A DNA stretch of 64,000 bases from Parcubacteria group bacterium Gr01-1014_31 (GTDB lineage Bacteria; Patescibacteriota; Patescibacteriia; Buchananbacterales; GWA2-38-13). Under the pieces are notes generated by a model, which ran no database searches, had not been told where the DNA came from, and saw only the letters and a program-made list of their open reading frames with translations. The stretch spans positions 11,660 to 75,659 of the forward strand of contig VMFR01000003.1 of NCBI GenBank assembly GCA_007376135.1, given 5' to 3'. Below, one piece after another: positions 1 to 64,000 of this stretch. Both the position numbers and the translations under genes were made by a program. Positions within the stretch are counted from its first letter, which is position 1, and each line of letters opens with the position of its first letter.

Positions 1-2154
1 TACAAGGAGCAGAGAACGAAATTCTATTATTTCAAGTACGGTCCGGTGATCATTGGCACGGCGCGGCCGGAAACGAAATTCCAGGACAAGACCATCATGG
101 TGCATCCTGACGATGCGCGCTACCGGCACCTGCACGGCAACGAGATGGAGATCGAGTGGATCGAGGGCAAGGTCAAAGCCAACATCATCGCCGATACGGT
201 GGCGGACAAGGATTTCGGTACCGGCGCCATGACCATCACCCCGGCGCACAGTTTCGAGGATTTCGAACTGGCGAAAAAATACCAGCTGCCGGTCGTGTCC
301 ATCATCGACGAAGACGGGAAATTGACGCCGGCGGCGGGCACGTTCGCCGGCAGAGACGCGCGGGCAAGCCGGGAGGAGATCGTTGCCAAGCTGCAGGCCA
401 AGGGGCTCGTGGACCACATCGACGAGGATTACGTGCACAATCTTTCGGTCTGCTATCGTTGCGGCACGCCGGTTGAACCCTTGCCGTCAAAGCAATGGTT
501 CGTGGATGTAAGTGCTAAGTGCAAAGTGCTCAGTGCTAAGCTTAAATATCCCAAAAAGGAAGCGTCATTGAAGGAATTAGCGGCGTGGGTGGTGAAATCC
601 GGCCAGATCGAAATAATTCCCGACCGTTTCACCAAAACGTACTTCCATTGGATGGATAATTTGCGGGATTGGTGCATCTCGCGGCAGATTTGGTTTGGCC
701 ACCGGATACCCGTTTACTATCGTAAACGGAAATTTCCCAATTCTCAATTTTCAATTTCCAATGAAGGTGTCGCTTCGCGACAAAATCTACAAGCCACAAG
801 CCACAAGCCACAAGCTGATAATGAAGAGGTCTACGTTGGGGTGAAGCCGCCGGTGGGGGACGGGTGGAAGCAGGACCCCGATACCTTGGATACGTGGTTT
901 TCGTCGGGGCTGTGGACGTTCTCGACCCTGGGCTGGCCGCAAAAGACCAAGGATCTAAAATCGTTCCACCCCACCGATCTGATGGAGACCGGTTACGACC
1001 TGCTGTTTTTTTGGGTCGCGCGGATGATCTTAATGAGCACGTATTTGGTCGGCGAACTGCCATTCCGCCAGGTCTACTTTCACGGCATGGTGCGCGATAA
1101 GCTCGGCCGCAAGATGTCCAAGTCGCGGCCGGAGACCGCGATCGACCCGGTAGATATGATCGAAAAGTACGGCGCTGATGCCATGCGGCTCAGCCTGGTC
1201 ATCGGTACAACCGCGGGAAACGACACGCAGCTGTGGGAGGAAAAGATCGCATCGTACCGCAACTTCGTCAATAAACTGTGGAATATCGCGCGGTTCGTCT
1301 CAATGACGGCCGGAGAACTGAAGCTGGTAAAGACCGCGCCGACCCCAAAGACCCTGGCTGACCGGTGGATTTTGGCGGAGCTTGATGACATCATCAGGCG
1401 CGCAACGACAGGGTTGGAGCGCTATGAGTTTTCGGCCGTGGGTGAAGCCGTGTATGAGTTTACCTGGAGCAAATTCGCGGATTGGTATTTGGAAATTGCC
1501 AAGATCGAGGGGGGCAAAGAAAAAATGCTTTCCTATATATTGCAGCAAGTGCTCAAGTTGTGGCATCCGTTCACCCCGTTCGTCACCGAACATTTGTGGG
1601 AACGATACGGCGCGGGCCACCGCCGAGGCGGGGCAAAAAAACTATTGATGATCCAAGCCTGGCCGAAAGCCGGCCGCGCCAAGGCGGTAACGGATTTCGT
1701 TCAGGTGCAATCCGTGGTCACCGCCATTCGCAACCTTCGCTCAACCGCCAAAGTCGAACCGGCAAAGCGCGTGGCGGTCCAAATCGCCGCCGGCAAACAC
1801 GCCAAGCTGCTCAAGGCGCAGTCCGCCGTGATAGCGGCGTTGGCCCGATGCAGCGAGTTGACCGTCGAGGCCAAAGTTCCTAAGCCATCGCAAGCGGCTT
1901 CGGCCGTGGTTTCTGGCGTGACCATCTATGTGCCGCTCGCCGGGTTACTGGATGTCGGCAAGGAGCAAGAGCGTTTGCGGCGCGAACTGGACGAAGCCGA
2001 ACGGTATGCCAAAATGTTGGAACAGAAACTTGCAAATGACGCATTCACTGCACGCGCCCCGCAGGCAGTCGTTGCGGCGGAACGCGAGAAACTGGCCGTC
2101 CAGCAGAGCAAGGTCGCCAAACTGCGCGAGCAGTTGAACGCGCTCGCGGCCTAA
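1..2154 (+). CDS. valS: Valyl-tRNA synthetase, partial (N-terminus upstream of window)
   Basis: Class I aaRS motifs including KMSKS; conserved 'DTWFSSGLWTFSTLGWP' and 'DWCISRQIWFGHRIPVYY' blocks; C-terminal coiled-coil. ORF runs to the window edge. Contains low-GC in-frame insertions (see findings). Confidence 0.9.
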   Translation, partial: YKEQRTKFYYFKYGPVIIGTARPETKFQDKTIMVHPDDARYRHLHGNEMEIEWIEGKVKANIIADTVADKDFGTGAMTITPAHSFEDFELAKKYQLPVVSIIDEDGKLTPAAGTFAGRDARASREEIVAKLQAKGLVDHIDEDYVHNLSVCYRCGTPVEPLPSKQWFVDVSAKCKVLSAKLKYPKKEASLKELAAWVVKSGQIEIIPDRFTKTYFHWMDNLRDWCISRQIWFGHRIPVYYRKRKFPNSQFSISNEGVASRQNLQATSHKPQADNEEVYVGVKPPVGDGWKQDPDTLDTWFSSGLWTFSTLGWPQKTKDLKSFHPTDLMETGYDLLFFWVARMILMSTYLVGELPFRQVYFHGMVRDKLGRKMSKSRPETAIDPVDMIEKYGADAMRLSLVIGTTAGNDTQLWEEKIASYRNFVNKLWNIARFVSMTAGELKLVKTAPTPKTLADRWILAELDDIIRRATTGLERYEFSAVGEAVYEFTWSKFADWYLEIAKIEGGKEKMLSYILQQVLKLWHPFTPFVTEHLWERYGAGHRRGGAKKLLMIQAWPKAGRAKAVTDFVQVQSVVTAIRNLRSTAKVEPAKRVAVQIAAGKHAKLLKAQSAVIAALARCSELTVEAKVPKPSQAASAVVSGVTIYVPLAGLLDVGKEQERLRRELDEAERYAKMLEQKLANDAFTARAPQAVVAAEREKLAVQQSKVAKLREQLNALAA

Positions 2155-2167
2155 TAATATATTTTGT

Positions 2168-3355
2168 ATGCCAAAAATTTCCACCGACCCGAAGCTGATC
2201 GCCGAAGTGTTAGAGCGCGGCGTACAGAACATCTATCCTAGCAAAGAGGCGTTCGGACAGGCGCTCGCGTCCGGCCGGCGGCTCACCATCTACAACGGCA
2301 TCGACCCGACGGGGCAGTTGCACCTCGGGCATGGCGTGGTGCTCTTGAAGTTGCGGCAGCTGCAGCAACTGGGCCACCGCGTCATCGTGTTATTTGGCGG
2401 GTTCACGGCGCAGATCGGCGACCCCACCGATAAACTGGCAACGAGGCAGCCCTTGAGCGCAGCGCAGATCAAGGCGAACGCCAAAAACTACAAAAAACTC
2501 ATCGGAAAGATCTTGGACCCGAAAGCCACGGTGTGGAAAGATAACGCGACCTGGTGGGACAAGATCACCGCCGCAAAATTCCTGGAATTGGCATCGGAGC
2601 TGTCGGCCGCCCGCATCTGGGAACGCGACATGTTCCAGGAGCGCCTCAAGCAGGGCAAAGAGGTGCACCTGCACGAATTGCTCTACCCTTTGCTGCAGGG
2701 GTACGATTCGGTGGCCATGGACGTGGACGCCGAGGTCGGCGGCAACGACCAGACCGTCAACATGCTGGTGGGGCGCGAGATGCTCAAACGCCGTGGCAAG
2801 GAAAAGTTTGTCCTGACGTGCAAGCTGCTGGTGGACCCGACGGGCAAGAAGATGGGGAAGACCGAGGGCAACTTTGTCGCCATGGACGACAGCCCCCAGC
2901 AAACCTACGGCAAGGTGATGTCGTGGCCGGACTCGGTCGTACCGTTGGCATTCGAACTGGCAACCGTCGTGCCCTTGCCGGAAGTGGTGCAGGTCAGGAA
3001 TGACCTGGCCGCCGGGAAGAACCCAAAGATTTTAAAAATGCTTTTGAGCTACAAGATCACCGAGCTGTACCACGGCACGCCAGCGGCGATTTCCGCCGAA
3101 GAGCATTTCAAACAGGTCTTTGAGCGGGGCGAAAAGCCAACCGACATTCCCGAGGTGCGGACGGTCGAACGCGCGCTGCTCGAGGTGCTGGTCGCCTGCA
3201 AGCTCGCCGCTTCCCGGACCGACGCGCGTCGGTTGATTCAGCAGGGCGGCGTCAAGGTCAACGGGGTGACGGTCAAGGATGAACGGTTTGAGGTTCCCGA
3301 TGCCGCGGTCATTCAGAAAGGCAAACGGTTTTTCGTCGGTATCAAACGCGCGTGA
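2168..3355 (+). CDS. tyrS: Tyrosyl-tRNA synthetase
   Basis: HLGH (HIGH) and KMGKT (KMSKS) motifs, C-terminal S4-like domain; starts 14 nt after the valS stop. Confidence 0.9.
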   Translation: MPKISTDPKLIAEVLERGVQNIYPSKEAFGQALASGRRLTIYNGIDPTGQLHLGHGVVLLKLRQLQQLGHRVIVLFGGFTAQIGDPTDKLATRQPLSAAQIKANAKNYKKLIGKILDPKATVWKDNATWWDKITAAKFLELASELSAARIWERDMFQERLKQGKEVHLHELLYPLLQGYDSVAMDVDAEVGGNDQTVNMLVGREMLKRRGKEKFVLTCKLLVDPTGKKMGKTEGNFVAMDDSPQQTYGKVMSWPDSVVPLAFELATVVPLPEVVQVRNDLAAGKNPKILKMLLSYKITELYHGTPAAISAEEHFKQVFERGEKPTDIPEVRTVERALLEVLVACKLAASRTDARRLIQQGGVKVNGVTVKDERFEVPDAAVIQKGKRFFVGIKRA

Positions 3356-3374
3356 AGAGCGGCGCAGTACTGCC

Positions 3375-4823
3375 ATGGCGTTGACGGCCCGGCGGGCAAT
3401 GGTGGGCGGTCGCGGGGCGGCCGCAGTGGTGTTGGCAGGCTCTCTGCTGCTTTCGCTGCTTACGTACTGGCAGCACGACGGTTCCTCGGATGCCGGGACG
3501 ACCTTGACGACGGCCTGGCAGATGAGCCAGGGCAAAGTGCTGTACCGCGATATCGTGGATTTTTACCCGCCCGTGGCGTTCACGCTGCTGGCGGGCGTTT
3601 TTAAAATTGTTGGCCCCAGCTATCTGGCCGCCAAGGCGCTGTTCCTGGGGTTGCTGATCATTTGCGGACTCGCGGTGCAGCGCGCCACGCGAGACTTTTT
3701 ACCCCCCGCATGGCGGTACGCCGTGCTGCCACTGTGGCTGGTATTTTTCGCGTTCTACACGCTCATCAACCACAACCCCCTCAGTTTGTGGCTTGCGGCG
3801 CTGGCCTGGGTGAGCTGGAGCACGGCGCAGCGCTCATCCTCCCGCGGATTTTCGTTCTTGGCCGGGCTGTTGGCGGGAGCGGCCAGCGGCACATTGCAGA
3901 CGAAAGGATTGGCGGTGCTGGTGGCAGCCGCACTCGTCGTTGCCATCCATCAGTGTAAGGTTTGGCGGCTCTTGTTATGGTTGGGTGGAGGTTTTGTTAC
4001 CGTGCTGTTCCTGTTATTTACCATCTGGCCGCCGGCACTTTTGTGGGAGTTGCTGGTCGCCGTTCCCGCCAATTCCTACGCTGTACCGCCGGGCCGTTTG
4101 GAGTATGGCTTGTTGGTGTTGGCGGCCGCGGTGCAGTTGGTTGCCGGCTGGCAGCTCTTGCGGCAGCGCGCTCCGATCGTGGTCTGGGGATGGTGGTGGC
4201 TGGGAGCGGCCCTGCTTGCCAGCACCGCGGTGCGCACCGACGCGCATCACGTCGTGATGAATTCGTTCCCGTTGCTGCTGGTTTCCCTGTGGATCGCGTC
4301 GCAGCGGCGGTGGGAGAGAACGCACGGCCTATCCCAAGTGGTGGATCGGTTGTTAACAACCTTGGTCGCGGCGTATCCGTTGACGCTCATGTTGCTCGTC
4401 GTCGTGGCGCTGCCGTCCGGATTCCCGACCGCCCAGGATCGGACGTTTTGGGAGTGGCTCGCGCTGCGAAACCGGGGGATCGAGCAAATCGTGTTCGCGG
4501 TACAGACCCGCGTACCGCCCGGCAAGCCCATCTACGCCGGGCCGTTCTTGGCCAATGCGTACTTTGAAACGCAACGCGAAAATCCCACCCGTTTCAACAA
4601 TCTCATCACCGGCCTGTACCCGTCCGCGTATTTTCAGGAGGCACGCGCCAGCCTGGAGGAAGATACGCCGGCGGTGGTGTTGCTTAATTACCCGCTGGTC
4701 GCCAAATACCAGCACCAGATGAACAATCCTGTCGATGCGTTCTTCTGGTCGCGCTATCGCGTGACGGCGCAATTCGGCGACACGGTGCTGTTGGAATTGC
4801 AGCAGCCGTCAGGCAGCCCGTAG
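3375..4823 (+). CDS. Polytopic GT-C fold glycosyltransferase paralog 1 (PMT_2/GT39-83-like; DE motif replaced by DA)
   Basis: Many predicted TM helices. 'FYPPVAF..FG.S...AK' block aligns to the PMT_2 signature of paralog 6. C-terminal soluble domain with the 'QRENPTRFN' motif. Start chosen at the first ATG after the tyrS stop; it is uncertain. Confidence 0.6.
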   Translation: MALTARRAMVGGRGAAAVVLAGSLLLSLLTYWQHDGSSDAGTTLTTAWQMSQGKVLYRDIVDFYPPVAFTLLAGVFKIVGPSYLAAKALFLGLLIICGLAVQRATRDFLPPAWRYAVLPLWLVFFAFYTLINHNPLSLWLAALAWVSWSTAQRSSSRGFSFLAGLLAGAASGTLQTKGLAVLVAAALVVAIHQCKVWRLLLWLGGGFVTVLFLLFTIWPPALLWELLVAVPANSYAVPPGRLEYGLLVLAAAVQLVAGWQLLRQRAPIVVWGWWWLGAALLASTAVRTDAHHVVMNSFPLLLVSLWIASQRRWERTHGLSQVVDRLLTTLVAAYPLTLMLLVVVALPSGFPTAQDRTFWEWLALRNRGIEQIVFAVQTRVPPGKPIYAGPFLANAYFETQRENPTRFNNLITGLYPSAYFQEARASLEEDTPAVVLLNYPLVAKYQHQMNNPVDAFFWSRYRVTAQFGDTVLLELQQPSGSP

Positions 4824-4827
4824 AGCT

Positions 4828-6252
4828 ATGCCGCACACCATTCTGCGCCAGCGGTGGGTCGTCTGGGGACTCTTGGCAGCCGGGTTTGCCACAGTGGCAG
4901 GCTACCACGCCGTACTTCCCATTGATGTTGATGAAACCTGGGTGCTGACGGTCGGCTGGCAGATCACCCAGGGCGTGGACCCGCTCCGCGATCTGTATGA
5001 ATTTCATACGCCCGGCGCATTCTACCTGGCCGCCGCGATCATCAAAATGTTCGGCGCCAGCGTTTGGCCGTTGCGGCTCGTGGTGACGCTGTTGACCGCG
5101 GCAACGGCCTGGCCGCTGTGGCGCCTGGCGCAACTATTGGGATTGCGGGGTTGGCAGCCGCCGGCGGTGGTGGCGACGTGGATTTTGCTGCTCACTATGT
5201 TCCCGTGGATCAACCCCAACCACCTGGCCCAGCTGGGTGGTATCTGGGCGGCGTGGGCGCTGGTCTTTGCCTGGCAGAAGCGGCGGCTGCGCTGGTTTGT
5301 TCTGGCGGGCGCGATTGCCGGGCTTGCCGTGTGGCTGTTGCAGACCCGCGGAGGCGCCCTGGTGTTGGCGGGCGTGGTAATTGCCCTCACGGCCCGTCGG
5401 CTTTGGCCGTTGGTGGCATACCTTGCCGGGGTCGGGGTGGTTTGGCTGCCATTCCTGTTGTGGCCGCCCGCGCTGCTCTGGCATAGTCTGGTCACGCTGC
5501 CGACGACCCAGTACCTGCCGTCCCAGTTCGTCGGCGTGCAGCTGGTGGTCATTACGGTCGGATTCCTCACTGTTCTCGCGCTGCTGGCATTGGCCGTGCA
5601 TGCCGCGCCGTCCGGATTTTGGCCGCTCTGGGCAGTCGCGCTTGTTCTGGCGGCAAGCATCTGGTCGCGCGCCGAAATTGCCTACTGGTCAACGATCGCC
5701 TGGCCGCTGTCGGTGCTGTTTTTTTCGCTGCTGTCGTGCCCCTGGCCCCGGCTGTCTGGCCGTCCACGGCAGACGGTGCGTGCCGTCATGTGGTACGGCG
5801 GCGCGCTGCTCGCGGCGCAGGTGTTTGGTTGGGCGGCGATCAACGGCGCGTCGCGCGTCGCGATGGCCATTTCCGACCGGCGCGCAGGGCGCGGCGACCT
5901 GTGGCAGGGGATCGGGGCAGCGGTAACGGCGCGGACGTTGCCGGGGGAGGAGATTTTTGCCCTGCCGTATCTGCCGGGGGCATATTTTTTCAGCCAGCGG
6001 CCGAACGCCACGCCGTACAATACGCTGCTGTCCAATTTTCACCCGCCCGAAATCCTCGCGGACGCGATTTCGCGGCTGGAGCGGGTCAAGCCGAAAGTGG
6101 TGGTGCGGGCACGCGACAGTTTCGCCGTTCGGCGAGGTTTTCATCAGGACGGCACCGCGCTGGACGCGTACCTGGATGACCATTACCGCGTGGCGCAAGA
6201 CTCGGTGGCCGGGTATGTGGTGGAAATTTTGGAGCGTCGGCCTGGGTTATGA
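4828..6252 (+). CDS. GT-C fold glycosyltransferase paralog 2 (DE motif intact)
   Basis: 'DVDETWVLTVGWQ' plus 'EFHTPGAFY..FGASVWPLRLVVTLLTAAT' align with the PMT_2 motif region. C-terminal domain 'SQRPNATPYN ... DAYLDDHYRV'. Starts 5 nt after the paralog 1 stop. Confidence 0.65.
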   Translation: MPHTILRQRWVVWGLLAAGFATVAGYHAVLPIDVDETWVLTVGWQITQGVDPLRDLYEFHTPGAFYLAAAIIKMFGASVWPLRLVVTLLTAATAWPLWRLAQLLGLRGWQPPAVVATWILLLTMFPWINPNHLAQLGGIWAAWALVFAWQKRRLRWFVLAGAIAGLAVWLLQTRGGALVLAGVVIALTARRLWPLVAYLAGVGVVWLPFLLWPPALLWHSLVTLPTTQYLPSQFVGVQLVVITVGFLTVLALLALAVHAAPSGFWPLWAVALVLAASIWSRAEIAYWSTIAWPLSVLFFSLLSCPWPRLSGRPRQTVRAVMWYGGALLAAQVFGWAAINGASRVAMAISDRRAGRGDLWQGIGAAVTARTLPGEEIFALPYLPGAYFFSQRPNATPYNTLLSNFHPPEILADAISRLERVKPKVVVRARDSFAVRRGFHQDGTALDAYLDDHYRVAQDSVAGYVVEILERRPGL

Positions 6253-7682
6253 ACGAGGAATTGCCGACATCTCGCTGGGGGCTGGGCGCCCGTGCCACGG
6301 TGGTCGCGGTGCTGGCAGCGGTTGCCTTCATCCGGTGGTACGTCGGAATCGATCCGGATGCGGGATTGACGATGACGGCCGCCTGGCAGGTGAGCCAGGG
6401 ATTGGTGCCGTACCGGGATTTTTTCGAATTCCATCCCCCCGGCGCATTTTATGCGCTGGCCGGCGTTTTTCAGATCTTTGGCTCCACCTACGTCGTCGCC
6501 AAACTGTTCTCGATGCTCGTTCTGGCCCTTGGCGCGGTGGGAGTGGATCGCTGCGCGCGGCGGCTGTTGCTGCGTCCGTGGCATCGCGTTGCCGCTTTGG
6601 CGGTGTGGGGGCTGCTGGCGCTGCAGTTTCCACTGGTGAGCTATAGTACATACGCGCACGTCGGTAGCATCTGGGTCGCGTGGCTTTTGGTGCGGCTCCA
6701 TCAGCGCAGCGCTCAAGGGTGGGAGGCGCTCGCCGGGTTTGCCGTCCTCGGAGCGAGCGCGGCGGGGGTGGGGTGGCTTTTGCAGACGCGCGGTGCGGCA
6801 TTGTTCCTGGTCGGGCTGGGTGTTGCCGCGGCGTCGCGCCGCTGGCAGCTGGTCGCAGCGTACCTGGGAGGATCGGGGGTGGCGCTGCTGCCCGGCCTCG
6901 CGCTTCCGCTGCGGGAATTTTGGCAGCAAACGGTCGTCTATCCCGCTGCCCACTACCCGGCCATCAACACCGACCAGCCATTGTGGCTGGTGCTCTGGGG
7001 TGGCGTCATCGTGACGCTGGGCATAGTCGCATACTGGGCGCGATCCTCGTGGCGCGGATTTTGGCCGTTGTGGTGGACGGCCCTCGCGCTCTTGGTCAGC
7101 ATCTGGCCGCACGCGAACGGGGTGTACCTCTCGATGGTGCTGTGGCCCTTGGCGCTGTTGTTCACCGCCGCGGTGCCGCCGCCGTCGGCCATGGCGTGGC
7201 GACGGCTCTGGCAGGGGGTAGCTGCGGCATCCGGAGCTTTTGCCGGCGCGCTGGCCTTGATGACCGTCGGCGTTTTTTTTACCCTGTTCCCCGGCGCGCG
7301 CGCCGCCGACCCCTGGGGCGCGCGGGCGCCCTTCTGGGAGGATCTGGCCGTTGAGGTGCGGATGCGGACGCAGCAGAACGAACCCATCTTTGCCACGCCC
7401 ACGCTACCCAATCTTTATTTTTTCGCGCAGCGTCCGAATGCCACGCGGTATAATTCCCTGTTCAGCGGTCAGTACGACGCTCCGTATTTCTTGCAAGCGG
7501 TCGTCGATCTGGAGCAGCGCCGTCCTCGATACGTCGTGCGCGAGCTGGACAGCTTGGCGGTGCAACTGGGTTACCACCGTGACGGCACCCAGGTGGATGT
7601 GTATCTGGATGAGCACTACCGCGTGGCCGCCGAGCTGACGAAGTTTCTGCCGCGGCGGTTGCAGCTCTTGGAGCGGCGATAG
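6249..7682 (+). CDS. GT-C fold glycosyltransferase paralog 3 (DA variant)
   Basis: ATGA start/stop overlap with paralog 2. 'DPDAGLTMTAAWQVSQG...EFHPPGAFY'. C-terminal 'AQRPNATRYN ... DVYLDEHYRV'. Confidence 0.65.
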   Translation: MNEELPTSRWGLGARATVVAVLAAVAFIRWYVGIDPDAGLTMTAAWQVSQGLVPYRDFFEFHPPGAFYALAGVFQIFGSTYVVAKLFSMLVLALGAVGVDRCARRLLLRPWHRVAALAVWGLLALQFPLVSYSTYAHVGSIWVAWLLVRLHQRSAQGWEALAGFAVLGASAAGVGWLLQTRGAALFLVGLGVAAASRRWQLVAAYLGGSGVALLPGLALPLREFWQQTVVYPAAHYPAINTDQPLWLVLWGGVIVTLGIVAYWARSSWRGFWPLWWTALALLVSIWPHANGVYLSMVLWPLALLFTAAVPPPSAMAWRRLWQGVAAASGAFAGALALMTVGVFFTLFPGARAADPWGARAPFWEDLAVEVRMRTQQNEPIFATPTLPNLYFFAQRPNATRYNSLFSGQYDAPYFLQAVVDLEQRRPRYVVRELDSLAVQLGYHRDGTQVDVYLDEHYRVAAELTKFLPRRLQLLERR

Positions 7683-7689
7683 CATCCGT

Positions 7690-9114
7690 ATGACGTGGTA
7701 CCCCCTCCCTCGTTCCCGCTGGACGCCTCCCGCGATTGCGGGGCTTGTGTTGGCGCTGCTGGTGGTGCGCTGGTATCCGGACCCCGCCAGCGACGAAACA
7801 TTGACGCTGACCATCGCCTGGCAGGTCAGCCAGGGGCTTGGGCTCTACCGCGATGTCTTTGAATTCCATCCGCCCGGTACGTTCTATTTCTTTGGCGCGC
7901 TGTTCCGGGTGTTCGGCCCGTCGTATCTGGCGGCGAAGATCGCGATCGTACTCCTGACCGCGGCAACCGGTTTTGCCCTCGATGTGCTAGTTCGCCGCTT
8001 CACCTCCCGCGGACTACCGCGGGTCACCGTGCTGGCGGGGTGGCTGCTGTTGGTCTGGCAATTTCCGGCGATCGGCTACCATTCCTTGGCGCACCTGGCC
8101 AGCATTTGGGTTGCGCTCTTTTTGGTTCTGGCGTCCGTTGAGCGGCGTACCGGCTGGGCTTTGGCCTGCGGTCTCGCGACGGCCGCTGCGGGCTGGTATA
8201 TGCAACCCTACGGCGTGGTCCTGGCGGCGGTGGGCGTTGGCAGCATGCTCGCGACGCGGCAGCTGCGGCTGGCGTTCGCTTACGTTGCCGCGCTCGCGAT
8301 CGCGCTGCTGCCGTTGCTGGCCTGGCCTTTGCCGCTGCTGTGGCAGCATCTGGTGCGATTCCCGCTGACGTACTACGCGCCCGCGAACCTTTCCCAAGGC
8401 AGTCCGGCAGGGTTGTTCGTCCTGGTCGCGGTGGTTCTCATGGTCGGCGCTGCGGCTGTCTTCAGTCGGCGGGTGCCATCCGGGTTTTGGCCGTTATGGT
8501 TCATGTCGCTGGTCCTGCCGCTCACCGTGTGGCCGCACTCGCAGGTCGGCTACCTGGCGAGTGTTGCCTGGCCGTTGCTTTTGCTGCTCGTGGTAACACC
8601 GCCGGGTGGGGGAGCGATGCGGGAGCAGATCTCGGCCATCGTCGGGCAAAGCCTTCGGTTTGTGGCCGTGGTCGGCGGCATCGCAGCGGCAGTCGTTTCG
8701 GTCGGATTTTTTTCCGTGCGTTGGCCGCTCCATGACGAGTTCGGTCTGCGCGTGCCGTTCTGGGACGACCTTGGAACTGCGGTGCAGGCCCGCACGAGGA
8801 CGAATGAACCGATCTTTGCCGTGCCGTACTTGCCGGCGATATATTTTTTTGCCCAGCGGCCCAATGCCACCCGGCACAACTCGCTGCAGACCGCGTTCCA
8901 TCCGCCGTACGTCTTGGATGAGATCATCACCGATCTGGAGCGCACCAAGCCGCGGGTGGTCATCCGCGAGTATGCCAGCTGGCTCGCGCGATTGGGGCAG
9001 TACGACGAGGGCAACCGCGTTGACGCCTACCTGGATATGCACTATCGGTTCAGTGAGGAGCTGACGCAGTTTGCCCCGCGGCGGATCCAGCTGTGGGAAC
9101 GACGCGTTCCGTAG
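7690..9114 (+). CDS. GT-C fold glycosyltransferase paralog 4 (DE intact)
   Basis: 'ASDETLTLTIAWQVSQG...EFHPPGTFYFF'. C-terminal 'AQRPNATRHN ... DAYLDMHYRF'. Confidence 0.65.
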   Translation: MTWYPLPRSRWTPPAIAGLVLALLVVRWYPDPASDETLTLTIAWQVSQGLGLYRDVFEFHPPGTFYFFGALFRVFGPSYLAAKIAIVLLTAATGFALDVLVRRFTSRGLPRVTVLAGWLLLVWQFPAIGYHSLAHLASIWVALFLVLASVERRTGWALACGLATAAAGWYMQPYGVVLAAVGVGSMLATRQLRLAFAYVAALAIALLPLLAWPLPLLWQHLVRFPLTYYAPANLSQGSPAGLFVLVAVVLMVGAAAVFSRRVPSGFWPLWFMSLVLPLTVWPHSQVGYLASVAWPLLLLLVVTPPGGGAMREQISAIVGQSLRFVAVVGGIAAAVVSVGFFSVRWPLHDEFGLRVPFWDDLGTAVQARTRTNEPIFAVPYLPAIYFFAQRPNATRHNSLQTAFHPPYVLDEIITDLERTKPRVVIREYASWLARLGQYDEGNRVDAYLDMHYRFSEELTQFAPRRIQLWERRVP

Positions 9115-9118
9115 TCGT

Positions 9119-9234
9119 CTATGCCCCGTAGGACAACGGAATGGCGGGGAAAATAGATATTAGACGGGGGAGAAGCTATTATGTACGCCATCACATGAGC
9201 ATTACACATTTGACCGTTGTCCTGCGGGGTAGGC
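9119..9234 (+). repeat. Start-codon-enclosing inverted-repeat element, copy A (between GT-C paralogs 4 and 5; degenerate distal ATG)
   Basis: Inverted repeats ctatgccccgtaggacaacgg and ccgttgtcctgcggggtaggc (ATG changed to AGG); begins 5 nt after the paralog 4 stop. Confidence 0.7.
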
Positions 9235-10628
9235 TGCAAGACCTTCCCCGTATCGTTGCCTCGCGGTGGTGGCCGTTCGTCTACTGGCCGGCATTGTTGC
9301 TCCTCGCGATTTTTTTGAAATGGGGCCACCTGGTCAACCAGGATGAGGGGTTAACGCTGGCCGGTGCGTGGCAGGTTAGCCTTGGGTTGCAGCCATATCG
9401 TGATTTTTACGATTTCATCACGCCGGGCTCTCATTATCTTTTGGCGGGCGTCTTTCGCATGTTCGGTTCGACGTACGTCGTGGCGAAGGTCTTTTCATTG
9501 TTCCTCCTTCTGCTCTCCCTATACGGCGTGCGACGGATCACGGTGCGGTTCGCCTCCGGACCATGGTCGTGGTGGCCGTCGCTGCTGTGGCTCTTGCTGT
9601 CCGATCACTATGTGCTGATCAATCACAACACGTACGCGCTGGTGGCGGCGGTCTGGGCGATCGAGCGCGCGTTGGCGGCAGCCGGCAAGACCGCGGCGCG
9701 ATGGCCGTCCTGGCTGGTCGCGGGGTTGCTGGCCGGCGCGACCGTGATGCTGCACCAGGCGCGGGGAGCAGCCGTGGTCGCGGCCGTGCTGTGGCTCGCG
9801 CTGACCTTCGGGGTTGTCCCGGCTCTTGCCGTCATCGGGGGAGTGGCACTTGCGCTCCTGCCGCTGTTGGCATGGCCGTTGCCGCTCCTGCTGCAATCAT
9901 TGGTTGCCTTTCCTTTCGTCCAATATCTCCCGTTCAACCGGACCGGGATGACGCTGTTGGGCGCTTTGGTCGGCGTATATCTCGGGGTGGTGTTGCTTTC
10001 CCCATCACGCTGGCGAGACCGCCGCTGGGTATTTCTCTGGGGCAGCGGGGTTTTGCTGTTGGCGAGTAACTTCAGCCAAGCCGACCGTTTTCACCTGCTG
10101 CCGGCGATGTTTCCCATCGGCGCGCTGATCGCAACGGTCGCCATCCAGCGGCGTTCGCGCTGGCCGGCGTTGATGGCCGCTTCCGGCACGGCGGTATTGG
10201 CGGTAATCTCCATCGGCTTTACGGCACACCGCATTGCCAGCGTCGGCGTCAGGCCGTTCCTTCAGCTGCGCGACCCCCAGCTGGAGCAGCTGGTTTCCCG
10301 CATACAGCAAACCGTCGCGCCCCAGCAGCCGATCTTCGCCGCTCCGTTCCTGCCCAATCTTTATTTTGAAACTCAGCGCCGTAATCCGACGCGGTTCAAC
10401 GTGCTGATCTATCGGCACCATCCTTCGGCGTTCTTTGCGGCAGCGCGTGCCAGCCTGGAAGCCGACCCACCGCCCGTCATTCTCCTGAACTACTACACGA
10501 CGCCCGAAGGGTTTGCGACATTCCTGCTGGGCAACCCGGTCACTGACTATATCCGCCAGTACTACCGATACGCGGAAACCGTGAATAACATCCAGATCTA
10601 CCGCCGCACGGTCCCTCCGACACTATGA
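9141..10628 (+). CDS. GT-C fold glycosyltransferase paralog 5 (DE intact; start uncertain because it lies inside the repeat element)
   Basis: 'NQDEGLTLAGAWQVSLG...DFITPGSHY'. C-terminal 'TQRRNPTRFN'. The first in-frame ATGs (9141, 9195) lie inside the 9119-9234 inverted-repeat element, whose distal repeat has lost the ATG. Confidence 0.6.
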   Translation: MAGKIDIRRGRSYYVRHHMSITHLTVVLRGRLQDLPRIVASRWWPFVYWPALLLLAIFLKWGHLVNQDEGLTLAGAWQVSLGLQPYRDFYDFITPGSHYLLAGVFRMFGSTYVVAKVFSLFLLLLSLYGVRRITVRFASGPWSWWPSLLWLLLSDHYVLINHNTYALVAAVWAIERALAAAGKTAARWPSWLVAGLLAGATVMLHQARGAAVVAAVLWLALTFGVVPALAVIGGVALALLPLLAWPLPLLLQSLVAFPFVQYLPFNRTGMTLLGALVGVYLGVVLLSPSRWRDRRWVFLWGSGVLLLASNFSQADRFHLLPAMFPIGALIATVAIQRRSRWPALMAASGTAVLAVISIGFTAHRIASVGVRPFLQLRDPQLEQLVSRIQQTVAPQQPIFAAPFLPNLYFETQRRNPTRFNVLIYRHHPSAFFAAARASLEADPPPVILLNYYTTPEGFATFLLGNPVTDYIRQYYRYAETVNNIQIYRRTVPPTL

Positions 10629-12073
10629 AATTTCATTGGGCCAAAATGTTTTTGCGGTCACCGTGGATTTGGGCAGTGTTTGGGTTGACGGTTTTCGGCA
10701 TGGCGCTGCGATGGCTGGGATTGGGACGCGAGTCGCTGTGGATGGACGAGCTGCAGACTTTGCGCGCCGCTCTTCTGCCGTGGGGGGAGCTGGTCATGGA
10801 ACGCCTGTCGGCCGGCCACGCGCCGCTATATTTCCTCTTGATGAAGCCGTGGATAGCTGTCTTTGGTGCGTCGGAAACGGCGCTGCGGTTGCCGTCGTTG
10901 CTGTTGGGAACAGCGACCATCCCGCTGACCTATCTGTTGGGCCGGCAGGCAGTCTCCCGCACGGTCGGTCTGTTCGCGGCATGCGGGATAACAGTCTCGG
11001 CCATCAACATCGAGTACGCGCAGGAGGCACGGCCATATACGCTGCTCACGCTGTTGGTGTTGCTCTCCGCCCTGGGGGCGGTGAAGTTGCATTCCTCGTT
11101 GGGTCGGCAAGGCTGGGGGTTGGCGTGCGTTGGGTTGATCGCCGGCATCTACACGCATTCCTATTTTCTCTTCTTTGCATTGGTCATCGTGGGCTGGCTG
11201 CTGTGGTCGAGTCGGGGGACGGCGGCCGTGGGACGGGTCTGGTCGCTCGCGCTCACGGTCGGCATGGCCGCGCTGCCGTGGGTCGCTGCCGTCACTTGGC
11301 AGCAGCTGCGCCCGCAGCCGGGCAATCCGGTCTTCTTCCTTTCCCAGCAGCAGTGGACCCTCTGGGACGCCGCCGTCAATTTCTTGGTCCGGACGCGGGC
11401 GGCCACCTACTGGCCCGAACCGTCGTATCTGGCGGTCTTTCCAACCGCTCTGCTGTTGGGTGTGGCGATCCTTCCGGTCGTACGGTGGGTTCGCCGGGGC
11501 GTTACGGATCAGAAGACCCCGATCGTCCTGCTCTACGGTTTGGTAGTCATCCCGGTGCTTTTGCCGTGGCTCTGGTCGCAGGCAGGTACGAATATCTTCG
11601 GCATCCATTATCTGCTGCCGGTGACGCCGGCATTGTATGCGGTGGTTGCCGTCGGCGCGGTCAGCACATGGGAAATGCTGCCGTGGCGCCAAAGGCCGAT
11701 CGTTCTGGCGATCGCCGTTGCGGCGTTCATCCCGCTACAGTCCGGGAGTTTGGCGGTCGCGTACCTCGTGCACCATAAGCCGCCGTGGCGCGAGGTGGAC
11801 GGTTATCTCCGGCGTAACGTCGGTGGGGAAGACGCGGTCGTGCTCATCGGCCCGGCCGCCGAGGCAACTCCGGTACTGGCGCACTACGCGCGCGGAGCCT
11901 ATGCGGTGCAGCCTGCGCCGACCGCCGATGTCCGCGAGGCCGCGCGGCTCTGGATGATCGGCTATGGACCCCAGGCGATGGCGCGCTCCCTTCAGTCCCT
12001 GGCGACGGTTTTGCAACCGTTCGCAACCGTGCGGATAGATCGCATCGGCATCATCGGGCTGGAGCGCCGTTGA
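10625..12073 (+). CDS. Glycosyltransferase family 39/83-like (PMT_2, ArnT/PMT-type) membrane protein
   Basis: Canonical PMT_2 N-terminal signature 'SLWMDELQTLRAAL...HAPLYFLLMKPWIAVFGASETALRLPSLLLGTATIPLTYLLGRQ'. ATGA overlap with paralog 5. Lacks the C-terminal domain shared by paralogs 1-5. Confidence 0.75.
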   Translation: MKFHWAKMFLRSPWIWAVFGLTVFGMALRWLGLGRESLWMDELQTLRAALLPWGELVMERLSAGHAPLYFLLMKPWIAVFGASETALRLPSLLLGTATIPLTYLLGRQAVSRTVGLFAACGITVSAINIEYAQEARPYTLLTLLVLLSALGAVKLHSSLGRQGWGLACVGLIAGIYTHSYFLFFALVIVGWLLWSSRGTAAVGRVWSLALTVGMAALPWVAAVTWQQLRPQPGNPVFFLSQQQWTLWDAAVNFLVRTRAATYWPEPSYLAVFPTALLLGVAILPVVRWVRRGVTDQKTPIVLLYGLVVIPVLLPWLWSQAGTNIFGIHYLLPVTPALYAVVAVGAVSTWEMLPWRQRPIVLAIAVAAFIPLQSGSLAVAYLVHHKPPWREVDGYLRRNVGGEDAVVLIGPAAEATPVLAHYARGAYAVQPAPTADVREAARLWMIGYGPQAMARSLQSLATVLQPFATVRIDRIGIIGLERR

Positions 12074-12129
12074 ATCCAGTTTGACGGTTCCTCGTGCCGG
12101 GATTAGACTACACTCTTTAGCACCGTGAT

Positions 12130-12825
12130 ATGGCCACTTCTCGCACTGTTGCCGGAAATCATCTCGCTATCCTGGAGGAGATCCTCGAGACGATCTCGCG
12201 GACGTTAGAATTGAAAGACATTCTGCAGCAGGTCGTGCACATCGTCGCGCGGGTTACCCGTGCCGATTCCTGCCTGCTGTATCTCATTTCGGGCCGTGAG
12301 GTCGTACTCCAGGCGTCACTGAAAACGCACCCGCACTTGTCCAAGATCCGCATGAAGGTGGGTGAGGGCATTACCGGCTGGGTCGCGGAGGAGAAAAAGC
12401 TGGTGGCCATCGCCCGCGCCGCTTACCAGGATCCGCGGTTCAAGCTGTTCAATGCCCTGCCCGAAGACCGTTTTGAGGCGTTCCTGTCGGTGCCGATCAT
12501 CCATCGCGGCACGGTCATCGGTGTGATCAACGTGCAGCACCGCCGGCCCCGCCGCTATCCAAAAACCACCGTGCGACTGTTGGAGACCGTCGGCAAGCAG
12601 ATCGGCGGGCTGCTCGAAGTCGTACGGCTCGTATCGGAAACCCAGGCGCTCAAGGAGGCGTTGGAGACGCGCAAGCTGATCGCCCGCGCCAAAGCCGTGC
12701 TGATGAAGCAGCACCATTTGGACGAGGCGGCCGTTCACCAATTGTTGCTGAAAAAAAGCATGGACAAGCGTAAGTCGCTGCGCGAAGTGGCCGAGGCCGT
12801 GATTTTAGCAAGTGAGATATCGTGA
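12130..12825 (+). CDS. GAF domain plus ANTAR RNA-binding antiterminator regulator
   Basis: N-terminal GAF-like fold. C-terminal ANTAR consensus 'RKLIARAKAVLMKQHHLDEAAVHQLLLKKSMDKRKSLREVAEAVI'. Confidence 0.8.
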   Translation: MATSRTVAGNHLAILEEILETISRTLELKDILQQVVHIVARVTRADSCLLYLISGREVVLQASLKTHPHLSKIRMKVGEGITGWVAEEKKLVAIARAAYQDPRFKLFNALPEDRFEAFLSVPIIHRGTVIGVINVQHRRPRRYPKTTVRLLETVGKQIGGLLEVVRLVSETQALKEALETRKLIARAKAVLMKQHHLDEAAVHQLLLKKSMDKRKSLREVAEAVILASEIS

Positions 12826-12974
12826 AATGATTTGACTATGGGATTGCGTATTGCGCATTGTTTAGCCGTCCGGAGAATACGTAATTCGTAATCCGCAATA
12901 AAAAATTTGTAATTTATTTCTGGAGGTTATCCACTTGTCCGCCGCTCCATCGGGGCGTAGGATAGGGGAGTTGG

Positions 12975-12992
12975 CGGCACAATGGCGTGCCG
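12975..12992 (+). promoter_or_regulatory. Hexaloop hairpin in glnA leader (candidate ANTAR target)
   Basis: cggcac-AATGGC-gtgccg: 6-bp stem, hexaloop with A at position 1 and G at position 4. Confidence 0.35.
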
Positions 12993-13050
12993 TTCGCCGG
13001 AGACAATGAGGTCTTCTGGGTTTATGCCCGGGAGATTTTTTGGTATTCCT

Positions 13051-14460
13051 ATGACCAAAGACGAAATATTCTCGCTGATCGACCGCGAGCAGGTCGCGAT
13101 GGTGGATTTCCGTTTCGTGGATGTGTTCGGGCGCTGGCAGCATTTCACCTCGCCGGTGTCCGAGTTGACGCCGGAGGTGTTCGTGGAGGGCGTCGGATTC
13201 GACGGTTCTTCCATCCGCGGCTTCAAGCCGATCCAGGAAAGCGATATGCTGCTGGTGCCCGATCCGGTATCGGCGTTCGTTGACCCGTTCTTCGCCGTCA
13301 AAACCCTGGTGCTTATCTGCGATGTGTATGAGCCGGGTAATGAGCTGACGCCGTTCACCTACGACCCGCGGCGCATCGCGCGTCAGGCGGAAAGTTTCTT
13401 GCGGGGAAGCGGCGTGGCAGATGTGGCGTACTTCGGCCCCGAAGCCGAGTTCTTTATTTTTGATTCCATCCGTTACCACCAGGACGCCCGCGAAGGAAGC
13501 TACGCAATTGAATCGTCGGAAGCGCCGTGGCGGAGCGGCGACGGGGGAGCGAACCTCGGCTACCGCATTCCGCATAAAGAAGGGTATTTCCCGGTGCCGC
13601 CGCACGACACGCAGCAGGACGTGCGCACCGCGATGGTCCAGCATTTGACGGCCTGCGGCGTGCCGGTGGAAAAGCATCACCATGAGGTCGCGACCGCCGG
13701 GCAGGCGGAGATCGACCTGCGCTACGGGCCGTTGGTTTCGATGGCTGATCAGATGATGATCTACAAGTACGTGGTCAAAGCAACCGCCCGTCAGCACGGC
13801 AAGGTGGCAACCTTTATGCCCAAACCGATGTTCGGCGACAACGGTTCGGGCATGCATACGCACGTGTCGCTCTGGCAGGGCGGCAAACCGTTGTTCGCCG
13901 GTAACGGCTACGCGGGATTGTCGGACCTGGCGCTGCATTTCGCCGGCGGGTTGCTGCACCACGCGGCGGCGGTGCTCGCATTCGCCGCGCCGACGACCAA
14001 CTCCTATAAACGGCTGGTCCCCGGCTACGAGGCGCCGGTCAATCTGGTCTATTCCCAGCGTAACCGGTCGGCCGCCATCCGCATCCCCGTGTACTCGCAG
14101 TCGCCCAAGGCCAAGCGTTTGGAGTTCCGTCCGCCGGACCCGTCATCCAATCCGTACCTGACGTTCGCCGCGATGCTGATGGCCGGGTTGGACGGCATCC
14201 GGCGCAAGCTCGACCCCGGCGCTCCCATCAACGAGAACATCTACGCCCTGCCGCCGGAGCGCGCGCGGCAGATCAAGTCGGTGCCCGGGTCGTTGGGCCA
14301 GTCGCTGTCGGCGTTGGCGGCCGACCACGAGTTTTTGACCGCCGGCAATGTCTTCCCCAAGGGATTCATCCAGCAGTGGATTTCCCTCAAGCGTGAAGAG
14401 ATTTCGCAGCTCAACCTGCGGCCGCATCCCTATGAATTCGTGCTCTACCACGACTGCTAA
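13051..14460 (+). CDS. glnA: Glutamine synthetase type I
   Basis: GS-I motifs ('MHTHVSLW', 'KPMFGDNGSGMHTHVS', adenylylation-region-like C-terminus). GGAGA RBS about 10 nt upstream of ATG 13051. The upstream ORF-track start at 12982 is rejected. Confidence 0.9.
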   Translation: MTKDEIFSLIDREQVAMVDFRFVDVFGRWQHFTSPVSELTPEVFVEGVGFDGSSIRGFKPIQESDMLLVPDPVSAFVDPFFAVKTLVLICDVYEPGNELTPFTYDPRRIARQAESFLRGSGVADVAYFGPEAEFFIFDSIRYHQDAREGSYAIESSEAPWRSGDGGANLGYRIPHKEGYFPVPPHDTQQDVRTAMVQHLTACGVPVEKHHHEVATAGQAEIDLRYGPLVSMADQMMIYKYVVKATARQHGKVATFMPKPMFGDNGSGMHTHVSLWQGGKPLFAGNGYAGLSDLALHFAGGLLHHAAAVLAFAAPTTNSYKRLVPGYEAPVNLVYSQRNRSAAIRIPVYSQSPKAKRLEFRPPDPSSNPYLTFAAMLMAGLDGIRRKLDPGAPINENIYALPPERARQIKSVPGSLGQSLSALAADHEFLTAGNVFPKGFIQQWISLKREEISQLNLRPHPYEFVLYHDC

Positions 14461-14549
14461 TTGACGGCCATCGAGGTAAGGCCGTACGATACCAGGGCGG
14501 TTGCACGGTGCAGCCGCCCTGAACATTTGCCCTTTCGCAAGGAGATTCC

Positions 14550-14966
14550 ATGCAATGGCCAGGCTTCTCTTTTTCTGTACCGATGCTGGCGCGGCTGGTC
14601 ACCCTCGGGATGCGCCTGCTGTACGTACAAGGGGCGACCGATGATTTGGACCGGCGGCGGGTGTTTCTGCGGTCGCGGCGCCTCCAGCTGTACGGCGAAG
14701 TCTCCACGAACGATTGGAGTCAGCCGGATCCCGACCTGCGCGTCGGATTGTTCTTCTGGGGTTCCTACCGTCCGCCGCGGCCGTACCTGCGGTTGCCGTG
14801 GTGGACCTGGCAGACGCCGCGCACGCCGGAGTACATCACTCCAAAGAACTGCTACGGCCTGCGGAACATCACCGACCGCCAGATCAGAACCGTCGTACGG
14901 TTCCTCACCGCGGCCCGTCCGATCTCGGCGGAGGAACTTTCCTGCGCCCGACTGCACCTGCCGTGA
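14550..14966 (+). CDS. Hypothetical Arg/Trp-rich protein
   Basis: AAGGAG RBS 7 nt upstream; followed by an intrinsic terminator at 14998-15026. No recognisable domain. Confidence 0.45.
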   Translation: MQWPGFSFSVPMLARLVTLGMRLLYVQGATDDLDRRRVFLRSRRLQLYGEVSTNDWSQPDPDLRVGLFFWGSYRPPRPYLRLPWWTWQTPRTPEYITPKNCYGLRNITDRQIRTVVRFLTAARPISAEELSCARLHLP

Positions 14967-14997
14967 AGGGACCGGCCCCTGTCCCCGATCCCGATCC

Positions 14998-15026
14998 CCG
15001 GCACGACCTCTGTGCCGGTCTTTTTT
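14998..15026 (+). terminator. Rho-independent terminator
   Basis: ccggcac-gacctct-gtgccgg stem followed by tcttttttt. Confidence 0.7.
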
Positions 15027-15032
15027 ACCCCC

Positions 15033-15722
15033 ATGGCAATTCCTGCCGACATCGTTGCCACCGTTACCTCGCTGCGCGATACGACCCACGACACGCGGGT
15101 TTTTTCACTGCGCCCGCACGCGGATGACTACGCATTCCTGCCCGGGCAGCACTGTCTGGTGGACGCGGGGCTGCAACGTCCCAGGCCGTTCTCGTTCACG
15201 ACTTCGCCGCTTCAGGGGCCGGAGTTCGAGCTGGCCATCAAACGTGAGGGTGTGCTCACCGACCGTTTATTCACGCTCAAAGCGGGCAACGTTGTACACA
15301 TCAGCCGTCCGCTCCCCAGCCGGCTCGCCCTGCGGCCCGACGATACCGAACTGGCGATGGTCGCCGGCGGTACGGGGGTCACGCCGTTCATGAGCATCAT
15401 CCGCGACGCCGCGCTGCACCATCTGCCTGCGAGATTACGGCTGCTGTGCGCGCATCGCACGGCCGCCGACATCATCTTCCGTTCCGAGCTGGAAGAACTG
15501 TCGCGCGCGCATCCGGCCCTGACCGTGATGTTCACGCTGACCCGGGAGCAGCCGGCCGGCTGGTTGGGCGAACACGGTCGCGTCGATGCGGCCATGCTGC
15601 ACCGCCAGTTCCCCGATTGGCAGCATCCGCGTTTTCTGCTGTGCGGCCCGCCGCCGATGGTCGTCGCGTTGCGGCGCGAATTGCTTGCCGCCGGCGTTCC
15701 CGCTGACCGCGTCGCCGTTTAA
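15033..15722 (+). CDS. FNR-like FAD/NAD(P)-binding oxidoreductase
   Basis: 'RxFSxxS'-like FAD-binding region ('RPFSFTTSP'), 'MVAGGTGVTPFMSII' NAD-binding glycine motif. Confidence 0.65.
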   Translation: MAIPADIVATVTSLRDTTHDTRVFSLRPHADDYAFLPGQHCLVDAGLQRPRPFSFTTSPLQGPEFELAIKREGVLTDRLFTLKAGNVVHISRPLPSRLALRPDDTELAMVAGGTGVTPFMSIIRDAALHHLPARLRLLCAHRTAADIIFRSELEELSRAHPALTVMFTLTREQPAGWLGEHGRVDAAMLHRQFPDWQHPRFLLCGPPPMVVALRRELLAAGVPADRVAV

Positions 15723-15793
15723 TTTACGTTGACGTCAACGATTTTACGGTGGTATACTGCCTCCGCTTTCTTTTTTGTTTGAGCCGAAATTCG

Positions 15794-16561
15794 ATGATTA
15801 AGGTCAAGAACGACGCGCCGGCCATTCCCGTACTCGAGGTGCGGGATCTGTATGCCTCGGTCGAGGGTAAGCCGATTCTCCAGGGCGTCACGCTGACGGT
15901 CGGGCGGGGCGAATTACATGTACTCATGGGCCCCAATGGTTCCGGTAAATCGACGCTCGCCAATGCGTTGGCGGGCGCGCCCAACGTTACCGTGGCCAGC
16001 GGCGCAGCCCGACTGGACGGCCATGATCTGCTGGCCATGAGTCCCGATGAGCGGGCGCGGGCCGGGCTATTTTTGGGTTTTCAGTATCCCGTCAGTATTC
16101 CCGGGTTGAGCTTGACCGGCCTGATCGCCGCGGCTCGCGCTGCCCGCGCGTTGGGTCCGGTCGAAAAGCAGGCACTGCCCGCGCTGCTCAAGGAGCTGCA
16201 ACTGGCCCCCGAGATGGTCGGCCGTGATGTGAACGAAGGATTATCGGGCGGTGAGAAAAAAAAGTCGGAGATCGCGCAGCTCACGTTGCTGCCCCCGCTG
16301 CTGGCTATTTTGGATGAACCGGACTCCGGATTGGATATTGATTCGCTGCAACTGATCGCTCGGGCCATCGACCGGCGCCACCGCGAGGGAACCGCCGTGC
16401 TCCTCATCACGCATTACCAGCGGATCGTCCAGTTCCTGCGGCCGGATGCCGTGCACGTAATGGCCAGCGGGCGGGTGGTGAAGAGCGGGCCCGGTACCAT
16501 GGCGGCCGAGATCGAGCGGACCGGCTACGCGCCGTTGCTGGGTCCGAATCCGGCAGCATAA
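15794..16561 (+). CDS. sufC: Fe-S cluster assembly ATPase SufC
   Basis: Walker A 'GPNGSGKST', ABC signature 'LSGGEKKK', Walker B 'ILDEPDSGLD'. Confidence 0.9.
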   Translation: MIKVKNDAPAIPVLEVRDLYASVEGKPILQGVTLTVGRGELHVLMGPNGSGKSTLANALAGAPNVTVASGAARLDGHDLLAMSPDERARAGLFLGFQYPVSIPGLSLTGLIAAARAARALGPVEKQALPALLKELQLAPEMVGRDVNEGLSGGEKKKSEIAQLTLLPPLLAILDEPDSGLDIDSLQLIARAIDRRHREGTAVLLITHYQRIVQFLRPDAVHVMASGRVVKSGPGTMAAEIERTGYAPLLGPNPAA

Positions 16562-16569
16562 GACCGGCT

Positions 16570-17979
16570 ATGTCCGACCATCTCTCGGAACTCGTGAAAT
16601 CAAAGCAAGAGTACCGGTACGGGTTCCAGGAACCGGACCGGTCCGTGTTGCGTTCACCCAAGGGGTTATCACGCGCGGTCGTCGACCTGATTTCCGGGCA
16701 GAAGCAGGAGCCGGATTGGATGCGGCAGCTGCGCTACGAAGGGCTGAAGCATTTTTCGGCGCGGCCGATGCCGGCCTGGGGCGCCGACCTTTCGGGTATT
16801 GATTTCAACGACATCTACTATTACATTAAGCCGACCGAGCGCAAAGCGCAGGATTGGAACGACGTGCCGCCCGAGATCAAGCGGACGTTCGATCGGCTGA
16901 AGCTGCCCAAGTACGAGCAGGAATTCCTGGCTGGGGTGGGCGCGCAGTACGATTCCGAGAATATCTACCACCATGTGTTGCCCGAGCTGCGCAAGCAGGG
17001 AGTGGTCTTCACTGACGTGGAGACCGCCACGCGCGAGTACCCAGACCTGGTGCGGCGCTATTTCTCCACGATCGTGCCGTCCAATGACAATAAGTTCGCG
17101 GCCCTCAACACGGCCGTGTGGTCGGGCGGGAGTTTCATCTACGTGCCGCCGAACGTGCATGTGGAACTGCCGCTACAGGCATATTTCCGCATCAACGCGT
17201 CGCAGATGGGGCAGTTCGAGCGCACCCTCATTATTGCCGATGAAGGCAGTTTCGTGCACTACGTGGAAGGGTGCTCGGCGCCCATCTACCAGAAAAGTTC
17301 TCTGCACAGCGCGGTGGTCGAGATCGTGGCGAAGCGCGGCGCGCGCGTGCGTTACACGACCGTACAGAACTGGTCCAAGAACGTCTACAATTTGGTGACC
17401 AAGCGCGCGCGGGCCGAAGAGGAGGCGACCGTCGAGTGGGTGGACTTCAATTTCGGCAGCAAGGTGACGATGAAATATCCGTGCGTCGTATTGGCCGGCC
17501 GCGGGGCGCGCGCAGACATTCTGTCCATGGCCTTCGCCGGAGCGGGTCAGATCCAGGACGCGGGCGGTAAGGCCATCCACTTGGCGCCGGATACCACATC
17601 GGTCATCACCTCCAAGTCGGTTGCCCAGGGCGGCGGTCGTACGACCTACCGCGGGCTGCTGCAGGTGGCCCCGGCCGCGCTGCGCTGCCGTTCGAAGGTC
17701 ACCTGCGACGCGCTCATCCTGGACCCGCAGTCAGCGTCGGACACCTATCCGACGATGAAGATCGGTAACAGCCAGGTCAGCATCGAACATGAAGCGACGG
17801 TGACCAAGATCTCCGAAGCGCAACTTTTCTACCTGCAGAGCCGCGGTTTGCCGGCCGCGGAGGCAGCCGCCCTCGTGGTCAACGGCTTCATCGAACCGTT
17901 GGTCAAGGAACTGCCGTTGGAGTACGCCGTGGAGATGAATCGTTTGATCGCCCTGGAGATGGAGGGTTCGGTCGGATAG
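16570..17979 (+). CDS. sufB: Fe-S cluster assembly protein SufB
   Basis: Length and conserved SufB blocks ('NTAVWSGGSFIYVP', 'QNWSKNVYNLVTKRA'). Confidence 0.9.
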   Translation: MSDHLSELVKSKQEYRYGFQEPDRSVLRSPKGLSRAVVDLISGQKQEPDWMRQLRYEGLKHFSARPMPAWGADLSGIDFNDIYYYIKPTERKAQDWNDVPPEIKRTFDRLKLPKYEQEFLAGVGAQYDSENIYHHVLPELRKQGVVFTDVETATREYPDLVRRYFSTIVPSNDNKFAALNTAVWSGGSFIYVPPNVHVELPLQAYFRINASQMGQFERTLIIADEGSFVHYVEGCSAPIYQKSSLHSAVVEIVAKRGARVRYTTVQNWSKNVYNLVTKRARAEEEATVEWVDFNFGSKVTMKYPCVVLAGRGARADILSMAFAGAGQIQDAGGKAIHLAPDTTSVITSKSVAQGGGRTTYRGLLQVAPAALRCRSKVTCDALILDPQSASDTYPTMKIGNSQVSIEHEATVTKISEAQLFYLQSRGLPAAEAAALVVNGFIEPLVKELPLEYAVEMNRLIALEMEGSVG

Positions 17980-17991
17980 GGGAGCATCGCC

Positions 17992-18633
17992 ATGTTTCAG
18001 ACCCTAAACGAAGTGGTCGTCCGCGGCGCGACCGTCATCGTCGACCAGGATGAAGCCGCGGACCTGCGCATCGTGCTGACGCCGCAGTCGGATGTCGTGT
18101 ACGTGGGCGTGCTCGGCCTGGGACAATCTTCCAAACGGCTGCATTTCGTGCTGCAGGACGGCGCTCGTTTGCGCTGCACCACGGTCTGCTGCGGTGCCGC
18201 GAGCGACCGGATCGCCGCCGACTATATCATTGAACACGTTGGCCGAGGCAGTACCGCCTTCACTTTGGTCAAGGGCGTTTTTTCCGACACCGCTCGCGCC
18301 GAGATCTTCGGCCTGATCAAGATCCCATCCAGCGGACAGCAGACCGAATCGTTCCTGGAACAGCGGGCGCTGCTGCTGTCGGATACCGCCTACGCCAATT
18401 TGCAGCCCAAGCTGCAGATCGAAGCCAATGATCTGAAGGCCAGTCACGCCGCCACGGTCGGCCAGCTGGATGCCAACCAGTTGTTCTACTGCCAATCGCG
18501 CGGATTGCCGCGCGCAACCGCCGCCCGGCTGATCGTGCGGGCGTTCTTGGCCGAGGCTTTGGCGGCGGTGGCGCAGCCCGAACTTCGCGGAGAATTGCAG
18601 CAAGCATTGGACCGTAAGATGGCGCTTGCATAA
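17992..18633 (+). CDS. sufD: Fe-S cluster assembly protein SufD (short form)
   Basis: SufB/D C-terminal beta-helix region 'QLFYCQSRGLPRATAARLIV'; position immediately after sufB. Confidence 0.75.
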   Translation: MFQTLNEVVVRGATVIVDQDEAADLRIVLTPQSDVVYVGVLGLGQSSKRLHFVLQDGARLRCTTVCCGAASDRIAADYIIEHVGRGSTAFTLVKGVFSDTARAEIFGLIKIPSSGQQTESFLEQRALLLSDTAYANLQPKLQIEANDLKASHAATVGQLDANQLFYCQSRGLPRATAARLIVRAFLAEALAAVAQPELRGELQQALDRKMALA

Positions 18634-18639
18634 TCTTCT

Positions 18640-18948
18640 ATGTCCACCCTACTCCAGTTCCAAGCCGGTGAACTACCTTCGGGCCAGTGCCGCGCATATG
18701 CGACCGGCGGTATGACCGTGATGGTCTACCACCTGGCCGATACCTTCTACGCCACACAGGGGTTGTGCAGCCATGAGGACATGCCGCTCGAAGGAGGAGA
18801 GATCAAGGAGAACGTCATCCAATGCCCGTTCCATGATTCGCGGTTCAATATCCGGACCGGCAAGGTGCTGTCCGGGCCCGCCGAGCGCGGTTTGAAAATC
18901 TTTCCCGTCACCGTCGACGGTGGTACGGTAACGGTAACGTTGCCGTAA
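18640..18948 (+). CDS. Rieske [2Fe-2S] domain ferredoxin
   Basis: CxH ... CxxH boxes ('CSHEDMPLEGG', 'CPFHDSRF'). Confidence 0.8.
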   Translation: MSTLLQFQAGELPSGQCRAYATGGMTVMVYHLADTFYATQGLCSHEDMPLEGGEIKENVIQCPFHDSRFNIRTGKVLSGPAERGLKIFPVTVDGGTVTVTLP

Positions 18949-18949
18949 T

Positions 18950-20170
18950 ATGCCGATATCCGTTCGCCGCCGATTCCCCATATTCACGCGCCGCATCCAC
19001 GGCAATCCGCTGGCGTACCTGGATTCTGCCGCCACGACCCAGAAGCCCCTCGCCGTCCTTTCCGCCATGGACGATTTCTACCGACGCCATTGCGCCAATC
19101 CGCGCCGCGGACTGCATCAGCTGGGCGTGGAAGCGACCGCCATGGTGGAAGACGTCCGGCAGGAGGTCGCCGCGTTCATCGGCGGCCGTCCGGAGGAAGT
19201 GATATTCACTTCCGGTACGACCGCAGGCATTAATTTGGTTGCCTACGGCTGGGCGCCGCTGGCGCTGCGGGCAGGAGATACGGTGCTCGTCTCGTTGTTG
19301 GAACATCACTCCAATTTCGTGCCGTGGCAGCAGCTGGCTACGTTGCACCGCTGGCGGGTGCAATTCATCCCTGTCGGCGCAGGAGGGAAACTGGATACTC
19401 GTTGGCTGCGCACGCACCTGCATCGCCGCGTAAAACTTGTCTGTATCACGCACACGTCCAACGCGCTTGGCACGCAGCCGCCGCTGCCAGCGGTGGTTTC
19501 CGCCGCGCATCGGGTTGGCGCACGGGTGCTGGTGGATGCAGCGCAGGCGGTGGCCCACCAGTCTATCGATGTCCAGCGTCTAGATTGTGACTTTCTGGCA
19601 TTCTCCGGGCATAAGATGTATGGTCCGATGGGCGTGGGCGTGCTGTGGGGGAGGGCCGAACTGTTGCGGCAATCCCGTCCCTTCCACTACGGGGGCGAGA
19701 TGATCCGCCAAGTGCGCCAGCGGGGGACCACGTTTGCCGACTCCCCGGCGAAGTTCGAAGCCGGCACGCAGAATGCCGGCGGCATCGTCGGCCTCGGCGC
19801 GGCGATCAGGTGGATCAAGCAGCTCGGTTTTCGCGCCATCGCACGCCACGAACGGCAGCTGATGGTGTACGCGCTGCGCCGGCTGTCAGCGTTGCCCGGG
19901 GTCGTCCGGTATGGGCCGGCCGGCGTTGTCGGCCGCGGTCCGGTCATCAGTTTCAACCTTCGCGGGGTGCACGCGCACGACGTTGCCCAGATCCTGGACG
20001 CTCGGGGCATCGCGGTACGGGCGGGCCACCACTGCGCGATGCCGCTGATGGAACAGTTGAAGGTACCGTCCACCGTGCGGGTGAGTTTCGGAGCGTACAA
20101 TATAAAGGAAGACGTAGATCGACTTATCAAGGGGTTAAAGGAGGTACAGAGGATATTTAGTGGTAAGTAG
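18950..20170 (+). CDS. sufS: Cysteine desulfurase SufS (class V aminotransferase)
   Basis: PLP-lysine region 'FSGHKMYGPMGVGVLWGR'; catalytic Cys in 'RAGHHCAMPL'. Confidence 0.9.
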   Translation: MPISVRRRFPIFTRRIHGNPLAYLDSAATTQKPLAVLSAMDDFYRRHCANPRRGLHQLGVEATAMVEDVRQEVAAFIGGRPEEVIFTSGTTAGINLVAYGWAPLALRAGDTVLVSLLEHHSNFVPWQQLATLHRWRVQFIPVGAGGKLDTRWLRTHLHRRVKLVCITHTSNALGTQPPLPAVVSAAHRVGARVLVDAAQAVAHQSIDVQRLDCDFLAFSGHKMYGPMGVGVLWGRAELLRQSRPFHYGGEMIRQVRQRGTTFADSPAKFEAGTQNAGGIVGLGAAIRWIKQLGFRAIARHERQLMVYALRRLSALPGVVRYGPAGVVGRGPVISFNLRGVHAHDVAQILDARGIAVRAGHHCAMPLMEQLKVPSTVRVSFGAYNIKEDVDRLIKGLKEVQRIFSGK

Positions 20171-20239
20171 TAAGTGCTAAGTGTAATTCATTGATTGGCC
20201 ATGACTTAGTACTTACTGCTGTGTACTTAGTACTTCGCT

Positions 20240-20605
20240 ATGGACCTCTACCGTGAAAAAATCCTTGACCACTACCGGAACCCGCGGCAGTACGGGAAGG
20301 TCGCCGGTGCGACGCACCGGGCGGTGCGCGCAAACCCCGTGTGCGGTGACGAGGTCACGTTGACGGTGCGCGTGCGGCGCGGCACAATCGTCGACGTGCG
20401 ATTTTCCGGACGCGGGTGTGCCATTTCCACGGCGACCAATTCGCTGCTGCTGGAGTTACTGGTCGGCAAGACCGTTGCGGCCGTACGGCAGTTGCAGCCG
20501 GCGGCGGTGCTCAAGCTCTTGGGTGTTCCCATCGGACCGGCGCGTCACCACTGCGCCTTGCTGGGCTTTGAGGCGTTGCGCGAGGCCCTCGCCACGAAGC
20601 CCTAG
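20240..20605 (+). CDS. sufU: SufU/IscU-like sulfur acceptor scaffold
   Basis: Three conserved Cys ('PVCGDEV', 'GRGCAIS', 'HHCALL') in a NifU-N-like fold. Confidence 0.85.
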   Translation: MDLYREKILDHYRNPRQYGKVAGATHRAVRANPVCGDEVTLTVRVRRGTIVDVRFSGRGCAISTATNSLLLELLVGKTVAAVRQLQPAAVLKLLGVPIGPARHHCALLGFEALREALATKP

Positions 20606-20620
20606 AATTTTTTGGAAAAT

Positions 20621-20655
20621 AAAAATCCCCCGGCGAATGCCGGGGGATTTTTTCT
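20621..20655. terminator. Bidirectional intrinsic terminator between the suf cluster (+) and the zinc-ribbon gene (-)
   Basis: aaaaatcccccggcgaatgccgggggattttttc: perfect stem with A-run before and T-run after. Confidence 0.8.
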
Positions 20656-20674
20656 ACCTACGTGTTGGCGTAGA

Positions 20675-20890
20675 TTAGAAGCGACCACCGCCGCCACCGA
20701 AGCTGCCGCGCATCGAATCGCGGCGCTTGCGGTTGCAGTCTCGGCAGTAGATCTTGCCGTAGGTCCCGTCTTCCTTGGTGGAAGGCTGGAACGGCAATTC
20801 CTTGACGTCCGTACCGCACTCCGCGCACTTGATATTCATGGCGGAGACGTCGTACATCTGCCGGGGTGGGCGAGAACCAAAATCTTGCAT
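20675..20890 (-). CDS. Small zinc-ribbon protein (CxxC...CxxC) with Gly-rich RGG-like C-terminus
   Basis: 'CAECG...CRDC' pairs, C-terminal 'RGSFGGGGGRF'. Start taken at the internal ATG (MQDFG), which has a GGTGA RBS. Confidence 0.55.
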   Translation of the reverse strand: MQDFGSRPPRQMYDVSAMNIKCAECGTDVKELPFQPSTKEDGTYGKIYCRDCNRKRRDSMRGSFGGGGGRF

Positions 20891-21131
20891 GTGGTTGTTC
20901 ACCGTCTCGTTGAATTGTTAAGTTATCGCTGACTAGGTGAACGACCTTTGAACTCCACCTACGCCGATAATAAAGACAGCATACACCAGAACGCGGTTTT
21001 TGTCAATCCTCCCGGATTTTGGGGTGCCTTGAACGGTCAAAGGAACCATGGTACCCTCAAGGTGCCGATTTTCCTCCGGTTGGGCGTCATCGGCAAGCGT
21101 TGCCCGCCGGTCGGCGGCATTTTTTAATTCC

Positions 21132-21419
21132 ATGGCTATGCCCGACGACCGCCAAGGTTCTCTGTGGGTGGCGCTGGGATTTGCCTGGCGCCTGGGCTAC
21201 AGCATCGCCGTACCGCTGGTCATCCTGCTGGCTTTGGGACGGTATCTGGACCGGCGGCTGGGCACCGAGCCGTGGCTGCTGATCACGGGGCTGGTGCTGT
21301 CGTTCGTTATGACCAATATCTTGATGTTCCGCGAGGCGGTACGGGTGATGAAGCAAGCGGAGGCCGCTGACCGCGGAAAAACATCCCCTCCGCCATCGTC
21401 CGCCGCGCCTTCTCGCTAG
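21132..21419 (+). CDS. atpZ: ATP synthase protein I/AtpZ-like small membrane protein
   Basis: Two hydrophobic helices ('WVALGFAWRLGYSIAVPLVILLALGRYLDRRLG') immediately upstream of atpB. Confidence 0.55.
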   Translation: MAMPDDRQGSLWVALGFAWRLGYSIAVPLVILLALGRYLDRRLGTEPWLLITGLVLSFVMTNILMFREAVRVMKQAEAADRGKTSPPPSSAAPSR

Positions 21420-21433
21420 TCATTTTTGAGTCT

Positions 21434-22246
21434 ATGAGCACCCCGCTCGAGGAAACCGCGGTACAAGCCGGCGTTCAGGCCACCGAAGCGGCCGCAGAAA
21501 AAGCCGGTCCCGTCATCTCGCTGGCCGCCGAGAAGGTCGGCAGCGTGTTCGGTTTCCCCATCACCAATTCGCTGTTGGCCAGCTGGCTGGTGGTCGTAAC
21601 GCTGGCCGTTATCGGGATGCTGGTGCGGCGGCGGGTTGCCCTGGTCCCGCGCGGCCTGCAGAACGGGATGGAAGCAATCATGGAGTTCCTGTTGAACCTG
21701 GCTGATCAGGTGACCGGCGACCGCCGCCAAACGGAGCGGTTCTTTCCCCTCATCGCAACCATTTTTTTGTTCATCGTAACGGCCAACTGGTTCGGGCTGC
21801 TGCCGGTGGTCGGCCCGATCGGCGTCCAGGGTGTGCATAACGGGCACCCCGCGCTCATCCCGCTGTTGCGGTCGGCGAACGCCGACCTCAACACGACGCT
21901 GGCATTGGCCATTATTGCCGTCGTGTCGCTGCAGGTGTTTGGCATTGCGACCATCGGATTTGCCAAGTACGCCGGCAAATTCTTCAATTTCCATAATCCC
22001 ATTCTGTTCGCGGTCGGCATCCTGGAGCTGTTCGGCGAGGTGGCCAAGATGATCTCGTTCTCGTTCCGGCTGTTCGGCAACATTTTCGCCGGCGAGGTGC
22101 TGCTGATCGTCGTCAGCTCATTGGTCGCGTACATTGCGCCGTTGCCGTTCTACGGGCTGGAGCTGTTCGTCGGCTTCATCCAGGCGCTGGTGTTTGCCAC
22201 TCTGACCTTGGTGTTTCTGAAAATGGCGACCGAGGAGGCGCATTAG
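21434..22246 (+). CDS. atpB: F0 ATP synthase subunit a
   Basis: 'FSFRLFGNIFAGEVLL' signature with conserved Arg. Confidence 0.9.
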   Translation: MSTPLEETAVQAGVQATEAAAEKAGPVISLAAEKVGSVFGFPITNSLLASWLVVVTLAVIGMLVRRRVALVPRGLQNGMEAIMEFLLNLADQVTGDRRQTERFFPLIATIFLFIVTANWFGLLPVVGPIGVQGVHNGHPALIPLLRSANADLNTTLALAIIAVVSLQVFGIATIGFAKYAGKFFNFHNPILFAVGILELFGEVAKMISFSFRLFGNIFAGEVLLIVVSSLVAYIAPLPFYGLELFVGFIQALVFATLTLVFLKMATEEAH

Positions 22247-22302
22247 GGGAGCAGGCGAGGCCAGAAAGGCTGGATCTTGTCAAGTGGACGGCACCTGGAG
22301 TA

Positions 22303-22330
22303 TTGACAATCGGCGATTTTTCCCTATACT
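22303..22330 (+). promoter_or_regulatory. Sigma70-like internal promoter upstream of atpE
   Basis: TTGACA, 16-nt spacer, TATACT. Confidence 0.55.
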
Positions 22331-22375
22331 AGTGGTGTTTTAAAAATTAACGCATTTAACCTTAACGACATTTCT

Positions 22376-22609
22376 ATGGCGTTAGATCCAGAAGTCGCAA
22401 AGAACTTCGCGACGGCGGCGGCGATCTCAATCGGGTCGATCATGCCCTCATTCGCGATCGGTCGCATCGCGGCCAAGGCGATGGAGTCCATCGGCCGCAA
22501 CCCGGAATCGGCCAGCAAACTCCAGACGCCGATGATCCTGGCCGTGGCCTTCGCCGAAGCCATCGCGATCTACGCGCTGGTGGTGGCGTTGGTGATTAAG
22601 TTCGTCTAA
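22376..22609 (+). CDS. atpE: F0 ATP synthase subunit c
   Basis: Two-helix hairpin proteolipid with conserved acidic residue ('AFAEAIAIYALVVAL'). Confidence 0.9.
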   Translation: MALDPEVAKNFATAAAISIGSIMPSFAIGRIAAKAMESIGRNPESASKLQTPMILAVAFAEAIAIYALVVALVIKFV

Positions 22610-22643
22610 CCGGAGGGCCCTTCGCGAGTTCTTCTTTAGTTCC

Positions 22644-23147
22644 ATGGGCGATCTCGTCGGTAAACTTGGTTTGGACTGGCGTCTCCTGTTGGCCCAGGCG
22701 GTCAACTTCGGCATACTTTTGGGGGTGCTGACGTGGGCGGTGTACAAGCCGCTGCTAAAGGTGATGGAAGAGCGCCGCGCCACGATCGAGCGCGGGTTGA
22801 ACGATGCGGCTGCCGCCCGGCAAAAGCTGGCGTCCTTCGAGGCCTTCCAGCGCGAACAACTGCAGGAGTTCCGCAAAAAAGCCGATGCCATGCTGGCGGA
22901 AGCGACGCGTCTGGCCGAGCAGACGAAAAAGGAATCGGCCGCGCGTGCCGCCGACCAGGCGGCAAAGATCGTCCAGCAGGCCAAGCTCACCATTACTGCC
23001 GAACGCGAGCAGATGTTTCAGGAATTACGCGGGGAACTGGCCGACCTGGTGGCCGCGGCTGCCGGGAAAGTGGTCGCCGCTCGCGGCGTCAGCGCCGAGC
23101 AGCACCGGAAATTGGTTGATGCGGCCGTCACCGCTCTTAAACAATGA
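22644..23147 (+). CDS. atpF: F0 ATP synthase subunit b
   Basis: N-terminal TM helix then long Ala/Glu/Lys-rich coiled coil. Confidence 0.85.
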   Translation: MGDLVGKLGLDWRLLLAQAVNFGILLGVLTWAVYKPLLKVMEERRATIERGLNDAAAARQKLASFEAFQREQLQEFRKKADAMLAEATRLAEQTKKESAARAADQAAKIVQQAKLTITAEREQMFQELRGELADLVAAAAGKVVAARGVSAEQHRKLVDAAVTALKQ

Positions 23148-23512
23148 GCAAAGCCGTCGCCACGCCTGCCCAGTACGCCGCCGCCTTTTGGGCGGCGCTC
23201 CGCGATGCCACGCCGGCTCAGGAACCGCACCTGCTCGAGGGGTTCGCTCGGCTGTTGGCCGATGACCGGATGATTGGGCGTTGGCCCGAGATCGAGCAGG
23301 CCCTCGCGGCACTGGCAGTCGTTCGGACCGGTGCGGTGGCGCGGGCGCAGGATAGCGCGGACGTTGCCGACGCCCTGGGCCCGGGGGCAGACGTTACCAT
23401 GCAGCCGGAGCTGATCGCCGGGGCGCGGCTGCGGGCAGGAGATCGACTGGTGGATTCCAGTATCCTTGGCCAGCTCCAGCGGCTGCGCGACGCGCTGGCC
23501 GGTAATCGCTAA
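23144..23512 (+). CDS. atpH: F1 ATP synthase subunit delta (short, 122 aa)
   Basis: Position between atpF and atpA, ATGA overlap, OSCP-like C-terminal '[26 protein letters not shown]'. Confidence 0.7.
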
Positions 23513-23532
23513 CTTTTCGAATTTTTTTCCGT

Positions 23533-25047
23533 ATGGCCGATACCCACGCCGTCATTGAACAGTTGAAAGAACGCCTCAAGGCGTACACGCCGAGCGTAAC
23601 TGCCGAAGAGGTGGGTACGGTGATTGTCGTGGGTGATGGCATTGCCCAGGTTTCCGGTTTGTCCCAGGTCGGGGCGATGGAAATGGTGGACATTGCCACG
23701 ACCGGCGGCAAGGTGGCCGGCGTCGCCTTGAACCTCGAGCAGTCCAAGTGCGGCGTGGTTGTCCTGGATGACGCTCATGGTATCAAGGTGGGCGACACCG
23801 TGCGCGCCAGCGGGCGCTTGCTGTCGGTGCCGGTCGGCGCCGGGGTCCTGGGTCGCGTGGTGGATGCGCTGGGCCGCCCGGTGGACGGGCGCGGGCCGTT
23901 CAAGGCGGAAAAATTTTACCCCGTGGAAAAGATCGCCCCCGGCGTGATCACCCGCAAGTCGGTGGATACGCCGTTGCAGACCGGCGTCATCGCCATCGAC
24001 GCCATCATCCCGATCGGCCGCGGCCAGCGTGAGCTCATCATCGGCGACCGTCAGACCGGCAAGACGGCGATCGCCATCGATGCCATTATCAATCAAGCCG
24101 GGCAAGGGGTGCAGTGCATCTACGTTGCCATCGGCCAGAAGGAATCCAAGGTCGCCAAGCTCGTCGAGAAATTGCGCGAGGCCGGAGCAATGGAGTACAC
24201 GGTCGTCGTGTCGGCGCCGGCGGCGGCGCCGGCGGCGTTGCAGTACCTGGCGCCCTACGCAGGCTGCGCCATCGGCGAATATTTCATGGAGCAAGGCAAG
24301 GACGCGCTGGTCGTCTACGATGACCTGTCCAAACATGCCGTGGCGTACCGGGAGATCTCCTTGCTCCTGAAGCGTCCGCCCGGCCGCGAAGCTTTCCCGG
24401 GTGATGTGTTCTACCTGCATTCGCGGTTACTGGAGCGCGCTGCTCGGTTGAACAACGACCACGGCGGCGGGTCGCTGACGGCCCTGCCGATCATCGAGAC
24501 GCAGGCTGGTGACATTTCCGCGTATATCCCGACCAACGTCATTTCCATCACCGACGGCCAGATTTACCTGGAATCCGACCTATTCTACCAAGGCATCCGG
24601 CCGGCGCTGAATGTCGGGCTGTCGGTGTCGCGCGTCGGTTCCGCTGCCCAGATCAAGGCCATGAAAAAGGTGGCTGGCAAGTTGCGGCTTGACCTGGCCC
24701 AGTTCCGCGAGCTGGCGGCGTTCGCGCAGTTCGGTTCCGACCTGGATGCGGCGACGCGCCAGTCCATCGAGCGCGGGGCACGCATTACGGAGATCCTGAA
24801 ACAGCCCCAGTACGCACCGTTACCCGTCGCGCAGCAGGTCGCGGTTTTGTACGCCGTCATCAATGGCCATTTGGATGGCGTGGCACTGGAGCGGATCGGG
24901 GAGTGGAAGACGCAGTTTTTGGTGCAGCTGGGAACCCGCCACCGGGCGTTGGGCGAGCAGCTCCGGCAGCAGCGCGAACTAGCTCCGGCGCTGGAAGAAC
25001 AGATGGTGGCAGCGATCAAGGAATTCACCGCCGCCTTTACGAAGTAG
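23533..25047 (+). CDS. atpA: F1 ATP synthase subunit alpha
   Basis: P-loop 'GDRQTGKTA', conserved alpha blocks. Confidence 0.95.
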
Positions 25048-25067
25048 CGTTACTTTTGCCTTCGCGT

Positions 25068-27421
<2,354 letters not shown>

Positions 27422-27889
27422 ATGGCGACCATCAAGTTCAAAATCGCGACGCCCGAGCGGCTGGTGCTGGAGACGGAAGCCGATTCCATTTCCGTGCCGA
27501 CCGTGCAGGGAGAGATCACCGTACTACCCAACCACGTGCCGTTGGTGGCTGCGTTGGAGCCGGGCGAGTTGACGATCCGCAAGGGCAGCGATGTCCAGCA
27601 TTTGGCCGTCGCCGGCGGTTTTCTCCAGGTCCAGGGCGGTGATGAGGTCGTTGTGCTGGCGGATGCCGCCGAACGCGTGGAGGAGATCGACGTCGCCCGG
27701 GCGGAGGCGGCCAAACAGCGCGCCGCTAAGCTGCAGACGGAGGCTGCCGATGACCGACAGTTTGCCGACCGTGCCGCACAGTTGGCCAAACATCTGGCGC
27801 GATTGCGCGTGGCACGGCGACGGCGCGCGCCGCATACCGGCCAAGAAGGCGACAGCCTGCGCACCGAGGGCACTCCGCCACCGGCGTAA
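27422..27889 (+). CDS. atpC: F1 ATP synthase subunit epsilon
   Basis: N-terminal beta-sandwich 'KFKIATPERLV...', Ala/Arg-rich C-terminal helices. Confidence 0.85.
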   Translation: MATIKFKIATPERLVLETEADSISVPTVQGEITVLPNHVPLVAALEPGELTIRKGSDVQHLAVAGGFLQVQGGDEVVVLADAAERVEEIDVARAEAAKQRAAKLQTEAADDRQFADRAAQLAKHLARLRVARRRRAPHTGQEGDSLRTEGTPPPA

Positions 27890-27902
27890 CCGAATGGAAT
27901 TT

Positions 27903-27933
27903 AAAAAAACCGCCCCGCCGGGCGGTTTTTTGG
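27903..27933. terminator. Bidirectional intrinsic terminator after the atp operon
   Basis: aaaaaaaccgccccgccgggcggttttttgg. Confidence 0.85.
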
Positions 27934-27944
27934 TTCTACCCTCG

Positions 27945-28526
27945 CTAGCGGAAGCGGACGGGAAAGCGCAATTCCGCTGCATGCTCCGGCAGGCCGGACG
28001 GATTGTCCTTCTCCAGGACCAGCGTACCGGTGTCGGTCTGCGGGGCGGTGAATTCCAACCGCACGAGGAAAGGTACGTAGTCCTCGGTCATCCATTCGCC
28101 TTGCGCCTGCGCCGGCTGTATTACGATCTCTTTATTGTCGCCGTCCAGTAGTTTAACCGGGAACGAAGCCTCGAAATACCACGTGCCCCGGGCGGCGCCC
28201 GTCACCACGAGCGGGTTCCTGACAATGCTGTCGGGCAGCGGGCTATCCACATAGATGCGGTCTTCAAGTTCCGCGCGCGCGGGTCCCTCGACGAACATGC
28301 GGCCATCCGGAGTGCGGCATTGGCGTGGAAAGGATTCTTGGACCGGATTCCCGGCTGCCACGCAGTCGGAAAAACTTTGCGCCGCTATCGGCGTCGGGGT
28401 GGCTGCTCCTTGCGGAGTGCTGACACACCGTCCTCCGCCGCAGACCATCAGCAGTGCGACCAGTAGCGCGCCGACCACACACAGGCCAGCCACCGTGATC
28501 GCTGCGATTTTGAGCGGGTCGCGCAT
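27945..28526 (-). CDS. Membrane-anchored Gmad2 immunoglobulin-like domain protein
   Basis: N-terminal TM helix, Pro/Thr linker, C-terminal 'NPLVVTGAARGTWYFEASFPVKLLDGDNKEI' Gmad2-like beta domain. Confidence 0.55.
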   Translation of the reverse strand: MRDPLKIAAITVAGLCVVGALLVALLMVCGGGRCVSTPQGAATPTPIAAQSFSDCVAAGNPVQESFPRQCRTPDGRMFVEGPARAELEDRIYVDSPLPDSIVRNPLVVTGAARGTWYFEASFPVKLLDGDNKEIVIQPAQAQGEWMTEDYVPFLVRLEFTAPQTDTGTLVLEKDNPSGLPEHAAELRFPVRFR

Positions 28527-28620
28527 AGTATTGACTTCAGACTAGCGGAGTCGGCAGCCTTACACAAGGGGAAACTATCAACTCAGCATACCCCGCAACC
28601 CTCGGCGGTACAAAGGCAAT

Positions 28621-28675
28621 GGCGAACCGCTGCGCCCGAAACGGTGAGGGCCTATTCGGCCCGCGCGGTTCGCGA
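28621..28675 (+). ncRNA. Structured RNA-like repeat copy 1 (nested hairpins)
   Basis: gcgaaccgc ... gggcc-tattc-ggccc ... gcggttcgc. Second copy at 40196-40256 in opposite orientation with compensatory changes. Confidence 0.45.
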
Positions 28676-28968
28676 GGCGCCAGCCCGGAGTTCCTAATAC
28701 ACCATCAATTGATTGTATTTCGGCGCCGATGGTGCGGGGTTGTTCCCAGCTCGCCATTCACCTTCGGTCCGATGGACATCGGACCTCGGGGTCTGGCGGC
28801 TGGAAACAAAAAGACCCCGTTCCAGAGGTCATGACCTTCATTCCTTACGGAAAGACATGTGCTTGTGGTGCAAAGAAAATCGCGAGGCCCTGGAACGGGG
28901 TTGAGGAGGGAGAGTGTACTTCCCTACCCAAAGAGCACCTCCAGTATACGGCGGGAGGTGCGGCAACG

Positions 28969-30180
28969 TCAACGCGGGTCGGCCAGGAGCTGCGACAGCA
29001 GCTGGTTGCGTTCCTTCATGGAGCGGGCGTGGAGGACCACCGCGATGGTTTCGCCGCGCCGGACGGCGACGGTGCGCTGGGCCTCAATGAGAAAACCGGA
29101 TTTGGCGCCGTCGGGGCCGAAACGCAGCAACGTAGCGTTGCGGTTGACGACCGGGATGTCGCGGGCGGTGCCATCCGGCCGACGGGCGGCGATGGTGAAT
29201 TGTCCCATGACCGACGTGCGAGCGATCTCGGGCTGGCTGAAAGCCGCCGCCGCCAGGCGCGCCATTTCGGCGGCCGTGGAAACATTGTAGGGATCCAAAC
29301 CGCTGGGGTCGGTGAAGCGGGTGCGGGTCAGGCCGAGCGCGTTGGCTTTGGTGTTCATCGCGGCCACGAATTCGCGTTCGGTCAAGCTGCTGGCGCCTGC
29401 CAGCATTCCGGCCGCTTGGTTGGAGGAGGCCACCAGCATCGCTCGCCACAGGTCGCGCACCGTCACGCGGTCGCCGGACGTGAACGGCACCTCGCTGGTG
29501 ACGTCGCCGGGGTCGACGTACAGCTGCGGATAGGCGAGGGCGTCGGCGGTGATGGGGACGACCTGGTCCCAATCGGGGTCGTGGTCGAGCAGTACCATCG
29601 CTGTCATCAGCTTGGTCAGCGACGCGATGGGCAGGATCTCATCGGCGCGGGTGCCATCGGCGATCTGGCCATCCTCAAGCCGGGCGGCGGCCACGCCGTT
29701 GAACGCGGGGTCAAAGGTGATCTGCCGCGTGTTCATCGGCACCTGGGCGAGGTCGGCGGTTTTCACCCCCAGGTGCGCGCGCAGCACGGCCGTCCAGCAG
29801 GATTCGGGGTCGTTCAAGGGAGTTGCCCGGCTGTCCAGCGGGCTGACGAAGTACAGCCGGCCGCGTTGTTCGGTCGCCAGCAGAAAGCGGCCCGACAACC
29901 GGCGGGCGAGTCCGCGGTCGCCGCCGCGCTTTCCGGCGGCGGGGAGTTTGTTCAGGTCCGCGGTGCGGATGCCCAGGGCAAGTTGCGGGGCCAGCTCCCA
30001 GCAGCCGCCGGGGTTCTGCAGAAAGTAACGTTTTCCGTCCCCCGGGTTGACGTACCAGGCTTGGCCGCGCTGGTCAGTCTGGAGCAAGACCCGGCCCGCG
30101 GCGCGTTGGGTTAACGGCGGCGCGGCGGCCAGCAACGGCAGCGGGATGATGAAGAGTCCGAGGAGAAAGAATTTGCGCAT
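28969..30180 (-). CDS. D-alanyl-D-alanine carboxypeptidase (S11, PBP5/DacB-like) with two N-terminal approximately 55-aa tandem repeats
   Basis: SxxK 'SLTK', SxN 'SSN', KTG-like region; signal peptide; repeats 'LLxTxQRGxxxYVxPxDxxxxxLxxPxxCW...TADL'. Confidence 0.8.
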   Translation of the reverse strand: MRKFFLLGLFIIPLPLLAAAPPLTQRAAGRVLLQTDQRGQAWYVNPGDGKRYFLQNPGGCWELAPQLALGIRTADLNKLPAAGKRGGDRGLARRLSGRFLLATEQRGRLYFVSPLDSRATPLNDPESCWTAVLRAHLGVKTADLAQVPMNTRQITFDPAFNGVAAARLEDGQIADGTRADEILPIASLTKLMTAMVLLDHDPDWDQVVPITADALAYPQLYVDPGDVTSEVPFTSGDRVTVRDLWRAMLVASSNQAAGMLAGASSLTEREFVAAMNTKANALGLTRTRFTDPSGLDPYNVSTAAEMARLAAAAFSQPEIARTSVMGQFTIAARRPDGTARDIPVVNRNATLLRFGPDGAKSGFLIEAQRTVAVRRGETIAVVLHARSMKERNQLLSQLLADPR

Positions 30181-30288
30181 ACCCGGTAGGACAACAGTCA
30201 AATATGGTGGTTTCCTCGTAACAATTGAGAGTGTACTTGCCCTGACGCAGACTTTTCCCCGCCCGTCCGTTGTACTACCGGGCATACG
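30177..30288 (-). repeat. Start-codon-enclosing inverted-repeat element, copy B (upstream of dacB-like gene)
   Basis: Terminal inverted repeats gcatacccggtaggacaacag and ccgttgtactaccgggcatacg. Fills the entire intergenic space between the M23 stop (30289) and the dacB ATG (30180, inside the repeat). Confidence 0.7.
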
Positions 30289-31488
30289 TTAGGGAAGCAA
30301 CGGGTCAAGGCGTTGGACCTCGGCGGTAAAGGCATCCCGTTGGTCGTCGGGGATAGGTATGCCGGCGGGCAATTCGACGGTGAACGGGTTGACCTTCGCG
30401 CCGCGTTGGTACATTTCGTAGTGTAGGTGCGGCCCGGTCGAGTGGCCCGTCGATCCTACGTAGCCGATGACCTGGCCCTGGGATACGTTCGTTCCCGTCC
30501 GCATACCTTTGGCTAAACGGGAGAAGTGGCCGTAGCGGGTGGTGAATGTTTCATTGTGGCGCACGGTCAGGGAAATACCGTAGCCGTTATTCCAACCGGC
30601 TTGCACCACCACGCCGTCGCCAACCGCAACCGTCGGCGTTCCCATCGGCGCCGCGTAGTCAATGGCGTAATGGGCGGTGATCTTTTTTGAAATGGGATCC
30701 CAGCGCCTGCCGGTGAATCCGGAACTGATGTAGCGATAGGTCAGCGGCGATTTTAAAAAGACGCGCTGCAGGGAATGGCCTTGTTCGTCAAAGTAGCCGC
30801 TCACGCCGTCAGTTGAAAAATGGTAGGCATGGTAGGCGGTGCCGTCATTGGTAAATCGTGCCGTCAGGATATTGCCGGGCATGACGTATTTCCCGTTGCG
30901 AAAGCGCTGTTCGTACGCCACGGCGAACGTATCGCCGACCCGCACGTCAACGGCAAAGTCCACTTGCCAGGCAAAGACTTCGGCCAAGGCGATGGCCAGC
31001 TGGCCGTCATCACCTTGGGAAAGCATCGCTTCCCACAGGGACGAAGTGATCTCGCCCCTCGCTATTGCGGTCCGTACTTCGTAGGGGACGGGCTGCTCAT
31101 CCGCTATCCAGCCGTCGGCGGTGCGGCGAACCGTCACGATATCTTCGCGATTCGGTTCATAGCTGACCGCGACGAGCCGGCCGTCGTCGGCCGAGAATGT
31201 GAACGTGAGCGGCTGGCCGGATCGGAGTTCGGCCAGGGTATGGATCGTTTCGGAAGCCGTCAACACCGCCTGCGCGTCGGTACCCCCGACCTCTGCCCGC
31301 TCGGCGAGGACGCCAAAAGTATCGCCCTCCCCGATGACGAACGGTACCGTCCGATCGGGCGTTGGGGTTGGCGTTTCCGTCGCGGCGGGTGTTGGTGCGT
31401 CCGGCGTGGAACGGCCGCTGCGGGGTAAGAGCAATGTGGCCGTTCCCAGTAGGGCAAATGTTGCAACCAAAAAAATGGTTTTCCGCAT
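30289..31488 (-). CDS. M23 family metallopeptidase (LytM-like)
   Basis: 'HxxxD' and 'GYVGSTGHSTGPHLHYEM' M23 catalytic motifs; signal peptide. Confidence 0.85.
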   Translation of the reverse strand: MRKTIFLVATFALLGTATLLLPRSGRSTPDAPTPAATETPTPTPDRTVPFVIGEGDTFGVLAERAEVGGTDAQAVLTASETIHTLAELRSGQPLTFTFSADDGRLVAVSYEPNREDIVTVRRTADGWIADEQPVPYEVRTAIARGEITSSLWEAMLSQGDDGQLAIALAEVFAWQVDFAVDVRVGDTFAVAYEQRFRNGKYVMPGNILTARFTNDGTAYHAYHFSTDGVSGYFDEQGHSLQRVFLKSPLTYRYISSGFTGRRWDPISKKITAHYAIDYAAPMGTPTVAVGDGVVVQAGWNNGYGISLTVRHNETFTTRYGHFSRLAKGMRTGTNVSQGQVIGYVGSTGHSTGPHLHYEMYQRGAKVNPFTVELPAGIPIPDDQRDAFTAEVQRLDPLLP

Positions 31489-31543
31489 ACGTGGGCAACC
31501 ATTATAGCACACTCCCTCAACGGCGGGAGTGTGGAGGGTGGTA

Positions 31544-32404
31544 TTACGTGCCCGTGACTGCGGCAAGGATGATGACACCGCCCACCGCCAGCGTGATGCC
31601 GATTCGCTGGCGGAGGCGTAATTGTTCGCGGTTGACGAGCAATCCCAGCAGTACGGCGAGCGCCACATAGCTTTCGCTGATGGTGATGGCAACGGCGATC
31701 GGGATGAATGTCGTTGCCAGCGCGTAGCCGACCCAGGCGGTGACATCGGCTGCTCCCAGGGCGATGATCAGTCGCCAGTGCGCGCGCACCTGGAAGAGCA
31801 AGCGCTTGATCCTTCGTTGGAACAGAAGCGCCGTCAGCGCTTCCATGGTCAGTGCCGCGTAGGTCACCAGCAGCGCCAGCATCGGCGAAATGTCCTGGCT
31901 GTTCTTGCCGATCAGAAAATTGCTGGCCGCCAAGCCGAAGGCGCTGAAGAATGCCAGCGCGGCTCCTCGTTCCAACCGCGTCGCGGTGCTGGCGCTGGCC
32001 AGCATCATGCCGGTAAAGACCGCCAGGATCAGGCCGATCTGCAGGGGCGACAGCTGTTCGCGGCCGATGGCGATGCTCAGGGCGACGGTCAGCGGCAGCT
32101 CCAGGGCGATGATGGGGGAGACCACCGAGATTTTGCCGCGCCGCAGCGCCAGGAAATTCACTGGCGCCGATACGCAGGCAATCAGGGCGGAGAGCGCGAG
32201 CGGCGGCCACTGGGAATGATCGCCGAGCGCGGCAACCAGCGCCGGTGCAGCGGCCGGCAACAGCGCCAACGTGCCGATGCCCGAGAGCAGGAGCAGGGAC
32301 GCCCACACGCCGACCAGGCGCGCCGTTCGTTGAATGAAAAAATCGCCCAGGCCCCAGCCGACCAAGGCGAGCACGGACAATCCGATGCCAAGCCAGGCGC
32401 GCAT
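31544..32404 (-). CDS. DMT superfamily (EamA-like) transporter
   Basis: Ten predicted TM helices in two repeated halves. Confidence 0.7.
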   Translation of the reverse strand: MRAWLGIGLSVLALVGWGLGDFFIQRTARLVGVWASLLLLSGIGTLALLPAAAPALVAALGDHSQWPPLALSALIACVSAPVNFLALRRGKISVVSPIIALELPLTVALSIAIGREQLSPLQIGLILAVFTGMMLASASTATRLERGAALAFFSAFGLAASNFLIGKNSQDISPMLALLVTYAALTMEALTALLFQRRIKRLLFQVRAHWRLIIALGAADVTAWVGYALATTFIPIAVAITISESYVALAVLLGLLVNREQLRLRQRIGITLAVGGVIILAAVTGT

Positions 32405-32407
32405 GGG

Positions 32408-32980
32408 CTAGGCGAGTTTGTGCCAGGCCCGCAACAGCCGCTCGCGTCGTGGCTTGGACAGCCGCGTTGGCGCGCGCTGGCGCTGACGGAACGCTTCGTA
32501 GAGAGTGACGGCAGCCGCGACCGACACGTTGAGGCTCTGGGCGAAACCGACCTGGGGAATGCGGAAGGTGCCATCAGCCAGGCGTGCGGCCGCATCACTG
32601 GCGCCGTGGTGCTCGTTGCAAAATACCAGGGCGGTCGGCGGTCGCAATTTCAGCCGATAGAGGCTGATCGGTTTTCCGGCCAAGGTGCTCGCCAGGATGC
32701 GGTATCCCGCGCGGCGCAAGACGCGGTAGCAGGCGACAATGGTGGCGTGCCGTTCGATATGCAGCCATTTCTTGACCCCGGCGGCAGCCTTTGCGCCGAT
32801 GCCCGGGAAGGTGTCCCGGTCATAGACCAGATGTACGTCCTGGATTCCGACGGCATCGCACGTGCGCAGGATGGCGGCGATATTGTGAGGATCCCAGATG
32901 TTCTCCAGAACGACCGTCAGCCCACGCTGGCGGTGAGCGGCGACCTGGAGCAAACGTTTTCGGCGCGCCATCGTTATCAT
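32408..32980 (-). CDS. SpoU/TrmH family RNA 2'-O-methyltransferase
   Basis: SPOUT motifs 'VVLENIWDPHNIAAILRTCDAVG', 'LVFCNEHHG', 'LNVSVAAAVTLYE'. The long N-terminal extension in the ORF track overlaps the next gene, so the start is trimmed. Confidence 0.75.
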   Translation of the reverse strand: MITMARRKRLLQVAAHRQRGLTVVLENIWDPHNIAAILRTCDAVGIQDVHLVYDRDTFPGIGAKAAAGVKKWLHIERHATIVACYRVLRRAGYRILASTLAGKPISLYRLKLRPPTALVFCNEHHGASDAAARLADGTFRIPQVGFAQSLNVSVAAAVTLYEAFRQRQRAPTRLSKPRRERLLRAWHKLA

Positions 32981-32984
32981 AGGT

Positions 32985-33764
32985 TCATGGGCAATTACCC
33001 GCCTTGCGGAATCCCGCGGCAATAGCGTCATTCTCGACGCAGAACCATTGTTCATCCTTGGTTTCCTCGATGACCGTCTTTTCATAGGAGCCGCAACCGG
33101 GCAGGTGGTAGATTTTTTCTCCCTTCGTATTGATATTCCCTTTAATGCTGCAGCCACCCGGCGGCGGAGTGGCGGCAACGGCGGCGGCATCGGCGGCAGC
33201 CGCGCATGCGCCCCACAGGCCGCGTTTGGCGGCTTTCGCTTGGGCCATGGCGTCATCCAGCGCAGGAGCGTAGAGGACGTCGGGTGGATAGCGCGAGGCA
33301 AAAGCGAAACCGTCGGCGACCAGCGTTTCGTTCACCATGGTGTCGTTGATGTATACGTAACGCAGCAAGCGGCCGAAGCGGTCGGTGTCGGTGCGGTCGC
33401 GTTCCAGCCGGACCGTTTTCCCCAGTACCAGGCGTTCATTGGCCATTTTGGATTCGTTCGCGAAGCAATCCTTGCGGCTGAACTCCGGCGCGTCGATGCC
33501 CAGGTAGCGCACCCGTCGGCCATCCTTCAGTTCAATGGTGTCGCCGTCAATGACGCGCGCAACGCTCGCGGAGGCATCCAGCGCCAACTCCTCCTCATCG
33601 GTCCAGCTGCTCAGCACCGCCGCCACGGGGGTTGGAGAAGGGGCTGCGGTCGGTATGGCCGCAGGCGACGGACGGTTCAAGCGGGAAACTAATGTCGCGC
33701 CCAGCAGCAAGCCGGCGAAGAAAGGTATGAGCCATCGGCCGCGCAGGACTCCTAGGGGCGCCAT
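32985..33764 (-). CDS. Secreted thermonuclease (SNase-like) with Cys-framed C-terminal domain
   Basis: 'VIDGDTIEL...RYLGIDAPE' SNase motifs; C-terminal '[26 protein letters not shown]...[19 protein letters not shown]'. Confidence 0.75.
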
Positions 33765-33771
33765 ACGCGGT

Positions 33772-34638
33772 TTACAGCGTCGGCGGTGCGGGCTCGTCGA
33801 GGGTCGGTTGCACGATCTGTTGGGCGTCGAGCGCCAGTTGCGCGGCGGCTCCCGGGGAAAATCCAAGTTTTCGTAGAACCTCGGGCTGGCCGGCCAACTG
33901 TCGGCACAGCAGCACATCGCGCTGCAGTAGCACCCGCCGCTGGATCCCCGACAGTCGCGGCAGGCAGGTGATGGGGTAGAGGGCGGCGGCCTCGATCAGG
34001 CGTTGGAGGCCGGCTTCCGCCGGGTAACCCCAGCCCAACACTTTGAGGCCGACGCAACGGGCGAAGTTCAGTGCGTCGCTGGTGACCTTGGTGTTGGTGA
34101 CGAGCCACCCTTCGTCGAAGGCGTGGCCGCCGCCGTGTCCGGCGGCGCCACGGTCGCGGATGTCCTCAAAACGCGCCCAAGTGTACATCGCGACCTTGGC
34201 GTCCGACTGCACGCCCCGGCGGTTGTGGTATTTGCATTCCACCATCAGCCGGCGGCCGGCGCGTTCGGCAATGACATCCACTTCATGGCTGATGCAGCGG
34301 CCGGCAACATGCTGCCCGACCAGGGTCGCGTAGCCGTAGTGGTCAAAGATCTTGGCGACGTATCGTTCGAACGGGTAGCCTTCGGGTCCCAACTCCATAA
34401 TGGCGCGTCGCAGCCGATAGCGTGCCGCCACCCGCTGGTCGAGGCGGCCCAATTCGCTGGAGACGCCGAGGGCCAGGTCGTCGGTCGTCAGGCCGGAGTG
34501 CAGACGACCCCGCAGCCGCTGCAACACGGCCCTCACGTGCTCGGGGTTGGCGCCGACCCGCTGCAGGGAGGAAACCAGCTTATCCTCGCGGAACGGCTCG
34601 TGCCAGTGTGTGGCTTTCTGGATGCGAAATGTCCGCAC
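33772..34638 (-). CDS. ATP-cone domain protein fused to Mrr-like (PD-(D/E)xK) restriction-endonuclease-fold domain
   Basis: N-terminal ATP-cone-like region; '[20 protein letters not shown]' D-x(n)-ExK motif. Confidence 0.6.
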
Positions 34639-34650
34639 AGTCCAGCGCGG

Positions 34651-35715
34651 TTAGCCAACACTGCTCGATGGTCGTTGGCCGGCGGTTTTGTCGCGGAATT
34701 CCTGCTGGTAGATCTCCAGCAAAGCGAGGAAGACGCTCAGAATGATCGGGCCGGCCACAAATCCGACCACGCCAAAGACCTGCAGTCCGCCCAGTACCGA
34801 CACCAGCACGAGCAGGGGGTTGATCCTAACTCGCGAGCCGATGAACTCGGGGTTGAGCAAGTTGTCGATGAGGCCGACGACCAACACACCCCAGAGTGTC
34901 AGTCCGATGGCCGTACCCGTATGACCGCCAACGAAAAGGTAGATCACCGCAGGAACGATGACGGTCGCCGTGCCGAGCCACGGCACGAACGAAATAGGCA
35001 CGGTCACCATGCCCCAGAGCACCGCGCCCGGGACCCCGAACATCAGAAATCCGACGCCGGTCAGCACGCCTTGGATGACGGCCAGGAGCAGCGCGCCGAG
35101 GATGACCGAGGTGACCATCAATCGCACGCGCGCGATGATCTTGGCATCATAGTGGTTGGGCAGCGGCGACAGCTGGGCGAAAAGTTTTGGCAGCTTATCT
35201 CCCTCTTTGAAGAAGTAGTACAGGCCGTAGAGGAACACCACGATGTGAATGAAGGTGCCCGCGACGCTCGACAGGATGCCGGCGGCATGGCTGATGAAGA
35301 AACGGAGCGCCTGCCCGATGTACTCATCGACGTTGAGCGCCGCCGGGTCGAACGACGGGCTGATTTTGCCGAAGAAATTTTCAGGCAGGTCGATCAGCTG
35401 CTGCAGGACGCGGTCGAAGAGCCCACCTTGCTGCAGCCGTATGACGAACTGCTGGGCTTCCAGGACAGCGGTCGCCGTCAGCGCAAAAATCGGCAGCAGC
35501 ACCCCGGACAGCACAATGAGCATGCTGACGAACGCCGCGATGGTCCCGTGCCCAAGCCATACCCGCAGCCGCCGATGCAGCGGCCAAAAGATGATGGCCA
35601 GCGTCGCCGCAAACAGCAGCGGGGTCAGGTAGGGCCGAAACAGCCTCGCCACCAGCGCAAATGCGACGGCGAGGAGGCCGAAGAAAAAGACGTTCTGAAA
35701 ATGACGTTGTTGCAT
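34651..35715 (-). CDS. AI-2E family (PerM/TqsA-like) transporter
   Basis: Eight TM helices, characteristic Gly-rich C-terminal helices 'GGLQVFGVVGFVAGPIILSV'. Confidence 0.8.
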   Translation of the reverse strand: MQQRHFQNVFFFGLLAVAFALVARLFRPYLTPLLFAATLAIIFWPLHRRLRVWLGHGTIAAFVSMLIVLSGVLLPIFALTATAVLEAQQFVIRLQQGGLFDRVLQQLIDLPENFFGKISPSFDPAALNVDEYIGQALRFFISHAAGILSSVAGTFIHIVVFLYGLYYFFKEGDKLPKLFAQLSPLPNHYDAKIIARVRLMVTSVILGALLLAVIQGVLTGVGFLMFGVPGAVLWGMVTVPISFVPWLGTATVIVPAVIYLFVGGHTGTAIGLTLWGVLVVGLIDNLLNPEFIGSRVRINPLLVLVSVLGGLQVFGVVGFVAGPIILSVFLALLEIYQQEFRDKTAGQRPSSSVG

Positions 35716-35823
35716 ACCCGGTAGTACAACGGTCGGGCAAGAGTTGCGTTACGACTTAATAAATATTGAATCGCTGCCTAATATCCTTCGGCCGCATGGG
35801 CCCGTTGTCCTACCGAGCATACC
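35712..35823 (-). repeat. Start-codon-enclosing inverted-repeat element, copy C (upstream of AI-2E transporter gene)
   Basis: Inverted repeats gcatacccggtagtacaacgg and ccgttgtcctaccgagcatacc; the gene ATG (35715) lies inside the first repeat. Confidence 0.7.
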
Positions 35824-35873
35824 CTCATTGTACGCTTCCTAGCCATTTTTTGCTACTAGGGAGGTTTTTGCCC

Positions 35874-35901
35874 TTGACAAATCGTGGTTTTTTGGTATAC
35901 T
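35874..35901 (+). promoter_or_regulatory. Sigma70-like promoter
   Basis: TTGACA, 16-nt spacer, TATACT, about 55 nt upstream of TTG start 35959. Confidence 0.55.
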
Positions 35902-35958
35902 GCGTGTTTCGCTGTTCTTTCCGTTCCGTGGTTTTTAGGAGTTTGGAGGAGGTGTACC

Positions 35959-36894
35959 TTGAATCATGAGCAATGGTTTTCCCGCCTGCGCGAGCAGGCT
36001 CGCGCGGTCGCCGATCATCAGGCAAAAGCATCCGAATTCAGGATGTTCGGCCACGTCATTGGCTGTATCGACGGGCGATGCGGCGCCCCAGTGTACGGTT
36101 CGTTGCCGTACAAGCACTCTCGGATCCTGGGCGCCTACGTCGACCGACGCAACGCCCGCGCGATCATGCGGCGACTGCGCCACGATGCGCAGCGGGCCGA
36201 GGCACGCGGTTTGCGGCAGCTGGTGGTGTGCGAAACGCATACCGACTGCGCGTACCGCGCGGCGCTGGGCGTGAGCGAACTCGAAGTGTGGGAGAACTTC
36301 TGCAGCTGGTGCCGCTCGGTGCCGAACACCGAATTGGTGTGGATCTCGCGCGACGTGGCGAACGGCGCGGTGCGCATCCATGCGGCTCACGGCATCGTCG
36401 ACGCGGCGCGCTGCCGCGAGTTCTCCCCGCGCGGGCTATCCCTGTCGCAGATGTCGGAGCTCCTGCAACGTGCAGGGATCACCGGGTACGACCTCGTGCA
36501 CGACCTGTCGCGGTGCCTGCAGGGAAACATCGCCTATCTGGGGCAACCCTACCGCTGTTCGCAGCACAAAGAGGAGGGGATCGTCGTCGGTTCCGGCTTG
36601 GCGGGCGATCCGTCATACTTCATGGTCTCCGACCGCGTCGAACGTCTGAAACCCGCGCTGGGCGTGGCGGCCAATCTGCTGCTCCAGCGCCAGTCACGGC
36701 CCATTCCCGTGGCCGTGGTCATCCAGCGGCACCCGCATCGTTCCGATAAGAACGATACCTATGCGGCCAATCTGCACGCGCTCAAGGGTGAGGTCTCCCG
36801 CGCGTTGCAGCAGCTCAGCTGCCAAGAATCCTTCCCCCTCATGACCGCCTACGCCGTTAAAGGCCGCGGCGATCTCGTTCCTTGTAACACATGA
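35959..36894 (+). CDS. Hypothetical protein with beta-carbonic-anhydrase-like Cys-Asp-Arg / His-x-x-Cys motif pair
   Basis: 'GCIDGRC' (CxDxR) and about 50 aa later 'CETHTDCAY' (HxxC); AGGAGG RBS 7 nt before TTG. Confidence 0.4.
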   Translation: MNHEQWFSRLREQARAVADHQAKASEFRMFGHVIGCIDGRCGAPVYGSLPYKHSRILGAYVDRRNARAIMRRLRHDAQRAEARGLRQLVVCETHTDCAYRAALGVSELEVWENFCSWCRSVPNTELVWISRDVANGAVRIHAAHGIVDAARCREFSPRGLSLSQMSELLQRAGITGYDLVHDLSRCLQGNIAYLGQPYRCSQHKEEGIVVGSGLAGDPSYFMVSDRVERLKPALGVAANLLLQRQSRPIPVAVVIQRHPHRSDKNDTYAANLHALKGEVSRALQQLSCQESFPLMTAYAVKGRGDLVPCNT

Positions 36895-36951
36895 GCAGTA
36901 CCTGCTCGTGCCTCACGGCGGCGGTGGTACCCCCACTGCCGCTTTCTTTTT

Positions 36952-37986
36952 TTATACAATCAGCATCGCGTCGCCGTAGGAATAGAAGCGATAGCCCGCA
37001 GCGATTGCCTCCTGGTAGGCCGCCAGCACCAGGTCGCGTCCGCCAAATGCGCATACCAGCAGCAGCAAGCTGGAGCGGGGGAGATGAAAATTGGTGACCA
37101 ACCCATCAACGGCCTGGAAACGGAAGCCGGGCGTGATGAAGAGGGTCGTTTCCCCACCGCCGGCGGAAACCATGCCGCGGTGGTCAAGGGCGGATTGTTC
37201 CAGCGTGCGCACTGTCGTGGTGCCGACCGCCACGACCCGGCCTCCGCGCCGGCGGCAAGCATTGATGGCCGCGGCCGCCGGGGGCGTTATCGCGTAGCGT
37301 TCGGCGTGCAATTGGCCGGTCTGCAGTTGCCGAGGGCGCAGTGGCTGGAACGTGCCTAGCCCGACGTGGAGGGTAACCGCCGTTGATGCGATGCCGCGCT
37401 GGCGCAGCGCAGCAAGCAGCGCCGGGGTGAAATGCAGTCCGGCGGTCGGTGCGGCCACCGCCCCCGGATTTTTTGCGAACATCGTTTGGTAGTTGACGCG
37501 GTCGGCCGGAAAATCCTCGCGTCCCAGGTAGGGCGGCAGCGGCACATGGCCGGCCTCGTCCAAAATTTTTTCCAGTGGGACATCGGTCTGCAGGGCGACG
37601 GTCGCCAGTCCTTCCGGATGCTTGGCGGTGATAGTGACACGCAGTTCCTTGGATACCGTCAGCGTCTCCCCAACGCGGCATTTGCTGGCGGGCTTGAGCA
37701 ATGCCTCCCACGAACCCGGGGCCAACTCCCGGTGGAGCAGCAGTTCCACGGCGCCACCCGACGCGCGGATAGCCCGCAGCCGCGCCCAGATGACCTTGGT
37801 GTCGTTGACAACCAAGCAGTCGGCGGGCGCCAGGAGGGCCGGCAGGTCGGCAAAGGTTCGGTGCTGCCACGATTGCGTCCGCCGGTCGATGACCAGCAGC
37901 CGTTCGGTGCCGCGCGCGAGGGGTTCCCGCGCGATCAATGACGGCGGCAGCCGGAAGTCGTACGATTGCAGATCGGCAGGCAGCAT
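36952..37986 (-). CDS. queA: S-adenosylmethionine:tRNA ribosyltransferase-isomerase
   Basis: 'LSDFDFELPEELIA'-like N-terminus ('LQSYDFRLPPSLIAREP'), conserved 'VAVGTTTVRTLE'. Confidence 0.9.
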   Translation of the reverse strand: MLPADLQSYDFRLPPSLIAREPLARGTERLLVIDRRTQSWQHRTFADLPALLAPADCLVVNDTKVIWARLRAIRASGGAVELLLHRELAPGSWEALLKPASKCRVGETLTVSKELRVTITAKHPEGLATVALQTDVPLEKILDEAGHVPLPPYLGREDFPADRVNYQTMFAKNPGAVAAPTAGLHFTPALLAALRQRGIASTAVTLHVGLGTFQPLRPRQLQTGQLHAERYAITPPAAAAINACRRRGGRVVAVGTTTVRTLEQSALDHRGMVSAGGGETTLFITPGFRFQAVDGLVTNFHLPRSSLLLLVCAFGGRDLVLAAYQEAIAAGYRFYSYGDAMLIV

Positions 37987-38092
37987 ACCCCGTAGGACAA
38001 CGGTTAAACGTATGGTCTTCGTGTTACGACGTAAAAAGTATCTGTGCCGCCGTTTCTTTTCCATCCCCAGCCCGTTGTACTACGGGGCATAG
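37983..38092 (-). repeat. Start-codon-enclosing inverted-repeat element, copy D (upstream of queA)
   Basis: Inverted repeats gcataccccgtaggacaacgg and ccgttgtactacggggcatag; the queA ATG (37986) lies inside the repeat. The ORF track artificially extends queA through the element as '...LTVVLRGM'. Confidence 0.7.
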
Positions 38093-38208
38093 GGTCGGCC
38101 TTATCGTAGGGTGCCACGCCGACGGTGTCAAAATCGTCCTGCGTTGCGTTTTTTCGTCTTCTATGGTATGGTGGTGCACACCCCGCGGGGATTTTTTATT
38201 TACGTTCC

Positions 38209-40029
<1,821 letters not shown>

Positions 40030-40046
40030 CGTCGGTTCGCGTCGCC

Positions 40047-40072
40047 CGCGCGTCAGCCGCGCGGTTTTTTAT
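40047..40072 (+). terminator. Intrinsic terminator after typA
   Basis: gcgcg-tcagc-cgcgc followed by ggttttttat. Confidence 0.6.
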
Positions 40073-40195
40073 TTCCCTACCTCCAAATACTCGTTCCCCC
40101 AAGGCGAGACGGGATGAATAGAGGAGAAAAAGGAAATAACCCCGCACCAATTTTGCCGTACCCCTCCGCTCCACCATAGTTTTGGCACGCCGTGG

Positions 40196-40256
40196 CGAAC
40201 GGCCGCGAAGCGCGAGGCCGAATAGGCCTCCCCGTTCTGGGCGCAGCGCTTCGCCG
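40196..40256 (-). ncRNA. Structured RNA-like repeat copy 2 (inverted orientation)
   Basis: gcgaagcgc ... gaggcc-gaata-ggcctc ... gcgcttcgc; same architecture as 28621-28675. Confidence 0.45.
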
Positions 40257-40319
40257 TATCCTCTGGAGCTAAATTGGTGCTGGGGTTGGTGGGGTGATAC
40301 CACCCCGTTTGCGGAGTGG

Positions 40320-40934
40320 TTATTTACTGTCGTGTATAGACCATAGCCAACCCATGGTTGCCGTCGCCGCAGTCCCCAGCAGCACGAACGTCGCGGCCGT
40401 CTGGAAGTATTGCGGTGGGAAGAGGACAACCAGCTTGCTTTCCGCCGGGTCGAACGCCCACGGCGCCTGGATAAAGACCATCTGATGGAACCATTGGAAT
40501 GCCGCGGCGAATGTCAGGCTTCCGAGCACGAGGAATCCCAGCGTTACCGCCAGGGAGGCTTGGCACGCCGAGCGCAGGGCCTGCCGCAGCCATGGTATGC
40601 CGTGCCCGCGGTATCCGCGGAAACCTAAAACGATGGCAGCCAGAGTGCAAGCGAGCAGGAGCCATGGCACGGTGCCGATGATAGTCGCAACCTCCTGGAG
40701 GTGGGCGCGTTCATCCGGGGTGTAGCGGGCAATCAGGGCAGTATCGCGGGTATAAAAAAACCGTTGCAGCTGCGCGGTTGCCTCCAGCCGTTCTCGGGCG
40801 GACGAGCCGGTAACCGGAGTAAGGGCAACAAGCAACTGCTGCGGCTGCGACAGGAAGATGACGCCCAGTGTGAACGCGCACACGGCACCCGCTGTTGCCG
40901 CCGCGGCAAAGAGTGAAATTCGCAGTGATGACAT
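40320..40934 (-). CDS. DUF1461/TIGR01906-like integral membrane protein
   Basis: Two TM helices flanking an extracytoplasmic domain; start at the ATGA overlap with the upstream gene stop. The ORF track's 140-aa N-terminal extension is rejected. Confidence 0.5.
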   Translation of the reverse strand: MSSLRISLFAAAATAGAVCAFTLGVIFLSQPQQLLVALTPVTGSSARERLEATAQLQRFFYTRDTALIARYTPDERAHLQEVATIIGTVPWLLLACTLAAIVLGFRGYRGHGIPWLRQALRSACQASLAVTLGFLVLGSLTFAAAFQWFHQMVFIQAPWAFDPAESKLVVLFPPQYFQTAATFVLLGTAATATMGWLWSIHDSK

Positions 40935-41899
40935 CACGAGGGTGTCGGGGGAGGGCTGGCGGTCGTGATCGTTCGCGGAGGTACCGCCGATGCCGCCGCG
41001 CGTCGCACTGCTTGCTGGCGGTATTTGAGGAATAATCCGATGGCGTGCGAACCGACCACGAACACGACCGGCAGCCAGAACACAACCTGGGTGGACAGCG
41101 GCCGGTTTCCGACCACGCCGCGCCAGATGTGAACGACCACCGACAGGTAGGCGGCGTATACCAGGAGGTGCAGCTGGCGCCAGCCGTTCGGTGTCCGGTG
41201 GGCAAAATGCTGGACGCGCCACGGGGCAAGCCAGAGCCACCAGACGGCGATGCCGACGAGGATGATTTTTTCCAGCGGCGTCAATCCGCCGCCGCGCCAC
41301 CCCAGCCCCAGCAGTCCAAGGTAGGGGAGCAGGGTGAGCGTATGGATGATGCTCCACGAGCGCAGAGTGATCTTTCCTTGCGCCCAGTCCCAGGAGGTCA
41401 GCCCCAGCAGCTCGATGATGTAGATCGACGCGGCGCCAAAGACGTTGGAGCCGATCATCAGCGCCAGCGGAACCTGGTTATTGTAGTAGCTGGAAAGTAC
41501 GATGTTGACGTGGGTGAGCGCCAGCAGCAGGCCCGTGACGCCGACATGCCGACGGTGTTTCATTAGGCGCACAAAGCGCGGGCGGAAGAAGCGCGACCAG
41601 GGGCCAATGAGCAGCGTCGCATTGAGGAAGACAAACGCGAGGATGGCCGTAGTGATGAGGACCAGCAGCAGGCCGTCCGTCGCGGGCCACCGCAGGCGGG
41701 CAAGTCCCAGGATCAAGGCAATAACAGCGCCAAGGCCGGCGTCAACCCACGCTCGCCGCACGGTTGCCAGGACGGCGATAATGACCGCGCAGCCCAGGGT
41801 GACTGGCAAGGCACGGTCGGCGAGCGCGGGGATACGCGGCAGCAGGGCCGCATTGCCCAGCGCCAGGATGAGCGCGACAGGTATGTGGTTGAGCGGCAT
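40934..41899 (-). CDS. Ferric-reductase-like transmembrane domain protein (MsrQ/YedZ-like, bis-His helices)
   Basis: Paired His in TM helices ('HRRHVGVTGLLLALTHVN', 'HLLVYAAYLSVVVHIW'). Confidence 0.45.
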   Translation of the reverse strand: MPLNHIPVALILALGNAALLPRIPALADRALPVTLGCAVIIAVLATVRRAWVDAGLGAVIALILGLARLRWPATDGLLLVLITTAILAFVFLNATLLIGPWSRFFRPRFVRLMKHRRHVGVTGLLLALTHVNIVLSSYYNNQVPLALMIGSNVFGAASIYIIELLGLTSWDWAQGKITLRSWSIIHTLTLLPYLGLLGLGWRGGGLTPLEKIILVGIAVWWLWLAPWRVQHFAHRTPNGWRQLHLLVYAAYLSVVVHIWRGVVGNRPLSTQVVFWLPVVFVVGSHAIGLFLKYRQQAVRRAAASAVPPRTITTASPPPTPS

Positions 41900-41913
41900 A
41901 GGGGAAACGTTGT

Positions 41914-42717
41914 CTAGTATACCATTCCTCGCCGGATATCCCGCAGCGCCGCGGCCAGGTCCGATGCCAGAAAGTAGTACCCGCCGTACTTTTTTCGAAG
42001 CGCATCGCCGACCCGGCCCAGCCGATAGACGGCATTGATGGATGCCTGGAGCGGGTCGCCCGACTGCGCGATCAAACCCGCGATGAAGCCCGCCAACACA
42101 TCGCCGGTTCCGGCTTTGGTCAGTCCCGGGTTGCCCGTGCGGTTTTGAAGCCTGCCTCGCATTGAGTAGATCACGGTTCGCCAGCTTTTTGCCACGATGA
42201 TGTTACCTTTGGCAACCAGCGCACGCAGGTCGCAACGGCGCTGCAGGCGCAGATACTCGCCGCGATTGGGCGTTAGGACGGCGTTTCGTAGGCTTTGCGG
42301 ATCGAACGCGTCTAGGGCCGCGGCGTCCAGTACCTTACATCTAGGGAGAGCGGCAAGGCGTTTGAGTAGGGAAAGTGACTGCGGTCGCGGGTGCACGCCA
42401 CCGCCGAGTAACAAGCAGTCGGCCCGCGAGGCCATTTTTTTCAGCTCCGAAAAATGCCGTACCGACAGGAATTGCCCCGGCAGTTTGCGGGTGACCAGGT
42501 CAGGGGAGCAGCCGTTGATGGCCCAGGCGACTTTTTCGGGCGCGGCGACCACTACCGAATCTGCCCCGCTGCGCAGGGCGGCGATGCCGGAAAGCGCGGG
42601 CGCGCCGCTATACTCCGGAGAGCCGCCGACGATCAACACCCGGCCGTTATCGCCCTTACGGGAGTTTGGCTGGCGGGTCGGCCAGCGGAGATGGCGGCGG
42701 GTGATAACGGTGGACAT
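41914..42717 (-). CDS. nnrD: ADP-dependent NAD(P)H-hydrate dehydratase (YjeF C-terminal domain)
   Basis: 'GTGDVLAG' motif, YjeF_C fold. Confidence 0.8.
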   Translation of the reverse strand: MSTVITRRHLRWPTRQPNSRKGDNGRVLIVGGSPEYSGAPALSGIAALRSGADSVVVAAPEKVAWAINGCSPDLVTRKLPGQFLSVRHFSELKKMASRADCLLLGGGVHPRPQSLSLLKRLAALPRCKVLDAAALDAFDPQSLRNAVLTPNRGEYLRLQRRCDLRALVAKGNIIVAKSWRTVIYSMRGRLQNRTGNPGLTKAGTGDVLAGFIAGLIAQSGDPLQASINAVYRLGRVGDALRKKYGGYYFLASDLAAALRDIRRGMVY

Positions 42718-42762
42718 AGGGGACGCATCGTCAGTATACGCGGCGCACGAAAAGGCGTCGAC

Positions 42763-42800
42763 CAGCAAAAAACCAGCCCGGTCAGCAGGCTGGTTTTTTC
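42763..42800. terminator. Bidirectional intrinsic terminator
   Basis: aaaaaaccagcccggtcagcaggctggttttttcg. Confidence 0.8.
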
Positions 42801-42814
42801 GTCTTGTCGAGGTA

Positions 42815-44047
42815 TTATTCGCAGCCTGTGCCCAGACCTCCGACGCATTCTTCCGTCGGCGGTTCTCCGCGCTCGGGGCAGGTCTTCGAGTAGATGCAGG
42901 CGGTATCAGGGACGGCGTCCAGTTGGCGCTGCAGGGCGGGTTTGCCCTCGGCGCCGTAGGAGATAAGGATGCGGTTCAGGTCGGCGATGACGTAGTCGCC
43001 GTATTGGTCGTTGGCGCGGCCATCCACGAACAGTTTGACCGTCTTGCCGTCGGCATTGCAGAGGCGGTTGCGGGCATCGAGGGTGAAGCAGTCGGGCGTC
43101 AGATCCATGCTAAGTGATTTGAGGAAATCATTCAGGGTGACGCCCGCGCGGTGGGTGTGGACGACCATTCCTTCCTCGTCGTGCAGGTGGACCGCCGTAT
43201 CCAGTTCTTTTTCTTTGGTGGATTGGTACTTGTCCGCGGACAGATCCACGGGCTTGCCGTTCAGGACGATGGCAAGGTTAGCGTGCTGATGGACGAGCGC
43301 TGTGGTGCTGGTGGCCGTGACCGGGGCGTTGGCGAGCGCGGCATCCAGGTACTGCTTGAATTCTTCGAGGCTGCGCGGGTAGTCGATGGCGCGGCCGTTG
43401 ACGAAGAAACTGGGCGTGCCGCTGATCTGCAGTGCCGTGCCCGACTGTTGGTGAGCATCGATCTTGGCACGCACCGCCGGGTCGGCGTAGTCGGCCTGGA
43501 ATTTCGCCGCGTCCAGCTGCAGCTCGGCCGCGTACGTACCGAACAGTTCCAGCGGCGTGCGGCTGTCCTTCCAGGCGTCCTGGCGCTCGTACAGCAGGTC
43601 GTGCATCTCCCAGAATTTACCCTGGCGGCCGGCGGCTTCCGCGGCTTGAGAGGCCGGCACGGCGTTGCCGTGCTGGCGGAGCGGGAAGTGGCGCATGACG
43701 ATCTTGACGCGGTCGCCGTATTCGTCGCCCAGCTGTTTGACCAACGGCGCATAGGCCGCGCACGCCGGGCATTGGAAGTCGGCGTATTCCATCAAGGTGA
43801 CGGCGGCATCGGGGTTGCCGCGAACCCAGTCGTCCGGTTGCAGGTCCGACGTTCCGATGCCGCCACCCGTGCTGCCGGAGCGCAGCCACCAGCCGATCAG
43901 GACGGCGACCGCGATAATGGCGACCGTCCAGGGCAGGAAACGGCGGGTGGTCTGTTGGCGGGTCTGGCCTTGCCGTTGGGCTGCCCGTTCGCGCTGTTTG
44001 AGTTCCCAGCGCTCGCGTTTGGTCATTTGGGGCGGTAGTGGTTCCAT
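42815..44047 (-). CDS. Membrane-anchored DsbA-like thioredoxin-fold protein with Cys-rich C-terminal domain
   Basis: 'QCPACAAY' CxxC active site; N-terminal TM; C-terminal approximately 170 aa with three further Cys pairs. Confidence 0.65.
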   Translation of the reverse strand: MEPLPPQMTKRERWELKQRERAAQRQGQTRQQTTRRFLPWTVAIIAVAVLIGWWLRSGSTGGGIGTSDLQPDDWVRGNPDAAVTLMEYADFQCPACAAYAPLVKQLGDEYGDRVKIVMRHFPLRQHGNAVPASQAAEAAGRQGKFWEMHDLLYERQDAWKDSRTPLELFGTYAAELQLDAAKFQADYADPAVRAKIDAHQQSGTALQISGTPSFFVNGRAIDYPRSLEEFKQYLDAALANAPVTATSTTALVHQHANLAIVLNGKPVDLSADKYQSTKEKELDTAVHLHDEEGMVVHTHRAGVTLNDFLKSLSMDLTPDCFTLDARNRLCNADGKTVKLFVDGRANDQYGDYVIADLNRILISYGAEGKPALQRQLDAVPDTACIYSKTCPERGEPPTEECVGGLGTGCE

Positions 44048-44135
44048 AAAAAAAGGGTTCCTTTAAAGTGAACCCAGTTACTTTACCGTTTCCTTTACGG
44101 CTGTCAAATGGCGCCAGACGGCTGGCCGACCGAAA

Positions 44136-45062
44136 CTATGCGGGTACGCACTTGGCCTCAGCGGCCTTCAACTCGCGATAGGAGAGGTAGAAAAAGACGG
44201 TCAGTAGCAGGAAGGTGTTGAGCGGCGCCAGCCAGAACGGATACTCGCGGCCGAAGCTCTCCCAGATCATCAGGCCGCCCAGCATGCCGATGGAGTACAT
44301 CGCGCCGTTCTTGAGGTAGGCGAATTTCTGGACCACGTCGATGCCGCGGATGGTCAGTTCCCGCACCACGAACGCGCCCAGCCCATTGCCCAGGATGATG
44401 AGCGGCACCGAGATGGTGAACGCGAACGCACCGATCACCCCGTCAATGGAGAATGACGCATCCAGCACCTCCAGGTAGAGGATCTTGCTCCAGGCGCTCA
44501 TATGCCCGCTGAGCAGGCGCTGCTCTTGGACCTCGGCGTTCTTCTTGAAACCGTCGGTGATGAAAAATGCGGTGGACCCGATCGAGGCGGACAACGCCAA
44601 GAGCGGATTGTGCTGCAGCGAGAGGTAAATGATGGCGGTGAAGAAGAGCGAAGAAAAGGCGTAGAACCACGCGGATTGCCGGTGGATGAAGTGTTCCACC
44701 AGGAAGGCGTATTTTTTTTCCTCCAGGAACAGCCAGGATAGGAAGACGAACACCAGGTAGACGCCACCGCCCAACAGCAGTAAGGCCTTGGATGCTTCAA
44801 CGCTGCGTTCCAGGTCGGCGTTCCCGAGCGCCGCGCCGATGACCTGCAGCGGCCCCAGCCCGGGGTTGGCGATCCACACGATGAGGAACGGCAGCAGGCC
44901 GCGGACCAGGAACACTGCAAAGAGTAGCCCCCAGAAGAGAAAGATCTTTTGGAATCGCTCCGGCAGCGTGCGCAGGACGTGCGCGTTGATGATGGCGTTG
45001 TCGACGCTGGAGATGATCTCGAACAGCGCCAAACCGATGATGACGATGACGTAGTGCAGCAT
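44136..45062 (-). CDS. TerC/DUF475 family integral membrane protein
   Basis: 'ISSVDNAII' TerC-type motif and repeated TM halves. Confidence 0.6.
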   Translation of the reverse strand: MLHYVIVIIGLALFEIISSVDNAIINAHVLRTLPERFQKIFLFWGLLFAVFLVRGLLPFLIVWIANPGLGPLQVIGAALGNADLERSVEASKALLLLGGGVYLVFVFLSWLFLEEKKYAFLVEHFIHRQSAWFYAFSSLFFTAIIYLSLQHNPLLALSASIGSTAFFITDGFKKNAEVQEQRLLSGHMSAWSKILYLEVLDASFSIDGVIGAFAFTISVPLIILGNGLGAFVVRELTIRGIDVVQKFAYLKNGAMYSIGMLGGLMIWESFGREYPFWLAPLNTFLLLTVFFYLSYRELKAAEAKCVPA

Positions 45063-45094
45063 ACCTCGCGTGCCTTGGGCCGGTGGTATGGCGG

Positions 45095-46156
45095 CTAGAT
45101 GCGGATGAAAAATTGTTCGGCAACGCTTGGCGGCAGCAGCGGCACAGTCACCGTGAACGTCGTACCCTTCCCCGGACGGGAGACAAAGGTGATGGTGCCA
45201 TGGTGGGCTTCGACGAATTTTTTACTGATGAACAGACCGATGCCCGTGCCCGTGCTGGAAGTAGCCCTGGCGTTCGAGGCGCGGAAGAACTTGGTAAAGA
45301 CCTTGGCTTGCTCGGCGGGCGGGATGCCGATGCCGGTGTCGCCGATCTCCAATTTCAGGCCGCTGGGCGAACTGGTGGCCGTGACGCGCACACTGCCGCC
45401 GTTGGGGGTGTAGTTGATGGCGTTCTCGGTCAGATTCTCCGCCACCTGCCAGAGCTTGTTGGCGTCGGCGCGCAGGGTGATTTTGTCGTCGACCTGGCTG
45501 GCGTACCCCAGCGTGATCTTCTTACCCTCCGCCATCGGCTGCAGGCGGTCCACGGCCGATTTGATGCCGCGTTCCAGTTCGCCGAGCCGGATGTTCTTCA
45601 CGCTGACTTGCAGGCGGCCGGCATCCAGCTTGGAGGCATCCAGGAAATCCTGGGTCAGGGTTACGAGGCTCTCGGTGCTGCCGTAGAGGTTGGTGAGGAT
45701 ATCGCGCTGTTCGGCGCTGACGGGCCCGAAGTCGCCGCCCAGCAGCATCTTGAGCGCGTATTTGGTGGACGTCAACGGCGTTCGCATTTGGTGGGTCATG
45801 GAGGAGATGAGTTCATTTTTCGCCTGGGCTGCTTCGTTGAGTTCGTTGAGTTTTTTTTCGCGGGTGGCATCGCGCTGCCGTTCCACGACGATGTCGGCCA
45901 GTGCGACGCCGGCGGTCACGAATCCGGCCACCAGCGCGAACGAGTTGGCGGAGAATCGCTGGCGCAGCGCTTCGATCAGCGACAGCTGGTCGCCGCCGGT
46001 CAGGCCGGGCAGCAGGAACAGCAGGGCCGCCAGGAACCCGAGCAGCGCGCCCAGCGCATACAGCAGGATGGCGCGGAAGTCCGTGGCCCGCGCCGGCCCC
46101 CCGGGGGTTGGCACCAGGTGGGTTGTGCTGCGGGTTGCGGGTTTGACGGGAGCCAC
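45095..46156 (-). CDS. Sensor histidine kinase (orphan; no response regulator adjacent)
   Basis: HisKA H-box 'MTHQMRTPLT', HATPase N/G boxes ('NLTENAINYT', 'GTGIGL'). Confidence 0.8.
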   Translation of the reverse strand: MAPVKPATRSTTHLVPTPGGPARATDFRAILLYALGALLGFLAALLFLLPGLTGGDQLSLIEALRQRFSANSFALVAGFVTAGVALADIVVERQRDATREKKLNELNEAAQAKNELISSMTHQMRTPLTSTKYALKMLLGGDFGPVSAEQRDILTNLYGSTESLVTLTQDFLDASKLDAGRLQVSVKNIRLGELERGIKSAVDRLQPMAEGKKITLGYASQVDDKITLRADANKLWQVAENLTENAINYTPNGGSVRVTATSSPSGLKLEIGDTGIGIPPAEQAKVFTKFFRASNARATSSTGTGIGLFISKKFVEAHHGTITFVSRPGKGTTFTVTVPLLPPSVAEQFFIRI

Positions 46157-46168
46157 AAGAGAGAGAGC

Positions 46169-46834
46169 TCAGCGTCGGGATGGCGGAGGCAGGGCTGCGG
46201 TGCCGCGTTGCATCGCGCGGCCGGCAAAAAGTGCCGTCAGGAGTACCAGCGGCGCCGCGAGTTGGAAGGTCGCGGCCACCACCGCGGGCGCGCCGGCGAT
46301 GGTTGCCAGGTGCGCGCCGATGCAGCAACTGGCAATACCCGCGCCGCTGCCGATGGCTTTCACGCGCACCGATGGTAGGTGCGAACGCAGGCCAATGGAG
46401 AACAGATAGCCGCCGGTGATCCCGCCGTTGATGACCATCATATACGCCATGGTGGCCGGCAGCAGCAGATTTCTGCCGTCGGGGGTGCCAACCAGCCAGG
46501 ATAAGAGCAGCCAGCTGACCGCCAAGCTGACGTAGAACGCCAGCGGCCGCAGCGGCTGCGGGAGCACCGTGAACGGCAAGCGCAACATGACGCACGCGCC
46601 GGTGATGATGGAGAATGCCCCGAGGTACGCGAGGATCGGCACGTCCAGCAGGTCGGCAGCGCCCAGCAGCGACAGCCCGGCAGCCATGCTGGCGAAGAAC
46701 GCCAGCACCGCCGCGGTCAGCTCGCTGCGTTCCCGCGTGAAGGTGGGCAAAAAGACGATGGTGCCCACCACATAGAGGATGGCGGCGATGAACGCCAGGG
46801 CATCGGCCAGCGGGATGTTCGCGAGGACCGGCAT
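46169..46834 (-). CDS. Hypothetical polytopic membrane protein
   Basis: Six hydrophobic helices; no known motif. Confidence 0.45.
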   Translation of the reverse strand: MPVLANIPLADALAFIAAILYVVGTIVFLPTFTRERSELTAAVLAFFASMAAGLSLLGAADLLDVPILAYLGAFSIITGACVMLRLPFTVLPQPLRPLAFYVSLAVSWLLLSWLVGTPDGRNLLLPATMAYMMVINGGITGGYLFSIGLRSHLPSVRVKAIGSGAGIASCCIGAHLATIAGAPAVVAATFQLAAPLVLLTALFAGRAMQRGTAALPPPSRR

Positions 46835-46968
46835 ACGGGCGAAAGAAAAAAGGGAATACTACTGCTATTGTACGACAGCGCAGGCATTTGCACAAAAAAA
46901 CGCCCTGTGGCGGGGTATAAGAAAAGTCCGCCCGAAGGCGGACCGTGAGGAGGGGTGGGCGGGACGCG

Positions 46969-47160
46969 TTATTCGCGTTCGCTCCCCGACGTTGGGTGGG
47001 GGCCGTAGAACAGCCCTGCGATGGCCCCGGCGTGAATGCCGAGGATCACCAGTGCCAGCAGCAGGCCTTGGCATCCAAGTTCCCGGCACAGGCCGGCAAC
47101 GAATGGAGTTACCCCAATTGCGCACCCAAGCAGTAAAAGAACCTTCTCGCGCTTGCTCAT
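46969..47160 (-). CDS. Small membrane protein (63 aa)
   Basis: Consensus promoter (47212-47240, minus), AAAGGA RBS, and hairpin/T-run terminator at 46926-46945. Confidence 0.5.
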   Translation of the reverse strand: MSKREKVLLLLGCAIGVTPFVAGLCRELGCQGLLLALVILGIHAGAIAGLFYGPHPTSGSERE

Positions 47161-47211
47161 CCGTATCCTTTCTTTCTGTTGCACCAAATAGCTCAGGAAA
47201 ACGAATAATCC

Positions 47212-47240
47212 AGTATACACCAAATAACCGTATTAGTCAA
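47212..47240 (-). promoter_or_regulatory. Sigma70-like promoter (TTGACT, 17-nt spacer, TATACT) for the small membrane protein gene
   Basis: Reverse complement of agtata ... agtcaa on the + strand, in an AT-rich patch. Confidence 0.55.
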
Positions 47241-47262
47241 GGCATTTTTGATATTTTTGGCT

Positions 47263-47300
47263 AATTTTAAACCACCCCCGGGAGACGGGGGTGGTTTGCT
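47263..47300. terminator. Bidirectional terminator between the lipoprotein gene and the small-gene promoter
   Basis: ccacccccg-ggaga-cgggggtgg flanked by A/T runs. Confidence 0.7.
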
Positions 47301-47313
47301 TGGCTCTTTTATC

Positions 47314-49335
47314 CTATTCCGCTGCTACTTCTATCTGCATCGTCGGTTTGTCCTTGACCTTGCCGTAACCGCACTGCGGTCCGGGGTCAATGACCATGCT
47401 CCCATCCGTTGCCCGCACGGCTCCGGCGGCCGCATGCCAGTGCGCCTGACCGCCGTCGCAGCCCTGTTCGCTTTCTACGATGAGCTGGTCGACCGGCAGG
47501 TACTTGCCATTGTATTGGATGACCTGGACCTTGATCATTTCTTTGTCCGGTGTCGGCGTGGGGGTTGGTTGCGTTCCGCCACCGCCGGTGGTCTCGCGCG
47601 GCGTCGGGGTCGGTGTCGCTGTAGGCGTCGGGGTCGGATCGCCCGCGGTCGGCGTGGGGGTTGGCGTCGGGGTCGGCGGCGGGACGCACAAGTTCTTGCC
47701 GTCCGCGCCATCCTGGCCCGGCGGGTTGCCCTTGCCGCCTTTGCCGCCCTTGCCTTCGCCGCAGCCGTCGCCGCCGTTCCCGCCGTTGCCGCCCGTTTCA
47801 TCCTGCACCGCGCCGTCGCTGCCGTTGCGCGTCTTGCCCACGCCTCCTTTGCCGAAAATACTTTTGGCGTCGCCGCCTTTGCCGCCGGGTCCGCCGGGAC
47901 CGCTGGCGTCGCAGTTGCCGCCGTTGCCGCCTTTGCCGCCGTGGGCGTCCGCATCGCCGCCGTTGCCGCCCACATCCTCGGGCGAGGAGCGGCCTGCGCC
48001 GCCCGTCAGCGTCAGCGCCGCTTTGCCGCCCTGGCCGCCGGTGGCAGTACCGCTGCCGCCATTGCCGCCGCGCTGCTTGCACTTCAGGCCGTCGCCGCCG
48101 TTGCCGGGGTCCGCGGTCGCCAGGCCGCCGTCGCCGCCGAACATCGCGTCGAACGTGACGTTGCTGGCGCCCGCGACCGTGCCGGCGATGGACAGCTCTT
48201 TGACGTTATCGCCGCCCTGGCCGCCCGTCGCTCTGGCGTCGCCGCCGTCCTCGCTCGGTCCGCCGTGCTTGCCGAGCGCCGTGGTGCTGCCGCCCGCGCC
48301 GCCATTGCCGGTCGAGACCTCGAAGGCACCCGTGATCTTGAATTCGCTACCCGCCACCATTTTGAAGTTGCCGGGTTTACCACCCTTGCCGCCGATGGCC
48401 ATGCCGGGCTTGCAGTCGCGCTTGGTTTCCGCATCGCCGCCCTTGCCGCCGTTGCCCAGTTTCAGCTTGAAATTATTGATGGTGATGTTCGGCGCTTTGA
48501 CCAGCAGCCGGAATGCGTCCTCGCCATCCTTGCCGCGCGCGTTGCAGCTGGTCCCTTTGTCGTCCGCGCCGGGCCGGCCGTCCGGTCCGGTCAGTTCAAA
48601 ATTTTGGACGTTAAGGCCAACGGCATCGGGGAATTGGAATATCACCATCCGTCGCACGCCGGGCGGCGGGGTGCCGACGCTGACCCGCCCCGAGATGGTC
48701 ACCGTATGGGAAGTTGCCTTGGCCGCCGGAATGCCCCAGAGGGAGCGGCGGGGGAGCGGTCCCGGCACGGGGGTCGGTTCAACGACCGCCGCGAGCGGCG
48801 AGCGTTCGATGCCGGCTTCGGATCCTCCAATGAACGGTCCGACGCGGTTGCCCGCGCCCGTCGGTGACCCGGCTTCCTGGTACAATTTTTCCAGTTCCTG
48901 CGCGGAGTCGGCCAGCAAATCGGCGCGGCTGGAAATTTGGACGTTGCCGTCGGCGGCAATCTCCGCATTTTTGGCAAAGGTGACGTCGTCGGCAACGACG
49001 ATGCGCACGTCGCCGCCTTTGCCGTCAGCGCCACGGCACTGCAGTTTCCCGTTGACCGCGGTCGTCCCCCGGACCGTAAGTTCCAGGTTCCCGCCGTCGC
49101 AGCCAAGTTCCCCCGCCACGTCGAGGTTACCCTCTACGGTCAGTTTCGCCCCGCCCCTGAGCACAACGGGTTTGTCAGCGGCGACCGCATAGTCACCCTT
49201 GACCGTCAGGTCTTCGCTGATGACGATGGCGTTCTTTGGGATCTGGACGCTTGGCGCGGTCGTCGTTTTTTTGGCGCAGCCAGCCGCCGCGAACGCCAAG
49301 GCGACTGCCGACCACCGCAGGACGCGGGTGCCCAT
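47314..49335 (-). CDS. Large lipoprotein with Gly-rich (GGxGGxGG) repeats and a Pro-Thr linker
   Basis: Lipobox 'LAFAAAGC'; long 'GGNGG(D/S)G' repeat region; 'PTPTPTPTPT' linker; Cys-containing C-terminal domain. Confidence 0.7.
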   Translation of the reverse strand: MGTRVLRWSAVALAFAAAGCAKKTTTAPSVQIPKNAIVISEDLTVKGDYAVAADKPVVLRGGAKLTVEGNLDVAGELGCDGGNLELTVRGTTAVNGKLQCRGADGKGGDVRIVVADDVTFAKNAEIAADGNVQISSRADLLADSAQELEKLYQEAGSPTGAGNRVGPFIGGSEAGIERSPLAAVVEPTPVPGPLPRRSLWGIPAAKATSHTVTISGRVSVGTPPPGVRRMVIFQFPDAVGLNVQNFELTGPDGRPGADDKGTSCNARGKDGEDAFRLLVKAPNITINNFKLKLGNGGKGGDAETKRDCKPGMAIGGKGGKPGNFKMVAGSEFKITGAFEVSTGNGGAGGSTTALGKHGGPSEDGGDARATGGQGGDNVKELSIAGTVAGASNVTFDAMFGGDGGLATADPGNGGDGLKCKQRGGNGGSGTATGGQGGKAALTLTGGAGRSSPEDVGGNGGDADAHGGKGGNGGNCDASGPGGPGGKGGDAKSIFGKGGVGKTRNGSDGAVQDETGGNGGNGGDGCGEGKGGKGGKGNPPGQDGADGKNLCVPPPTPTPTPTPTAGDPTPTPTATPTPTPRETTGGGGTQPTPTPTPDKEMIKVQVIQYNGKYLPVDQLIVESEQGCDGGQAHWHAAAGAVRATDGSMVIDPGPQCGYGKVKDKPTMQIEVAAE

Positions 49336-49583
49336 AGATGTGGGTAGATAAAGGATAGTAAAAACGTGAGTAGGGTAGCATGCCTTCTCACGCGGGGTCA
49401 AACGGGGGCACCTTTTTGCCACCTTTCTAGGAAAGGTGGCGCCAAAGTCGCGAGCCGTCTCGAAATTTAGAAAAAATCAGGTTCACTCGGCGTAAAATCG
49501 CTATGCGCACTCGGCCTCAGCACGCGATTTCCCGCCGCCTCGCTCACCTCGATTTTTTACCTAAATTTCTCCAATGCTCGCAT

Positions 49584-50087
49584 TTATTGTTTAATGATTT
49601 TGAAAATTTTGTTTGCCATCTCTATGAGTGAAGGAGTTGCCAAAACAAGATTTAAAAAATTCTGAGGAGCCTTTTTATTTGTAGCGTTAGCAAAGAGTTC
49701 CCATGCTAACTGTACGGACGCACTATTTGCTTTCTCCTCGTTATTTTTCATGTTTATCATTTGCAAAAAAAGTTTGCTATAAACAGGATATTTTTCTTGC
49801 AGACGAGCTGTTAAGTAATTTTTCTTTAGCTCGTTTTCGCCGTTTCGATTATCGTAAATATTGTTTAGCCACGCTTCATTGAATTCATCAGCAATTTTTT
49901 CAGGATTGTCCGAATCCAGAGATAGTATTTTTAGGGTAGCAATTGAGGCTACAAAAATTCCGATTTCAGAAGTGTCAATATTGGTGCCATCAATTTTTTT
50001 TACTATCTCAGCTATCTCCTCGTACACCGGTACCAGTTCAGTGACCCAGGAATTCACCCGATTTTTTATTGAAGATTGTATGGTCAC
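49584..50087 (-). CDS. Low-GC hypothetical protein (likely horizontally acquired)
   Basis: Markedly AT-rich ORF in a high-GC genome; GTG start 7 nt after the methyltransferase stop; acidic, helix-rich. Confidence 0.45.
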   Translation of the reverse strand: MTIQSSIKNRVNSWVTELVPVYEEIAEIVKKIDGTNIDTSEIGIFVASIATLKILSLDSDNPEKIADEFNEAWLNNIYDNRNGENELKKNYLTARLQEKYPVYSKLFLQMINMKNNEEKANSASVQLAWELFANATNKKAPQNFLNLVLATPSLIEMANKIFKIIKQ

Positions 50088-50093
50088 ATTGCA

Positions 50094-50861
50094 CTAGTGT
50101 TTTACCGCCTGGAGCAGTAGGAAGAGGGGGATTTCCTTGCGGGCGCGGTCCTCGGCAGCGGCGCGCGGCCCTCGCTGGCTTTGGCGGTGGGAGATCCATT
50201 CTTCCAAACGAGTCACGCACAGCCCGGTTTTGCGCAGCATCTTGAAATAGCCCTGCAGCGGCCGGTGGAACGTGACGGTGCGCACCGTGGGGTCTGCGCC
50301 CGGGCGCATTTGAATTTTTACTTTGTCGTCGGACAGGTAGCGCTCAATGCGGCGGAACTGGAGTTTTGTACCGTCAAACCCCCAGGCGGACGCCTGGGGT
50401 ACCCGGAAGGCCGGGTGGTTGAGAACGATAAAAAGTTCGCCCCTCGGTTTGAGGACGCGCTTTATTTCCTGTAGGACGGCGGCCGCGTTCTCGATATTTT
50501 GCAGCGCTAGCACGATGACGACCTTATCCACGCTGGCGTCGGCGACCTGCGGCACGCGGTCGGCGGGTGCCGTATAGTAGGTCGGCGACGTGCTCCCGCG
50601 CGGTACGGGTTGACGTTTGGCAAGAGCGATCAGCGGTTCGGCGAGGTCCGCTCCGATAACGCGCACGCCGGCTTTGGCGAATTCGCGGCTGAAAAAGCCC
50701 TGCCCGCAGGCCAGGTCAAGGACCGTCTGTCCCTGTTTGAGTTCCAGCACCCGCAGCAGGTTGGGCATGATAACTTGGCGCTGGTAGGAGTCCGGGTCAT
50801 CCTCCAGCATCCCGTGGTACCAGTCGGCCACCTCGCCCCAGGAGGTATCAGATTGTGGCAT
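50094..50861 (-). CDS. Class I SAM-dependent methyltransferase
   Basis: Motif I 'VLDLACGQGFFS', motif post-I 'GADLAEPL'. Confidence 0.8.
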   Translation of the reverse strand: MPQSDTSWGEVADWYHGMLEDDPDSYQRQVIMPNLLRVLELKQGQTVLDLACGQGFFSREFAKAGVRVIGADLAEPLIALAKRQPVPRGSTSPTYYTAPADRVPQVADASVDKVVIVLALQNIENAAAVLQEIKRVLKPRGELFIVLNHPAFRVPQASAWGFDGTKLQFRRIERYLSDDKVKIQMRPGADPTVRTVTFHRPLQGYFKMLRKTGLCVTRLEEWISHRQSQRGPRAAAEDRARKEIPLFLLLQAVKH

Positions 50862-50882
50862 CGTTGTACTAAGTACTATGTA

Positions 50883-51248
50883 CTAAGTGCTACGTGCGTT
50901 GGCTCGCATCCAACCGTTGAGTAACCTACCAGCGGTTTCGCAAAGTTGCAAGGCCTCATCGTGGTCCTGGGAAGTGAGGTACTTCAAATCCTTAGCGATA
51001 AGGAAGGCACATTTAGTTTCTTCAAGTGAGGCTTCGGCTATGTTGTAGAAATGCAGTGCTTCCGCCGTTGATCGGCGCTTGAATCCTTCCGTGATATTGA
51101 GGGCAATTGAAACCGCAGCTCGGCGGAGCTGCGATGTCAATCCGTACGTTTCCGATTTTGGGAACGCGGCAGTCAGCCGGTAGGTGGTGAGGACTACAGT
51201 ATAGGCAGCTTGCCAGGCTTTGATATCCCGAAAGGTGGTTGCTGCCAT
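50883..51248 (-). CDS. Four-helix-bundle protein (TIGR02436; 23S rRNA intervening-sequence-type protein)
   Basis: 'AYxxxLxTY ... SQLRRAAVSIALNITEG' family signature. Gene is tightly flanked by AGTACTTAGT-type repeats. Confidence 0.75.
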   Translation of the reverse strand: MAATTFRDIKAWQAAYTVVLTTYRLTAAFPKSETYGLTSQLRRAAVSIALNITEGFKRRSTAEALHFYNIAEASLEETKCAFLIAKDLKYLTSQDHDEALQLCETAGRLLNGWMRANARST

Positions 51249-51295
51249 ACCTCCACAGTACTTAGTCCTTAGGACTTAGTACTTAACACTTCCAA

Positions 51296-53704
51296 TCAAT
51301 TGACGATATTGAAGTCGTCGGTCGTCTCCTTCTTGAGTTCCAGATTCTTGACCTCGCCGAGGTCGGAGATGCGGTTGGCTTTCAGGTAAGTTCCCGACAG
51401 CGTGTACAGCAGGTCGCGGATGTAGAGGCTGCGCTTGACCTGGCTGTTGTACCAGTTGGCGCTGTAGCGGTCGCGTAGGGTTGACGGCTGGTGGGAAATT
51501 TTTCCCCGCAGGGTCAGGCCCGAGGCTTTGTCCACGCTGAACACCACCGCGCCGTTGAAACCGGCCTCGTAGCGCATCGCGCAGGGTCGTTGCGACTGCT
51601 GCGGGCAGGGGCCGGGGCCAAAGCAAGGGACCGGCATTGGGCAGGAAGGGTCGCTGATCTTTTCCTGCAGGGTGGCGGGGAATACCAAAAGATTTTTTTC
51701 GCGCGAGAAGAGGAACGCCTTGTGGTCGTTGAGGGCGATCGAATCCGAGCCGCGGTCGCCCAGCACTTCCTTGTCCAATTCTTTGGGGTTCGCGACGTCG
51801 CTGACGTCGAACAGCGAAACCTTCAGCCCGAGCTGCGTGGCGCCGCCCCAGGAGGACGCTTCGGTCTCTCGCCCAAGCCCGATGAGCGTGGTCTCGTCAT
51901 AGGGATGCAGGTAGGTCGAGAATCCCGGCACCTTCAGCTCGCCCAGCACGCGCGGATTCCTGGGGTCCTTGAGGTCAAGCACGAACAGCGGGTCGGTCTG
52001 GCGGAAGGTCACAAGGTACGCGCGGCCCTGCATGAAACGCACCGAAAAGATCTGTTCGCCCTTCGCGAGCTCTTCCACCTTGCCCACCAGTTTGAGATCC
52101 TTGTCCAGCACGTAGAGGTTGCTGTAACTGTCCGTACTCGCGCCGGTGCTGTACATGTCCCACTGGCGGCTGCGGGTGGTGGCGATGCGCAGGTAGCCCT
52201 CGTGTTCATCGAGCGCGAACTGGTTGAGCACATACCCGGGCACCTGGCCCGCGCCGCGGTAGTCCAGGTCCTTGCCCTTGATTCCAATCTTGTGGACGAC
52301 GGTGGTTTCCAGTTGCCGCGCGATCTCGGCCCAGCGTTCTTTCAGCTTGGTTTCCAGATCCTTTTCCAGACGCTCCTGTTCTTCTTCGGTCAATGATCCG
52401 CTCCAGCGTTCGAGGATCGCGGATATCTTTTGGAATTTTTCCCGCTGGCTCAAGATGCTGGTGTCCACCGCTTCGATCTTGGTGATCTGCTCGCGGTCGC
52501 TGGCCGGCAACAGCGGCAGCACATAGCTGCGCATCACTTCCCAGGCAAGCACCTCCGGGTCCAGCCGTTTCGTGTAGGCCAGGTAGAGGTGGTCGCGCGA
52601 CATATAGACGGTCTGCCCCGCGCTCATCAGGTAGGCGTCGCCGCCGACCGCTTCGGAGGGGTTCACGACGTTGACGGCCGAGACTCTGGTGTAGGTGTAG
52701 TCGCTGCCGTTCGGGTCAAAGTAGTACACGTCGGGGCAATTGCAGCGGGCAACCCCGGGCGCGGCGGGCAGCTCCTGGCCGTTCTCCAGGATGCGCGGAA
52801 TGGAGGGTTCGCCTTCATAGTAGGCCGCCATGCTGGAGGATAACAGGTAGACGTAGTTGCCGACCATGCGCGCGCCGGCAAAGTCGCCTTCAAAATCCAG
52901 GTCGCGGACCTGGCGCGGATTGCGGCGGTCTTTGATGTCAAATACTTTCAAGAACAAGTACGGCGAACGGCGGCGGAATTTTTTATACGTCTCCGTGGTG
53001 CTAATGACGGAATTGTTGCCGACCACCACTAAAGAGTCCCCGTTCAGGAACAAGTGCTGCGGCGTGGACTTGAACTCTATCTTTGCCAGAATAGTGGCCT
53101 GTTCGGCCGGGTAGGCCTCCACGATGAACAGGTTGTTGCCCGACACGGTGTAGACGTATTTGCCGTCGGTCTTGACGATATCGGATTCATCCACGCCCGA
53201 CACCTGGACGTTGGTGCCGGAGTAGTCGCCGTCCTGGGTGCCCCAGCCCACGATGGTGGCGTACGAGAGTCCCTGGTTGACCGTTGCGCCGAGGCCCGGC
53301 GCAGCGCCGCTGCTCATTGGCCCGGCAAGCTCATCCACCATCATTTCCGGCCCGGTCATCATCGGACTGCTGCGGTAGTACGACGATCCGGCGTCGGAGG
53401 GATGGCTGCGCAAGAATTGCTCCACCTCTTGGTAGGAGGAGAATTTCATTATGGTCGTAGGTACCTGCAGTAGGGGAGAGGACGGCGTCGGGCTCGGCGC
53501 GGGACTGGCGGCGGGTGGCGGCCCGCCCCAGGGTACGCCAAAGCTCGGCAATTTTTTCAACGCCTTGAGCACGACGAACGCCCCGCCCGCGATCATGACG
53601 GCGGCAACGATGATGAGGGAAAGCAGCGTCAGCGCGGAACGATCTTTCGGAGGCTGCGGCTCGGCGGCCGGTTGGGTCATTTGCGGGAGCATTGGTGATT
53701 CCAT
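51296..53704 (-). CDS. Secreted beta-propeller domain protein (PF09826-like)
   Basis: N-terminal TM/signal anchor and Pro-rich linker; repeated blade-like segments 'YVYTVSGNNLFIVEAYP', 'YVYLLSS', 'NLYVLDKDLKLVG'. Confidence 0.7.
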   Translation of the reverse strand: MESPMLPQMTQPAAEPQPPKDRSALTLLSLIIVAAVMIAGGAFVVLKALKKLPSFGVPWGGPPPAASPAPSPTPSSPLLQVPTTIMKFSSYQEVEQFLRSHPSDAGSSYYRSSPMMTGPEMMVDELAGPMSSGAAPGLGATVNQGLSYATIVGWGTQDGDYSGTNVQVSGVDESDIVKTDGKYVYTVSGNNLFIVEAYPAEQATILAKIEFKSTPQHLFLNGDSLVVVGNNSVISTTETYKKFRRRSPYLFLKVFDIKDRRNPRQVRDLDFEGDFAGARMVGNYVYLLSSSMAAYYEGEPSIPRILENGQELPAAPGVARCNCPDVYYFDPNGSDYTYTRVSAVNVVNPSEAVGGDAYLMSAGQTVYMSRDHLYLAYTKRLDPEVLAWEVMRSYVLPLLPASDREQITKIEAVDTSILSQREKFQKISAILERWSGSLTEEEQERLEKDLETKLKERWAEIARQLETTVVHKIGIKGKDLDYRGAGQVPGYVLNQFALDEHEGYLRIATTRSRQWDMYSTGASTDSYSNLYVLDKDLKLVGKVEELAKGEQIFSVRFMQGRAYLVTFRQTDPLFVLDLKDPRNPRVLGELKVPGFSTYLHPYDETTLIGLGRETEASSWGGATQLGLKVSLFDVSDVANPKELDKEVLGDRGSDSIALNDHKAFLFSREKNLLVFPATLQEKISDPSCPMPVPCFGPGPCPQQSQRPCAMRYEAGFNGAVVFSVDKASGLTLRGKISHQPSTLRDRYSANWYNSQVKRSLYIRDLLYTLSGTYLKANRISDLGEVKNLELKKETTDDFNIVN

Positions 53705-53787
53705 ACAACGTTCGCGTTACACGGGGCAGTTCCCCTCCGCCCTTCACTTTACCACAAATGATTCTACGACGCAGCGCACAGCTGGTA

Positions 53788-53821
53788 ACAAAAAGCAGGC
53801 ATGCGGTGGGCCGCGTGCCTG
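53788..53821 (-). terminator. Intrinsic terminator (minus sense) after the 53890-54228 ORF
   Basis: caggcacgcggcccaccgcatgcctg plus cttttt in the minus sense. Confidence 0.6.
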
Positions 53822-53889
53822 CGATGTTTGGCCGGCGGGTTGTGGAAATGCCCCTGTTCAGGGGTGTTCAGCGGCGCGACTTCGCGCCG

Positions 53890-54228
53890 CTAGCAAGGGA
53901 CGACTTCTTCGATGCGGACGTCGACCTTCCCGTTGACGAAGATGCGGGTGATGAGGTCGACCCAGCCGGGTCGCTGGTGTTCCAGCCGACTGGTGCCGCG
54001 AAGGACGACGCCGACCTCCGAGAGGTTCGGGCAGGGTTCTCCGTCGGGGAGTTCCTGGAGCAGTTCCAGTTCCCCGATGTTGCAGAAGAAAGGGACGACG
54101 GCACGGACACCGCCAGGCTTGAGTTGGACGCGCGGGATGCGGGCGCGCACGGGCCGCATGTGCGGTATGCCGACCGCCGCGATCTCGTCGGTCAGGACGT
54201 AGGGCTGCTGGTATTCGGCAACCTTCAT
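53890..54228 (-). CDS. Hypothetical 112-aa protein
   Basis: AGAGGA RBS-like sequence upstream; terminator downstream; no confident domain call. Confidence 0.4.
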   Translation of the reverse strand: MKVAEYQQPYVLTDEIAAVGIPHMRPVRARIPRVQLKPGGVRAVVPFFCNIGELELLQELPDGEPCPNLSEVGVVLRGTSRLEHQRPGWVDLITRIFVNGKVDVRIEEVVPC

Positions 54229-54328
54229 GGGGAGCGTCCTCTCTGGTTGTGTAAAGTGCCGGCCAAACGTGGTCACCATGCCAGAACCATCGGCCGCGGT
54301 CAATGTTGAGAATCCGGATTTGGCTGCG

Positions 54329-54357
54329 TTGACAGGAGACGCGGATTTTGCTATCCT
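54329..54357 (+). promoter_or_regulatory. Sigma70-like promoter with approximately 140-nt leader
   Basis: TTGACA, 17-nt spacer, TATCCT. Confidence 0.5.
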
Positions 54358-54501
54358 GCGATTTCGTGTTCTCATTGGACCTTGGCAATTGGAAGAAAGG
54401 AGACCGATCATTCCGTTTTGTCGGCGACGCGGAGCTTTGGCGCCGCCAGCGTTTCCTCAATAACCGCGCCGTACGCGGCGCACTACCGTTAGGAGGTTTC
54501 C

Positions 54502-55593
54502 GTGAGGGAATCACAGATCAAGGGGCCGGGGATCTTTGCCGCCCAGTTCATGGGTGACGAATACCACGGCAAGAGCCTCAAGGGCTTCTGCTCTTGGGCG
54601 TCGGGCATGGGCTACCGCGGGGTGCAGATCCCCAGCTGGGATGCCCGCTGCATTGACCTCGCCCAGGCCGCCGAAAGCCAGGCCTACTGCGATGACCTGG
54701 TGGCGATGCTCGTCGCCCAGGGCATGGAAGCGACCGAGCTGGCCACGCACCTGCAGGGCCAATTGGTGGCCGTGCATCCGGCCTACGACGAGCTGTTCGA
54801 CGGCTTCGCGCCCGAGTCGGTCCGCGGCAATCCCGCCGCGCGTACGGCCTGGGCCGTGGAGCAGATGAAGCTGGCCGCCAAGGCCAGCGCGCGGCTCAAG
54901 CTCAAGTCCTGTCCGAGTTTCACCGGGTCGCTGCTGTGGCCGTTCATCTACCCGTGGCCGCAGCGTCCCGCGGGGCTGGTCGCGGAGGGCTTCACGGAAC
55001 TGGGCCGCCGCTGGCGGCCGATCCTGGATGCCTTCGAGGAGGTCGGCGTGGATATCGCCTGGGAGCTGCATCCCGGCGAGGACGTCCATGACGGCATCTC
55101 CTACGAGCGCTTCATGGAAGCGCTCGGCAACCACCGGCGGTCGCGTATCAACTACGACCCCAGCCACCTCATCCTGCAGGGGCTGGACTACCTGGGCTTC
55201 ATCGACGAATACGGCCAGAGCATCGTCGCCTTCCACGTCAAGGACGCGGAGTTCCATCCCAGCGCCAAGTGCGGCGTGTACGGCGGCTTCGCCGATTGGA
55301 AGGACCGGGCGGGCCGTTTCCGTTCGCTGGGCGACGGCCAGGTCGACTTCAAGGCGGTGTTTTCCAAGCTGACGCAGGCCGGCTACCGCGGCTGGGCGGT
55401 GCTGGAGTGGGAGTGCTGCCTGAAGGACGCCGAGCAGGGCGCGCGCGAGGGCTCGCGCTTCATCGAGTCCTGCCTCATCACGACGCCCGCCAGGGCCTTC
55501 GACGACTTCGCCGGCGTCAAGACCGACCCGGCCCAGCTGCGCCGGCTGCTCGGTCTGCCCGCCGACGCCGACGTGCCCGTCGAGACCACCTAG
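54502..55593 (+). CDS. Sugar phosphate isomerase/epimerase (xylose-isomerase-like TIM barrel)
   Basis: AP-endo2/XylA-like TIM-barrel blocks ('GYRGVQIP', 'ELHPGEDVHDG', 'GYRGWAVLEWEC'); AGGAGG RBS before GTG. Confidence 0.75.
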   Translation: MRESQIKGPGIFAAQFMGDEYHGKSLKGFCSWASGMGYRGVQIPSWDARCIDLAQAAESQAYCDDLVAMLVAQGMEATELATHLQGQLVAVHPAYDELFDGFAPESVRGNPAARTAWAVEQMKLAAKASARLKLKSCPSFTGSLLWPFIYPWPQRPAGLVAEGFTELGRRWRPILDAFEEVGVDIAWELHPGEDVHDGISYERFMEALGNHRRSRINYDPSHLILQGLDYLGFIDEYGQSIVAFHVKDAEFHPSAKCGVYGGFADWKDRAGRFRSLGDGQVDFKAVFSKLTQAGYRGWAVLEWECCLKDAEQGAREGSRFIESCLITTPARAFDDFAGVKTDPAQLRRLLGLPADADVPVETT

Positions 55594-55626
55594 CCGCAAT
55601 CCGCGCGGCACCTACCGCACCTTCGT

Positions 55627-55660
55627 CCACCTGTTCCTCGTCTGGAGCAGGTGGTTTTTT
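55627..55660 (+). terminator. Intrinsic terminator
   Basis: ccacctgttcc-tcgtctg-gagcaggtgg followed by tttttt. Confidence 0.8.
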
Positions 55661-55754
55661 AATTGTTCCTCCAAATTTTGTTGCGAAATTTGGTTAGGAA
55701 CAATTAACCCACCGAAAGTCAGCCGAATAGACTATGGAAATATACGGACCAGCC

Positions 55755-55885
55755 GCAGGCGGTTGACCCCGTTAGACAACCTTTTTGCTAATTATCTTGT
55801 GCCTGTAGCTAGTGCAGGTACTACTTTAGTGCGTCTTTTAACAATAATCCCATGGTTGTCTAACGGGGTTGACCGCGCCCGCCTG
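55755..55885. repeat. Approximately 130-bp AT-rich element bounded by 15-bp perfect inverted repeats
   Basis: ccccgttagacaacc ... ggttgtctaacgggg flanking a low-GC core; sits in a long non-coding spacer. Confidence 0.5.
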
Positions 55886-56188
55886 ACATGGCTAGGCACC
55901 TTATGTATCCGCGGACTGTAGGTGGGTTGGTACCTTAATTTTCCGCAGTCCCCCTACGGGGGATCACCCGAAGGGTGGCAAGGGAACCAGCGAAGAGACA
56001 GGGAAAGCAAACCAAAAACGGCCCATCGGGCCGCTTGGTTTCTTGTGTTCTCCGTGTGCAGCCGGGGCGCGTGCGGCGCACGTACCGTTGCATTACCTTC
56101 GAGACCGTGCTAGCATCACCGCTGGCTCGGGAGCATGGTGCGACCGAGCGAGCCGGTCTTTCCAATGAAAACAACGGAGGTTCTTTTC

Positions 56189-57181
56189 ATGATCCTACGT
56201 GGCATCGACTTTGGCAATGTCCTCAACGCGTCGGGCGCGCGCGGCTTCTTCGGCGAGGGCTACCCGTTTCACCGGTTCTTCGAGCCGTTCGGCCTCAACT
56301 ACGAGGGCTCGACGTTCGTGGCCAAGACCACGACGCTGCACCCGCGGCTCCGGCCGCACCTCAAAGAGGGGAACATGCCCCTCGGTGCCGACGGTATCAC
56401 GCCGGCCGAGTTCAAGCCCGCCTGCATCAAGGTGCGGCTGTGGCAAGGTATCACGCTCAACGCCGTGGGCTTGAGCGGTCCCGGCGCGGAACGGCTGCTG
56501 CGGGAAGGGCGCTGGGAGTTGTTGCGCAGGCCGTTCTTCATCTCCTTCATGGGCATGGGCGACAAGGCCCAGCGGCTCCGCGAGCTGCGGGAGTTCGTGC
56601 AGCTTCTGGTTGGCTCCCGGCACCGGTTCATCGCGCGATTCGGGTTGAAGATCAATTTCTCCTGCCCCAACGTCGGGCTGCGGCCAGCCGAACTGGTCGA
56701 AGAGGTCGGCGAAGCGCTCGAGATCGCCGCACCGCTGGGCGTTCCGTTGGTGCCCAAGCTCAACGCGACGGTACCGGTCGAGCCGGTCGTAGACGTTTCC
56801 CGTCACGCAGCGTTCGATGCGCTCTGTATCTCCAATACCATCCCCTGGGGGCAGCTGCCGGAGCGCATCAACTGGCGCCAGCTTTGGGGGACGAACGTTT
56901 CCCCGCTCGCTCACCTCGGTGGGGGAGGAATGTCGGGACCGCCGTTGTTGTCGATCGTTTGCGACTGGATCCGTCAGGCGCGGACAGCCGGTCTCTCCAA
57001 GCCGATCATCGGCGGGGGCGGCATCATCTCGCGTGGCGGGGTCGACCAGATGCTTGTTTCCGGTGCCACCGCCATCAGCCTGGGCACCGTCAGCATCGTG
57101 CGTCCCTGGCGAGTGCAGCGGTTGATCCGCTACGCCAATGCCTGTATGGCATGGCACCAGCGTGCTGGCGCCGTCCGCTAG
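56189..57181 (+). CDS. Dihydroorotate dehydrogenase family (DHOD/DHPD-like TIM barrel) protein
   Basis: 'NASGARG', 'FSCPNVG', 'IIGGGGIISRGG' motifs; GGAGG RBS 8 nt upstream. Confidence 0.7.
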   Translation: MILRGIDFGNVLNASGARGFFGEGYPFHRFFEPFGLNYEGSTFVAKTTTLHPRLRPHLKEGNMPLGADGITPAEFKPACIKVRLWQGITLNAVGLSGPGAERLLREGRWELLRRPFFISFMGMGDKAQRLRELREFVQLLVGSRHRFIARFGLKINFSCPNVGLRPAELVEEVGEALEIAAPLGVPLVPKLNATVPVEPVVDVSRHAAFDALCISNTIPWGQLPERINWRQLWGTNVSPLAHLGGGGMSGPPLLSIVCDWIRQARTAGLSKPIIGGGGIISRGGVDQMLVSGATAISLGTVSIVRPWRVQRLIRYANACMAWHQRAGAVR

Positions 57182-57226
57182 TCCGCTGGTCACGAGCGCG
57201 CACCGCGATCGACCGCCAACGAAATC

Positions 57227-57258
57227 CGCCGGCACATTCTGTGTTCGGCGGTTTTTTT
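57227..57258 (+). terminator. Intrinsic terminator
   Basis: ccgccggcac-attct-gtgttcggcgg followed by ttttttt. Confidence 0.8.
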
Positions 57259-57347
57259 ACGGTTCCCGGGCTCAACTACCGTCCGCCCGTTGCGAGCGGT
57301 TTTTTGTAACCAAAAACGGCCCAACGGGCCGTTTGGTTCTTCGCGGG

Positions 57348-57449
57348 CTACTTGCGCAGCCGGCGCGTGTTCCTGGCCAGCCGCCGGCCGATGGCCGTGT
57401 TCTTCTTGGCGTGCTTGGTGCGGGCTTTGGCCGCGGTGTTATGTCCCAT
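57348..57449 (-). CDS. Candidate 33-aa highly basic peptide (S21 C-terminus-like)
   Basis: MGHNTAAKARTKHAKKNTAIGRRLARNTRRLRK; bracketed by a bidirectional hairpin at 57303-57338. No clear RBS, so this is speculative. Confidence 0.25.
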   Translation of the reverse strand: MGHNTAAKARTKHAKKNTAIGRRLARNTRRLRK

Positions 57450-57554
57450 AGCTGTTTGGCGTTAGCGGATTGTCTCGCGTTGAGTATAGCAGACGTTCGC
57501 GTTTTTTCAACTCCGTAAAAAAAGAACCCCCATCGGTCGCCCGATGGGGGGAGG

Positions 57555-59051
57555 TCAGTGTTGGGATTCCGGCGGCAGGCCGGGGGCGCTGGTCCCGTGG
57601 CGGCCGGCGATGGTGTGAATGGACAAGAAATTGGTTTGGCCGGGAGCGCCTTGGGGGCGCTTGGCCATAATGACCAGCGGCTGTTCTGGGCGGACGCGTC
57701 CCTCCCGCAGCAGGGCCGTTTCACAGGCGAGGACCACCTCCTCCACGGTGGCGGGCGCGGATTCCAGTAGCCGCGTCTGCACGCCCCACACCAGGGCCAA
57801 CCGTCGCAGGACCGCGGCGTGTTCAGAAAAGACGTACAGCGGCAGGCGCGGCCGGCGGGCAGCAACCAAGGGCGGCGATTCGCCGTGCTGGGTGTAGACG
57901 ATGATGCCCTGGGCGCCGACGGCTTCGGCCGCATAGCAGGTAGCCGCGCCGAGCGCGACCGGAAAGGAGGCCGCATCCACCATGAAGCTGCGGGGGCAGC
58001 GGTCGCCGTCGCGGTCGCTGGCGCTCTCGCTGGAGCTGAGGATGCGGCGCATGGCGGCCACCGCCTCCACGGGGTAGCGGCCGATGGCCGTTTCGCCCGA
58101 CAGCATGACGCCATCGACACCGTCGAACACGGCGTTGGCGACATCGGAGGTCTCCGCGCGGGTCGGCTGCGGCCGTTCGATCATCGTTTCCAGCATCTGG
58201 GTGGCGACGATGACCGGTTTGAGATGGTCGCGCGCGTCCGCGACCAGGCGCTTTTGCATGTAGGGGACCGACTCCGGGGGCATCACCACGCCGAGGTCGC
58301 CGCGAGCGATCATCACGCCGAACGCTTCGGCGAAAATTTCATGGAGCTCCTGCAGGAACTCCCGCGTCTCCAGCTTGGCGATGACGGGCGTGTCGGTGCC
58401 GCGGGCCTGGATGAATTGCTTGGCCAACCGTACGTCGCGTCCGGAACGGACGAACGACAGGGCGAACACGTCCACCCCGTTGGCGACCCCCCAGGCAAGG
58501 TCGGCTTCATCCTTCGGGGTGAGCGAGGGCAAAATGCCACGCTGGCTGTCGGGCAGGTGCACCCCGCGGCGGTCGGCCATGGTGCCGCCCTGCTCCACGC
58601 GGCAGAGAAACGACGCCGCGCGGCGCTCCAGGGTCAGCAGGCGGATGCGGCCGTCGTCGATGAGGATGCGCTCCTCGCGCTGCAGCAGACCGGTCATGCC
58701 GCCGGGCTGCAGCCGCAGGCACGACCGGTCGCTGGGCTGCTCGCCGTCGGCCACTTCGATCGTGGCGCCGGTTTCCAGCGTGAACGGCCCGTGGGCGCAG
58801 ACCGTAGTGCGGATCTTGACGCCCTGCAGGTCGCCCATGACGGCGATGTCATGGCGCTCCAGGTCAGCGGCGGCTTGGCGGACGTTGGCGAGGGCTGCCG
58901 CATGCTGGGCGTGGTTGCCGTGTGAGAAGTTCAGCCGAAAGACGTTGGCGCCGGCGATGATGAGGTCGCGGATGATGGGAACGGCGTGGCTTGCTGGCCC
59001 AAGCGTGGCGATGATCTTGGTGCGGGTCGGCGGGTAAACGGAATTGCTCAT
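57555..59051 (-). CDS. pyk: Pyruvate kinase
   Basis: 'KIIATLGPAS' N-terminus, 'MVARGDLG' motif, conserved K/E/T sites. Confidence 0.9.
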   Translation of the reverse strand: MSNSVYPPTRTKIIATLGPASHAVPIIRDLIIAGANVFRLNFSHGNHAQHAAALANVRQAAADLERHDIAVMGDLQGVKIRTTVCAHGPFTLETGATIEVADGEQPSDRSCLRLQPGGMTGLLQREERILIDDGRIRLLTLERRAASFLCRVEQGGTMADRRGVHLPDSQRGILPSLTPKDEADLAWGVANGVDVFALSFVRSGRDVRLAKQFIQARGTDTPVIAKLETREFLQELHEIFAEAFGVMIARGDLGVVMPPESVPYMQKRLVADARDHLKPVIVATQMLETMIERPQPTRAETSDVANAVFDGVDGVMLSGETAIGRYPVEAVAAMRRILSSSESASDRDGDRCPRSFMVDAASFPVALGAATCYAAEAVGAQGIIVYTQHGESPPLVAARRPRLPLYVFSEHAAVLRRLALVWGVQTRLLESAPATVEEVVLACETALLREGRVRPEQPLVIMAKRPQGAPGQTNFLSIHTIAGRHGTSAPGLPPESQH

Positions 59052-59188
59052 GGCGAGCTCCTTTTGGTTTGGCGGGGGTCAAAGTGCTTTGGAACGACGC
59101 GGCCGCCATTGTACTATAGGCAGCCATCAATATTCAAGGGACGAAAAAAACCGGGCCAAGCCCGGCGACCGCCGTTGCCGCGCCAGTG

Positions 59189-59659
59189 TCAGTGGGTGAA
59201 CCCGAACAGGTGGTTGAAGATGGCCTGGTAGAGCCGCCGGCGCGAGACCATGCCGACCAGGCGGCCGTCTTCCAGCACCGGCAGGCGATGGATGTTGCGC
59301 GCGAGCATTATGGCGCCGATCTGCACCAGCGGCGTTTCGGGCGTGGTGGTGATGGCCGGCTTCACGAATTCGGCGATGGGTTTTGCACCCTCGTCGCGCA
59401 GCCATTCTTCCATGCCGCCCGGGTCCATTTTCGGGATGAGCGCTTCCTGGGCATAGAACTCCCCGTAGGTAGGGTAGAGGGCGCGGAACAGGTCCTTCTC
59501 CGAGATGACGCCCGTGAGCTTGCCGTGGGAATCGACCACGGGCGCGCCAGAAAATCCACCGCGGTGCATCAACTCGGCCGCCTGGCGGATGGTGGCATCC
59601 CGGGGGATGGCGGTGAATTTCGTGATCATCACGTCGCGGACGGTGAGTACGCGGTGCAT
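59189..59659 (-). CDS. CBS domain pair protein
   Basis: Two CBS repeats ('VRDVMITKFTAI', 'PLVQIGAIMLARNIHRLPVL'). Confidence 0.8.
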   Translation of the reverse strand: MHRVLTVRDVMITKFTAIPRDATIRQAAELMHRGGFSGAPVVDSHGKLTGVISEKDLFRALYPTYGEFYAQEALIPKMDPGGMEEWLRDEGAKPIAEFVKPAITTTPETPLVQIGAIMLARNIHRLPVLEDGRLVGMVSRRRLYQAIFNHLFGFTH

Positions 59660-59750
59660 AGAGGGGTTTCTTTCGTTCCCATCCTAGCACAGGGCAAAAC
59701 GAAAAACGAACCCAAGTATTAAGAAAAAAATGGCAGGTATTATGTGGCTA

Positions 59751-59779
59751 TTGACAAAATAAGATTAATGTGATATAAT
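59751..59779 (+). promoter_or_regulatory. Consensus sigma70 promoter with extended -10
   Basis: TTGACA, 17-nt spacer, TGaTATAAT; followed by an approximately 80-nt leader with two perfect hairpins and a GGAGG RBS. Confidence 0.65.
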
Positions 59780-59862
59780 TATATTGCTTTGTGAAGTAGC
59801 AAAGACCAGTTACTTCGTAACTGCGACGTTCTTTCTCAGACAGCGTTTTGGAGGAAACGACC

Positions 59863-60282
59863 ATGATGGGTCCAAACGATCGGAACCCGAAGTTTGCTCA
59901 GATTCCCACGCTCGTCCGCCATGGCCTTGGCAATGCCACCTGCCGTGAGGTGGGGGAATGGTACGCCACGCAACCCTGGGCCACGAAGCGGCAAGTCCGA
60001 AGAGAGCATCGAGCGACGTGCACCGCGAAAGAATGGCAGCAGTGCGAGGAAGGCGCGTGGATTATCCTGGGCGGCATCCTTGCCGTCCTTGGCATCCCCT
60101 TCACACTCTACCAGGCGTGGTGTGGGGTTTCTCCGCTCATCATGGTGGCATTGGCGCTGGGGCTCGCCATCTGCCTCATCGCCGCCATCCGAGGAGGCTG
60201 GCATCAGCTCGTCGCTTTCGCCATCACCGGCGACCCTCCCGTCGCTCCTCGTAGCGACTGCAAGCGCGTGCTCGAAGACTGA
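59863..60282 (+). CDS. Small Cys-containing membrane protein (2 TM)
   Basis: GGAGG RBS 8 nt upstream; 'ATCREVGEW', 'CTAKEWQQCEEG', then two TM helices; terminator at 60319-60351. Confidence 0.5.
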   Translation: MMGPNDRNPKFAQIPTLVRHGLGNATCREVGEWYATQPWATKRQVRREHRATCTAKEWQQCEEGAWIILGGILAVLGIPFTLYQAWCGVSPLIMVALALGLAICLIAAIRGGWHQLVAFAITGDPPVAPRSDCKRVLED

Positions 60283-60318
60283 GTACTCGCGGTAGTGAGG
60301 TGCGGCAGTGCAATCAGC

Positions 60319-60351
60319 GAGACCAGGCAAATCACGTCTGGTCTCTTTTTT
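60319..60351 (+). terminator. Intrinsic terminator
   Basis: gagaccag-gcaaatcacgt-ctggtctc followed by ttttttg. Confidence 0.8.
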
Positions 60352-60701
60352 GCGCATCAGGCGTACCCCTGGTGTTGGGGTGGCTCATCGAGAACGTTGG
60401 AAAATTTTGGTTCAGGGGATTGTGAGGGTAGTAGCATGTGGGGTAGTAATTGGTAGATTTAACATTAATCATTGTGGTACAATAAAAATGGTCGCGGAAT
60501 TTGTGAGTCATTTTCGGATATGCTACATAGTCATGAGATCGCAACGTGGTCCGGTTTTATTTTTGTCCCGAGTAATGTCTTTTGACCCGGGGGTATTTTT
60601 TTGCAAAAAGCGACCGTCGTTTTGAACTTTGCCCCCGCCCGGGGTTTTTGTTTTTGAGATAGGATTTAAGTTCATTGACAATCAGAACAGAAAGGTTTGT
60701 C

Positions 60702-61337
60702 ATGCAAGCGTATTATGCGGTCGGAAATCGCTGCGCCGTCGATATCGCATCGCTGCAGCTTCCAGTAGCTTTGGTCACTGCACTCGCCATTCTCGATCGT
60801 AAAGGTTTTGCGGTGGTGGATGTTGATCTCATTGGGTTGGCTCGACAGTGCGTTGGCTCCTCGCAGTACCGTCGCGGCGCGAAGCTAACCGAGGCACCCG
60901 CCGTCGTTGATTGTTCGGGTTTTGTGAAGTGGCTGTACGGGCAACGCGGGCTGTGGCTGCCGCGGCGATCCATCCAGCAACGATCGTTGGGTGAATCGGT
61001 CGCCCTTGATGCCATCTCTGGGGGAGATCTAGTTTTCGTTTCGGGTTGTATCGATTACTACCTTGATGATCCGAACGATGGAGTCGGCCATGTCGGGATA
61101 GCGACTAATCACCGCACGGTGATACACGCCGCCAACGCCGCGTTGGGGGTGGTGGAAAGTCCGCTCGACCGATTCATCGGCAAGCAAGGTTTTCGCGGTG
61201 CGCGGTGCTACCTCCCGAACGATCGCGAGGTGTTGACCCTTCTGACGCCCCCGGAACGAAACGTGGAGATTGCGGATGATATCAAATGGATCGTTCTGCA
61301 GTCTCTGCCGCAGAGTTCGTCGGCTTCGGTCGTCTAA
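60702..61337 (+). CDS. NlpC/P60 family cell-wall peptidase
   Basis: Catalytic Cys 'DCSGFVKWLY', His 'GHVGIATN', downstream His; AGAAAGG RBS. Confidence 0.75.
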   Translation: MQAYYAVGNRCAVDIASLQLPVALVTALAILDRKGFAVVDVDLIGLARQCVGSSQYRRGAKLTEAPAVVDCSGFVKWLYGQRGLWLPRRSIQQRSLGESVALDAISGGDLVFVSGCIDYYLDDPNDGVGHVGIATNHRTVIHAANAALGVVESPLDRFIGKQGFRGARCYLPNDREVLTLLTPPERNVEIADDIKWIVLQSLPQSSSASVV

Positions 61338-61359
61338 ATCCGATGGCGCTCTTTGCCGG

Positions 61360-61401
61360 GCTCCCCACAACCTTTAAACGGTTTATGGGGAGCTCTTTTT
61401 T
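61360..61401 (+). terminator. Intrinsic terminator
   Basis: gctcccca-caacctttaaacggtttat-ggggagc followed by tctttttt. Confidence 0.8.
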
Positions 61402-61485
61402 GTCCACTACGTAGTTCGTGCCTCATCATTGGTGCAAACAAAAAAAACCTCGCGGAGGAGATGGTACGTCGCTTCCCGAAGCGTG

Positions 61486-61872
61486 CTATCTTATCGCTTG
61501 CCAGCGTTCCGGCAGCAAGTCTGCAAGTTTAATCATGCGATCTTCGGCCAGCATAACTTCGGTATCAATATTGTCGTGATTCACTTGGTAGATCATTTCT
61601 CTACAACGGCCGCAGGGCGGCACAATGTTGCCGTTGCTGTCAACCGCGACGATCGCGGTGATACGGCTTTCACCGCCGGCCACCATGCTGGCAATGGCGC
61701 TTTGCTCGGCGCAAAACCCGATGCCGCAAGCGGCGTCGATACTGGTCCCAACATACATGTTGCCCCGGTCGGTTTGCAGCGCACAGCCCACTTCGCCCAC
61801 CACGCATTCCGGCGTCAGGGTACGGGTATTCGTGAGTGCCTGTGCTTTTTTGTACAGCTGTGTATGCTGCAT
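61486..61872 (-). CDS. cdd: Cytidine deaminase
   Basis: Zinc ligands 'CAEQ' and 'PCGRCRE'. Confidence 0.8.
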   Translation of the reverse strand: MQHTQLYKKAQALTNTRTLTPECVVGEVGCALQTDRGNMYVGTSIDAACGIGFCAEQSAIASMVAGGESRITAIVAVDSNGNIVPPCGRCREMIYQVNHDNIDTEVMLAEDRMIKLADLLPERWQAIR

Positions 61873-61941
61873 AGTAAGTTGCCCTTAGTATAGCAGAGGA
61901 TTAAACAAAAACACCTCCCCAGAAGGGGAGATGTCTTTAGG

Positions 61942-62013
61942 GGTGGCTAACGGGAATCGAACCCGTGCTAAAGGCGCCACAGGCCTCTGTGCTACCTCTA
62001 CACCATAGCCACC
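61942..62013 (-). tRNA. tRNA-His (anticodon GTG) with encoded G-1
   Basis: Manual cloverleaf: acceptor GTGGCTA/TAGCCAC with extra 5' G opposite discriminator C; anticodon loop CTGTGGC; T-arm ACGGG-TTCGATT-CCCGT. Followed (minus sense) by a hairpin/T-run terminator. Confidence 0.8.
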
Positions 62014-62204
62014 ATAGATAGATTTTCAACCCGTCGTTCCCCCTCCTATATATAGGAGGGAATTTCGCCTCGTTTTTGTCAGCACGCCTTTCCCCCCGGT
62101 ACGAGTCGCCCCGCCATTCGGGGGTACCCGCGTCGGTTAAACCCCCACCCTGCCAGATGAGGCAGCCACTTTTTGCGGGTGCTCTATTTACCCCGCGCCT
62201 TTCA

Positions 62205-62275
62205 TCCCCCCGGAGAGAATCGAACTCCCATACCCGGCTTAGAAGTCCGGCGTTCTTCCATTAAACTACGGGGGG
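62205..62275 (-). tRNA. tRNA-Arg (anticodon TCT)
   Basis: Manual cloverleaf: acceptor CCCCCCG/CGGGGGG, D-arm GTTT-AATGGAA-GAAC, anticodon loop CTTCTAA, T-arm GGGAG-TTCGATT-CTCTC, discriminator A. Confidence 0.75.
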
Positions 62276-62424
62276 TGGAAAGGTGCGGGGTCCATTGTCC
62301 CGCCGCTGGCGGGATCCGCCCAATGGCGGAAGCTACGGGGGGCGGGGAAAGGTGTGCCGACAAACCGGTCTGGAAAGGGCGCGAGTGCGGAATTGGTGCA
62401 CGATACCAAAATTTTACGGTTGCG

Positions 62425-63324
62425 TCAATCGTCCGCCGCCTTTTTCCTCGGCGGCAGGTAGCGCTTGGTGGTGGCAAGCGACGCGTGGCCCAACCGCGTG
62501 CGGACGGTTTCCAGGTCGTTGCCGGCTTCCACCAGGCTGGCGGCGACCGTGTGGCGCAGGACGCGGGGCTGTACCGTTTTCCCCAGGCCGGCGGCGCGGG
62601 CGTATTTCTGCACCAACCGTTGTACCGACCGCGGGGTCAGCCCGGCTGGAGCCGTCCGCTTGGCTCGTCCCGCGGTTCTGGCGGCCGGGTCGTGTCGGAC
62701 GAACAGCTGCGGCGCGCCGTCCACGCGCAGCTTGAGGTAGCGTTCGATCCAGTAGCGGGCTTGATTCCCTAGGGGTACCGTCCGCACGCGGTTCCCGTGG
62801 CTGACGATGGCTAGCGTCGAGCCGTCGGCGGTGATGCTGTCGCGCCGCAGCCGCGACAGTTCGCCGACCCGCACGCCGGTGGTGCAGAGCAGCTCCAGGA
62901 TGGCGCGGTCGCGGTGCTGCTGCAGGGCTCTGCCTTCCAGTTTGAAGGGTAATTCCAGCAGTTTGTTGATACCCGTGGTTTCCACGCGGCGTGGTTGGCG
63001 GGAGGGCATCGGGTCCAGCCGGATCAGTCTTGGCTCCAACACCGGACGGCCCGCGGTGCGGAGGTATGCGGCAAATCCCCGCAGCGCGGTGAGGTGGTAG
63101 TTGATGGTCGGTGTGCGCAACAGCACGTCCCCGTCGCGCCGCAGCCAGAGGCGGAACCGTTCGACCGCTTGCAACGTGAGCTCGGAGATCATCGTCGTCC
63201 CGGTGGCCGTGACGAATCGCTGGAGGTAAAGTCGGTAGTTGGTGGCCGTTTGTGCGTTGCGCCCTTTGGCCGTCTGCAGCGAGTGCAGGTAGGCGGCGAT
63301 GGCGTCGTTCAATTCCCCGGGCAT
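62425..63324 (-). CDS. Tyrosine site-specific recombinase (XerC/XerD family)
   Basis: R...HxxR...Y catalytic set ('LRHTVAASL', 'ATTKRYL'), N-terminal core-binding domain. Confidence 0.85.
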   Translation of the reverse strand: MPGELNDAIAAYLHSLQTAKGRNAQTATNYRLYLQRFVTATGTTMISELTLQAVERFRLWLRRDGDVLLRTPTINYHLTALRGFAAYLRTAGRPVLEPRLIRLDPMPSRQPRRVETTGINKLLELPFKLEGRALQQHRDRAILELLCTTGVRVGELSRLRRDSITADGSTLAIVSHGNRVRTVPLGNQARYWIERYLKLRVDGAPQLFVRHDPAARTAGRAKRTAPAGLTPRSVQRLVQKYARAAGLGKTVQPRVLRHTVAASLVEAGNDLETVRTRLGHASLATTKRYLPPRKKAADD

Positions 63325-63591
63325 ATGACGGTATTTTACGACGCCCGACTGCCCGGGGCAAGCCGGAGCGCAGTCTTGCCAAGAGCGCCAACCTGTGCTA
63401 GAGTAGCGCCACTAGACACGACTGCGGCGGTGCGCGCCAGTGCCAGGCGGCGTCGCGGCAGCCCGTGGGGAAGCACGGCCATTCGGCACCATCCGCACCG
63501 CGGAACGACAAACGAGGGAATCGTTTTGTCCGGTCAGAATGCGACGTGCAGCGCCGGACGTTTTTTATTCTTCAATAGGCACGTCAACGCT

Positions 63592-63963
63592 ATGCTCGAA
63601 AAGAAGCTCAAAGCCAAGATCATTAGCAAGTTCAAGACGCACGAGGGCGACACCGGTTCCTCGCAGGTGCAGATCGCCATCTTGACCGAGGAGGTCAAGC
63701 AGCTGACCAAGCACTTGAAGGACCACAAGAACGATTTTTCCTCGCGGCGCGGACTTCTCCGCAAGGTCGCTGAACGGCGGAAGCTCCTCAACTATCTTTA
63801 CTGGGAGGACCAGCCCGCTTTTGAAAAGCTGGCCGAAGCGCTCAAGCTGAAAGTGGTCAAACCCAGCAAGGGCGGCCCGACGGTCGCCGAACTGGCCGCG
63901 CTCGCGGCCGCCGACGAGGGGCACGGCACCGAGGCGGAAGCGACAACCGAAGCAACAGCATAA
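63592..63963 (+). CDS. rpsO: Ribosomal protein S15 with approximately 35-aa Ala/Glu-rich C-terminal extension
   Basis: 'TGSSQVQIAILTEEVKQLTKHLKDHKNDFSSRRGLLRKVAERRKLLNYL' S15 core. Confidence 0.8.
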   Translation: MLEKKLKAKIISKFKTHEGDTGSSQVQIAILTEEVKQLTKHLKDHKNDFSSRRGLLRKVAERRKLLNYLYWEDQPAFEKLAEALKLKVVKPSKGGPTVAELAALAAADEGHGTEAEATTEATA

Positions 63964-64000
63964 CGGGACGCGCCGGCTTGTGTCGGCGCTGTTCGTTTGC

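What the first reader, a model, noticed from the sequence alone, without database searches (positions are those of the whole stretch)
12130..13060. GAF-ANTAR regulator directly upstream of glnA, whose leader contains an ANTAR-type hexaloop hairpin
The 231-aa protein pairs a GAF-like sensor with a canonical ANTAR RNA-binding domain. ANTAR proteins act by binding dual hexaloop hairpins (A at loop position 1, G at position 4) in mRNA leaders to prevent terminator formation. The glnA leader, roughly 225 nt with an AT-rich promoter-like region near 12880-12915, contains cggcac-AAUGGC-gugccg at 12975-12992, which fits the hexaloop rule, and the stem can extend with a UU bulge. Only one clean hairpin was found by eye, so the second hairpin and terminator partner remain unidentified. 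This suggests glutamine synthetase expression controlled by ligand-gated RNA antitermination rather than NtrC/GlnR-type transcription factors.
Basis: partly seen in the sequence, partly recalled or inferred. Interest (0 to 1): 0.6.

Follow-up and report, generated by a model that had tools for sequence, protein, structure and literature searches.

The report
GAF-ANTAR antitermination switch on glnA
A candidate-phyla-radiation (CPR) bacterium encodes a small RNA-binding regulator next to its glutamine synthetase gene, whose leader has the full two-hairpin-plus-terminator switch such regulators act on; the mechanism is known, but this sensor type has never been characterised.

Summary
Window 12130-12825 encodes a 231-aa GAF+ANTAR protein, and glnA starts at 13051. 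I found the two missing parts. P2 is ggagac-AAUGAG-gucuuc at 12999-13016. A strong intrinsic terminator lies at 13008-13041, and its 5' arm contains the P2 3' arm. This is the canonical ANTAR dual-hexaloop antiterminator.

A covariance model built only from other genomes finds this site as the sole significant hit in the window (35.1 bits, E=5e-6). P1 shows compensatory changes in 4 of 5 pairs. Of the 21 closest orthologues, mostly labelled Patescibacteria, 19 lie beside a glutamine synthetase gene and one beside amtB. Their leaders have the same architecture.

An RNA-pattern scan of metagenomes returned 120 sites. About half lie just downstream of a GAF-ANTAR gene, and most precede glutamate-synthase-family genes.

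The GAF domain is closest to the PtsP/EI-Ntr GAF domain, which binds glutamine. That suggests glutamine or 2-oxoglutarate sensing, but this is inference only.

ANTAR control of GS/GOGAT genes is already known (NitR; Ramesh 2012). I rate this a new variant of a known kind, of moderate interest.

The parts
12081..12109 (+). Sigma-70-like promoter candidate for the GAF-ANTAR gene (TTGACG, 17-nt spacer, TAGACT). No ANTAR-target motif lies upstream of the regulator gene.
   Evidence: Consensus scan. Covariance-model searches of the window found no second site. Function is inferred.
12130..12825 (+). GAF-ANTAR one-component regulator, 231 aa. The GAF domain covers about residues 26-163 (nt 12205-12618). 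A long connecting helix spans residues 145-195. The ANTAR three-helix bundle covers residues 173-225 (nt 12646-12804).
   Evidence: Pfam. AlphaFold model with pLDDT 86. PDB sequence and fold matches. Six of the seven EutV RNA-contact residues are identical or conservatively replaced (with PMC8934654).
12927..12934 (+). Conserved TTATCCAC box directly abutting the -35 hexamer. It resembles a DnaA box. It may be a binding site for an unidentified DNA-binding factor.
   Evidence: The box is invariant in window, L001, L081, L082 and L085. It is also present at the same place in Buchananbacteria loci L003-L006 and in L021. The window has only 3 copies against 0.75 expected. Function unknown.
12935..12963 (+). 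glnA promoter candidate: -35 TTGTCC (12935-12940), 17-nt spacer, -10 TAGGAT (12958-12963). The predicted transcription start is near 12970, just before P1.
   Evidence: A TTGnnn-16/18-TAnnnT element occupies the same position, 7-12 nt upstream of P1, in nearly all related leaders. It is a phylogenetic footprint in the close relatives. No experiment.
12973..12994 (+). P1 hairpin of the ANTAR target. The core stem is 12975-12980 paired with 12987-12992, extendable by two G-U pairs. The hexaloop is AAUGGC (12981-12986), with A at position 1 and G at position 4.
   Evidence: Sequence. Folds. Covariation in relatives: 4 of 5 modelled pairs show compensatory changes and 99% of cells are paired.
12999..13016 (+). 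P2 (antiterminator) hairpin, ggagac-AAUGAG-gucuuc. The hexaloop is at 13005-13010, with A at position 1 and G at position 4.
   Evidence: Fold of 12968-13018 gives P1 plus P2. Motif scan. The AGAC/GUCU stem is conserved in 24 related leaders.
13008..13041 (+). Intrinsic terminator. The stem is 13008-13021 paired with 13026-13039 (core 13012-13021 with 13026-13035), the loop is UUAU, and the U6 run is 13036-13041. Its 5' arm contains the 3' arm of P2 (13011-13016), so P2 and the terminator are mutually exclusive.
   Evidence: Terminator scan. Minimum-energy folds. The same overlap appears in the minimum-energy fold of 17 of 21 related leaders. Paired changes between the close relatives keep the stem base-paired.
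13051..14460 (+). glnA, a type I glutamine synthetase of 469 aa. This is the regulated gene.
   Evidence: Pfam Gln-synt_N and Gln-synt_C. Start position supported by alignment to homologues from residue 1.

Best explanation
This is a transcription-attenuation switch of the ANTAR type controlling glutamine synthetase.

Transcription starts at a sigma-70-like promoter (12935-12963), and the RNA begins almost directly with hairpin P1. By default the nascent leader folds into P1 plus a strong terminator (13008-13041), and RNA polymerase stops about 10 nt before the glnA start codon.

When the adjacent 231-aa GAF-ANTAR protein is in its active, presumably dimeric, state, its ANTAR domains bind the hexaloops of P1 (AAUGGC) and P2 (AAUGAG). 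Binding holds P2 closed, which withholds GUCUUC from the terminator stem, so polymerase reads through into glnA.

The GAF domain is the input. It is closest to the glutamine-binding GAF domain of PtsP/EI-Ntr. The most likely signal is therefore cellular nitrogen status, with low glutamine and/or high 2-oxoglutarate switching RNA binding on.

Shown here: the domains, the RNA anatomy, its conservation and covariation, and the synteny. Inferred: RNA binding by this particular protein, the transcriptional nature of the effect, the ligand, and the sign of the response.
For: Protein:
- GAF and full-length ANTAR domains.
- The model shows GAF, a 51-residue helix and a three-helix bundle.
- EutV RNA-contact residues R142, K143, K147, K149, E160, Y164 and M172 map to R181, K182, R186, K188, E199, H203 and M211 (PMC8934654).

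RNA:
- P1 and P2 hexaloops both have A at position 1 and G at position 4, with a 4-6 nt linker.
- The terminator overlaps P2. The 91-nt fold is -41.8 kcal/mol, z=-5.1.
- Model R2, built without the window or L001, gives 35.1 bits (E=5e-6) as the only significant hit in 128 kb searched.
- P1 covaries.
- One such motif with a T-run is observed against 0.04 expected.

Comparative:
- 19 of the 21 closest orthologues adjoin a GS gene, and L013 adjoins amtB.
- Leaders in L081, L082, L084 and L085 score 31.8-37.6 bits.
- L046 has three such leaders, in front of a sigma-like ORF, amtB-glnB and glnA.
- In 120 metagenome sites found by RNA pattern alone, 118 have a downstream T-run. 62 have a GAF-ANTAR gene directly upstream. 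78 of the 105 callable downstream ORFs belong to the glutamate-synthase family.

Sensor:
- The best PDB matches by sequence and by fold are PtsP/EI-Ntr GAF domains (3ci6, TM 0.87, rmsd 1.8 A; 3trc), with NifA also matched.
- The EI-Ntr GAF domain binds glutamine (PMC4848567).

Precedent: the ANTAR protein NitR antiterminates GS/GOGAT genes under nitrogen limitation (PMC6316151).
Against: There is no experimental evidence of any kind for this protein or this RNA.

Only 64 kb of the genome is visible. Another ANTAR protein elsewhere in the genome could be the true binder, and other regulon members cannot be counted. None is present in the window.

GAF domains bind very diverse ligands. 26% identity to the PtsP GAF domain does not fix the ligand.

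More distant orthologues (40-45% identity, Acidobacteriota, L022-L045) have no neighbouring GS gene and no model hit at E<1. The association is therefore clade-specific.

The conserved TTATCCAC box suggests a further, DNA-level input.

Loop statistics from my hand-picked hairpins are biased by the selection rule. The covariance-model results are the unbiased evidence.
Confidence: 0.8

Rival explanations
1. The leader is a genuine ANTAR target, but a different ANTAR regulator encoded elsewhere in the genome binds it. The adjacent GAF-ANTAR protein acts on other RNAs.
For: Only 64 kb of the genome is visible. ANTAR domains recognise a generic hexaloop, so cross-talk is possible (PMC8934654). Distant GAF-ANTAR orthologues are not next to GS genes.
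Against: The regulator is adjacent to the leader in 19 of the 21 closest orthologues, across several CPR classes. A GAF-ANTAR gene also lies directly upstream in 58 of 92 metagenome sites that were found from the RNA side alone and have enough upstream sequence. The window holds no second ANTAR gene.
Confidence: 0.07
2. Control is mainly translational. The hairpin at 13008-13039 hides the Shine-Dalgarno-like GGGAGA (13030-13035), and protein binding frees it, as proposed for actinobacterial ANTAR RNAs.
For: GGGAGA lies in the 3' arm of the terminator, 15 nt before the ATG. ANTAR RNAs that act on translation are described in actinobacteria (PMC8164766 abstract).
Against: The hairpin is followed by a U6 run, and almost all relatives have a U-run. 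That is the signature of intrinsic termination. In close relatives L082 and L085 the terminator lies more than 150 nt upstream of the gene start, so it cannot mask the ribosome site there. Both effects could coexist in the window.
Confidence: 0.08
3. glnA is regulated mainly at transcription initiation, by a DNA-binding factor at the conserved TTATCCAC box. The hairpins would be a constitutive attenuator, or simply the terminator of the upstream gene.
For: TTATCCAC abuts the -35 element and is invariant among the close relatives. It recurs in Buchananbacteria and in L021.
Against: The box is absent from many leaders that still keep P1, P2 and the terminator (L008, L010, L011, L014, L016-L020). 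The terminator lies downstream of the conserved promoter, not directly after the regulator gene. Conservation of the loop A1/G4 positions and covariation in P1 are not explained by a plain terminator. The two control layers are not mutually exclusive.
Confidence: 0.05

Closest known systems
EutV / eut leader RNAs of Enterococcus faecalis (the reference ANTAR antitermination system; Ramesh 2012 PMC3369931; Walshe 2022 PMC8934654)
   Same: The RNA anatomy is the same: two hexaloop hairpins with A1 and G4, a short linker, and a P2 3' arm shared with an intrinsic terminator. The ANTAR domain carries the same RNA-contact residues (R, K, K/R, K, E, aromatic, M) and follows a long coiled-coil helix.
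   Different: The input domain is a GAF domain, not a phosphorylated receiver, so no partner kinase is needed. The target is glnA, not ethanolamine-utilisation genes. The aromatic residue that stacks on G4 is His203, where EutV has Tyr164.
NitR of Clostridium saccharobutylicum, and the ANTAR RNA hits upstream of glutamine synthetase next to ANTAR response regulators in Firmicutes (Stutz 2007 via PMC6316151; Ramesh 2012 Table S2)
   Same: An ANTAR regulator is encoded beside glnA, with an ANTAR-type leader and terminator controlling GS/GOGAT genes. The regulatory logic is the same: nitrogen assimilation is turned on by antitermination.
   Different: The Table S2 neighbours are annotated as ANTAR response regulators or simply ANTAR regulatory proteins, and NitR is described only as an ANTAR-family RNA-binding protein; no GAF sensor is reported for any of them. 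This one has a GAF sensor of the PtsP type. The lineage is Patescibacteria/CPR, not Firmicutes.
NasR (NIT-ANTAR) of Klebsiella oxytoca and PAL (PAS-LOV-ANTAR), the only characterised one-component ANTAR regulators (PMC7496416)
   Same: One-component design: a ligand- or signal-sensing domain fused directly to ANTAR. Like this system, NasR controls a nitrogen-assimilation operon by leader antitermination.
   Different: The sensor fold and the signal differ: GAF here, against NIT (nitrate/nitrite) or LOV (light). No GAF-ANTAR protein has a defined ligand or target in the papers I could search.
GAF domain of PtsP / enzyme I-Ntr (PDB 3ci6, 3trc) and of NifA
   Same: These are the best sequence and fold matches to the sensor domain (E=4e-16; TM 0.87, rmsd 1.8 A). 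The D-x-C-x-(I/L)-Y-L and EG(I/L)xG motifs are shared in the alignment. The EI-Ntr GAF domain binds glutamine (PMC4848567). From my own knowledge, the NifA GAF domain binds 2-oxoglutarate.
   Different: The output is an RNA-binding ANTAR domain, not a PEP-dependent kinase or an AAA+ activator. Identity is only about 26%. Ligand binding is untested.

Membership tests
ANTAR-domain RNA-binding antiterminator proteins (Pfam PF03861) | Full-length ANTAR domain scoring above the curated threshold | tested here: met
   64.3 bits against a cutoff of 27.3. Profile positions 2-54 of 54, residues 173-225.
ANTAR-domain RNA-binding antiterminator proteins (Pfam PF03861) | Three-helix bundle preceded by a long helix that can form a dimerising coiled coil | tested here: met
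   The AlphaFold model (pLDDT 86) has helices at 145-195, 199-213 and 217-230. Dimerisation itself was not modelled.
ANTAR-domain RNA-binding antiterminator proteins (Pfam PF03861) | Conservation of the residues that contact the hexaloop in the EutV-RNA structure | tested here: met
   R181, K182, R186, K188, E199, H203 and M211 align to EutV R142, K143, K147, K149, E160, Y164 and M172 (residues from PMC8934654). The position of H203 is Tyr in some relatives.
ANTAR-domain RNA-binding antiterminator proteins (Pfam PF03861) | Demonstrated RNA binding and antitermination | not testable with these tools
   Needs gel-shift and in vitro transcription assays.
ANTAR-target RNA (dual-hexaloop antiterminator as defined by Ramesh et al. 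2012) | Two adjacent stem-loops, each with a six-nucleotide loop | tested here: met
   P1 at 12975-12992 and P2 at 12999-13016.
ANTAR-target RNA (dual-hexaloop antiterminator as defined by Ramesh et al. 2012) | A at loop position 1 and G at loop position 4 in both loops | tested here: met
   The loops are AAUGGC and AAUGAG. In 21 related leaders G4 is present in 21 of 21 for both loops, and A1 in 20 and 18 of 21 (the selection was partly biased towards these bases).
ANTAR-target RNA (dual-hexaloop antiterminator as defined by Ramesh et al. 2012) | Short, constrained linker between the hairpins | tested here: met
   The linker is 4-6 nt in the window and 1-15 nt in relatives.
ANTAR-target RNA (dual-hexaloop antiterminator as defined by Ramesh et al. 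2012) | The P2 3' arm is shared with an intrinsic terminator immediately downstream | tested here: met
   Terminator at 13008-13041. All 6 nucleotides of the P2 3' arm pair downstream in the minimum-energy fold. The same holds in 17 of 21 relatives.
ANTAR-target RNA (dual-hexaloop antiterminator as defined by Ramesh et al. 2012) | Match to a covariance model of the family | tested here: met
   No Rfam family matched, so no public model could be applied. My own model R2, built from 24 leaders of other genomes, scores 35.1 bits with E=5e-6.
PtsP/EI-Ntr-type GAF sensor (glutamine / 2-oxoglutarate sensing) | GAF fold closest to the PtsP GAF domain by sequence and by structure | tested here: met
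   phmmer against 3ci6 gives 4.4e-16 and against 3trc 3.8e-13. Foldseek against 3ci6 gives TM 0.87 and rmsd 1.8 A.
PtsP/EI-Ntr-type GAF sensor (glutamine / 2-oxoglutarate sensing) | Binds glutamine or 2-oxoglutarate | not testable with these tools
   Inference from homology only. GAF ligands are diverse.
Receiver-domain ANTAR regulators of glnA annotated in Firmicutes (ANTAR-containing response regulators, Ramesh 2012 Table S2) | N-terminal receiver (REC) or pseudo-receiver domain | tested here: not met
   The N-terminal domain is GAF. There is no Response_reg hit. The system works like these regulators but is not a member.
Known glnA-associated RNA elements in Rfam (for example the glutamine riboswitch) | Match to the Rfam covariance model | tested here: not met
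   There were no relevant hits, even at E<=10, in 11500-14000. The only matches in the whole window at gathering threshold were two tRNAs.

The most novel reading that the evidence does not exclude
GAF-ANTAR proteins would be a widespread but uncharacterised class of one-component nitrogen sensors. Their PtsP-like GAF domain would bind glutamine or 2-oxoglutarate directly and gate RNA binding. On this reading they are the principal regulators of GS/GOGAT and ammonium-uptake genes in Patescibacteria (CPR) and several other uncultured lineages. This would be the first defined ligand, target RNA and regulon for any GAF-ANTAR protein, and a rare regulatory circuit worked out for CPR bacteria.
Probability: 0.35. 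Interest if true: 0.6.

Novelty: new variant of a known kind. Interest (0 to 1): 0.45.

Why it matters
The output mechanism, ANTAR antitermination at nitrogen genes, is textbook for this family, so the window holds no new principle.

What is new is the pairing. An uncharacterised sensor class (GAF-ANTAR) is now linked to a clearly defined target RNA and a coherent gene set (glnA, amtB-glnB, and glutamate-synthase-family genes). The pairing is conserved across several CPR classes and is abundant in metagenomes.

This gives a compact, testable system of a 231-aa protein and a roughly 70-nt RNA. It could be used to find out what a GAF-ANTAR protein senses and how CPR bacteria, which cannot be grown alone, perceive nitrogen status. 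It could also yield a small ligand-gated RNA switch for synthetic biology.

Tried and rejected
- **Rfam.** I searched the region at E<=10 and the whole window at gathering threshold. Nothing relevant matched.
Rejected. It is absent in L001, and a conserved promoter lies at 12935-12963.
- **Other dual-hexaloop candidates in the window (4201-4248, 18905-18946, 60653-60700).** Rejected. None has a T-run, all lie inside ORFs or in weak AT-rich sequence, and the covariance model gives E>2 or no hit.
- **First alignment, including L007 and L009.** These Paceibacterota leaders have an extra hairpin and misaligned, so I dropped them from the seed. They still score weakly with the model.
- **Acidobacteriota orthologues at 40-45% identity.** They have no adjacent GS gene and no model hit. 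A few have amtB-PII 1.5-2 kb downstream. I did not pursue this.
- **Literature search 'ANTAR' + 'Patescibacteria'.** The prefix matched 'Antarctic' and the search was wasted. The whole-word repeat found nothing relevant.
- **Mapping the C. crescentus EI-Ntr L83Q glutamine-blind mutation onto this GAF domain.** Not possible without that sequence.
Full report
**What is in the window**

The ORF 12130-12825(+) encodes a 231-aa protein. It has an N-terminal GAF domain (Pfam GAF, E=1.3e-19) and a complete C-terminal ANTAR domain (E=8.5e-18, profile positions 2-54 of 54).

The next gene is a type I glutamine synthetase (Gln-synt_N and Gln-synt_C). Its real start is ATG 13051. Homologues align from residue 1 at that position, and the orthologue in L081 is called at 469 aa. 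The longer ORF from 12982 listed runs through the regulatory hairpins and is probably spurious.

**The missing parts are present**

Six nucleotides after P1 lies a second hairpin, ggagac-AAUGAG-gucuuc (12999-13016). Its hexaloop also has A at position 1 and G at position 4.

A consensus scan finds an intrinsic terminator at 13008-13039, followed by a U-run.
- Folding 12960-13050 gives P1 plus a 14-bp terminator hairpin at -41.8 kcal/mol. The z-score is -5.1, and none of 200 shuffles folds as well.
- Folding only 12968-13018, the RNA that exists before the terminator's 3' arm is made, gives P1 plus P2.

The 3' arm of P2 (13011-13016) lies inside the terminator's 5' arm, so the two structures exclude each other. 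This is the architecture defined for ANTAR substrates by Ramesh et al. 2012 (PMC3369931) and refined by the EutV-RNA structure (PMC8934654).

**Is it more than chance?**

A simple scan looked for two A..G.. hexaloop hairpins followed by a T5 run. It finds one site in the window on either strand, which is this one. The expectation from dinucleotide shuffles is 0.04, and 8 of 200 shuffles had one.

No Rfam family matches the leader, so I built covariance models from related leaders.
- Model R2 was built from 24 leaders of other genomes, excluding the window and its 94%-identical relative.
- R2 scores 12976-13014 at 35.1 bits with E=5e-6. The next best hit in the 64-kb window (both strands) has E=1.3.
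- On that alignment, 99% of cells are paired. Four of the five P1 pairs show compensatory double changes. The covariation score is 0.505, against 0.134 for shuffles and at most 0.12 for slid registers.
- The P2 stem (AGAC/GUCU) is conserved in sequence rather than covarying.

**Conservation and synteny**

A scan of one genome per species returned 80 loci encoding relatives of the protein.

Of the 21 closest (at least 46% identity), most are labelled Patescibacteria: Buchananbacteria, Paceibacterota, Uhrbacteria and Gottesmanbacteria. A few carry other or no lineage labels, including one Anaerolineales MAG.
- 19 have a glutamine synthetase gene next door.
- In 16 of those the gene lies directly downstream, within 500 nt.
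- L013 has amtB instead.

The leaders carry the same P1-linker-P2-terminator layout. In 17 of 21, the minimum-energy fold pairs the P2 3' arm into a terminator followed by a U-run.

The GS gene downstream is of two different types. One is 55-97% identical to the window's. The other is a 441-451-aa form at only 35-38% identity. The regulator and the leader are nevertheless retained in both cases.

Closer relatives at 77-84% identity, fetched by exact-protein look-up, also carry the leader (31.8-37.6 bits). L081, from a MAG labelled Patescibacteria, is syntenic with the window over about 12 kb.

In an alignment of the five closest leaders, the invariant blocks are:
- the TTATCCAC box plus the start of the -35 element,
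- the -10 element,
- P1 and P2,
- the terminator arms.

The promoter spacer and the P1-P2 linker vary freely.

**Evidence from the RNA side**

An exact-pattern scan of metagenome contigs used the loop-proximal consensus CACAANGGCGTG-N5-22-AGACAANGNNGTCT.
- 118 have a T-run within 55 nt downstream.
- 62 have a GAF-ANTAR gene directly upstream on the same strand. That is 58 of the 92 sites with at least 900 nt of upstream sequence. These genes are about 30% identical to the window's, and the domains were confirmed for L089.
- Of the 105 sites with a callable downstream ORF, 78 are glutamate-synthase-family genes (PF01645), 7 are FlpD, 4 are GS and 16 are unassigned.

L046 carries a GAF-GAF-ANTAR gene. 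It has three such leaders: before a sigma-like ORF, before amtB-glnB and before glnA. L076 has one before a gene whose N-terminal sequence resembles a glutamine-dependent NAD synthetase; this was read by eye and not confirmed by a domain search.

The GAF-ANTAR and dual-hexaloop unit is therefore a recurrent control module for nitrogen-assimilation genes, well beyond this window.

**The protein as an RNA binder**

The AlphaFold model (pLDDT 86) shows a GAF domain, a 51-residue helix (145-195) and a three-helix bundle.

The window protein aligns to EutV without gaps over the ANTAR domain. The RNA-contacting residues R142, K143, K147, K149, E160, Y164 and M172 (PMC8934654) correspond to R181, K182, R186, K188, E199, H203 and M211. 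K182, K188, E199 and M211 are invariant in 30 family members. H203 is Tyr in some relatives.

**The sensor**

By sequence, the best solved relatives of the GAF domain are:
- 3e0y, a Geobacter GAF domain of unknown function,
- the GAF domains of PtsP/EI-Ntr (3ci6 at 4.4e-16; 3trc),
- more distantly, NifA.

By fold, 3ci6 and 3trc rank first (TM 0.87, rmsd 1.8-2.1 A).

The EI-Ntr GAF domain binds glutamine, which inhibits autophosphorylation in E. coli, S. meliloti and C. crescentus (PMC4848567). From my own knowledge, the NifA GAF domain binds 2-oxoglutarate.

This supports, but does not prove, glutamine or 2-oxoglutarate as the signal. The direction of the response, with RNA binding favoured under nitrogen limitation, is inferred from the need for GS under those conditions and from NitR (PMC6316151).

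**Promoter and extra layer**

Nearly every related leader has a TTGnnn-16/18-TAnnnT element ending 7-12 nt before P1. In the window it is TTGTCC (12935-12940) and TAGGAT (12958-12963). The attenuated transcript would then be about 70 nt.

Directly upstream of the -35 element lies TTATCCAC (12927-12934).
- It is invariant in the window's clade.
- It is also present at the same position in Buchananbacteria and in L021.
- It resembles the DnaA-box consensus and may mark a DNA-level input.
- I did not resolve this.

The regulator gene has its own promoter-like site (12081-12109) and no leader motif. That fits a constitutively made sensor.

**Organism and surroundings**

The BipA protein encoded at 38125-40029 is 100% identical to that of 'Parcubacteria group bacterium Gr01-1014_31'. 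The next named relatives are labelled Uhrbacteria, so the window comes from a CPR bacterium with 62% G+C.

The neighbouring genes are housekeeping: ValRS, six tandem GT39-like membrane proteins, suf genes, ATP synthase and pyruvate kinase. The window holds no other ANTAR gene and no amtB, glnB or glutamate-synthase homologue.

**Relation to what is known**

ANTAR antitermination at nitrogen genes is well established. Ramesh 2012 lists 25 mentions of glutamine synthetase among terminator-overlapping ANTAR RNA hits. Several lie next to ANTAR response regulators (Desulforudis, Carboxydothermus, Alkaliphilus). NitR does this in Clostridium.

The sensor is what has not been described in the papers I could search.
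- In 2012 no PAS- or GAF-ANTAR protein had been characterised.
- In 2020 only NasR and PAL had been characterised among one-component ANTAR proteins.
- A 2025 review mentions GAF only as a domain architecture.
- No paper pairs ANTAR with the candidate phyla radiation.

I therefore file the RNA as a member of the ANTAR-target class and the protein as a member of the ANTAR family. The system as a whole is a new variant, with a GAF input and a CPR lineage, of a known kind of switch.

**Verdict**

The ligand, the sign of the response and the actual RNA binding remain inferences.

Interest is moderate. The finding would not surprise a specialist. It does define a small, experimentally tractable system for an uncharacterised sensor class and for nitrogen sensing in CPR bacteria.

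Noticed in passing
window 12927-12934 (also L001 4695-4702, L081 6700-6707, L082 3968-3975, L085 3806-3813, L003-L006, L021): A conserved TTATCCAC(A/T) box, resembling the DnaA-box consensus, directly abuts the -35 hexamer of the glnA promoter. It is invariant in the window's clade and recurs in distant CPR classes. It is absent from many other leaders of the family. It could be a second, DNA-level control site.
   Followed up: partly
window 3279-12073 (+): Six tandem paralogous genes of about 475-515 aa encode multi-pass membrane proteins. Three hit the PMT_2 (GT39-like glycosyl/arabinosyl transferase) family. The same array precedes the GAF-ANTAR gene in L081.
   Followed up: no
window 38125-40029 (+): This BipA/TypA is 100% identical to the protein of 'Parcubacteria group bacterium Gr01-1014_31' on a 159.7-kb contig. 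That identifies the source genome as a high-G+C (62%) CPR bacterium.
   Followed up: yes
L003-L005, L014, L016, L018-L021 (genes downstream of the leader): The GS gene under this leader is of two different types across CPR: a 468-473-aa form like the window's, and a 441-451-aa form only 35-38% identical. The regulator and the leader RNA are retained in both cases, so the control module appears to have outlived a swap of the enzyme.
   Followed up: partly
L046 3920-8564 (Candidatus Geothermocultor MAG): A 419-aa GAF-GAF-ANTAR protein is followed by three ANTAR-type leaders on one strand. They precede a small sigma-like ORF, amtB-glnB and glnA. A glutamate-synthase GXGXG-like gene lies upstream. 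This looks like a compact nitrogen regulon.
   Followed up: partly
L086-L205 (metagenome contigs): The same loop-proximal RNA sequence is most abundant upstream of 528-553-aa glutamate-synthase-family (PF01645) genes and of FlpD/MvhD-like genes. It often lies just after a GAF-ANTAR gene about 30% identical to the window's. The host lineages are unknown.
   Followed up: partly
L048 5200-6948 and L076 5357-7135: In Nitrospirota MAGs, the gene after the GAF-GAF-ANTAR gene has an N-terminal sequence resembling a glutamine-dependent NAD synthetase; this was read by eye and not confirmed by a domain search. L076 has a weak leader hit in front of it (22.2 bits).
   Followed up: no
window 12130-12825, residues 46-52 and 79-86: The invariant motifs D-S-C-x-L-Y-L and E-G-I-T-G-W-V-A of this GAF family align with D-v-C-s-i-Y-L and E-G-L-V-G-l-V-g of the Acinetobacter PtsP GAF domain (3ci6). 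These are candidate ligand-pocket residues, including an invariant cysteine.
   Followed up: no
window 13030-13035: The only Shine-Dalgarno-like sequence before glnA (GGGAGA, 15 nt upstream of the ATG) lies in the 3' arm of the terminator. Refolding of the hairpin on read-through transcripts could therefore also damp translation. This arrangement is not conserved in L082 or L085.
   Followed up: partly
window 61942-62012 and 62205-62275 (-): These two tRNA genes are the only Rfam gathering-threshold matches in the 64-kb window.
   Followed up: no

What the first reader, a model, noticed from the sequence alone, without database searches (positions are those of the whole stretch)
20163..20236. 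Dispersed short palindromic repeat family (AGTRCTNAGTRC / GTACTTAGTAC) at gene boundaries, inside valS, and flanking the four-helix-bundle gene
Imperfect palindromic 11-13-mers built on AGTACT/AGTGCT half-sites recur in clusters at 508-542 (inside the valS coding sequence), 20163-20236 (sufS stop to sufU start, arranged as an inverted pair), 25969-26046 (atpG stop to atpD start), 50862-50895 (between the 4HB-protein stop and the methyltransferase start) and 51257-51290 (between the beta-propeller stop and the 4HB start). Several begin exactly at a stop codon (TAA/TAG followed by GTACT). The 4HB gene is bracketed on both sides. These could be REP/MITE-like elements, RNase processing or terminator-like hairpins between cistrons, or recognition sites for a mobile cassette carrying the 4HB gene. 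The AT-richness contrasts with the surrounding high-GC DNA.
Basis: seen in the sequence. Interest (0 to 1): 0.6.

Follow-up and report, generated by a model that had tools for sequence, protein, structure and literature searches.

The report
Heptamer-repeat hairpins, IVS-like, between genes
The "palindromic" repeats are short runs of a 7-base unit placed as inverted pairs that fold into long hairpins between genes of one operon. One pair encloses a small four-helix-bundle gene, the design known from ribosomal-RNA intervening sequences. The same design surrounds this gene family across very different bacteria.

Summary

They are not palindromic 11-13-mers. They are tandem heptamer arrays of unit AGTRCTN.
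- At sufS|sufU and atpG|atpD, two arrays in opposite orientation form long hairpins.
- Around the four-helix-bundle (4HB) gene (PF05635, "23S rRNA intervening-sequence protein"), the two arrays pair across the whole ORF.
- In valS, a single array sits in frame in a variable loop.

The design is general. In 72 unrelated PF05635 loci, 49 carry heptamer arrays at a gene end, against 0 of 78 control gene ends. Arms are complementary in 36 of 73 loci. The unit differs from locus to locus, and other arrays on the same contig share it. Four isolate plasmids show the same arrangement.

The sufS|sufU junction holds such a hairpin in five related lineages, each with a different unit. One of them is about 97-100% identical to the window in most of the flanking DNA.

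The only precedent I found is the Coxiella 23S IVS, which has heptamers before S23p and a stem cut by RNase III.

Best reading: these are IVS-like elements, with or without the ORF, outside rRNA, and probably RNase III substrates. Cleavage and mobility are inferred, not shown.

The parts
509..543 (+). Single-orientation heptamer array (TAAGTGC x about 5) inside valS, in frame. It encodes VSAKCKVLSAKL in a variable-length loop of ValRS.
   Evidence: TRF period 7, 4.6 copies. Translation. In the alignment with 12 homologs the loop after QWFVDV varies in length. The only unit whose TAA would be in frame (523-525) reads AAA (read). There is no inverted partner, and the fold is not better than shuffles (z -1.35).
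20159..20186 (+). 5' arm of the sufS|sufU hairpin: units AGTGGTA AGTAGTA AGTGCTA AGTGTAA. It contains the sufS stop TAG at 20168-20170.
   Evidence: sufS is PF00266.
20187..20203 (+). Loop of the sufS|sufU hairpin (about 17 nt).
   Evidence: Fold.
20204..20235 (+). 3' arm of the sufS|sufU hairpin. These are the same units in reverse-complement orientation. The arm ends 4 nt before the sufU ATG at 20240.
   Evidence: 17 consecutive pairs plus an outer extension, dG -29.4 kcal/mol, z -3.61, 0 of 200 shuffles as good. TRF period 7.
25970..26046 (+). atpG|atpD hairpin: degenerate units AGTACTC CGTGCTC GGTGCAC CGTTCTC AGTACCC, a short loop, then the reverse-complement units. It starts on the last base of the atpG stop and ends 4 nt before the atpD ATG at 26051.
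   Evidence: dG -35.8 kcal/mol, z -4.82, 0 of 200 shuffles as good. Inverted repeat of 24 nt, 79% complementary. TRF period 14. Pattern hits on both strands.
51257..51290 (-). 5' arm of the 4HB element (minus strand: AAGTGTT AAGTACT AAGTCCT AAGGACT AAGTACT). It lies between the beta-propeller stop (51296-51298) and the SD and ATG of the 4HB gene.
50883..51248 (-). 4HB gene (121 aa), in PF05635 and TIGR02436. It sits in the 'loop' of the element.
   Evidence: PF05635 E 3.8e-34, bAvd E 8.9e-9. TIGR02436 E 5e-32. Closest solved structure is XCC0516, PDB 2GSC, E 1.7e-18.
50866..50897 (-). 3' arm of the 4HB element. It covers the last codons and the stop of the 4HB ORF and most of the 21-nt spacer before the methyltransferase ATG at 50861.
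   Evidence: It pairs with 51257-51282 (26 nt, 85%; extended 33 nt, 76%), the second-longest inverted repeat in the window. The MFE and centroid folds of the 439-nt element close it with this stem. The same holds in the ortholog L003.

Best explanation
These repeats are IVS-like hairpin elements located outside rRNA. Each consists of two short arrays (about 4 units) of a 7-base repeat in opposite orientation. In the polycistronic transcript the arrays pair into a 20-30 bp stem.

One copy carries a PF05635 four-helix-bundle ORF in its loop. That is the architecture of the ORF-bearing 23S rRNA intervening sequences. The sufS|sufU and atpG|atpD copies are ORF-less. The valS copy is a lone array tolerated in a surface loop.

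Most likely the stems are double-stranded-RNA processing sites for RNase III. Cleavage would separate the flanking cistrons and release the 4HB message, so an insertion between genes, or in rRNA, would be harmless.

At the DNA level the elements behave as fast-turning-over, semi-selfish cassettes that sit exactly at stop/start junctions.

Shown here: the period-7 anatomy, the hairpins, the general association with PF05635, lineage-specific units, and turnover at a fixed junction.

Inferred: RNase III cleavage (by analogy with Coxiella), transcription as one operon, and any mobility mechanism. Why the period is 7 remains unexplained.
For: 1. Anatomy in the window.

2. Generality across PF05635 loci (80 unrelated metagenomic loci):
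- Period 7 is the best self-match period in 58 of 73 downstream flanks and 41 of 73 upstream flanks, against about 4 of 76 in controls.
- Arms are complementary at 17 or more of 21 positions in 36 of 73 loci, against 0 of 76 random placements and 3 of 73 swapped partners.
- A stringent heptamer tract lies at a gene end in 49 of 72 loci, against 0 of 78 sufS gene ends. Other periods score near 0, except period 8 (8 loci).

3. Unit sharing and density: there are 38 distinct units among 43 loci. Twelve of 13 extra arrays on the same contigs match the unit of their own 4HB flanks within 1 mismatch, where about 10% is expected. There are 89 tracts in 214 kb of 4HB contigs against 2 in 477 kb of unselected loci. 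An ORF-less inverted hairpin of the same unit lies in L151.

4. Cultured isolates show the same arrangement: Nostoc punctiforme, Anabaena variabilis, Picosynechococcus PCC 7003 (between cmr2 and cmr3) and Azospirillum lipoferum.

5. Orthologous locus: a species with 70% 4HB identity keeps the gene, both arrays and the closing stem.

6. The sufS|sufU junction in relatives: five lineages each have an inverted heptamer hairpin with a different unit (AGTRCTA, TGACMAT, AATTCCA, CGAATTT, AAAGTYA). All fold better than shuffles (z -2.9 to -6.2). A more distant relative has no spacer. L184 is about 97-100% identical to the window in most of the flanking DNA but unalignable in the spacer.

7. Precedent: the Coxiella burnetii 23S IVS has 2-3 tandem GACAGAT heptamers before the S23p ATG, a 28-bp terminal stem, and RNase III cleavage in the stem in vitro (PMC4990558).

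8. Not terminators and not a known RNA family.
Against: - No transcript or cleavage data exist for this organism. RNase III cleavage has been shown only for rRNA IVSs.
- The valS copy forms no hairpin (z -1.35), so not every array works as a stem.
- valS also holds arrays of two unrelated units (CAATTTT and ACAAGCC). This points to a general heptamer-generating process rather than a single element family.
- About a third of PF05635 loci show no stringent array.
- The 4HB cassette shows no presence/absence polymorphism in the relatives I could reach.
- In one contig (L130), two 4HB paralogs have different units.
- Nothing explains the 7-base period.
Confidence: 0.6

Rival explanations
1. REP/MITE-like DNA elements. 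The hairpins would be non-autonomous mobile DNA moved in trans by a transposase encoded elsewhere (for example a RAYT/IS200-type enzyme acting on DNA hairpins). The 4HB gene would be passenger cargo.
For: The copies are dispersed and sit at gene junctions. The sufS|sufU hairpin was replaced wholesale between genomes about 97-100% identical in most of the flanking DNA. Further arrays of the same unit lie on the same contigs.
Against: Copies share only the 7-base unit, not a conserved full-length sequence or defined ends. I saw no target-site duplication. No transposase gene was seen among the window ORFs scanned, but not all ORFs were scanned. The five lineages have five different units at one and the same junction, which is odd for independent transposition. 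The 4HB locus is stable across 70% protein divergence.
Confidence: 0.15
2. Host regulatory hairpins that arise in place. Slipped-strand expansion of a heptamer on both sides of a spacer would create intercistronic stem-loops, selected because they stabilise or uncouple neighbouring cistrons as E. coli REP hairpins do. The link with 4HB genes would be secondary.
For: The hairpin is kept at the sufS|sufU junction in five lineages without sequence conservation. The elements sit within operons whose subunits are needed in different amounts (atpG versus atpD). Copy number of the heptamers varies between Coxiella strains.
Against: This does not explain why PF05635 genes in unrelated phyla are the genes that sit inside such hairpins. 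It does not explain an abrupt replacement of the unit at 95% flank identity. A relative lacks any spacer at this junction, so the hairpin is dispensable.
Confidence: 0.15
3. Phase-variable simple-sequence repeats (contingency loci). Gain or loss of 7-base units would switch expression of the neighbouring genes.
For: Heptamer SSRs drive phase variation of the hmw genes in Haemophilus, and RNase III is involved there (PMC12721329, listed). Copy number varies in the Coxiella IVS.
Against: The arrays are short (about 4 units) and imperfect. There is no copy-number difference between the window and identical contigs from two other samples, nor against the 94% identical contig at the 4HB locus (0 gaps). 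The genes concerned are housekeeping genes (valS, suf, atp).
Confidence: 0.03
4. Intrinsic terminators or attenuators between cistrons.
For: Strong hairpins lie directly after stop codons.
Against: No T-run follows any of them. None is picked up by the terminator scan. The stems are AT-rich. The hairpins end 4 nt before the next start codon inside conserved operons.
Confidence: 0.02

Closest known systems
ORF-bearing 23S rRNA intervening sequences (Coxiella burnetii IVS with S23p; Leptospira IVS)
   Same: A PF05635 ORF is enclosed by terminal inverted repeats that form a stem of about 28 bp. Tandem heptamers make up the 5' arm just before the start codon. The stem is an RNase III substrate in Coxiella (PMC4990558). 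ORF-less IVSs also exist in rRNA, which parallels the ORF-less hairpins here (the ORF-less IVSs are from my own knowledge).
   Different: Here the elements lie between protein-coding genes of operons, and one array lies inside a coding sequence, not in helix 9, 25 or 45 of 23S rRNA. The window contains no rRNA. The host is a high-GC CPR/Patescibacteria-like organism.
Cyanobacterial STRR heptamer repeats and the TAACTGA direct repeats of Beggiatoaceae, cyanobacteria and Bacteroidetes (MacGregor 2015, PMC4679880)
   Same: These are tandem 7-base units, 2-6 copies, mostly intergenic, often ending just before a start codon. Some overlap ORF ends or lie inside ORFs. Units contain stop codons in all three frames. 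Function is unknown.
   Different: Those reports describe direct repeats, with only one inverted case in the Beggiatoa genome, and make no link to 4HB genes. Here the arrays come as inverted pairs and are tied to PF05635. The STRR unit sequences I recall from memory were not checked.
REP/REPIN elements of enterobacteria and pseudomonads
   Same: Short dispersed hairpin-forming sequences lie in intercistronic spacers. Intercistronic REP hairpins are known to stabilise upstream mRNA (established knowledge).
   Different: REPs are conserved 20-40-mers with hundreds of near-identical copies and an associated RAYT transposase. Here only the 7-base unit is shared, and it differs between close relatives.
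Avd, the accessory protein of diversity-generating retroelements
   Same: The 4HB protein hits the bAvd and DGR-Avd models weakly (E about 1e-9, below both curated cut-offs).
   Different: There is no reverse transcriptase, template repeat or variable repeat next to the gene. The scores are below both family thresholds.

Membership tests
23S rRNA intervening sequence (IVS) elements | Inserted in a 23S rRNA helix (9, 25 or 45) | tested here: not met
   No rRNA is found in the window (Rfam finds only two tRNAs). The elements lie between sufS/sufU, atpG/atpD and beta-propeller/4HB/methyltransferase, and inside valS.
23S rRNA intervening sequence (IVS) elements | Terminal inverted repeats that close the element with a long stem | tested here: met
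   Arms of 26 nt (85%) to 33 nt (76%) lie around the 4HB ORF. The closing stem appears in the MFE and centroid folds. The two ORF-less copies have stems of about 17 consecutive pairs and about 30 pairs with mismatches.
23S rRNA intervening sequence (IVS) elements | ORF of the PF05635 (S23p) family inside the element (ORF-bearing subtype) | tested here: met
   PF05635 E 3.8e-34 and TIGR02436 E 5e-32 for 50883-51248. The other three loci have no ORF.
23S rRNA intervening sequence (IVS) elements | Excision from the precursor RNA by RNase III | not testable with these tools
   Known for Coxiella in vitro. No transcript data are available for this organism.
Tandem heptamer repeat families (STRR / TAACTGA type) | Head-to-tail repeats of a 7-base unit, a few copies, mainly intergenic | tested here: met
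   TRF period 7 at five arrays. Four of five clusters are intergenic.
Tandem heptamer repeat families (STRR / TAACTGA type) | One of the described unit sequences in a described host group (cyanobacteria, Beggiatoaceae, Bacteroidetes) | tested here: not met
   The unit AGTRCTN is not TAACTGA. By best ValRS hits the host is CPR-like (Brenner-/Taylor-/Uhrbacteria, 52-59% identity).
REP/REPIN | Conserved full-length palindromic sequence shared by all copies | tested here: not met
   The copies share only the heptamer unit. Loops and arm lengths differ. The unit itself differs at the same junction in a close relative.
REP/REPIN | Associated RAYT (Y1 transposase) gene in the genome | not tested
   Only 20 of the window's ORFs were scanned. 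The rest of the genome is not available.
MITE | Terminal inverted repeats plus a target-site duplication | tested here: inconclusive
   Inverted arms are present. No duplication is recognisable at the borders, but the array ends are ill-defined.
Intrinsic terminator | GC-rich stem followed by a U-tract | tested here: not met
   None of the hairpins is listed by the scan. The stems are AT-rich and are followed by CGCTATGG or CAACATATG.
Phase-variable SSR (contingency locus) | Copy-number differences between close strains or within a population | tested here: not met
   Contigs from two other samples are identical. There are 0 gaps against the 94% identical contig across both 4HB arrays. The sufS|sufU difference is a replacement, not a change in copy number.

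The most novel reading that the evidence does not exclude
PF05635 four-helix-bundle genes and lineage-specific heptamer arrays may together form one widespread, self-propagating system. This would be a class of element without a recognisable transposase.

In that reading the Avd-like 4HB protein recognises, or helps to generate and homogenise, arrays of 'its' heptamer. Its products would be seen as rRNA intervening sequences, as cyanobacterial STRR-type repeats, as ORF-less intercistronic hairpins, and as in-frame insertions in proteins.

The rapid replacement of the unit at a fixed junction would be the footprint of that activity.
Probability: 0.2. Interest if true: 0.85.

Novelty: new variant of a known kind. 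Interest (0 to 1): 0.62.

Why it matters
Three puzzles have stood since about 1990: where rRNA intervening sequences come from, what the S23p/4HB proteins do, and what makes and maintains tandem heptamer repeats in bacteria.

The data here tie them together. The heptamer-built inverted stem is not a quirk of the Coxiella IVS. It is the normal setting of PF05635 genes in many phyla, it occurs outside rRNA, and ORF-less versions of the same unit are scattered in the same genomes.

This makes the question testable in cultivable cyanobacteria through three experiments: end mapping with and without RNase III, binding of the 4HB protein to its own heptamer, and comparison of close strains.

It also has practical consequences:
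- The arrays supply stop codons and species-specific C-terminal tails (sufS in L175 and L185) and in-frame insertions (valS). Gene callers and alignments will be affected.
- The arrays are candidates for contig breaks and for being mistaken for other repeat types. Neither effect was examined here.

Tried and rejected
It returned only distant homologs (54% identity or less) from unrelated taxa, so it gave no close relatives and no taxonomy. Those loci served only as an unselected control set.
- An exact look-up of the 4HB protein found nothing. The window's own contig was found through SufU (ENA ERZ27284378 k139_643801).
- I tried to reach the atpG|atpD junction in relatives through the identical c-subunit. 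That failed because all other contigs were too short. Conservation of that hairpin is therefore untested.
- Literature searches linking PF05635 with HEPN, or with heptamers in general, gave nothing beyond the Coxiella paper. The supplement of MacGregor 2015 does not mention S23 or IVS genes.
- The shared 9-mer ATTGATTGG (hairpin loop at 20193-20201, and next to the 4HB 5' arm) was considered as a common motif and dropped. One 9-mer match in 64 kb is near chance expectation.
- A 'three-frame stop' function of the unit was considered. Stop-containing units are only modestly enriched (36 of 73 against 32% expected), and three of the five sufS|sufU units have no stop.
- The integron attC analogy was rejected. 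In most loci the upstream arm is purine-rich and the downstream arm pyrimidine-rich, so each arm cannot fold on itself.
- Terminator, promoter and Rfam explanations were rejected.
Full report
**1. What is in the window**

They are tandem arrays of a 7-base unit, AGTRCTN, not palindromic 11-13-mers.
- Tandem Repeats Finder reports period 7 at 509-540, 20159-20183, 20204-20235, 50866-50892 and 51257-51285, and period 14 at 25970-26008.
- A self-match scan finds period-7 tracts but none for periods 4, 5, 8, 10 and 11.
- AGTACT is its own reverse complement, so two adjacent units look like a palindrome.

The family is far beyond chance.
- The exact two-unit pattern gives 4 hits against 0.05 expected.
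- A three-unit pattern with up to 3 mismatches gives 27 hits against 0.33 expected.
- All 27 lie in the five clusters and nowhere else in 64 kb.
- Four of the five clusters are in intercistronic spacers, although about 89% of the window is ORF.

**2. Anatomy of each locus**

Gene identities were confirmed with Pfam: sufS (PF00266), sufU (NifU_N), atpG, atpD, valS, a beta-propeller protein, a methyltransferase, and a 121-aa protein of PF05635 ('23S rRNA-intervening sequence protein'; TIGR02436 'four helix bundle protein').

- sufS|sufU: four units in forward orientation (20159-20186), a loop of about 17 nt, then the units in reverse-complement orientation (20204-20235). The fold has 17 consecutive pairs plus an outer extension (dG -29.4, z -3.6). 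The sufS stop TAG lies inside the first array, and the second array ends 4 nt before the sufU ATG.
- atpG|atpD: the same design with more degenerate units (dG -35.8, z -4.8). It starts on the last base of the atpG stop and ends 4 nt before the atpD ATG.
- The 4HB gene: the array upstream (51257-51290) and the array downstream (50866-50897, which contains the 4HB stop) are reverse complements of each other (26 nt at 85%, or 33 nt at 76%). This is the second-longest inverted repeat in the window. In the fold of the 439-nt element they form a terminal stem that encloses the whole ORF.
- valS: a single array without a partner and without a significant fold (z -1.35).

None of the hairpins is followed by a T-run or is listed by the terminator scan. 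Rfam has nothing there.

**3. The valS copy**

The array encodes VSAKCKVLSAKL. It lies in a loop after QWFVDV whose length varies among homologs. A perfect TAAGTGC array would put TAA in frame at its third unit, and exactly that unit reads AAA (523-525, read).

valS also has two arrays of other units, CAATTTT x3.6 (738-762) and ACAAGCC x3.9 (789-815). They lie on either side of a small GC hairpin, all within an insertion of about 30 residues that most homologs lack. So heptamer arrays can become coding sequence in this genome, and more than one unit exists.

**4. The same design surrounds PF05635 genes in general**

I collected 80 unrelated PF05635 loci from metagenomes and printed their flanks. 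Most show an array of some heptamer upstream and its reverse complement downstream. Examples are AGGAATC/GATTCCT, AGGAGTT/AACTCCT, CTAGGGA/TCCCTAG and CCACCTA/TAGGTGG.

Quantified:
- Period 7 is the best period in 58 of 73 downstream flanks and 41 of 73 upstream flanks, against about 4 of 76 in control positions.
- Arms are complementary at 17 or more of 21 positions in 36 of 73 loci, against 0 of 76 controls and 3 of 73 when partners are swapped.
- With a stringent tract definition, 49 of 72 loci have a heptamer array at a gene end and 21 have one at both ends. Period 8 occurs in 8 loci and other periods in 0-3. The control, 78 sufS gene ends, has none.
- The unit differs from locus to locus: 38 distinct units in 43 loci.
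- Further arrays on the same contigs carry the unit of their own 4HB flanks (12 of 13 within one mismatch, about 10% expected).
- Heptamer tracts are about a hundred times denser in these contigs than in unselected loci (89 in 214 kb against 2 in 477 kb). About 20 of them lie away from any 4HB gene. One is an ORF-less inverted pair (L151 1092-1157).
- Upstream arms tend to be purine-rich and SD-like, downstream arms pyrimidine-rich. The downstream array starts a median of 3 nt after the stop and often overlaps it.

Complete plasmids of cultured organisms show the same arrangement: Nostoc punctiforme, Anabaena variabilis, Picosynechococcus PCC 7003 (there between cmr2 and cmr3) and Azospirillum lipoferum. 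This is therefore not a metagenome artefact.

**5. Relatives of the window's organism**

The window is identical to ENA contig ERZ27284378 k139_643801. By ValRS it belongs to the CPR/Patescibacteria (best named hits Brenner-, Taylor- and Uhrbacteria, 52-59%), with an unusually high G+C of about 62%.

At the 4HB locus:
- A species with 70% 4HB identity has the gene at the same place, with arrays of the same unit family on both sides and the same closing stem.
- A contig 94% identical to the window keeps everything without a gap.
- So this cassette is old and stable here.

The sufS|sufU junction behaves quite differently. Five lineages each carry an inverted heptamer hairpin there, built from five different units:

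| Lineage | Unit | sufU identity to window |
|---|---|---|
| window | AGTRCTA | - |
| L184 | TGACMAT | 99% |
| L175 | AATTCCA | 71% |
| L177 | CGAATTT | 67% |
| L185 | AAAGTYA | 70% |

- All four relatives' spacers fold better than shuffles (z -2.9 to -6.2).
- A more distant relative (55%) has sufS TGA-c-ATG sufU with no spacer at all.
- L184 is 97-100% identical to the window over most of sufS and 100% identical over the first 100 nt of sufU (97-100% beyond). The last 120 nt or so of sufS drop to 79% and then 57%, and the spacer cannot be aligned.
- In L175 and L185 the sufS reading frame runs into the array and gains a lineage-specific tail.

Structure and period are kept, the sequence is not, and the change can be abrupt.

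**6. What is known**

In the library I could search, one paper connects these things. In the Coxiella burnetii 23S IVS, which encodes the PF05635 protein S23p:
- the 5' part consists of two or three tandem GACAGAT heptamers before the ATG, with copy number differing between strains;
- RNase III cuts in the middle of that stem in vitro, at the start of the first repeat (PMC4990558).

Other relevant reports:
- Tandem heptamers as such are known from cyanobacteria (STRR) and from Beggiatoaceae, cyanobacteria and Bacteroidetes (TAACTGA; PMC4679880). No link to 4HB genes is made there.
- PF05635 genes were noticed inside cas operons (PMC3936711) and in CPR rRNA insertions (bioRxiv 10.1101/2024.02.27.582315). 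Both call the function unknown and neither mentions flanking repeats.
- I found no statement of the general rule. Subscription literature is not covered, so I cannot exclude one.

**7. Interpretation**

The window holds four loci of one kind of element: an inverted pair of heptamer arrays that forms a long stem in the transcript, with or without a PF05635 ORF in the loop. This is the architecture of ORF-bearing rRNA intervening sequences, found here between protein-coding cistrons of a CPR bacterium.

The most likely function of the stem is as an RNase III site. Cutting would release the 4HB message and leave the neighbouring cistrons intact. That would explain why such insertions are tolerated in operons (suf, atp, cmr) and in rRNA. 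This step is inferred from Coxiella and is not shown here.

The hairpin also behaves as a fast-evolving cassette. It is dispensable in one relative, present with a different unit in every lineage, and replaced between near-identical genomes together with the adjacent end of sufS.

Whether that reflects recombination with diverged donors, re-insertion, or an active homogenising process is open. So is the reason for the 7-base period.

Strict membership in the IVS family fails on location (not in rRNA). Membership in REP or MITE families and in terminators fails on defining features, or for MITE is inconclusive (see the membership table).

**8. Verdict**

The element type is a new variant of known kinds (IVS, heptamer repeats). 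The general coupling between PF05635 genes and lineage-specific inverted heptamer arrays, and the turnover at a fixed junction, are the parts a specialist would find surprising and could test directly.

Noticed in passing
window 732-818 (inside valS): Two further heptamer arrays with unrelated units (CAATTTT x3.6 at 738-762, ACAAGCC x3.9 at 789-815, the latter 100% perfect) flank a small GC hairpin (GTCGC-TTC-GCGAC, 769-781). All lie in frame within an insertion of about 30 residues that most ValRS homologs lack.
   Followed up: partly
L175 205-352 and L185 318-398 (sufS|sufU junctions of relatives): The sufS reading frame runs into the heptamer array and gains a lineage-specific C-terminal tail (for example ...KIFLPRARNSKSQAPNSKQLPNIKFQIPNRF*). 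The arrays create new protein sequence and supply the stop codon.
   Followed up: partly
window 49409-50106: A segment of about 700 nt with an ORF of 167 aa (49584-50087, minus strand, no Pfam hit) is present in the window. It is absent from the 94% identical contig L001, where the methyltransferase is followed directly by the sequence matching 49408-48964. This is an indel polymorphism next to the 4HB locus.
   Followed up: no
window 55612-55974: A 363-nt non-coding gap contains the longest inverted repeat of the window (55750-55781 / 55854-55885, 32 nt, 81% complementary, 72 nt apart; GGTTGTCTAACGGGGTTGACC occurs on both arms). There is no Rfam match at gathering threshold.
   Followed up: no
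window 47599-48139: Dense GC-rich tandem repeats of 6, 9 and 12 bases (CGGCGT, GCCGTTGCC and others) lie inside a long ORF (47314-49422 minus, 702 aa, no Pfam hit). This is probably a repetitive low-complexity protein.
   Followed up: no
window 3279-12073: Seven consecutive ORFs of 474-514 aa lie on the same strand. Two hit the PMT_2 glycosyltransferase family weakly and the rest hit nothing. It looks like a tandem paralog array of membrane proteins after tyrS.
   Followed up: no
L181 (Picosynechococcus sp. PCC 7003 plasmid, NZ_CP016476.1 about 126543-126899): A 4HB gene with inverted heptamer arrays sits between cas10/cmr2 and cmr3 of a type III-B operon. This is the kind of placement reported for Pleurocapsa in PMC3936711. 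It suggests the 'cas-associated' 4HB genes are insertions of this element rather than cas components.
   Followed up: partly
L093-L172 (80 PF05635 loci): In most loci the upstream arm is purine-rich and often SD-like (AGGAG-type units: 10 of 32 against 5% expected), and the downstream arm is the pyrimidine-rich complement. About 11% of loci use an 8-base period instead of 7. Two loci carry two 4HB genes. In L145 the paralogs are 75% identical and share the unit. In L130 they are 42% identical over the aligned part and have different units.
   Followed up: partly
whole window: G+C is about 62% in an organism whose ValRS is closest to Parcubacteria-type CPR lineages (52-59% identity), which is unusually high for that group. 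No close relative turned up in the species-representative genome collection with the SufS query.
   Followed up: no

Follow-up and report, generated by a model that had tools for sequence, protein, structure and literature searches.

A candidate family of small structured RNAs with paired ends in Parcubacteria

In the 64,000-nucleotide stretch of Parcubacteria DNA analyzed here (the window, meaning that whole stretch), two hairpins of opposite orientation form the core of what we take to be two paralogous genes for a stable, independently expressed and probably protein-binding small RNA with leader-trailer-type ends, a reading on which our confidence is evenly poised. An earlier note on this DNA had left the choice open between a small noncoding RNA, a protein-binding site and a REP-like element, and a small noncoding RNA or protein-binding site is the best reading among these options. 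A REP or BIME assignment does not fit, with two diverged copies in 64 kb of a roughly 150-nt unit that has a three-stem interior and covarying closing-helix arms, and with neither clusters nor a short REP-type palindrome.

The element and its two copies in the window

The hairpins had been placed at 28621-28675 on the plus strand and, as the reverse complement, at 40196-40256, and reading the window sequence bears out both positions (copy 1, 28621-28675, plus, GGCGAACCGCTGCGCCCGAAACGGTGAGGGCCTATTCGGCCCGCGCGGTTCGC; copy 2, 40256-40196, reverse complement, GGCGAAGCGCTGCGCCCAGAACGGGGAGGCCTATTCGGCCTCGCGCTTCGC). The reported differences between them are also present: the outer 9-bp stem carries a C-G to G-C swap (GCGAACCGC/GCGGTTCGC versus GCGAAGCGC/GCGCTTCGC), the inner stem a G-C to A-U co-change together with one additional pair, and the pentaloop is the same in copies 1 and 2. 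The loop core GGCCTATTCGGCC and the 17-mer GGCGAASCGCTGCGCCC have exact matches (0 mismatches) at these two window sites only.

The hairpin of about 55 nt had been taken for the whole element; it is instead the core, named P3, of an RNA some 150 to 155 nt long that has three stems and is closed by a long helix. The two whole spacers align over approximately 190 columns, a resemblance far exceeding 55 nt, and in this alignment the sequence ACCCC(A)GCACC, 5’ of the hairpin, is complementary to GGTGCGGGGTT, about 60 nt 3’ of it. When about 200 nt are folded around each copy, the same architecture results (z = −2.1 and −5.4), in which a long helix (P1) closes off the conserved hairpin and a second, variable one. 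Folding of the core by itself, a check that the earlier note had recommended, gives weak values on either strand (z from −1.5 to −2.2 versus shuffles for 55 to 70 nt), and the evidence for structure is therefore comparative rather than thermodynamic. The spacer around copy 2 had been given as 40073-40319 and extends from the BipA stop codon at 40029 to the Lit stop codon at 40320. Program-called open reading frames lie over both spacers, at 28619-28834 on the plus strand and at 39899-40429 on the minus strand. We rejected a protein-coding reading of the copy 1 spacer, because Pfam has no match for the 71-aa frame at 28619-28834 and the copies differ by an indel that shifts the frame.

A covariance model finds exactly two copies in the window, at 128.9 bits (E = 1.4e-26) and 119.3 bits (E = 1.9e-24), and its next-best window match, at about 20 bits or below, is the reverse strand of a copy. 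On the RNA strand, which is minus at copy 1 and plus at copy 2 for the reasons given below, copy 1 spans 28590-28740 from the first to the last paired base of P1 (model match 28588-28742, cmsearch 128.9 bits) and copy 2 spans 40139-40286 (model match 40137-40288, cmsearch 119.3 bits). P1 is an 18-bp helix made of the RNA ends, its 5’ arm starting with ACCCCGC and its 3’ arm ending with GC-U-GGGGU, in which the bulged U is found in most members. The alignment places the 5’ arm of copy 1, ACCCCGCACCAUCGGCGC, at 28723-28740 (minus), its first 10 nt being those of a tRNA-Arg leader discussed below, and the 3’ arm, CCGCCGAGGGUUGCGGGGU, at 28590-28608 (minus); the arms of copy 2 are ACCCCGCACCAAUUUUGC at 40139-40156 (plus) and GCUAAAUUGGUGC-U-GGGGU, with the bulged U, at 40268-40286 (plus).

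Within this helix lies P2, a variable element of about 50 nt that is a long imperfect hairpin in copy 1 (28674-28722, minus), is placed at 40157-40204 (plus) in copy 2 by fold and alignment, and has no sequence conserved, or even alignable, between the two. It is followed by P3, which is the hairpin of the earlier note read on the other strand and occupies 28622-28673 (minus) and 40205-40254 (plus) in the alignment. P3 is a near-invariant small three-way junction of an outer stem in which one A is bulged, a GAAUA-capped hairpin and an CCGUUNNGGG mini-hairpin. In copy 1, the outer stem has 11 bp with the bulged A, P3a reads GGGCC-GAAUA-GGCCC and the mini-hairpin P3b is CCGUUUCGGG; copy 2 has the outer stem, P3a as GGCC-GAAUA-GGCC, P3b as CCGUUCUGGG and a CGCAG bulge region. 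An alternative CCGAA/UUNGG pairing inside P3, which appears in several single-sequence folds, was discarded, as the variable NN positions do not maintain it. A variable joining segment of about 13 nt, J3/1, leads from P3 to the 3’ arm of P1 (28609-28621, minus, and 40255-40267, plus). Overall, the two copies diverge across P2 and the distal half of P1, where both arms have changed jointly, and the conserved unpaired stretches of the RNA measure only 5 to 6 nt.

Homologues, covariation and the RNA strand

In relatives whose BipA is 78-82% identical to that of the window, the BipA-Lit spacer lacks the element, and covariation was therefore drawn from other lineages. A pattern scan of 185,579 species genomes, with constraints on the internal and terminal loops alone, returned 5 loci, 2 of which are clearly homologous, L003 in Candidatus Yanofskybacteria and L004 in a MAG, the other 3 being chance matches. 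The stems of L003 and L004 are different yet compensated, and both have the same outer helix; neither feature was demanded by the pattern. A pattern scan of metagenomes added L252, L258, L260 (identical to L269), L262 and L276, its remaining matches being due to chance apart from L267 and L279, which are further instances of the L003 sequence, as is L287, met through GrpE synteny. Pattern scans of viral contigs (IMG/VR) gave chance matches only, and blastn against phage and plasmid collections gave no match to the element. A first covariance model (R1) was built from nine sequences, and it recovers 2 members from outside both its training set and the pattern scans, namely the second L262 paralogue at 5978-6129 (102 bits) and a diverged L288 copy at 14179-14327 (69.7 bits). 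The GrpE synteny look-ups contributed one clear new homologue, the L288 copy, along with L287 and two marginal matches, and a second covariance model brought no further convincing members. As far as seen, the family is restricted to Parcubacteria, within the Candidate Phyla Radiation (CPR). The BipA encoded beside copy 2 has 100% identity to the BipA of Parcubacteria group bacterium Gr01-1014_31, and its next relatives are found in Uhrbacteria and other Patescibacteria, which makes the window part of a CPR genome.

The alignment that we used to measure covariation (A7) holds 11 distinct sequences and 36 stem pairs. Standard pairs fill 95.6% of its stem cells (93.9% in P1), and 19 of the 36 pairs show two-sided changes, distributed as 9/18 in P1, 7/11 in the outer P3 stem and 3/5 in P3a. 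None of 500 shuffles matched the observed values for pairing and covariation, and when the partner was slid by 1 to 3 columns as a control, pairing dropped to 36-47%. The earlier argument that covariation marks a selected structure thus gains from the extra copies in other genomes, which keep compensated stems. The patterns that retrieved 8 of the 11 sequences fix the loops and leave the stems free, so the invariance of the loops is partly a matter of ascertainment. The fold is kept in the 3 that were not pattern-selected, although their loops vary: window copy 1, the starting point, keeps both loops; the L288 copy keeps GAAUA and has a different internal loop; and the internal loop of L262 5978-6129 is mutated. 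The core is near-identical between genomes of about 45% and 62% G+C, the window itself standing at 62%.

The stems had been read on the wrong strand. Across the 36 pairs in 11 sequences, the opposite strand carries 353 Watson-Crick pairs, 20 G·U pairs and 1 A·C mismatch, whereas the same count on the strand first read gives 20 A·C mismatches and 1 G·U pair. These G·U pairs are spread over 12 pair positions and 8 sequences, and in L260 the strand first read would have three consecutive A·C mismatches in the P3 stem. By RNAalifold, the consensus fold has an energy of −51.0 kcal/mol on the opposite strand versus −42.7 kcal/mol on the strand first read; minimum free energy is indecisive, since in the GC-rich members the strand first read gives a slightly better fold. 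A second, independent line of evidence comes from the 10-mer ACCCCGCACC, which occurs exactly at 3 window sites, the P1 5’ arm of both copies and the 5’ leader of a tRNA-Arg gene. Both P1 occurrences lie on the strand favored by G·U pairs, and the tRNA-Arg occurrence lies on the coding strand. From the asymmetry of G·U and A·C pairs together with this identity to the tRNA-Arg leader, the RNA strand is minus at copy 1 and plus at copy 2.

Neighbors, expression signals and the tRNA-Arg helix

Copy 1 is located between the genes for an S11 D,D-carboxypeptidase and a Gmad2-domain protein and copy 2 between those for BipA and Lit. At the other loci, the neighbors encode GrpE, DnaK, DnaJ, a P-type ATPase, an MVP-shoulder protein, a MopE-repeat protein, an LRR protein, NUDIX, CorA and QueA. 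No neighbor gene is conserved across the loci, and the orientation of the element to its neighbors varies as well. Read on the RNA strand, copy 1 alone lies ahead of a gene (Gmad2, at 62 nt), the other members converging or diverging with unrelated genes, and among the loci compared we found no fixed site upstream of related same-strand genes such as a cis-regulatory leader would occupy. The RNA of L260 adjoins an MVP-shoulder/Vault_3 protein, which raised the idea of a vault RNA; tblastn finds no such protein in the window or at the other loci, and the MVP-like neighbor is treated as a coincidence because it is found at one locus only. Among eight GrpE-anchored regions of related Parcubacteria, some have the element and some do not, several hrcA-grpE-dnaK regions of relatives being without it, and in the grpE-dnaK spacer it has been kept, with compensated stems, in three diverged lineages (L003, L252 and L262).

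Signals upstream of the element differ between lineages. In AT-rich members, a TACAAA or TACAAT box stands 5 to 7 nt upstream of the 5’ end, and four Yanofskybacteria-like copies at three loci have in common an upstream block of about 40 nt containing TTGTTC-18-TACAAA. Since these copies share the block, the conserved unit in the Yanofskybacteria-like lineage includes a promoter-like region. The end of the block coincides exactly with the ATG of dnaK (L003, L262) or dnaJ (L288) on the other strand, an arrangement that, judged from sequence, hints at a local role in that lineage. Neither window copy has a detected sigma-70-like promoter upstream; both are preceded by the terminator of an upstream gene or small RNA, and the terminator downstream of each is weak or absent.

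The tRNA-Arg(UCU) gene that shares the 10-mer lies at 62205-62275 on the minus strand, and with its leader-trailer helix the unit spans 62190-62291, as established with ARAGORN, Rfam and exact 10-mer matches. The arms of this helix are ACCCCGCACCUUUCC on the 5’ side, which starts with the same 10 nt as P1 in copies 1 and 2, and GAAAGGCGCGGGGU on the 3’ side, and the 3’ trailer UGAAAGGCGCGGGGU pairs with its leader. The same helix base, ACCCCGCACC/GGYGCGGGGU, thus brackets both RNA copies and the tRNA-Arg. These flanks are absent at the window’s tRNA-His and at tRNAs in L258, L288 and L290, and a general leader-trailer helix around tRNAs of these lineages was therefore rejected. Other elements of about 100 to 115 nt with long closing helices starting with (A/G)CCCCG were observed at 28815-28900 and 55767-55868, and a three-copy family of (A/G)CCCCG-closed elements lies at 9119, 30177 and 37983.

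Leader-trailer helices are described as processing stems of rRNA across bacteria and archaea (PMC11404451). In stable-RNA precursors of this type, complementary ends form a long covarying helix (PMC11404451), and the element resembles them: its P1 arms are complementary with covariation, and the same 10-nt arm recurs with a pairing trailer at tRNA-Arg. Those processing stems bracket 16S and 23S rRNA, whereas here the helix flanks a single tRNA and an RNA of about 115 nt. By analogy, P1 would act like a leader-trailer helix, joining the RNA ends for maturation, for protection from exonucleases or for both, and the P1 helix may itself remain in the mature RNA. The recurrence of this helix at tRNA-Arg suggests that small stable RNAs have an end-helix signal in common, used for their expression or maturation.

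Candidate explanations and their meaning

At gathering level, the only hits of Rfam 15 (4227 models) in the whole window are two tRNAs. At E ≤ 10, copy 1 has no hit, copy 2 has only noise from miRNA models at about 15 bits, and nothing overlaps the element in L252 or L276; the models covered include 6S, YrlA/Y RNA, SRP, RNase P, tmRNA, raiA, HEARO and the IS605-orfB RNAs. In the full-text literature, we found no description of this RNA. An integron attC site was considered and dismissed, the ends reading ACCCCGC...GC(U)GGGGU rather than R’’/R’ cores and the neighbors being housekeeping genes rather than cassettes. Structured orphan noncoding RNAs are a known kind, and the raiA motif RNA and the candidates of the Weinberg and Breaker type are examples found by comparative genomics. 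Like these, the element is defined by covariation, has several stems and an invariant junction, lacks a fixed gene partner, is restricted to a lineage and has no known function. It differs from raiA-type RNAs in having no similarity to Rfam 15 models, a CPR host and paralogues with signs of duplication and decay, and it is smaller than the “ornate” large RNAs.

If these are indeed genes for a small RNA, the invariant P3 junction would be its working part, most likely bound by a protein and less likely by a ligand. Protein binding is the more probable because the conserved single-stranded stretches are too short for an antisense seed, and with a protein bound at P3, the RNA would probably act in trans and not on a neighboring gene. 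A fuller version, which we advance tentatively and would not expect to hold in every part, is that of a CPR-specific trans-acting ribonucleoprotein RNA whose junction binds a conserved protein and which is matured through an end-helix system shared with at least one tRNA. The analysis shows the structure, the RNA strand, the family and the absence of a conserved neighbor, whereas transcription of the RNA and its maturation at P1 are, like the binding of a protein, what we infer.

The main rival, owing to the patchy distribution, the paralogues and a truncated copy, is a mobile palindrome like a MITE or like the ERIC and Correia elements, in which P1 would be terminal inverted repeats recognized by a transposase and the element would spread from one intergenic site, or one genome, to another; we consider this unlikely. 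ERIC/IRU sequences of enterobacteria and Correia elements of Neisseria are transcribed palindromic repeats or MITEs, and our element is like them in length (about 130 to 155 bp), in its terminal inverted repeats (the P1 arms are 18-bp inverted repeats at its ends), in its intergenic position near gene ends, frequently a few nucleotides past stop codons, in its either orientation and in its patchiness among relatives, where insertion sites are non-syntenic. Two unrelated genomes, those of the window and of L262, hold two copies per roughly 15 to 64 kb. L262 5978-6129 is a degenerate paralogue, with a mutated internal loop and a compensated P1 end (CCCA/UGGG), and in L286 a truncated copy of the L003 type is joined to another element, whose bounds are ACCCC...GGGGT. 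Genomes as far apart in G+C content as 62% and about 45% have a near-identical core, and ACCCCG...CGGGGT termini are common to other window elements and to the tRNA-Arg flanks. Against such a mobile origin, no target-site duplication, that is, no flanking direct repeat, is visible at the copies inspected, no transposase was noticed among the annotated or checked neighbor genes, there is no phage or plasmid match, and the grpE-dnaK site is retained across diverged lineages. The element is also of low copy number, unlike ERIC and Correia, and its copies within the window are old and diverged to the point that P2 cannot be aligned, although the two L262 copies, 4 kb apart, are clearly more alike and can be aligned throughout, P2 and upstream block included. 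The P1 arms changed jointly between copies, unlike decaying inverted repeats; the asymmetric bulge in P1 is conserved; and the P3 junction, in the interior, is the most conserved part, more so than would be expected of a repeat, with compensatory changes and a strand-specific tolerance of G·U (G·U to A·C at 20:1). For a mobile element, this strand-specific folding would stem from an intermediate of single-stranded DNA or RNA, or from effects on the transcripts of the host.

A cis-acting intergenic element, whether a large structured terminator, an insulator or a transcript stabilizer, or else a leader or antisense of dnaK and dnaJ in the Yanofskybacteria-like lineage, seems to us distinctly improbable. 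In most members, P1 is followed on the strand first read by a U-rich run (UUAUUUCCUUUUUCU at copy 2 is one), which is the chief observation in favor of that strand, and in many cases the element starts 7 to 32 nt past a stop codon belonging to a same-strand gene (grpE, P-type ATPase, NUDIX, Lit), features that fit a terminator-like role there; on the other side, the element with its upstream block of about 37 to 40 nt abuts the dnaK and dnaJ start codons noted above. The folding itself speaks against a role on the strand first read, where the 20 A·C mismatches fall and where the three consecutive ones in L260 would destroy the P3 stem. As to an intrinsic terminator, the signs are divided: a scan flagged none at the element, U-rich runs follow P1 on that strand, and the hairpin there would be a 150-nt multi-stem structure with A·C mismatches. 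A plain terminator requires neither an invariant three-way junction nor 150 nt. Window copy 1 has neither an upstream nor a downstream gene on the strand first read, the neighbor genes have no common function across loci, and L262 5978-6129 has the same upstream block with no adjoining gene start. Least probable of all, and in our view very much so, is a diverged form of a known housekeeping or ribonucleoprotein RNA, either a CPR 6S RNA acting as a decoy of RNA polymerase or a Y-RNA-like partner of a Ro-type protein. The 6S and bacterial Y RNAs are small stable RNAs with a long end-closing helix, a conserved bulge and sometimes paralogues, to which the roughly 150 nt, the closing helix with its conserved bulge, the partly open interior and the two paralogues, reminiscent of 6S-1 and 6S-2, correspond, and CPR lineages are in general poorly covered by existing RNA models. 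Yet four members have no match to an Rfam model of this class at E ≤ 10; the interior is a three-way arrangement with an invariant junction, as opposed to a rod with a central bubble; ARAGORN detects no tRNA-like T or D arms at the element, and a tRNA-like reading was discarded on this ground as well; and no associated protein gene was found, with no Ro (TROVE-domain) gene noticed among the annotated neighbors. The element is, moreover, absent near the same loci in close relatives, which is unexpected for a housekeeping RNA, with about 20 kb seen per genome.

A large part of bacterial diversity belongs to the CPR (Patescibacteria), bacteria with minimal genomes that for the most part have not been cultured, and to our knowledge almost nothing is known of their noncoding RNAs. 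An RNA that is backed by covariation, spans genomes of 45% to 63% G+C, keeps an invariant junction and has no Rfam relative is a candidate for an RNA-protein machine or regulator. The alignment and the model can seed an Rfam-style family and improve the annotation of CPR genomes. If the mobile-element explanation were true, the element would be among the first small non-autonomous repeats characterized in CPR genomes. If instead the ribonucleoprotein reading is true, it would represent a new RNA class, together with an unusual maturation signal shared among small stable RNAs in Parcubacteria.

A leader-trailer helix around tRNA-Arg

The gene for tRNA-Arg(UCU) lies on the minus strand of the window (62205-62275) within a slightly longer segment (62190-62291), in which its flanks pair as a 14-bp leader-trailer helix with arms ACCCCGCACCUUUCC and GAAAGGCGCGGGGU. 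Both copies of the candidate small RNA, copy 1 (28590-28740, minus strand) and copy 2 (40139-40286, plus strand), begin at the 5' end with exactly the first 10 nt of ACCCCGCACCUUUCC. The neighbouring tRNA-His in the window is without such leader-trailer flanks.

Sequence features upstream of copy 1

Directly upstream of copy 1 on the same strand is a separate candidate small RNA (28805-28972, minus strand), which has a strong promoter-like site, TTGACG-18-TATACT, at 28972-28943. Next comes a long hairpin, about 100 nt in length, whose arms include ACCCCGUUCCAG and CUGGAACGGGGU, and then a terminator (28830-28813 plus UUUUUGUUU); the 5' part of this candidate also holds a CUCCCUCCUC stretch. 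A perfect 20-bp palindrome, GGTCCGATGGACATCGGACC, occupies 28768-28787. On the RNA strand it precedes the 5' end of copy 1 by 28-47 nt, and it may serve as an operator or form a hairpin. No counterpart of this palindrome is found at copy 2.

Features of the related contigs

In one metagenomic contig (L260), the candidate RNA is directly adjoined by a gene on the plus strand (7399-10011) for a protein of 870 aa that contains Major Vault Protein shoulder and Vault_3 repeat domains. The same sequence occurs in L269; neither the window nor the other RNA loci yielded a homologue of this protein. The Yanofskybacteria contig L286 carries a composite of two elements (14589-14860), in which the distal half of a copy of the type found in the grpE-dnaK spacer of another Yanofskybacteria locus is fused directly to a 141-nt element with ACCCC...GGGGT ends and a different interior. 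The dnaK/dnaJ-type ATG usual for such a copy is here mutated to ATT. According to precomputed Pfam annotation, L286 also encodes, on the minus strand (2984-5638), a DnaB helicase with an intein that contains a LAGLIDADG endonuclease domain. A weak match of the RNA's covariance model in the related Parcubacteria contig L289 (4002-4047) is false, this site being a canonical CIRCE operator, TTAGCACTC-N9-GAGTGCTAA, upstream of hrcA.

Other repeats in the window

A second family has three intergenic copies of about 115 nt each (9119-9235, plus strand; 30177-30293 and 37983-38098, minus strand) and gave no match in Rfam at gathering level. Its closing helix is 20 bp long, TATGCCCCGTAGTACAACGG ... 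CCGTTGTCCTACGGGGTATGC, and in one copy CCCCG/CGGGG is replaced by CCCGG/CCGGG, a compensatory change. The interior is less conserved. A 136-nt inverted-repeat element (55750-55885) has 32-nt arms that are 81% complementary and include GACCCCGTTAGACAACC and GGTTGTCTAACGGGGTTGAC, enclosing an AT-rich interior (43% G+C versus 62% for the genome). A terminator-like hairpin, AACCAAAAACGGCCCATCGGGCCGCTTGGTT, opens a 63-nt direct repeat (56010-56072 and 57308-57370, 79% identical). Possible binding sites are short AT-rich repeats of the AGTACTTAGTACT type, which occur as both direct and inverted repeats (20204-20235, 50865-50895 and 51257-51284). At 47720-48460, repeats with a 9-nt period and rich in GCC-GCC point to a glycine-rich repeat protein encoded on the minus strand, and five tandem paralogous segments spaced by about 1430 nt (3497-10400) are probably a tandem gene family.
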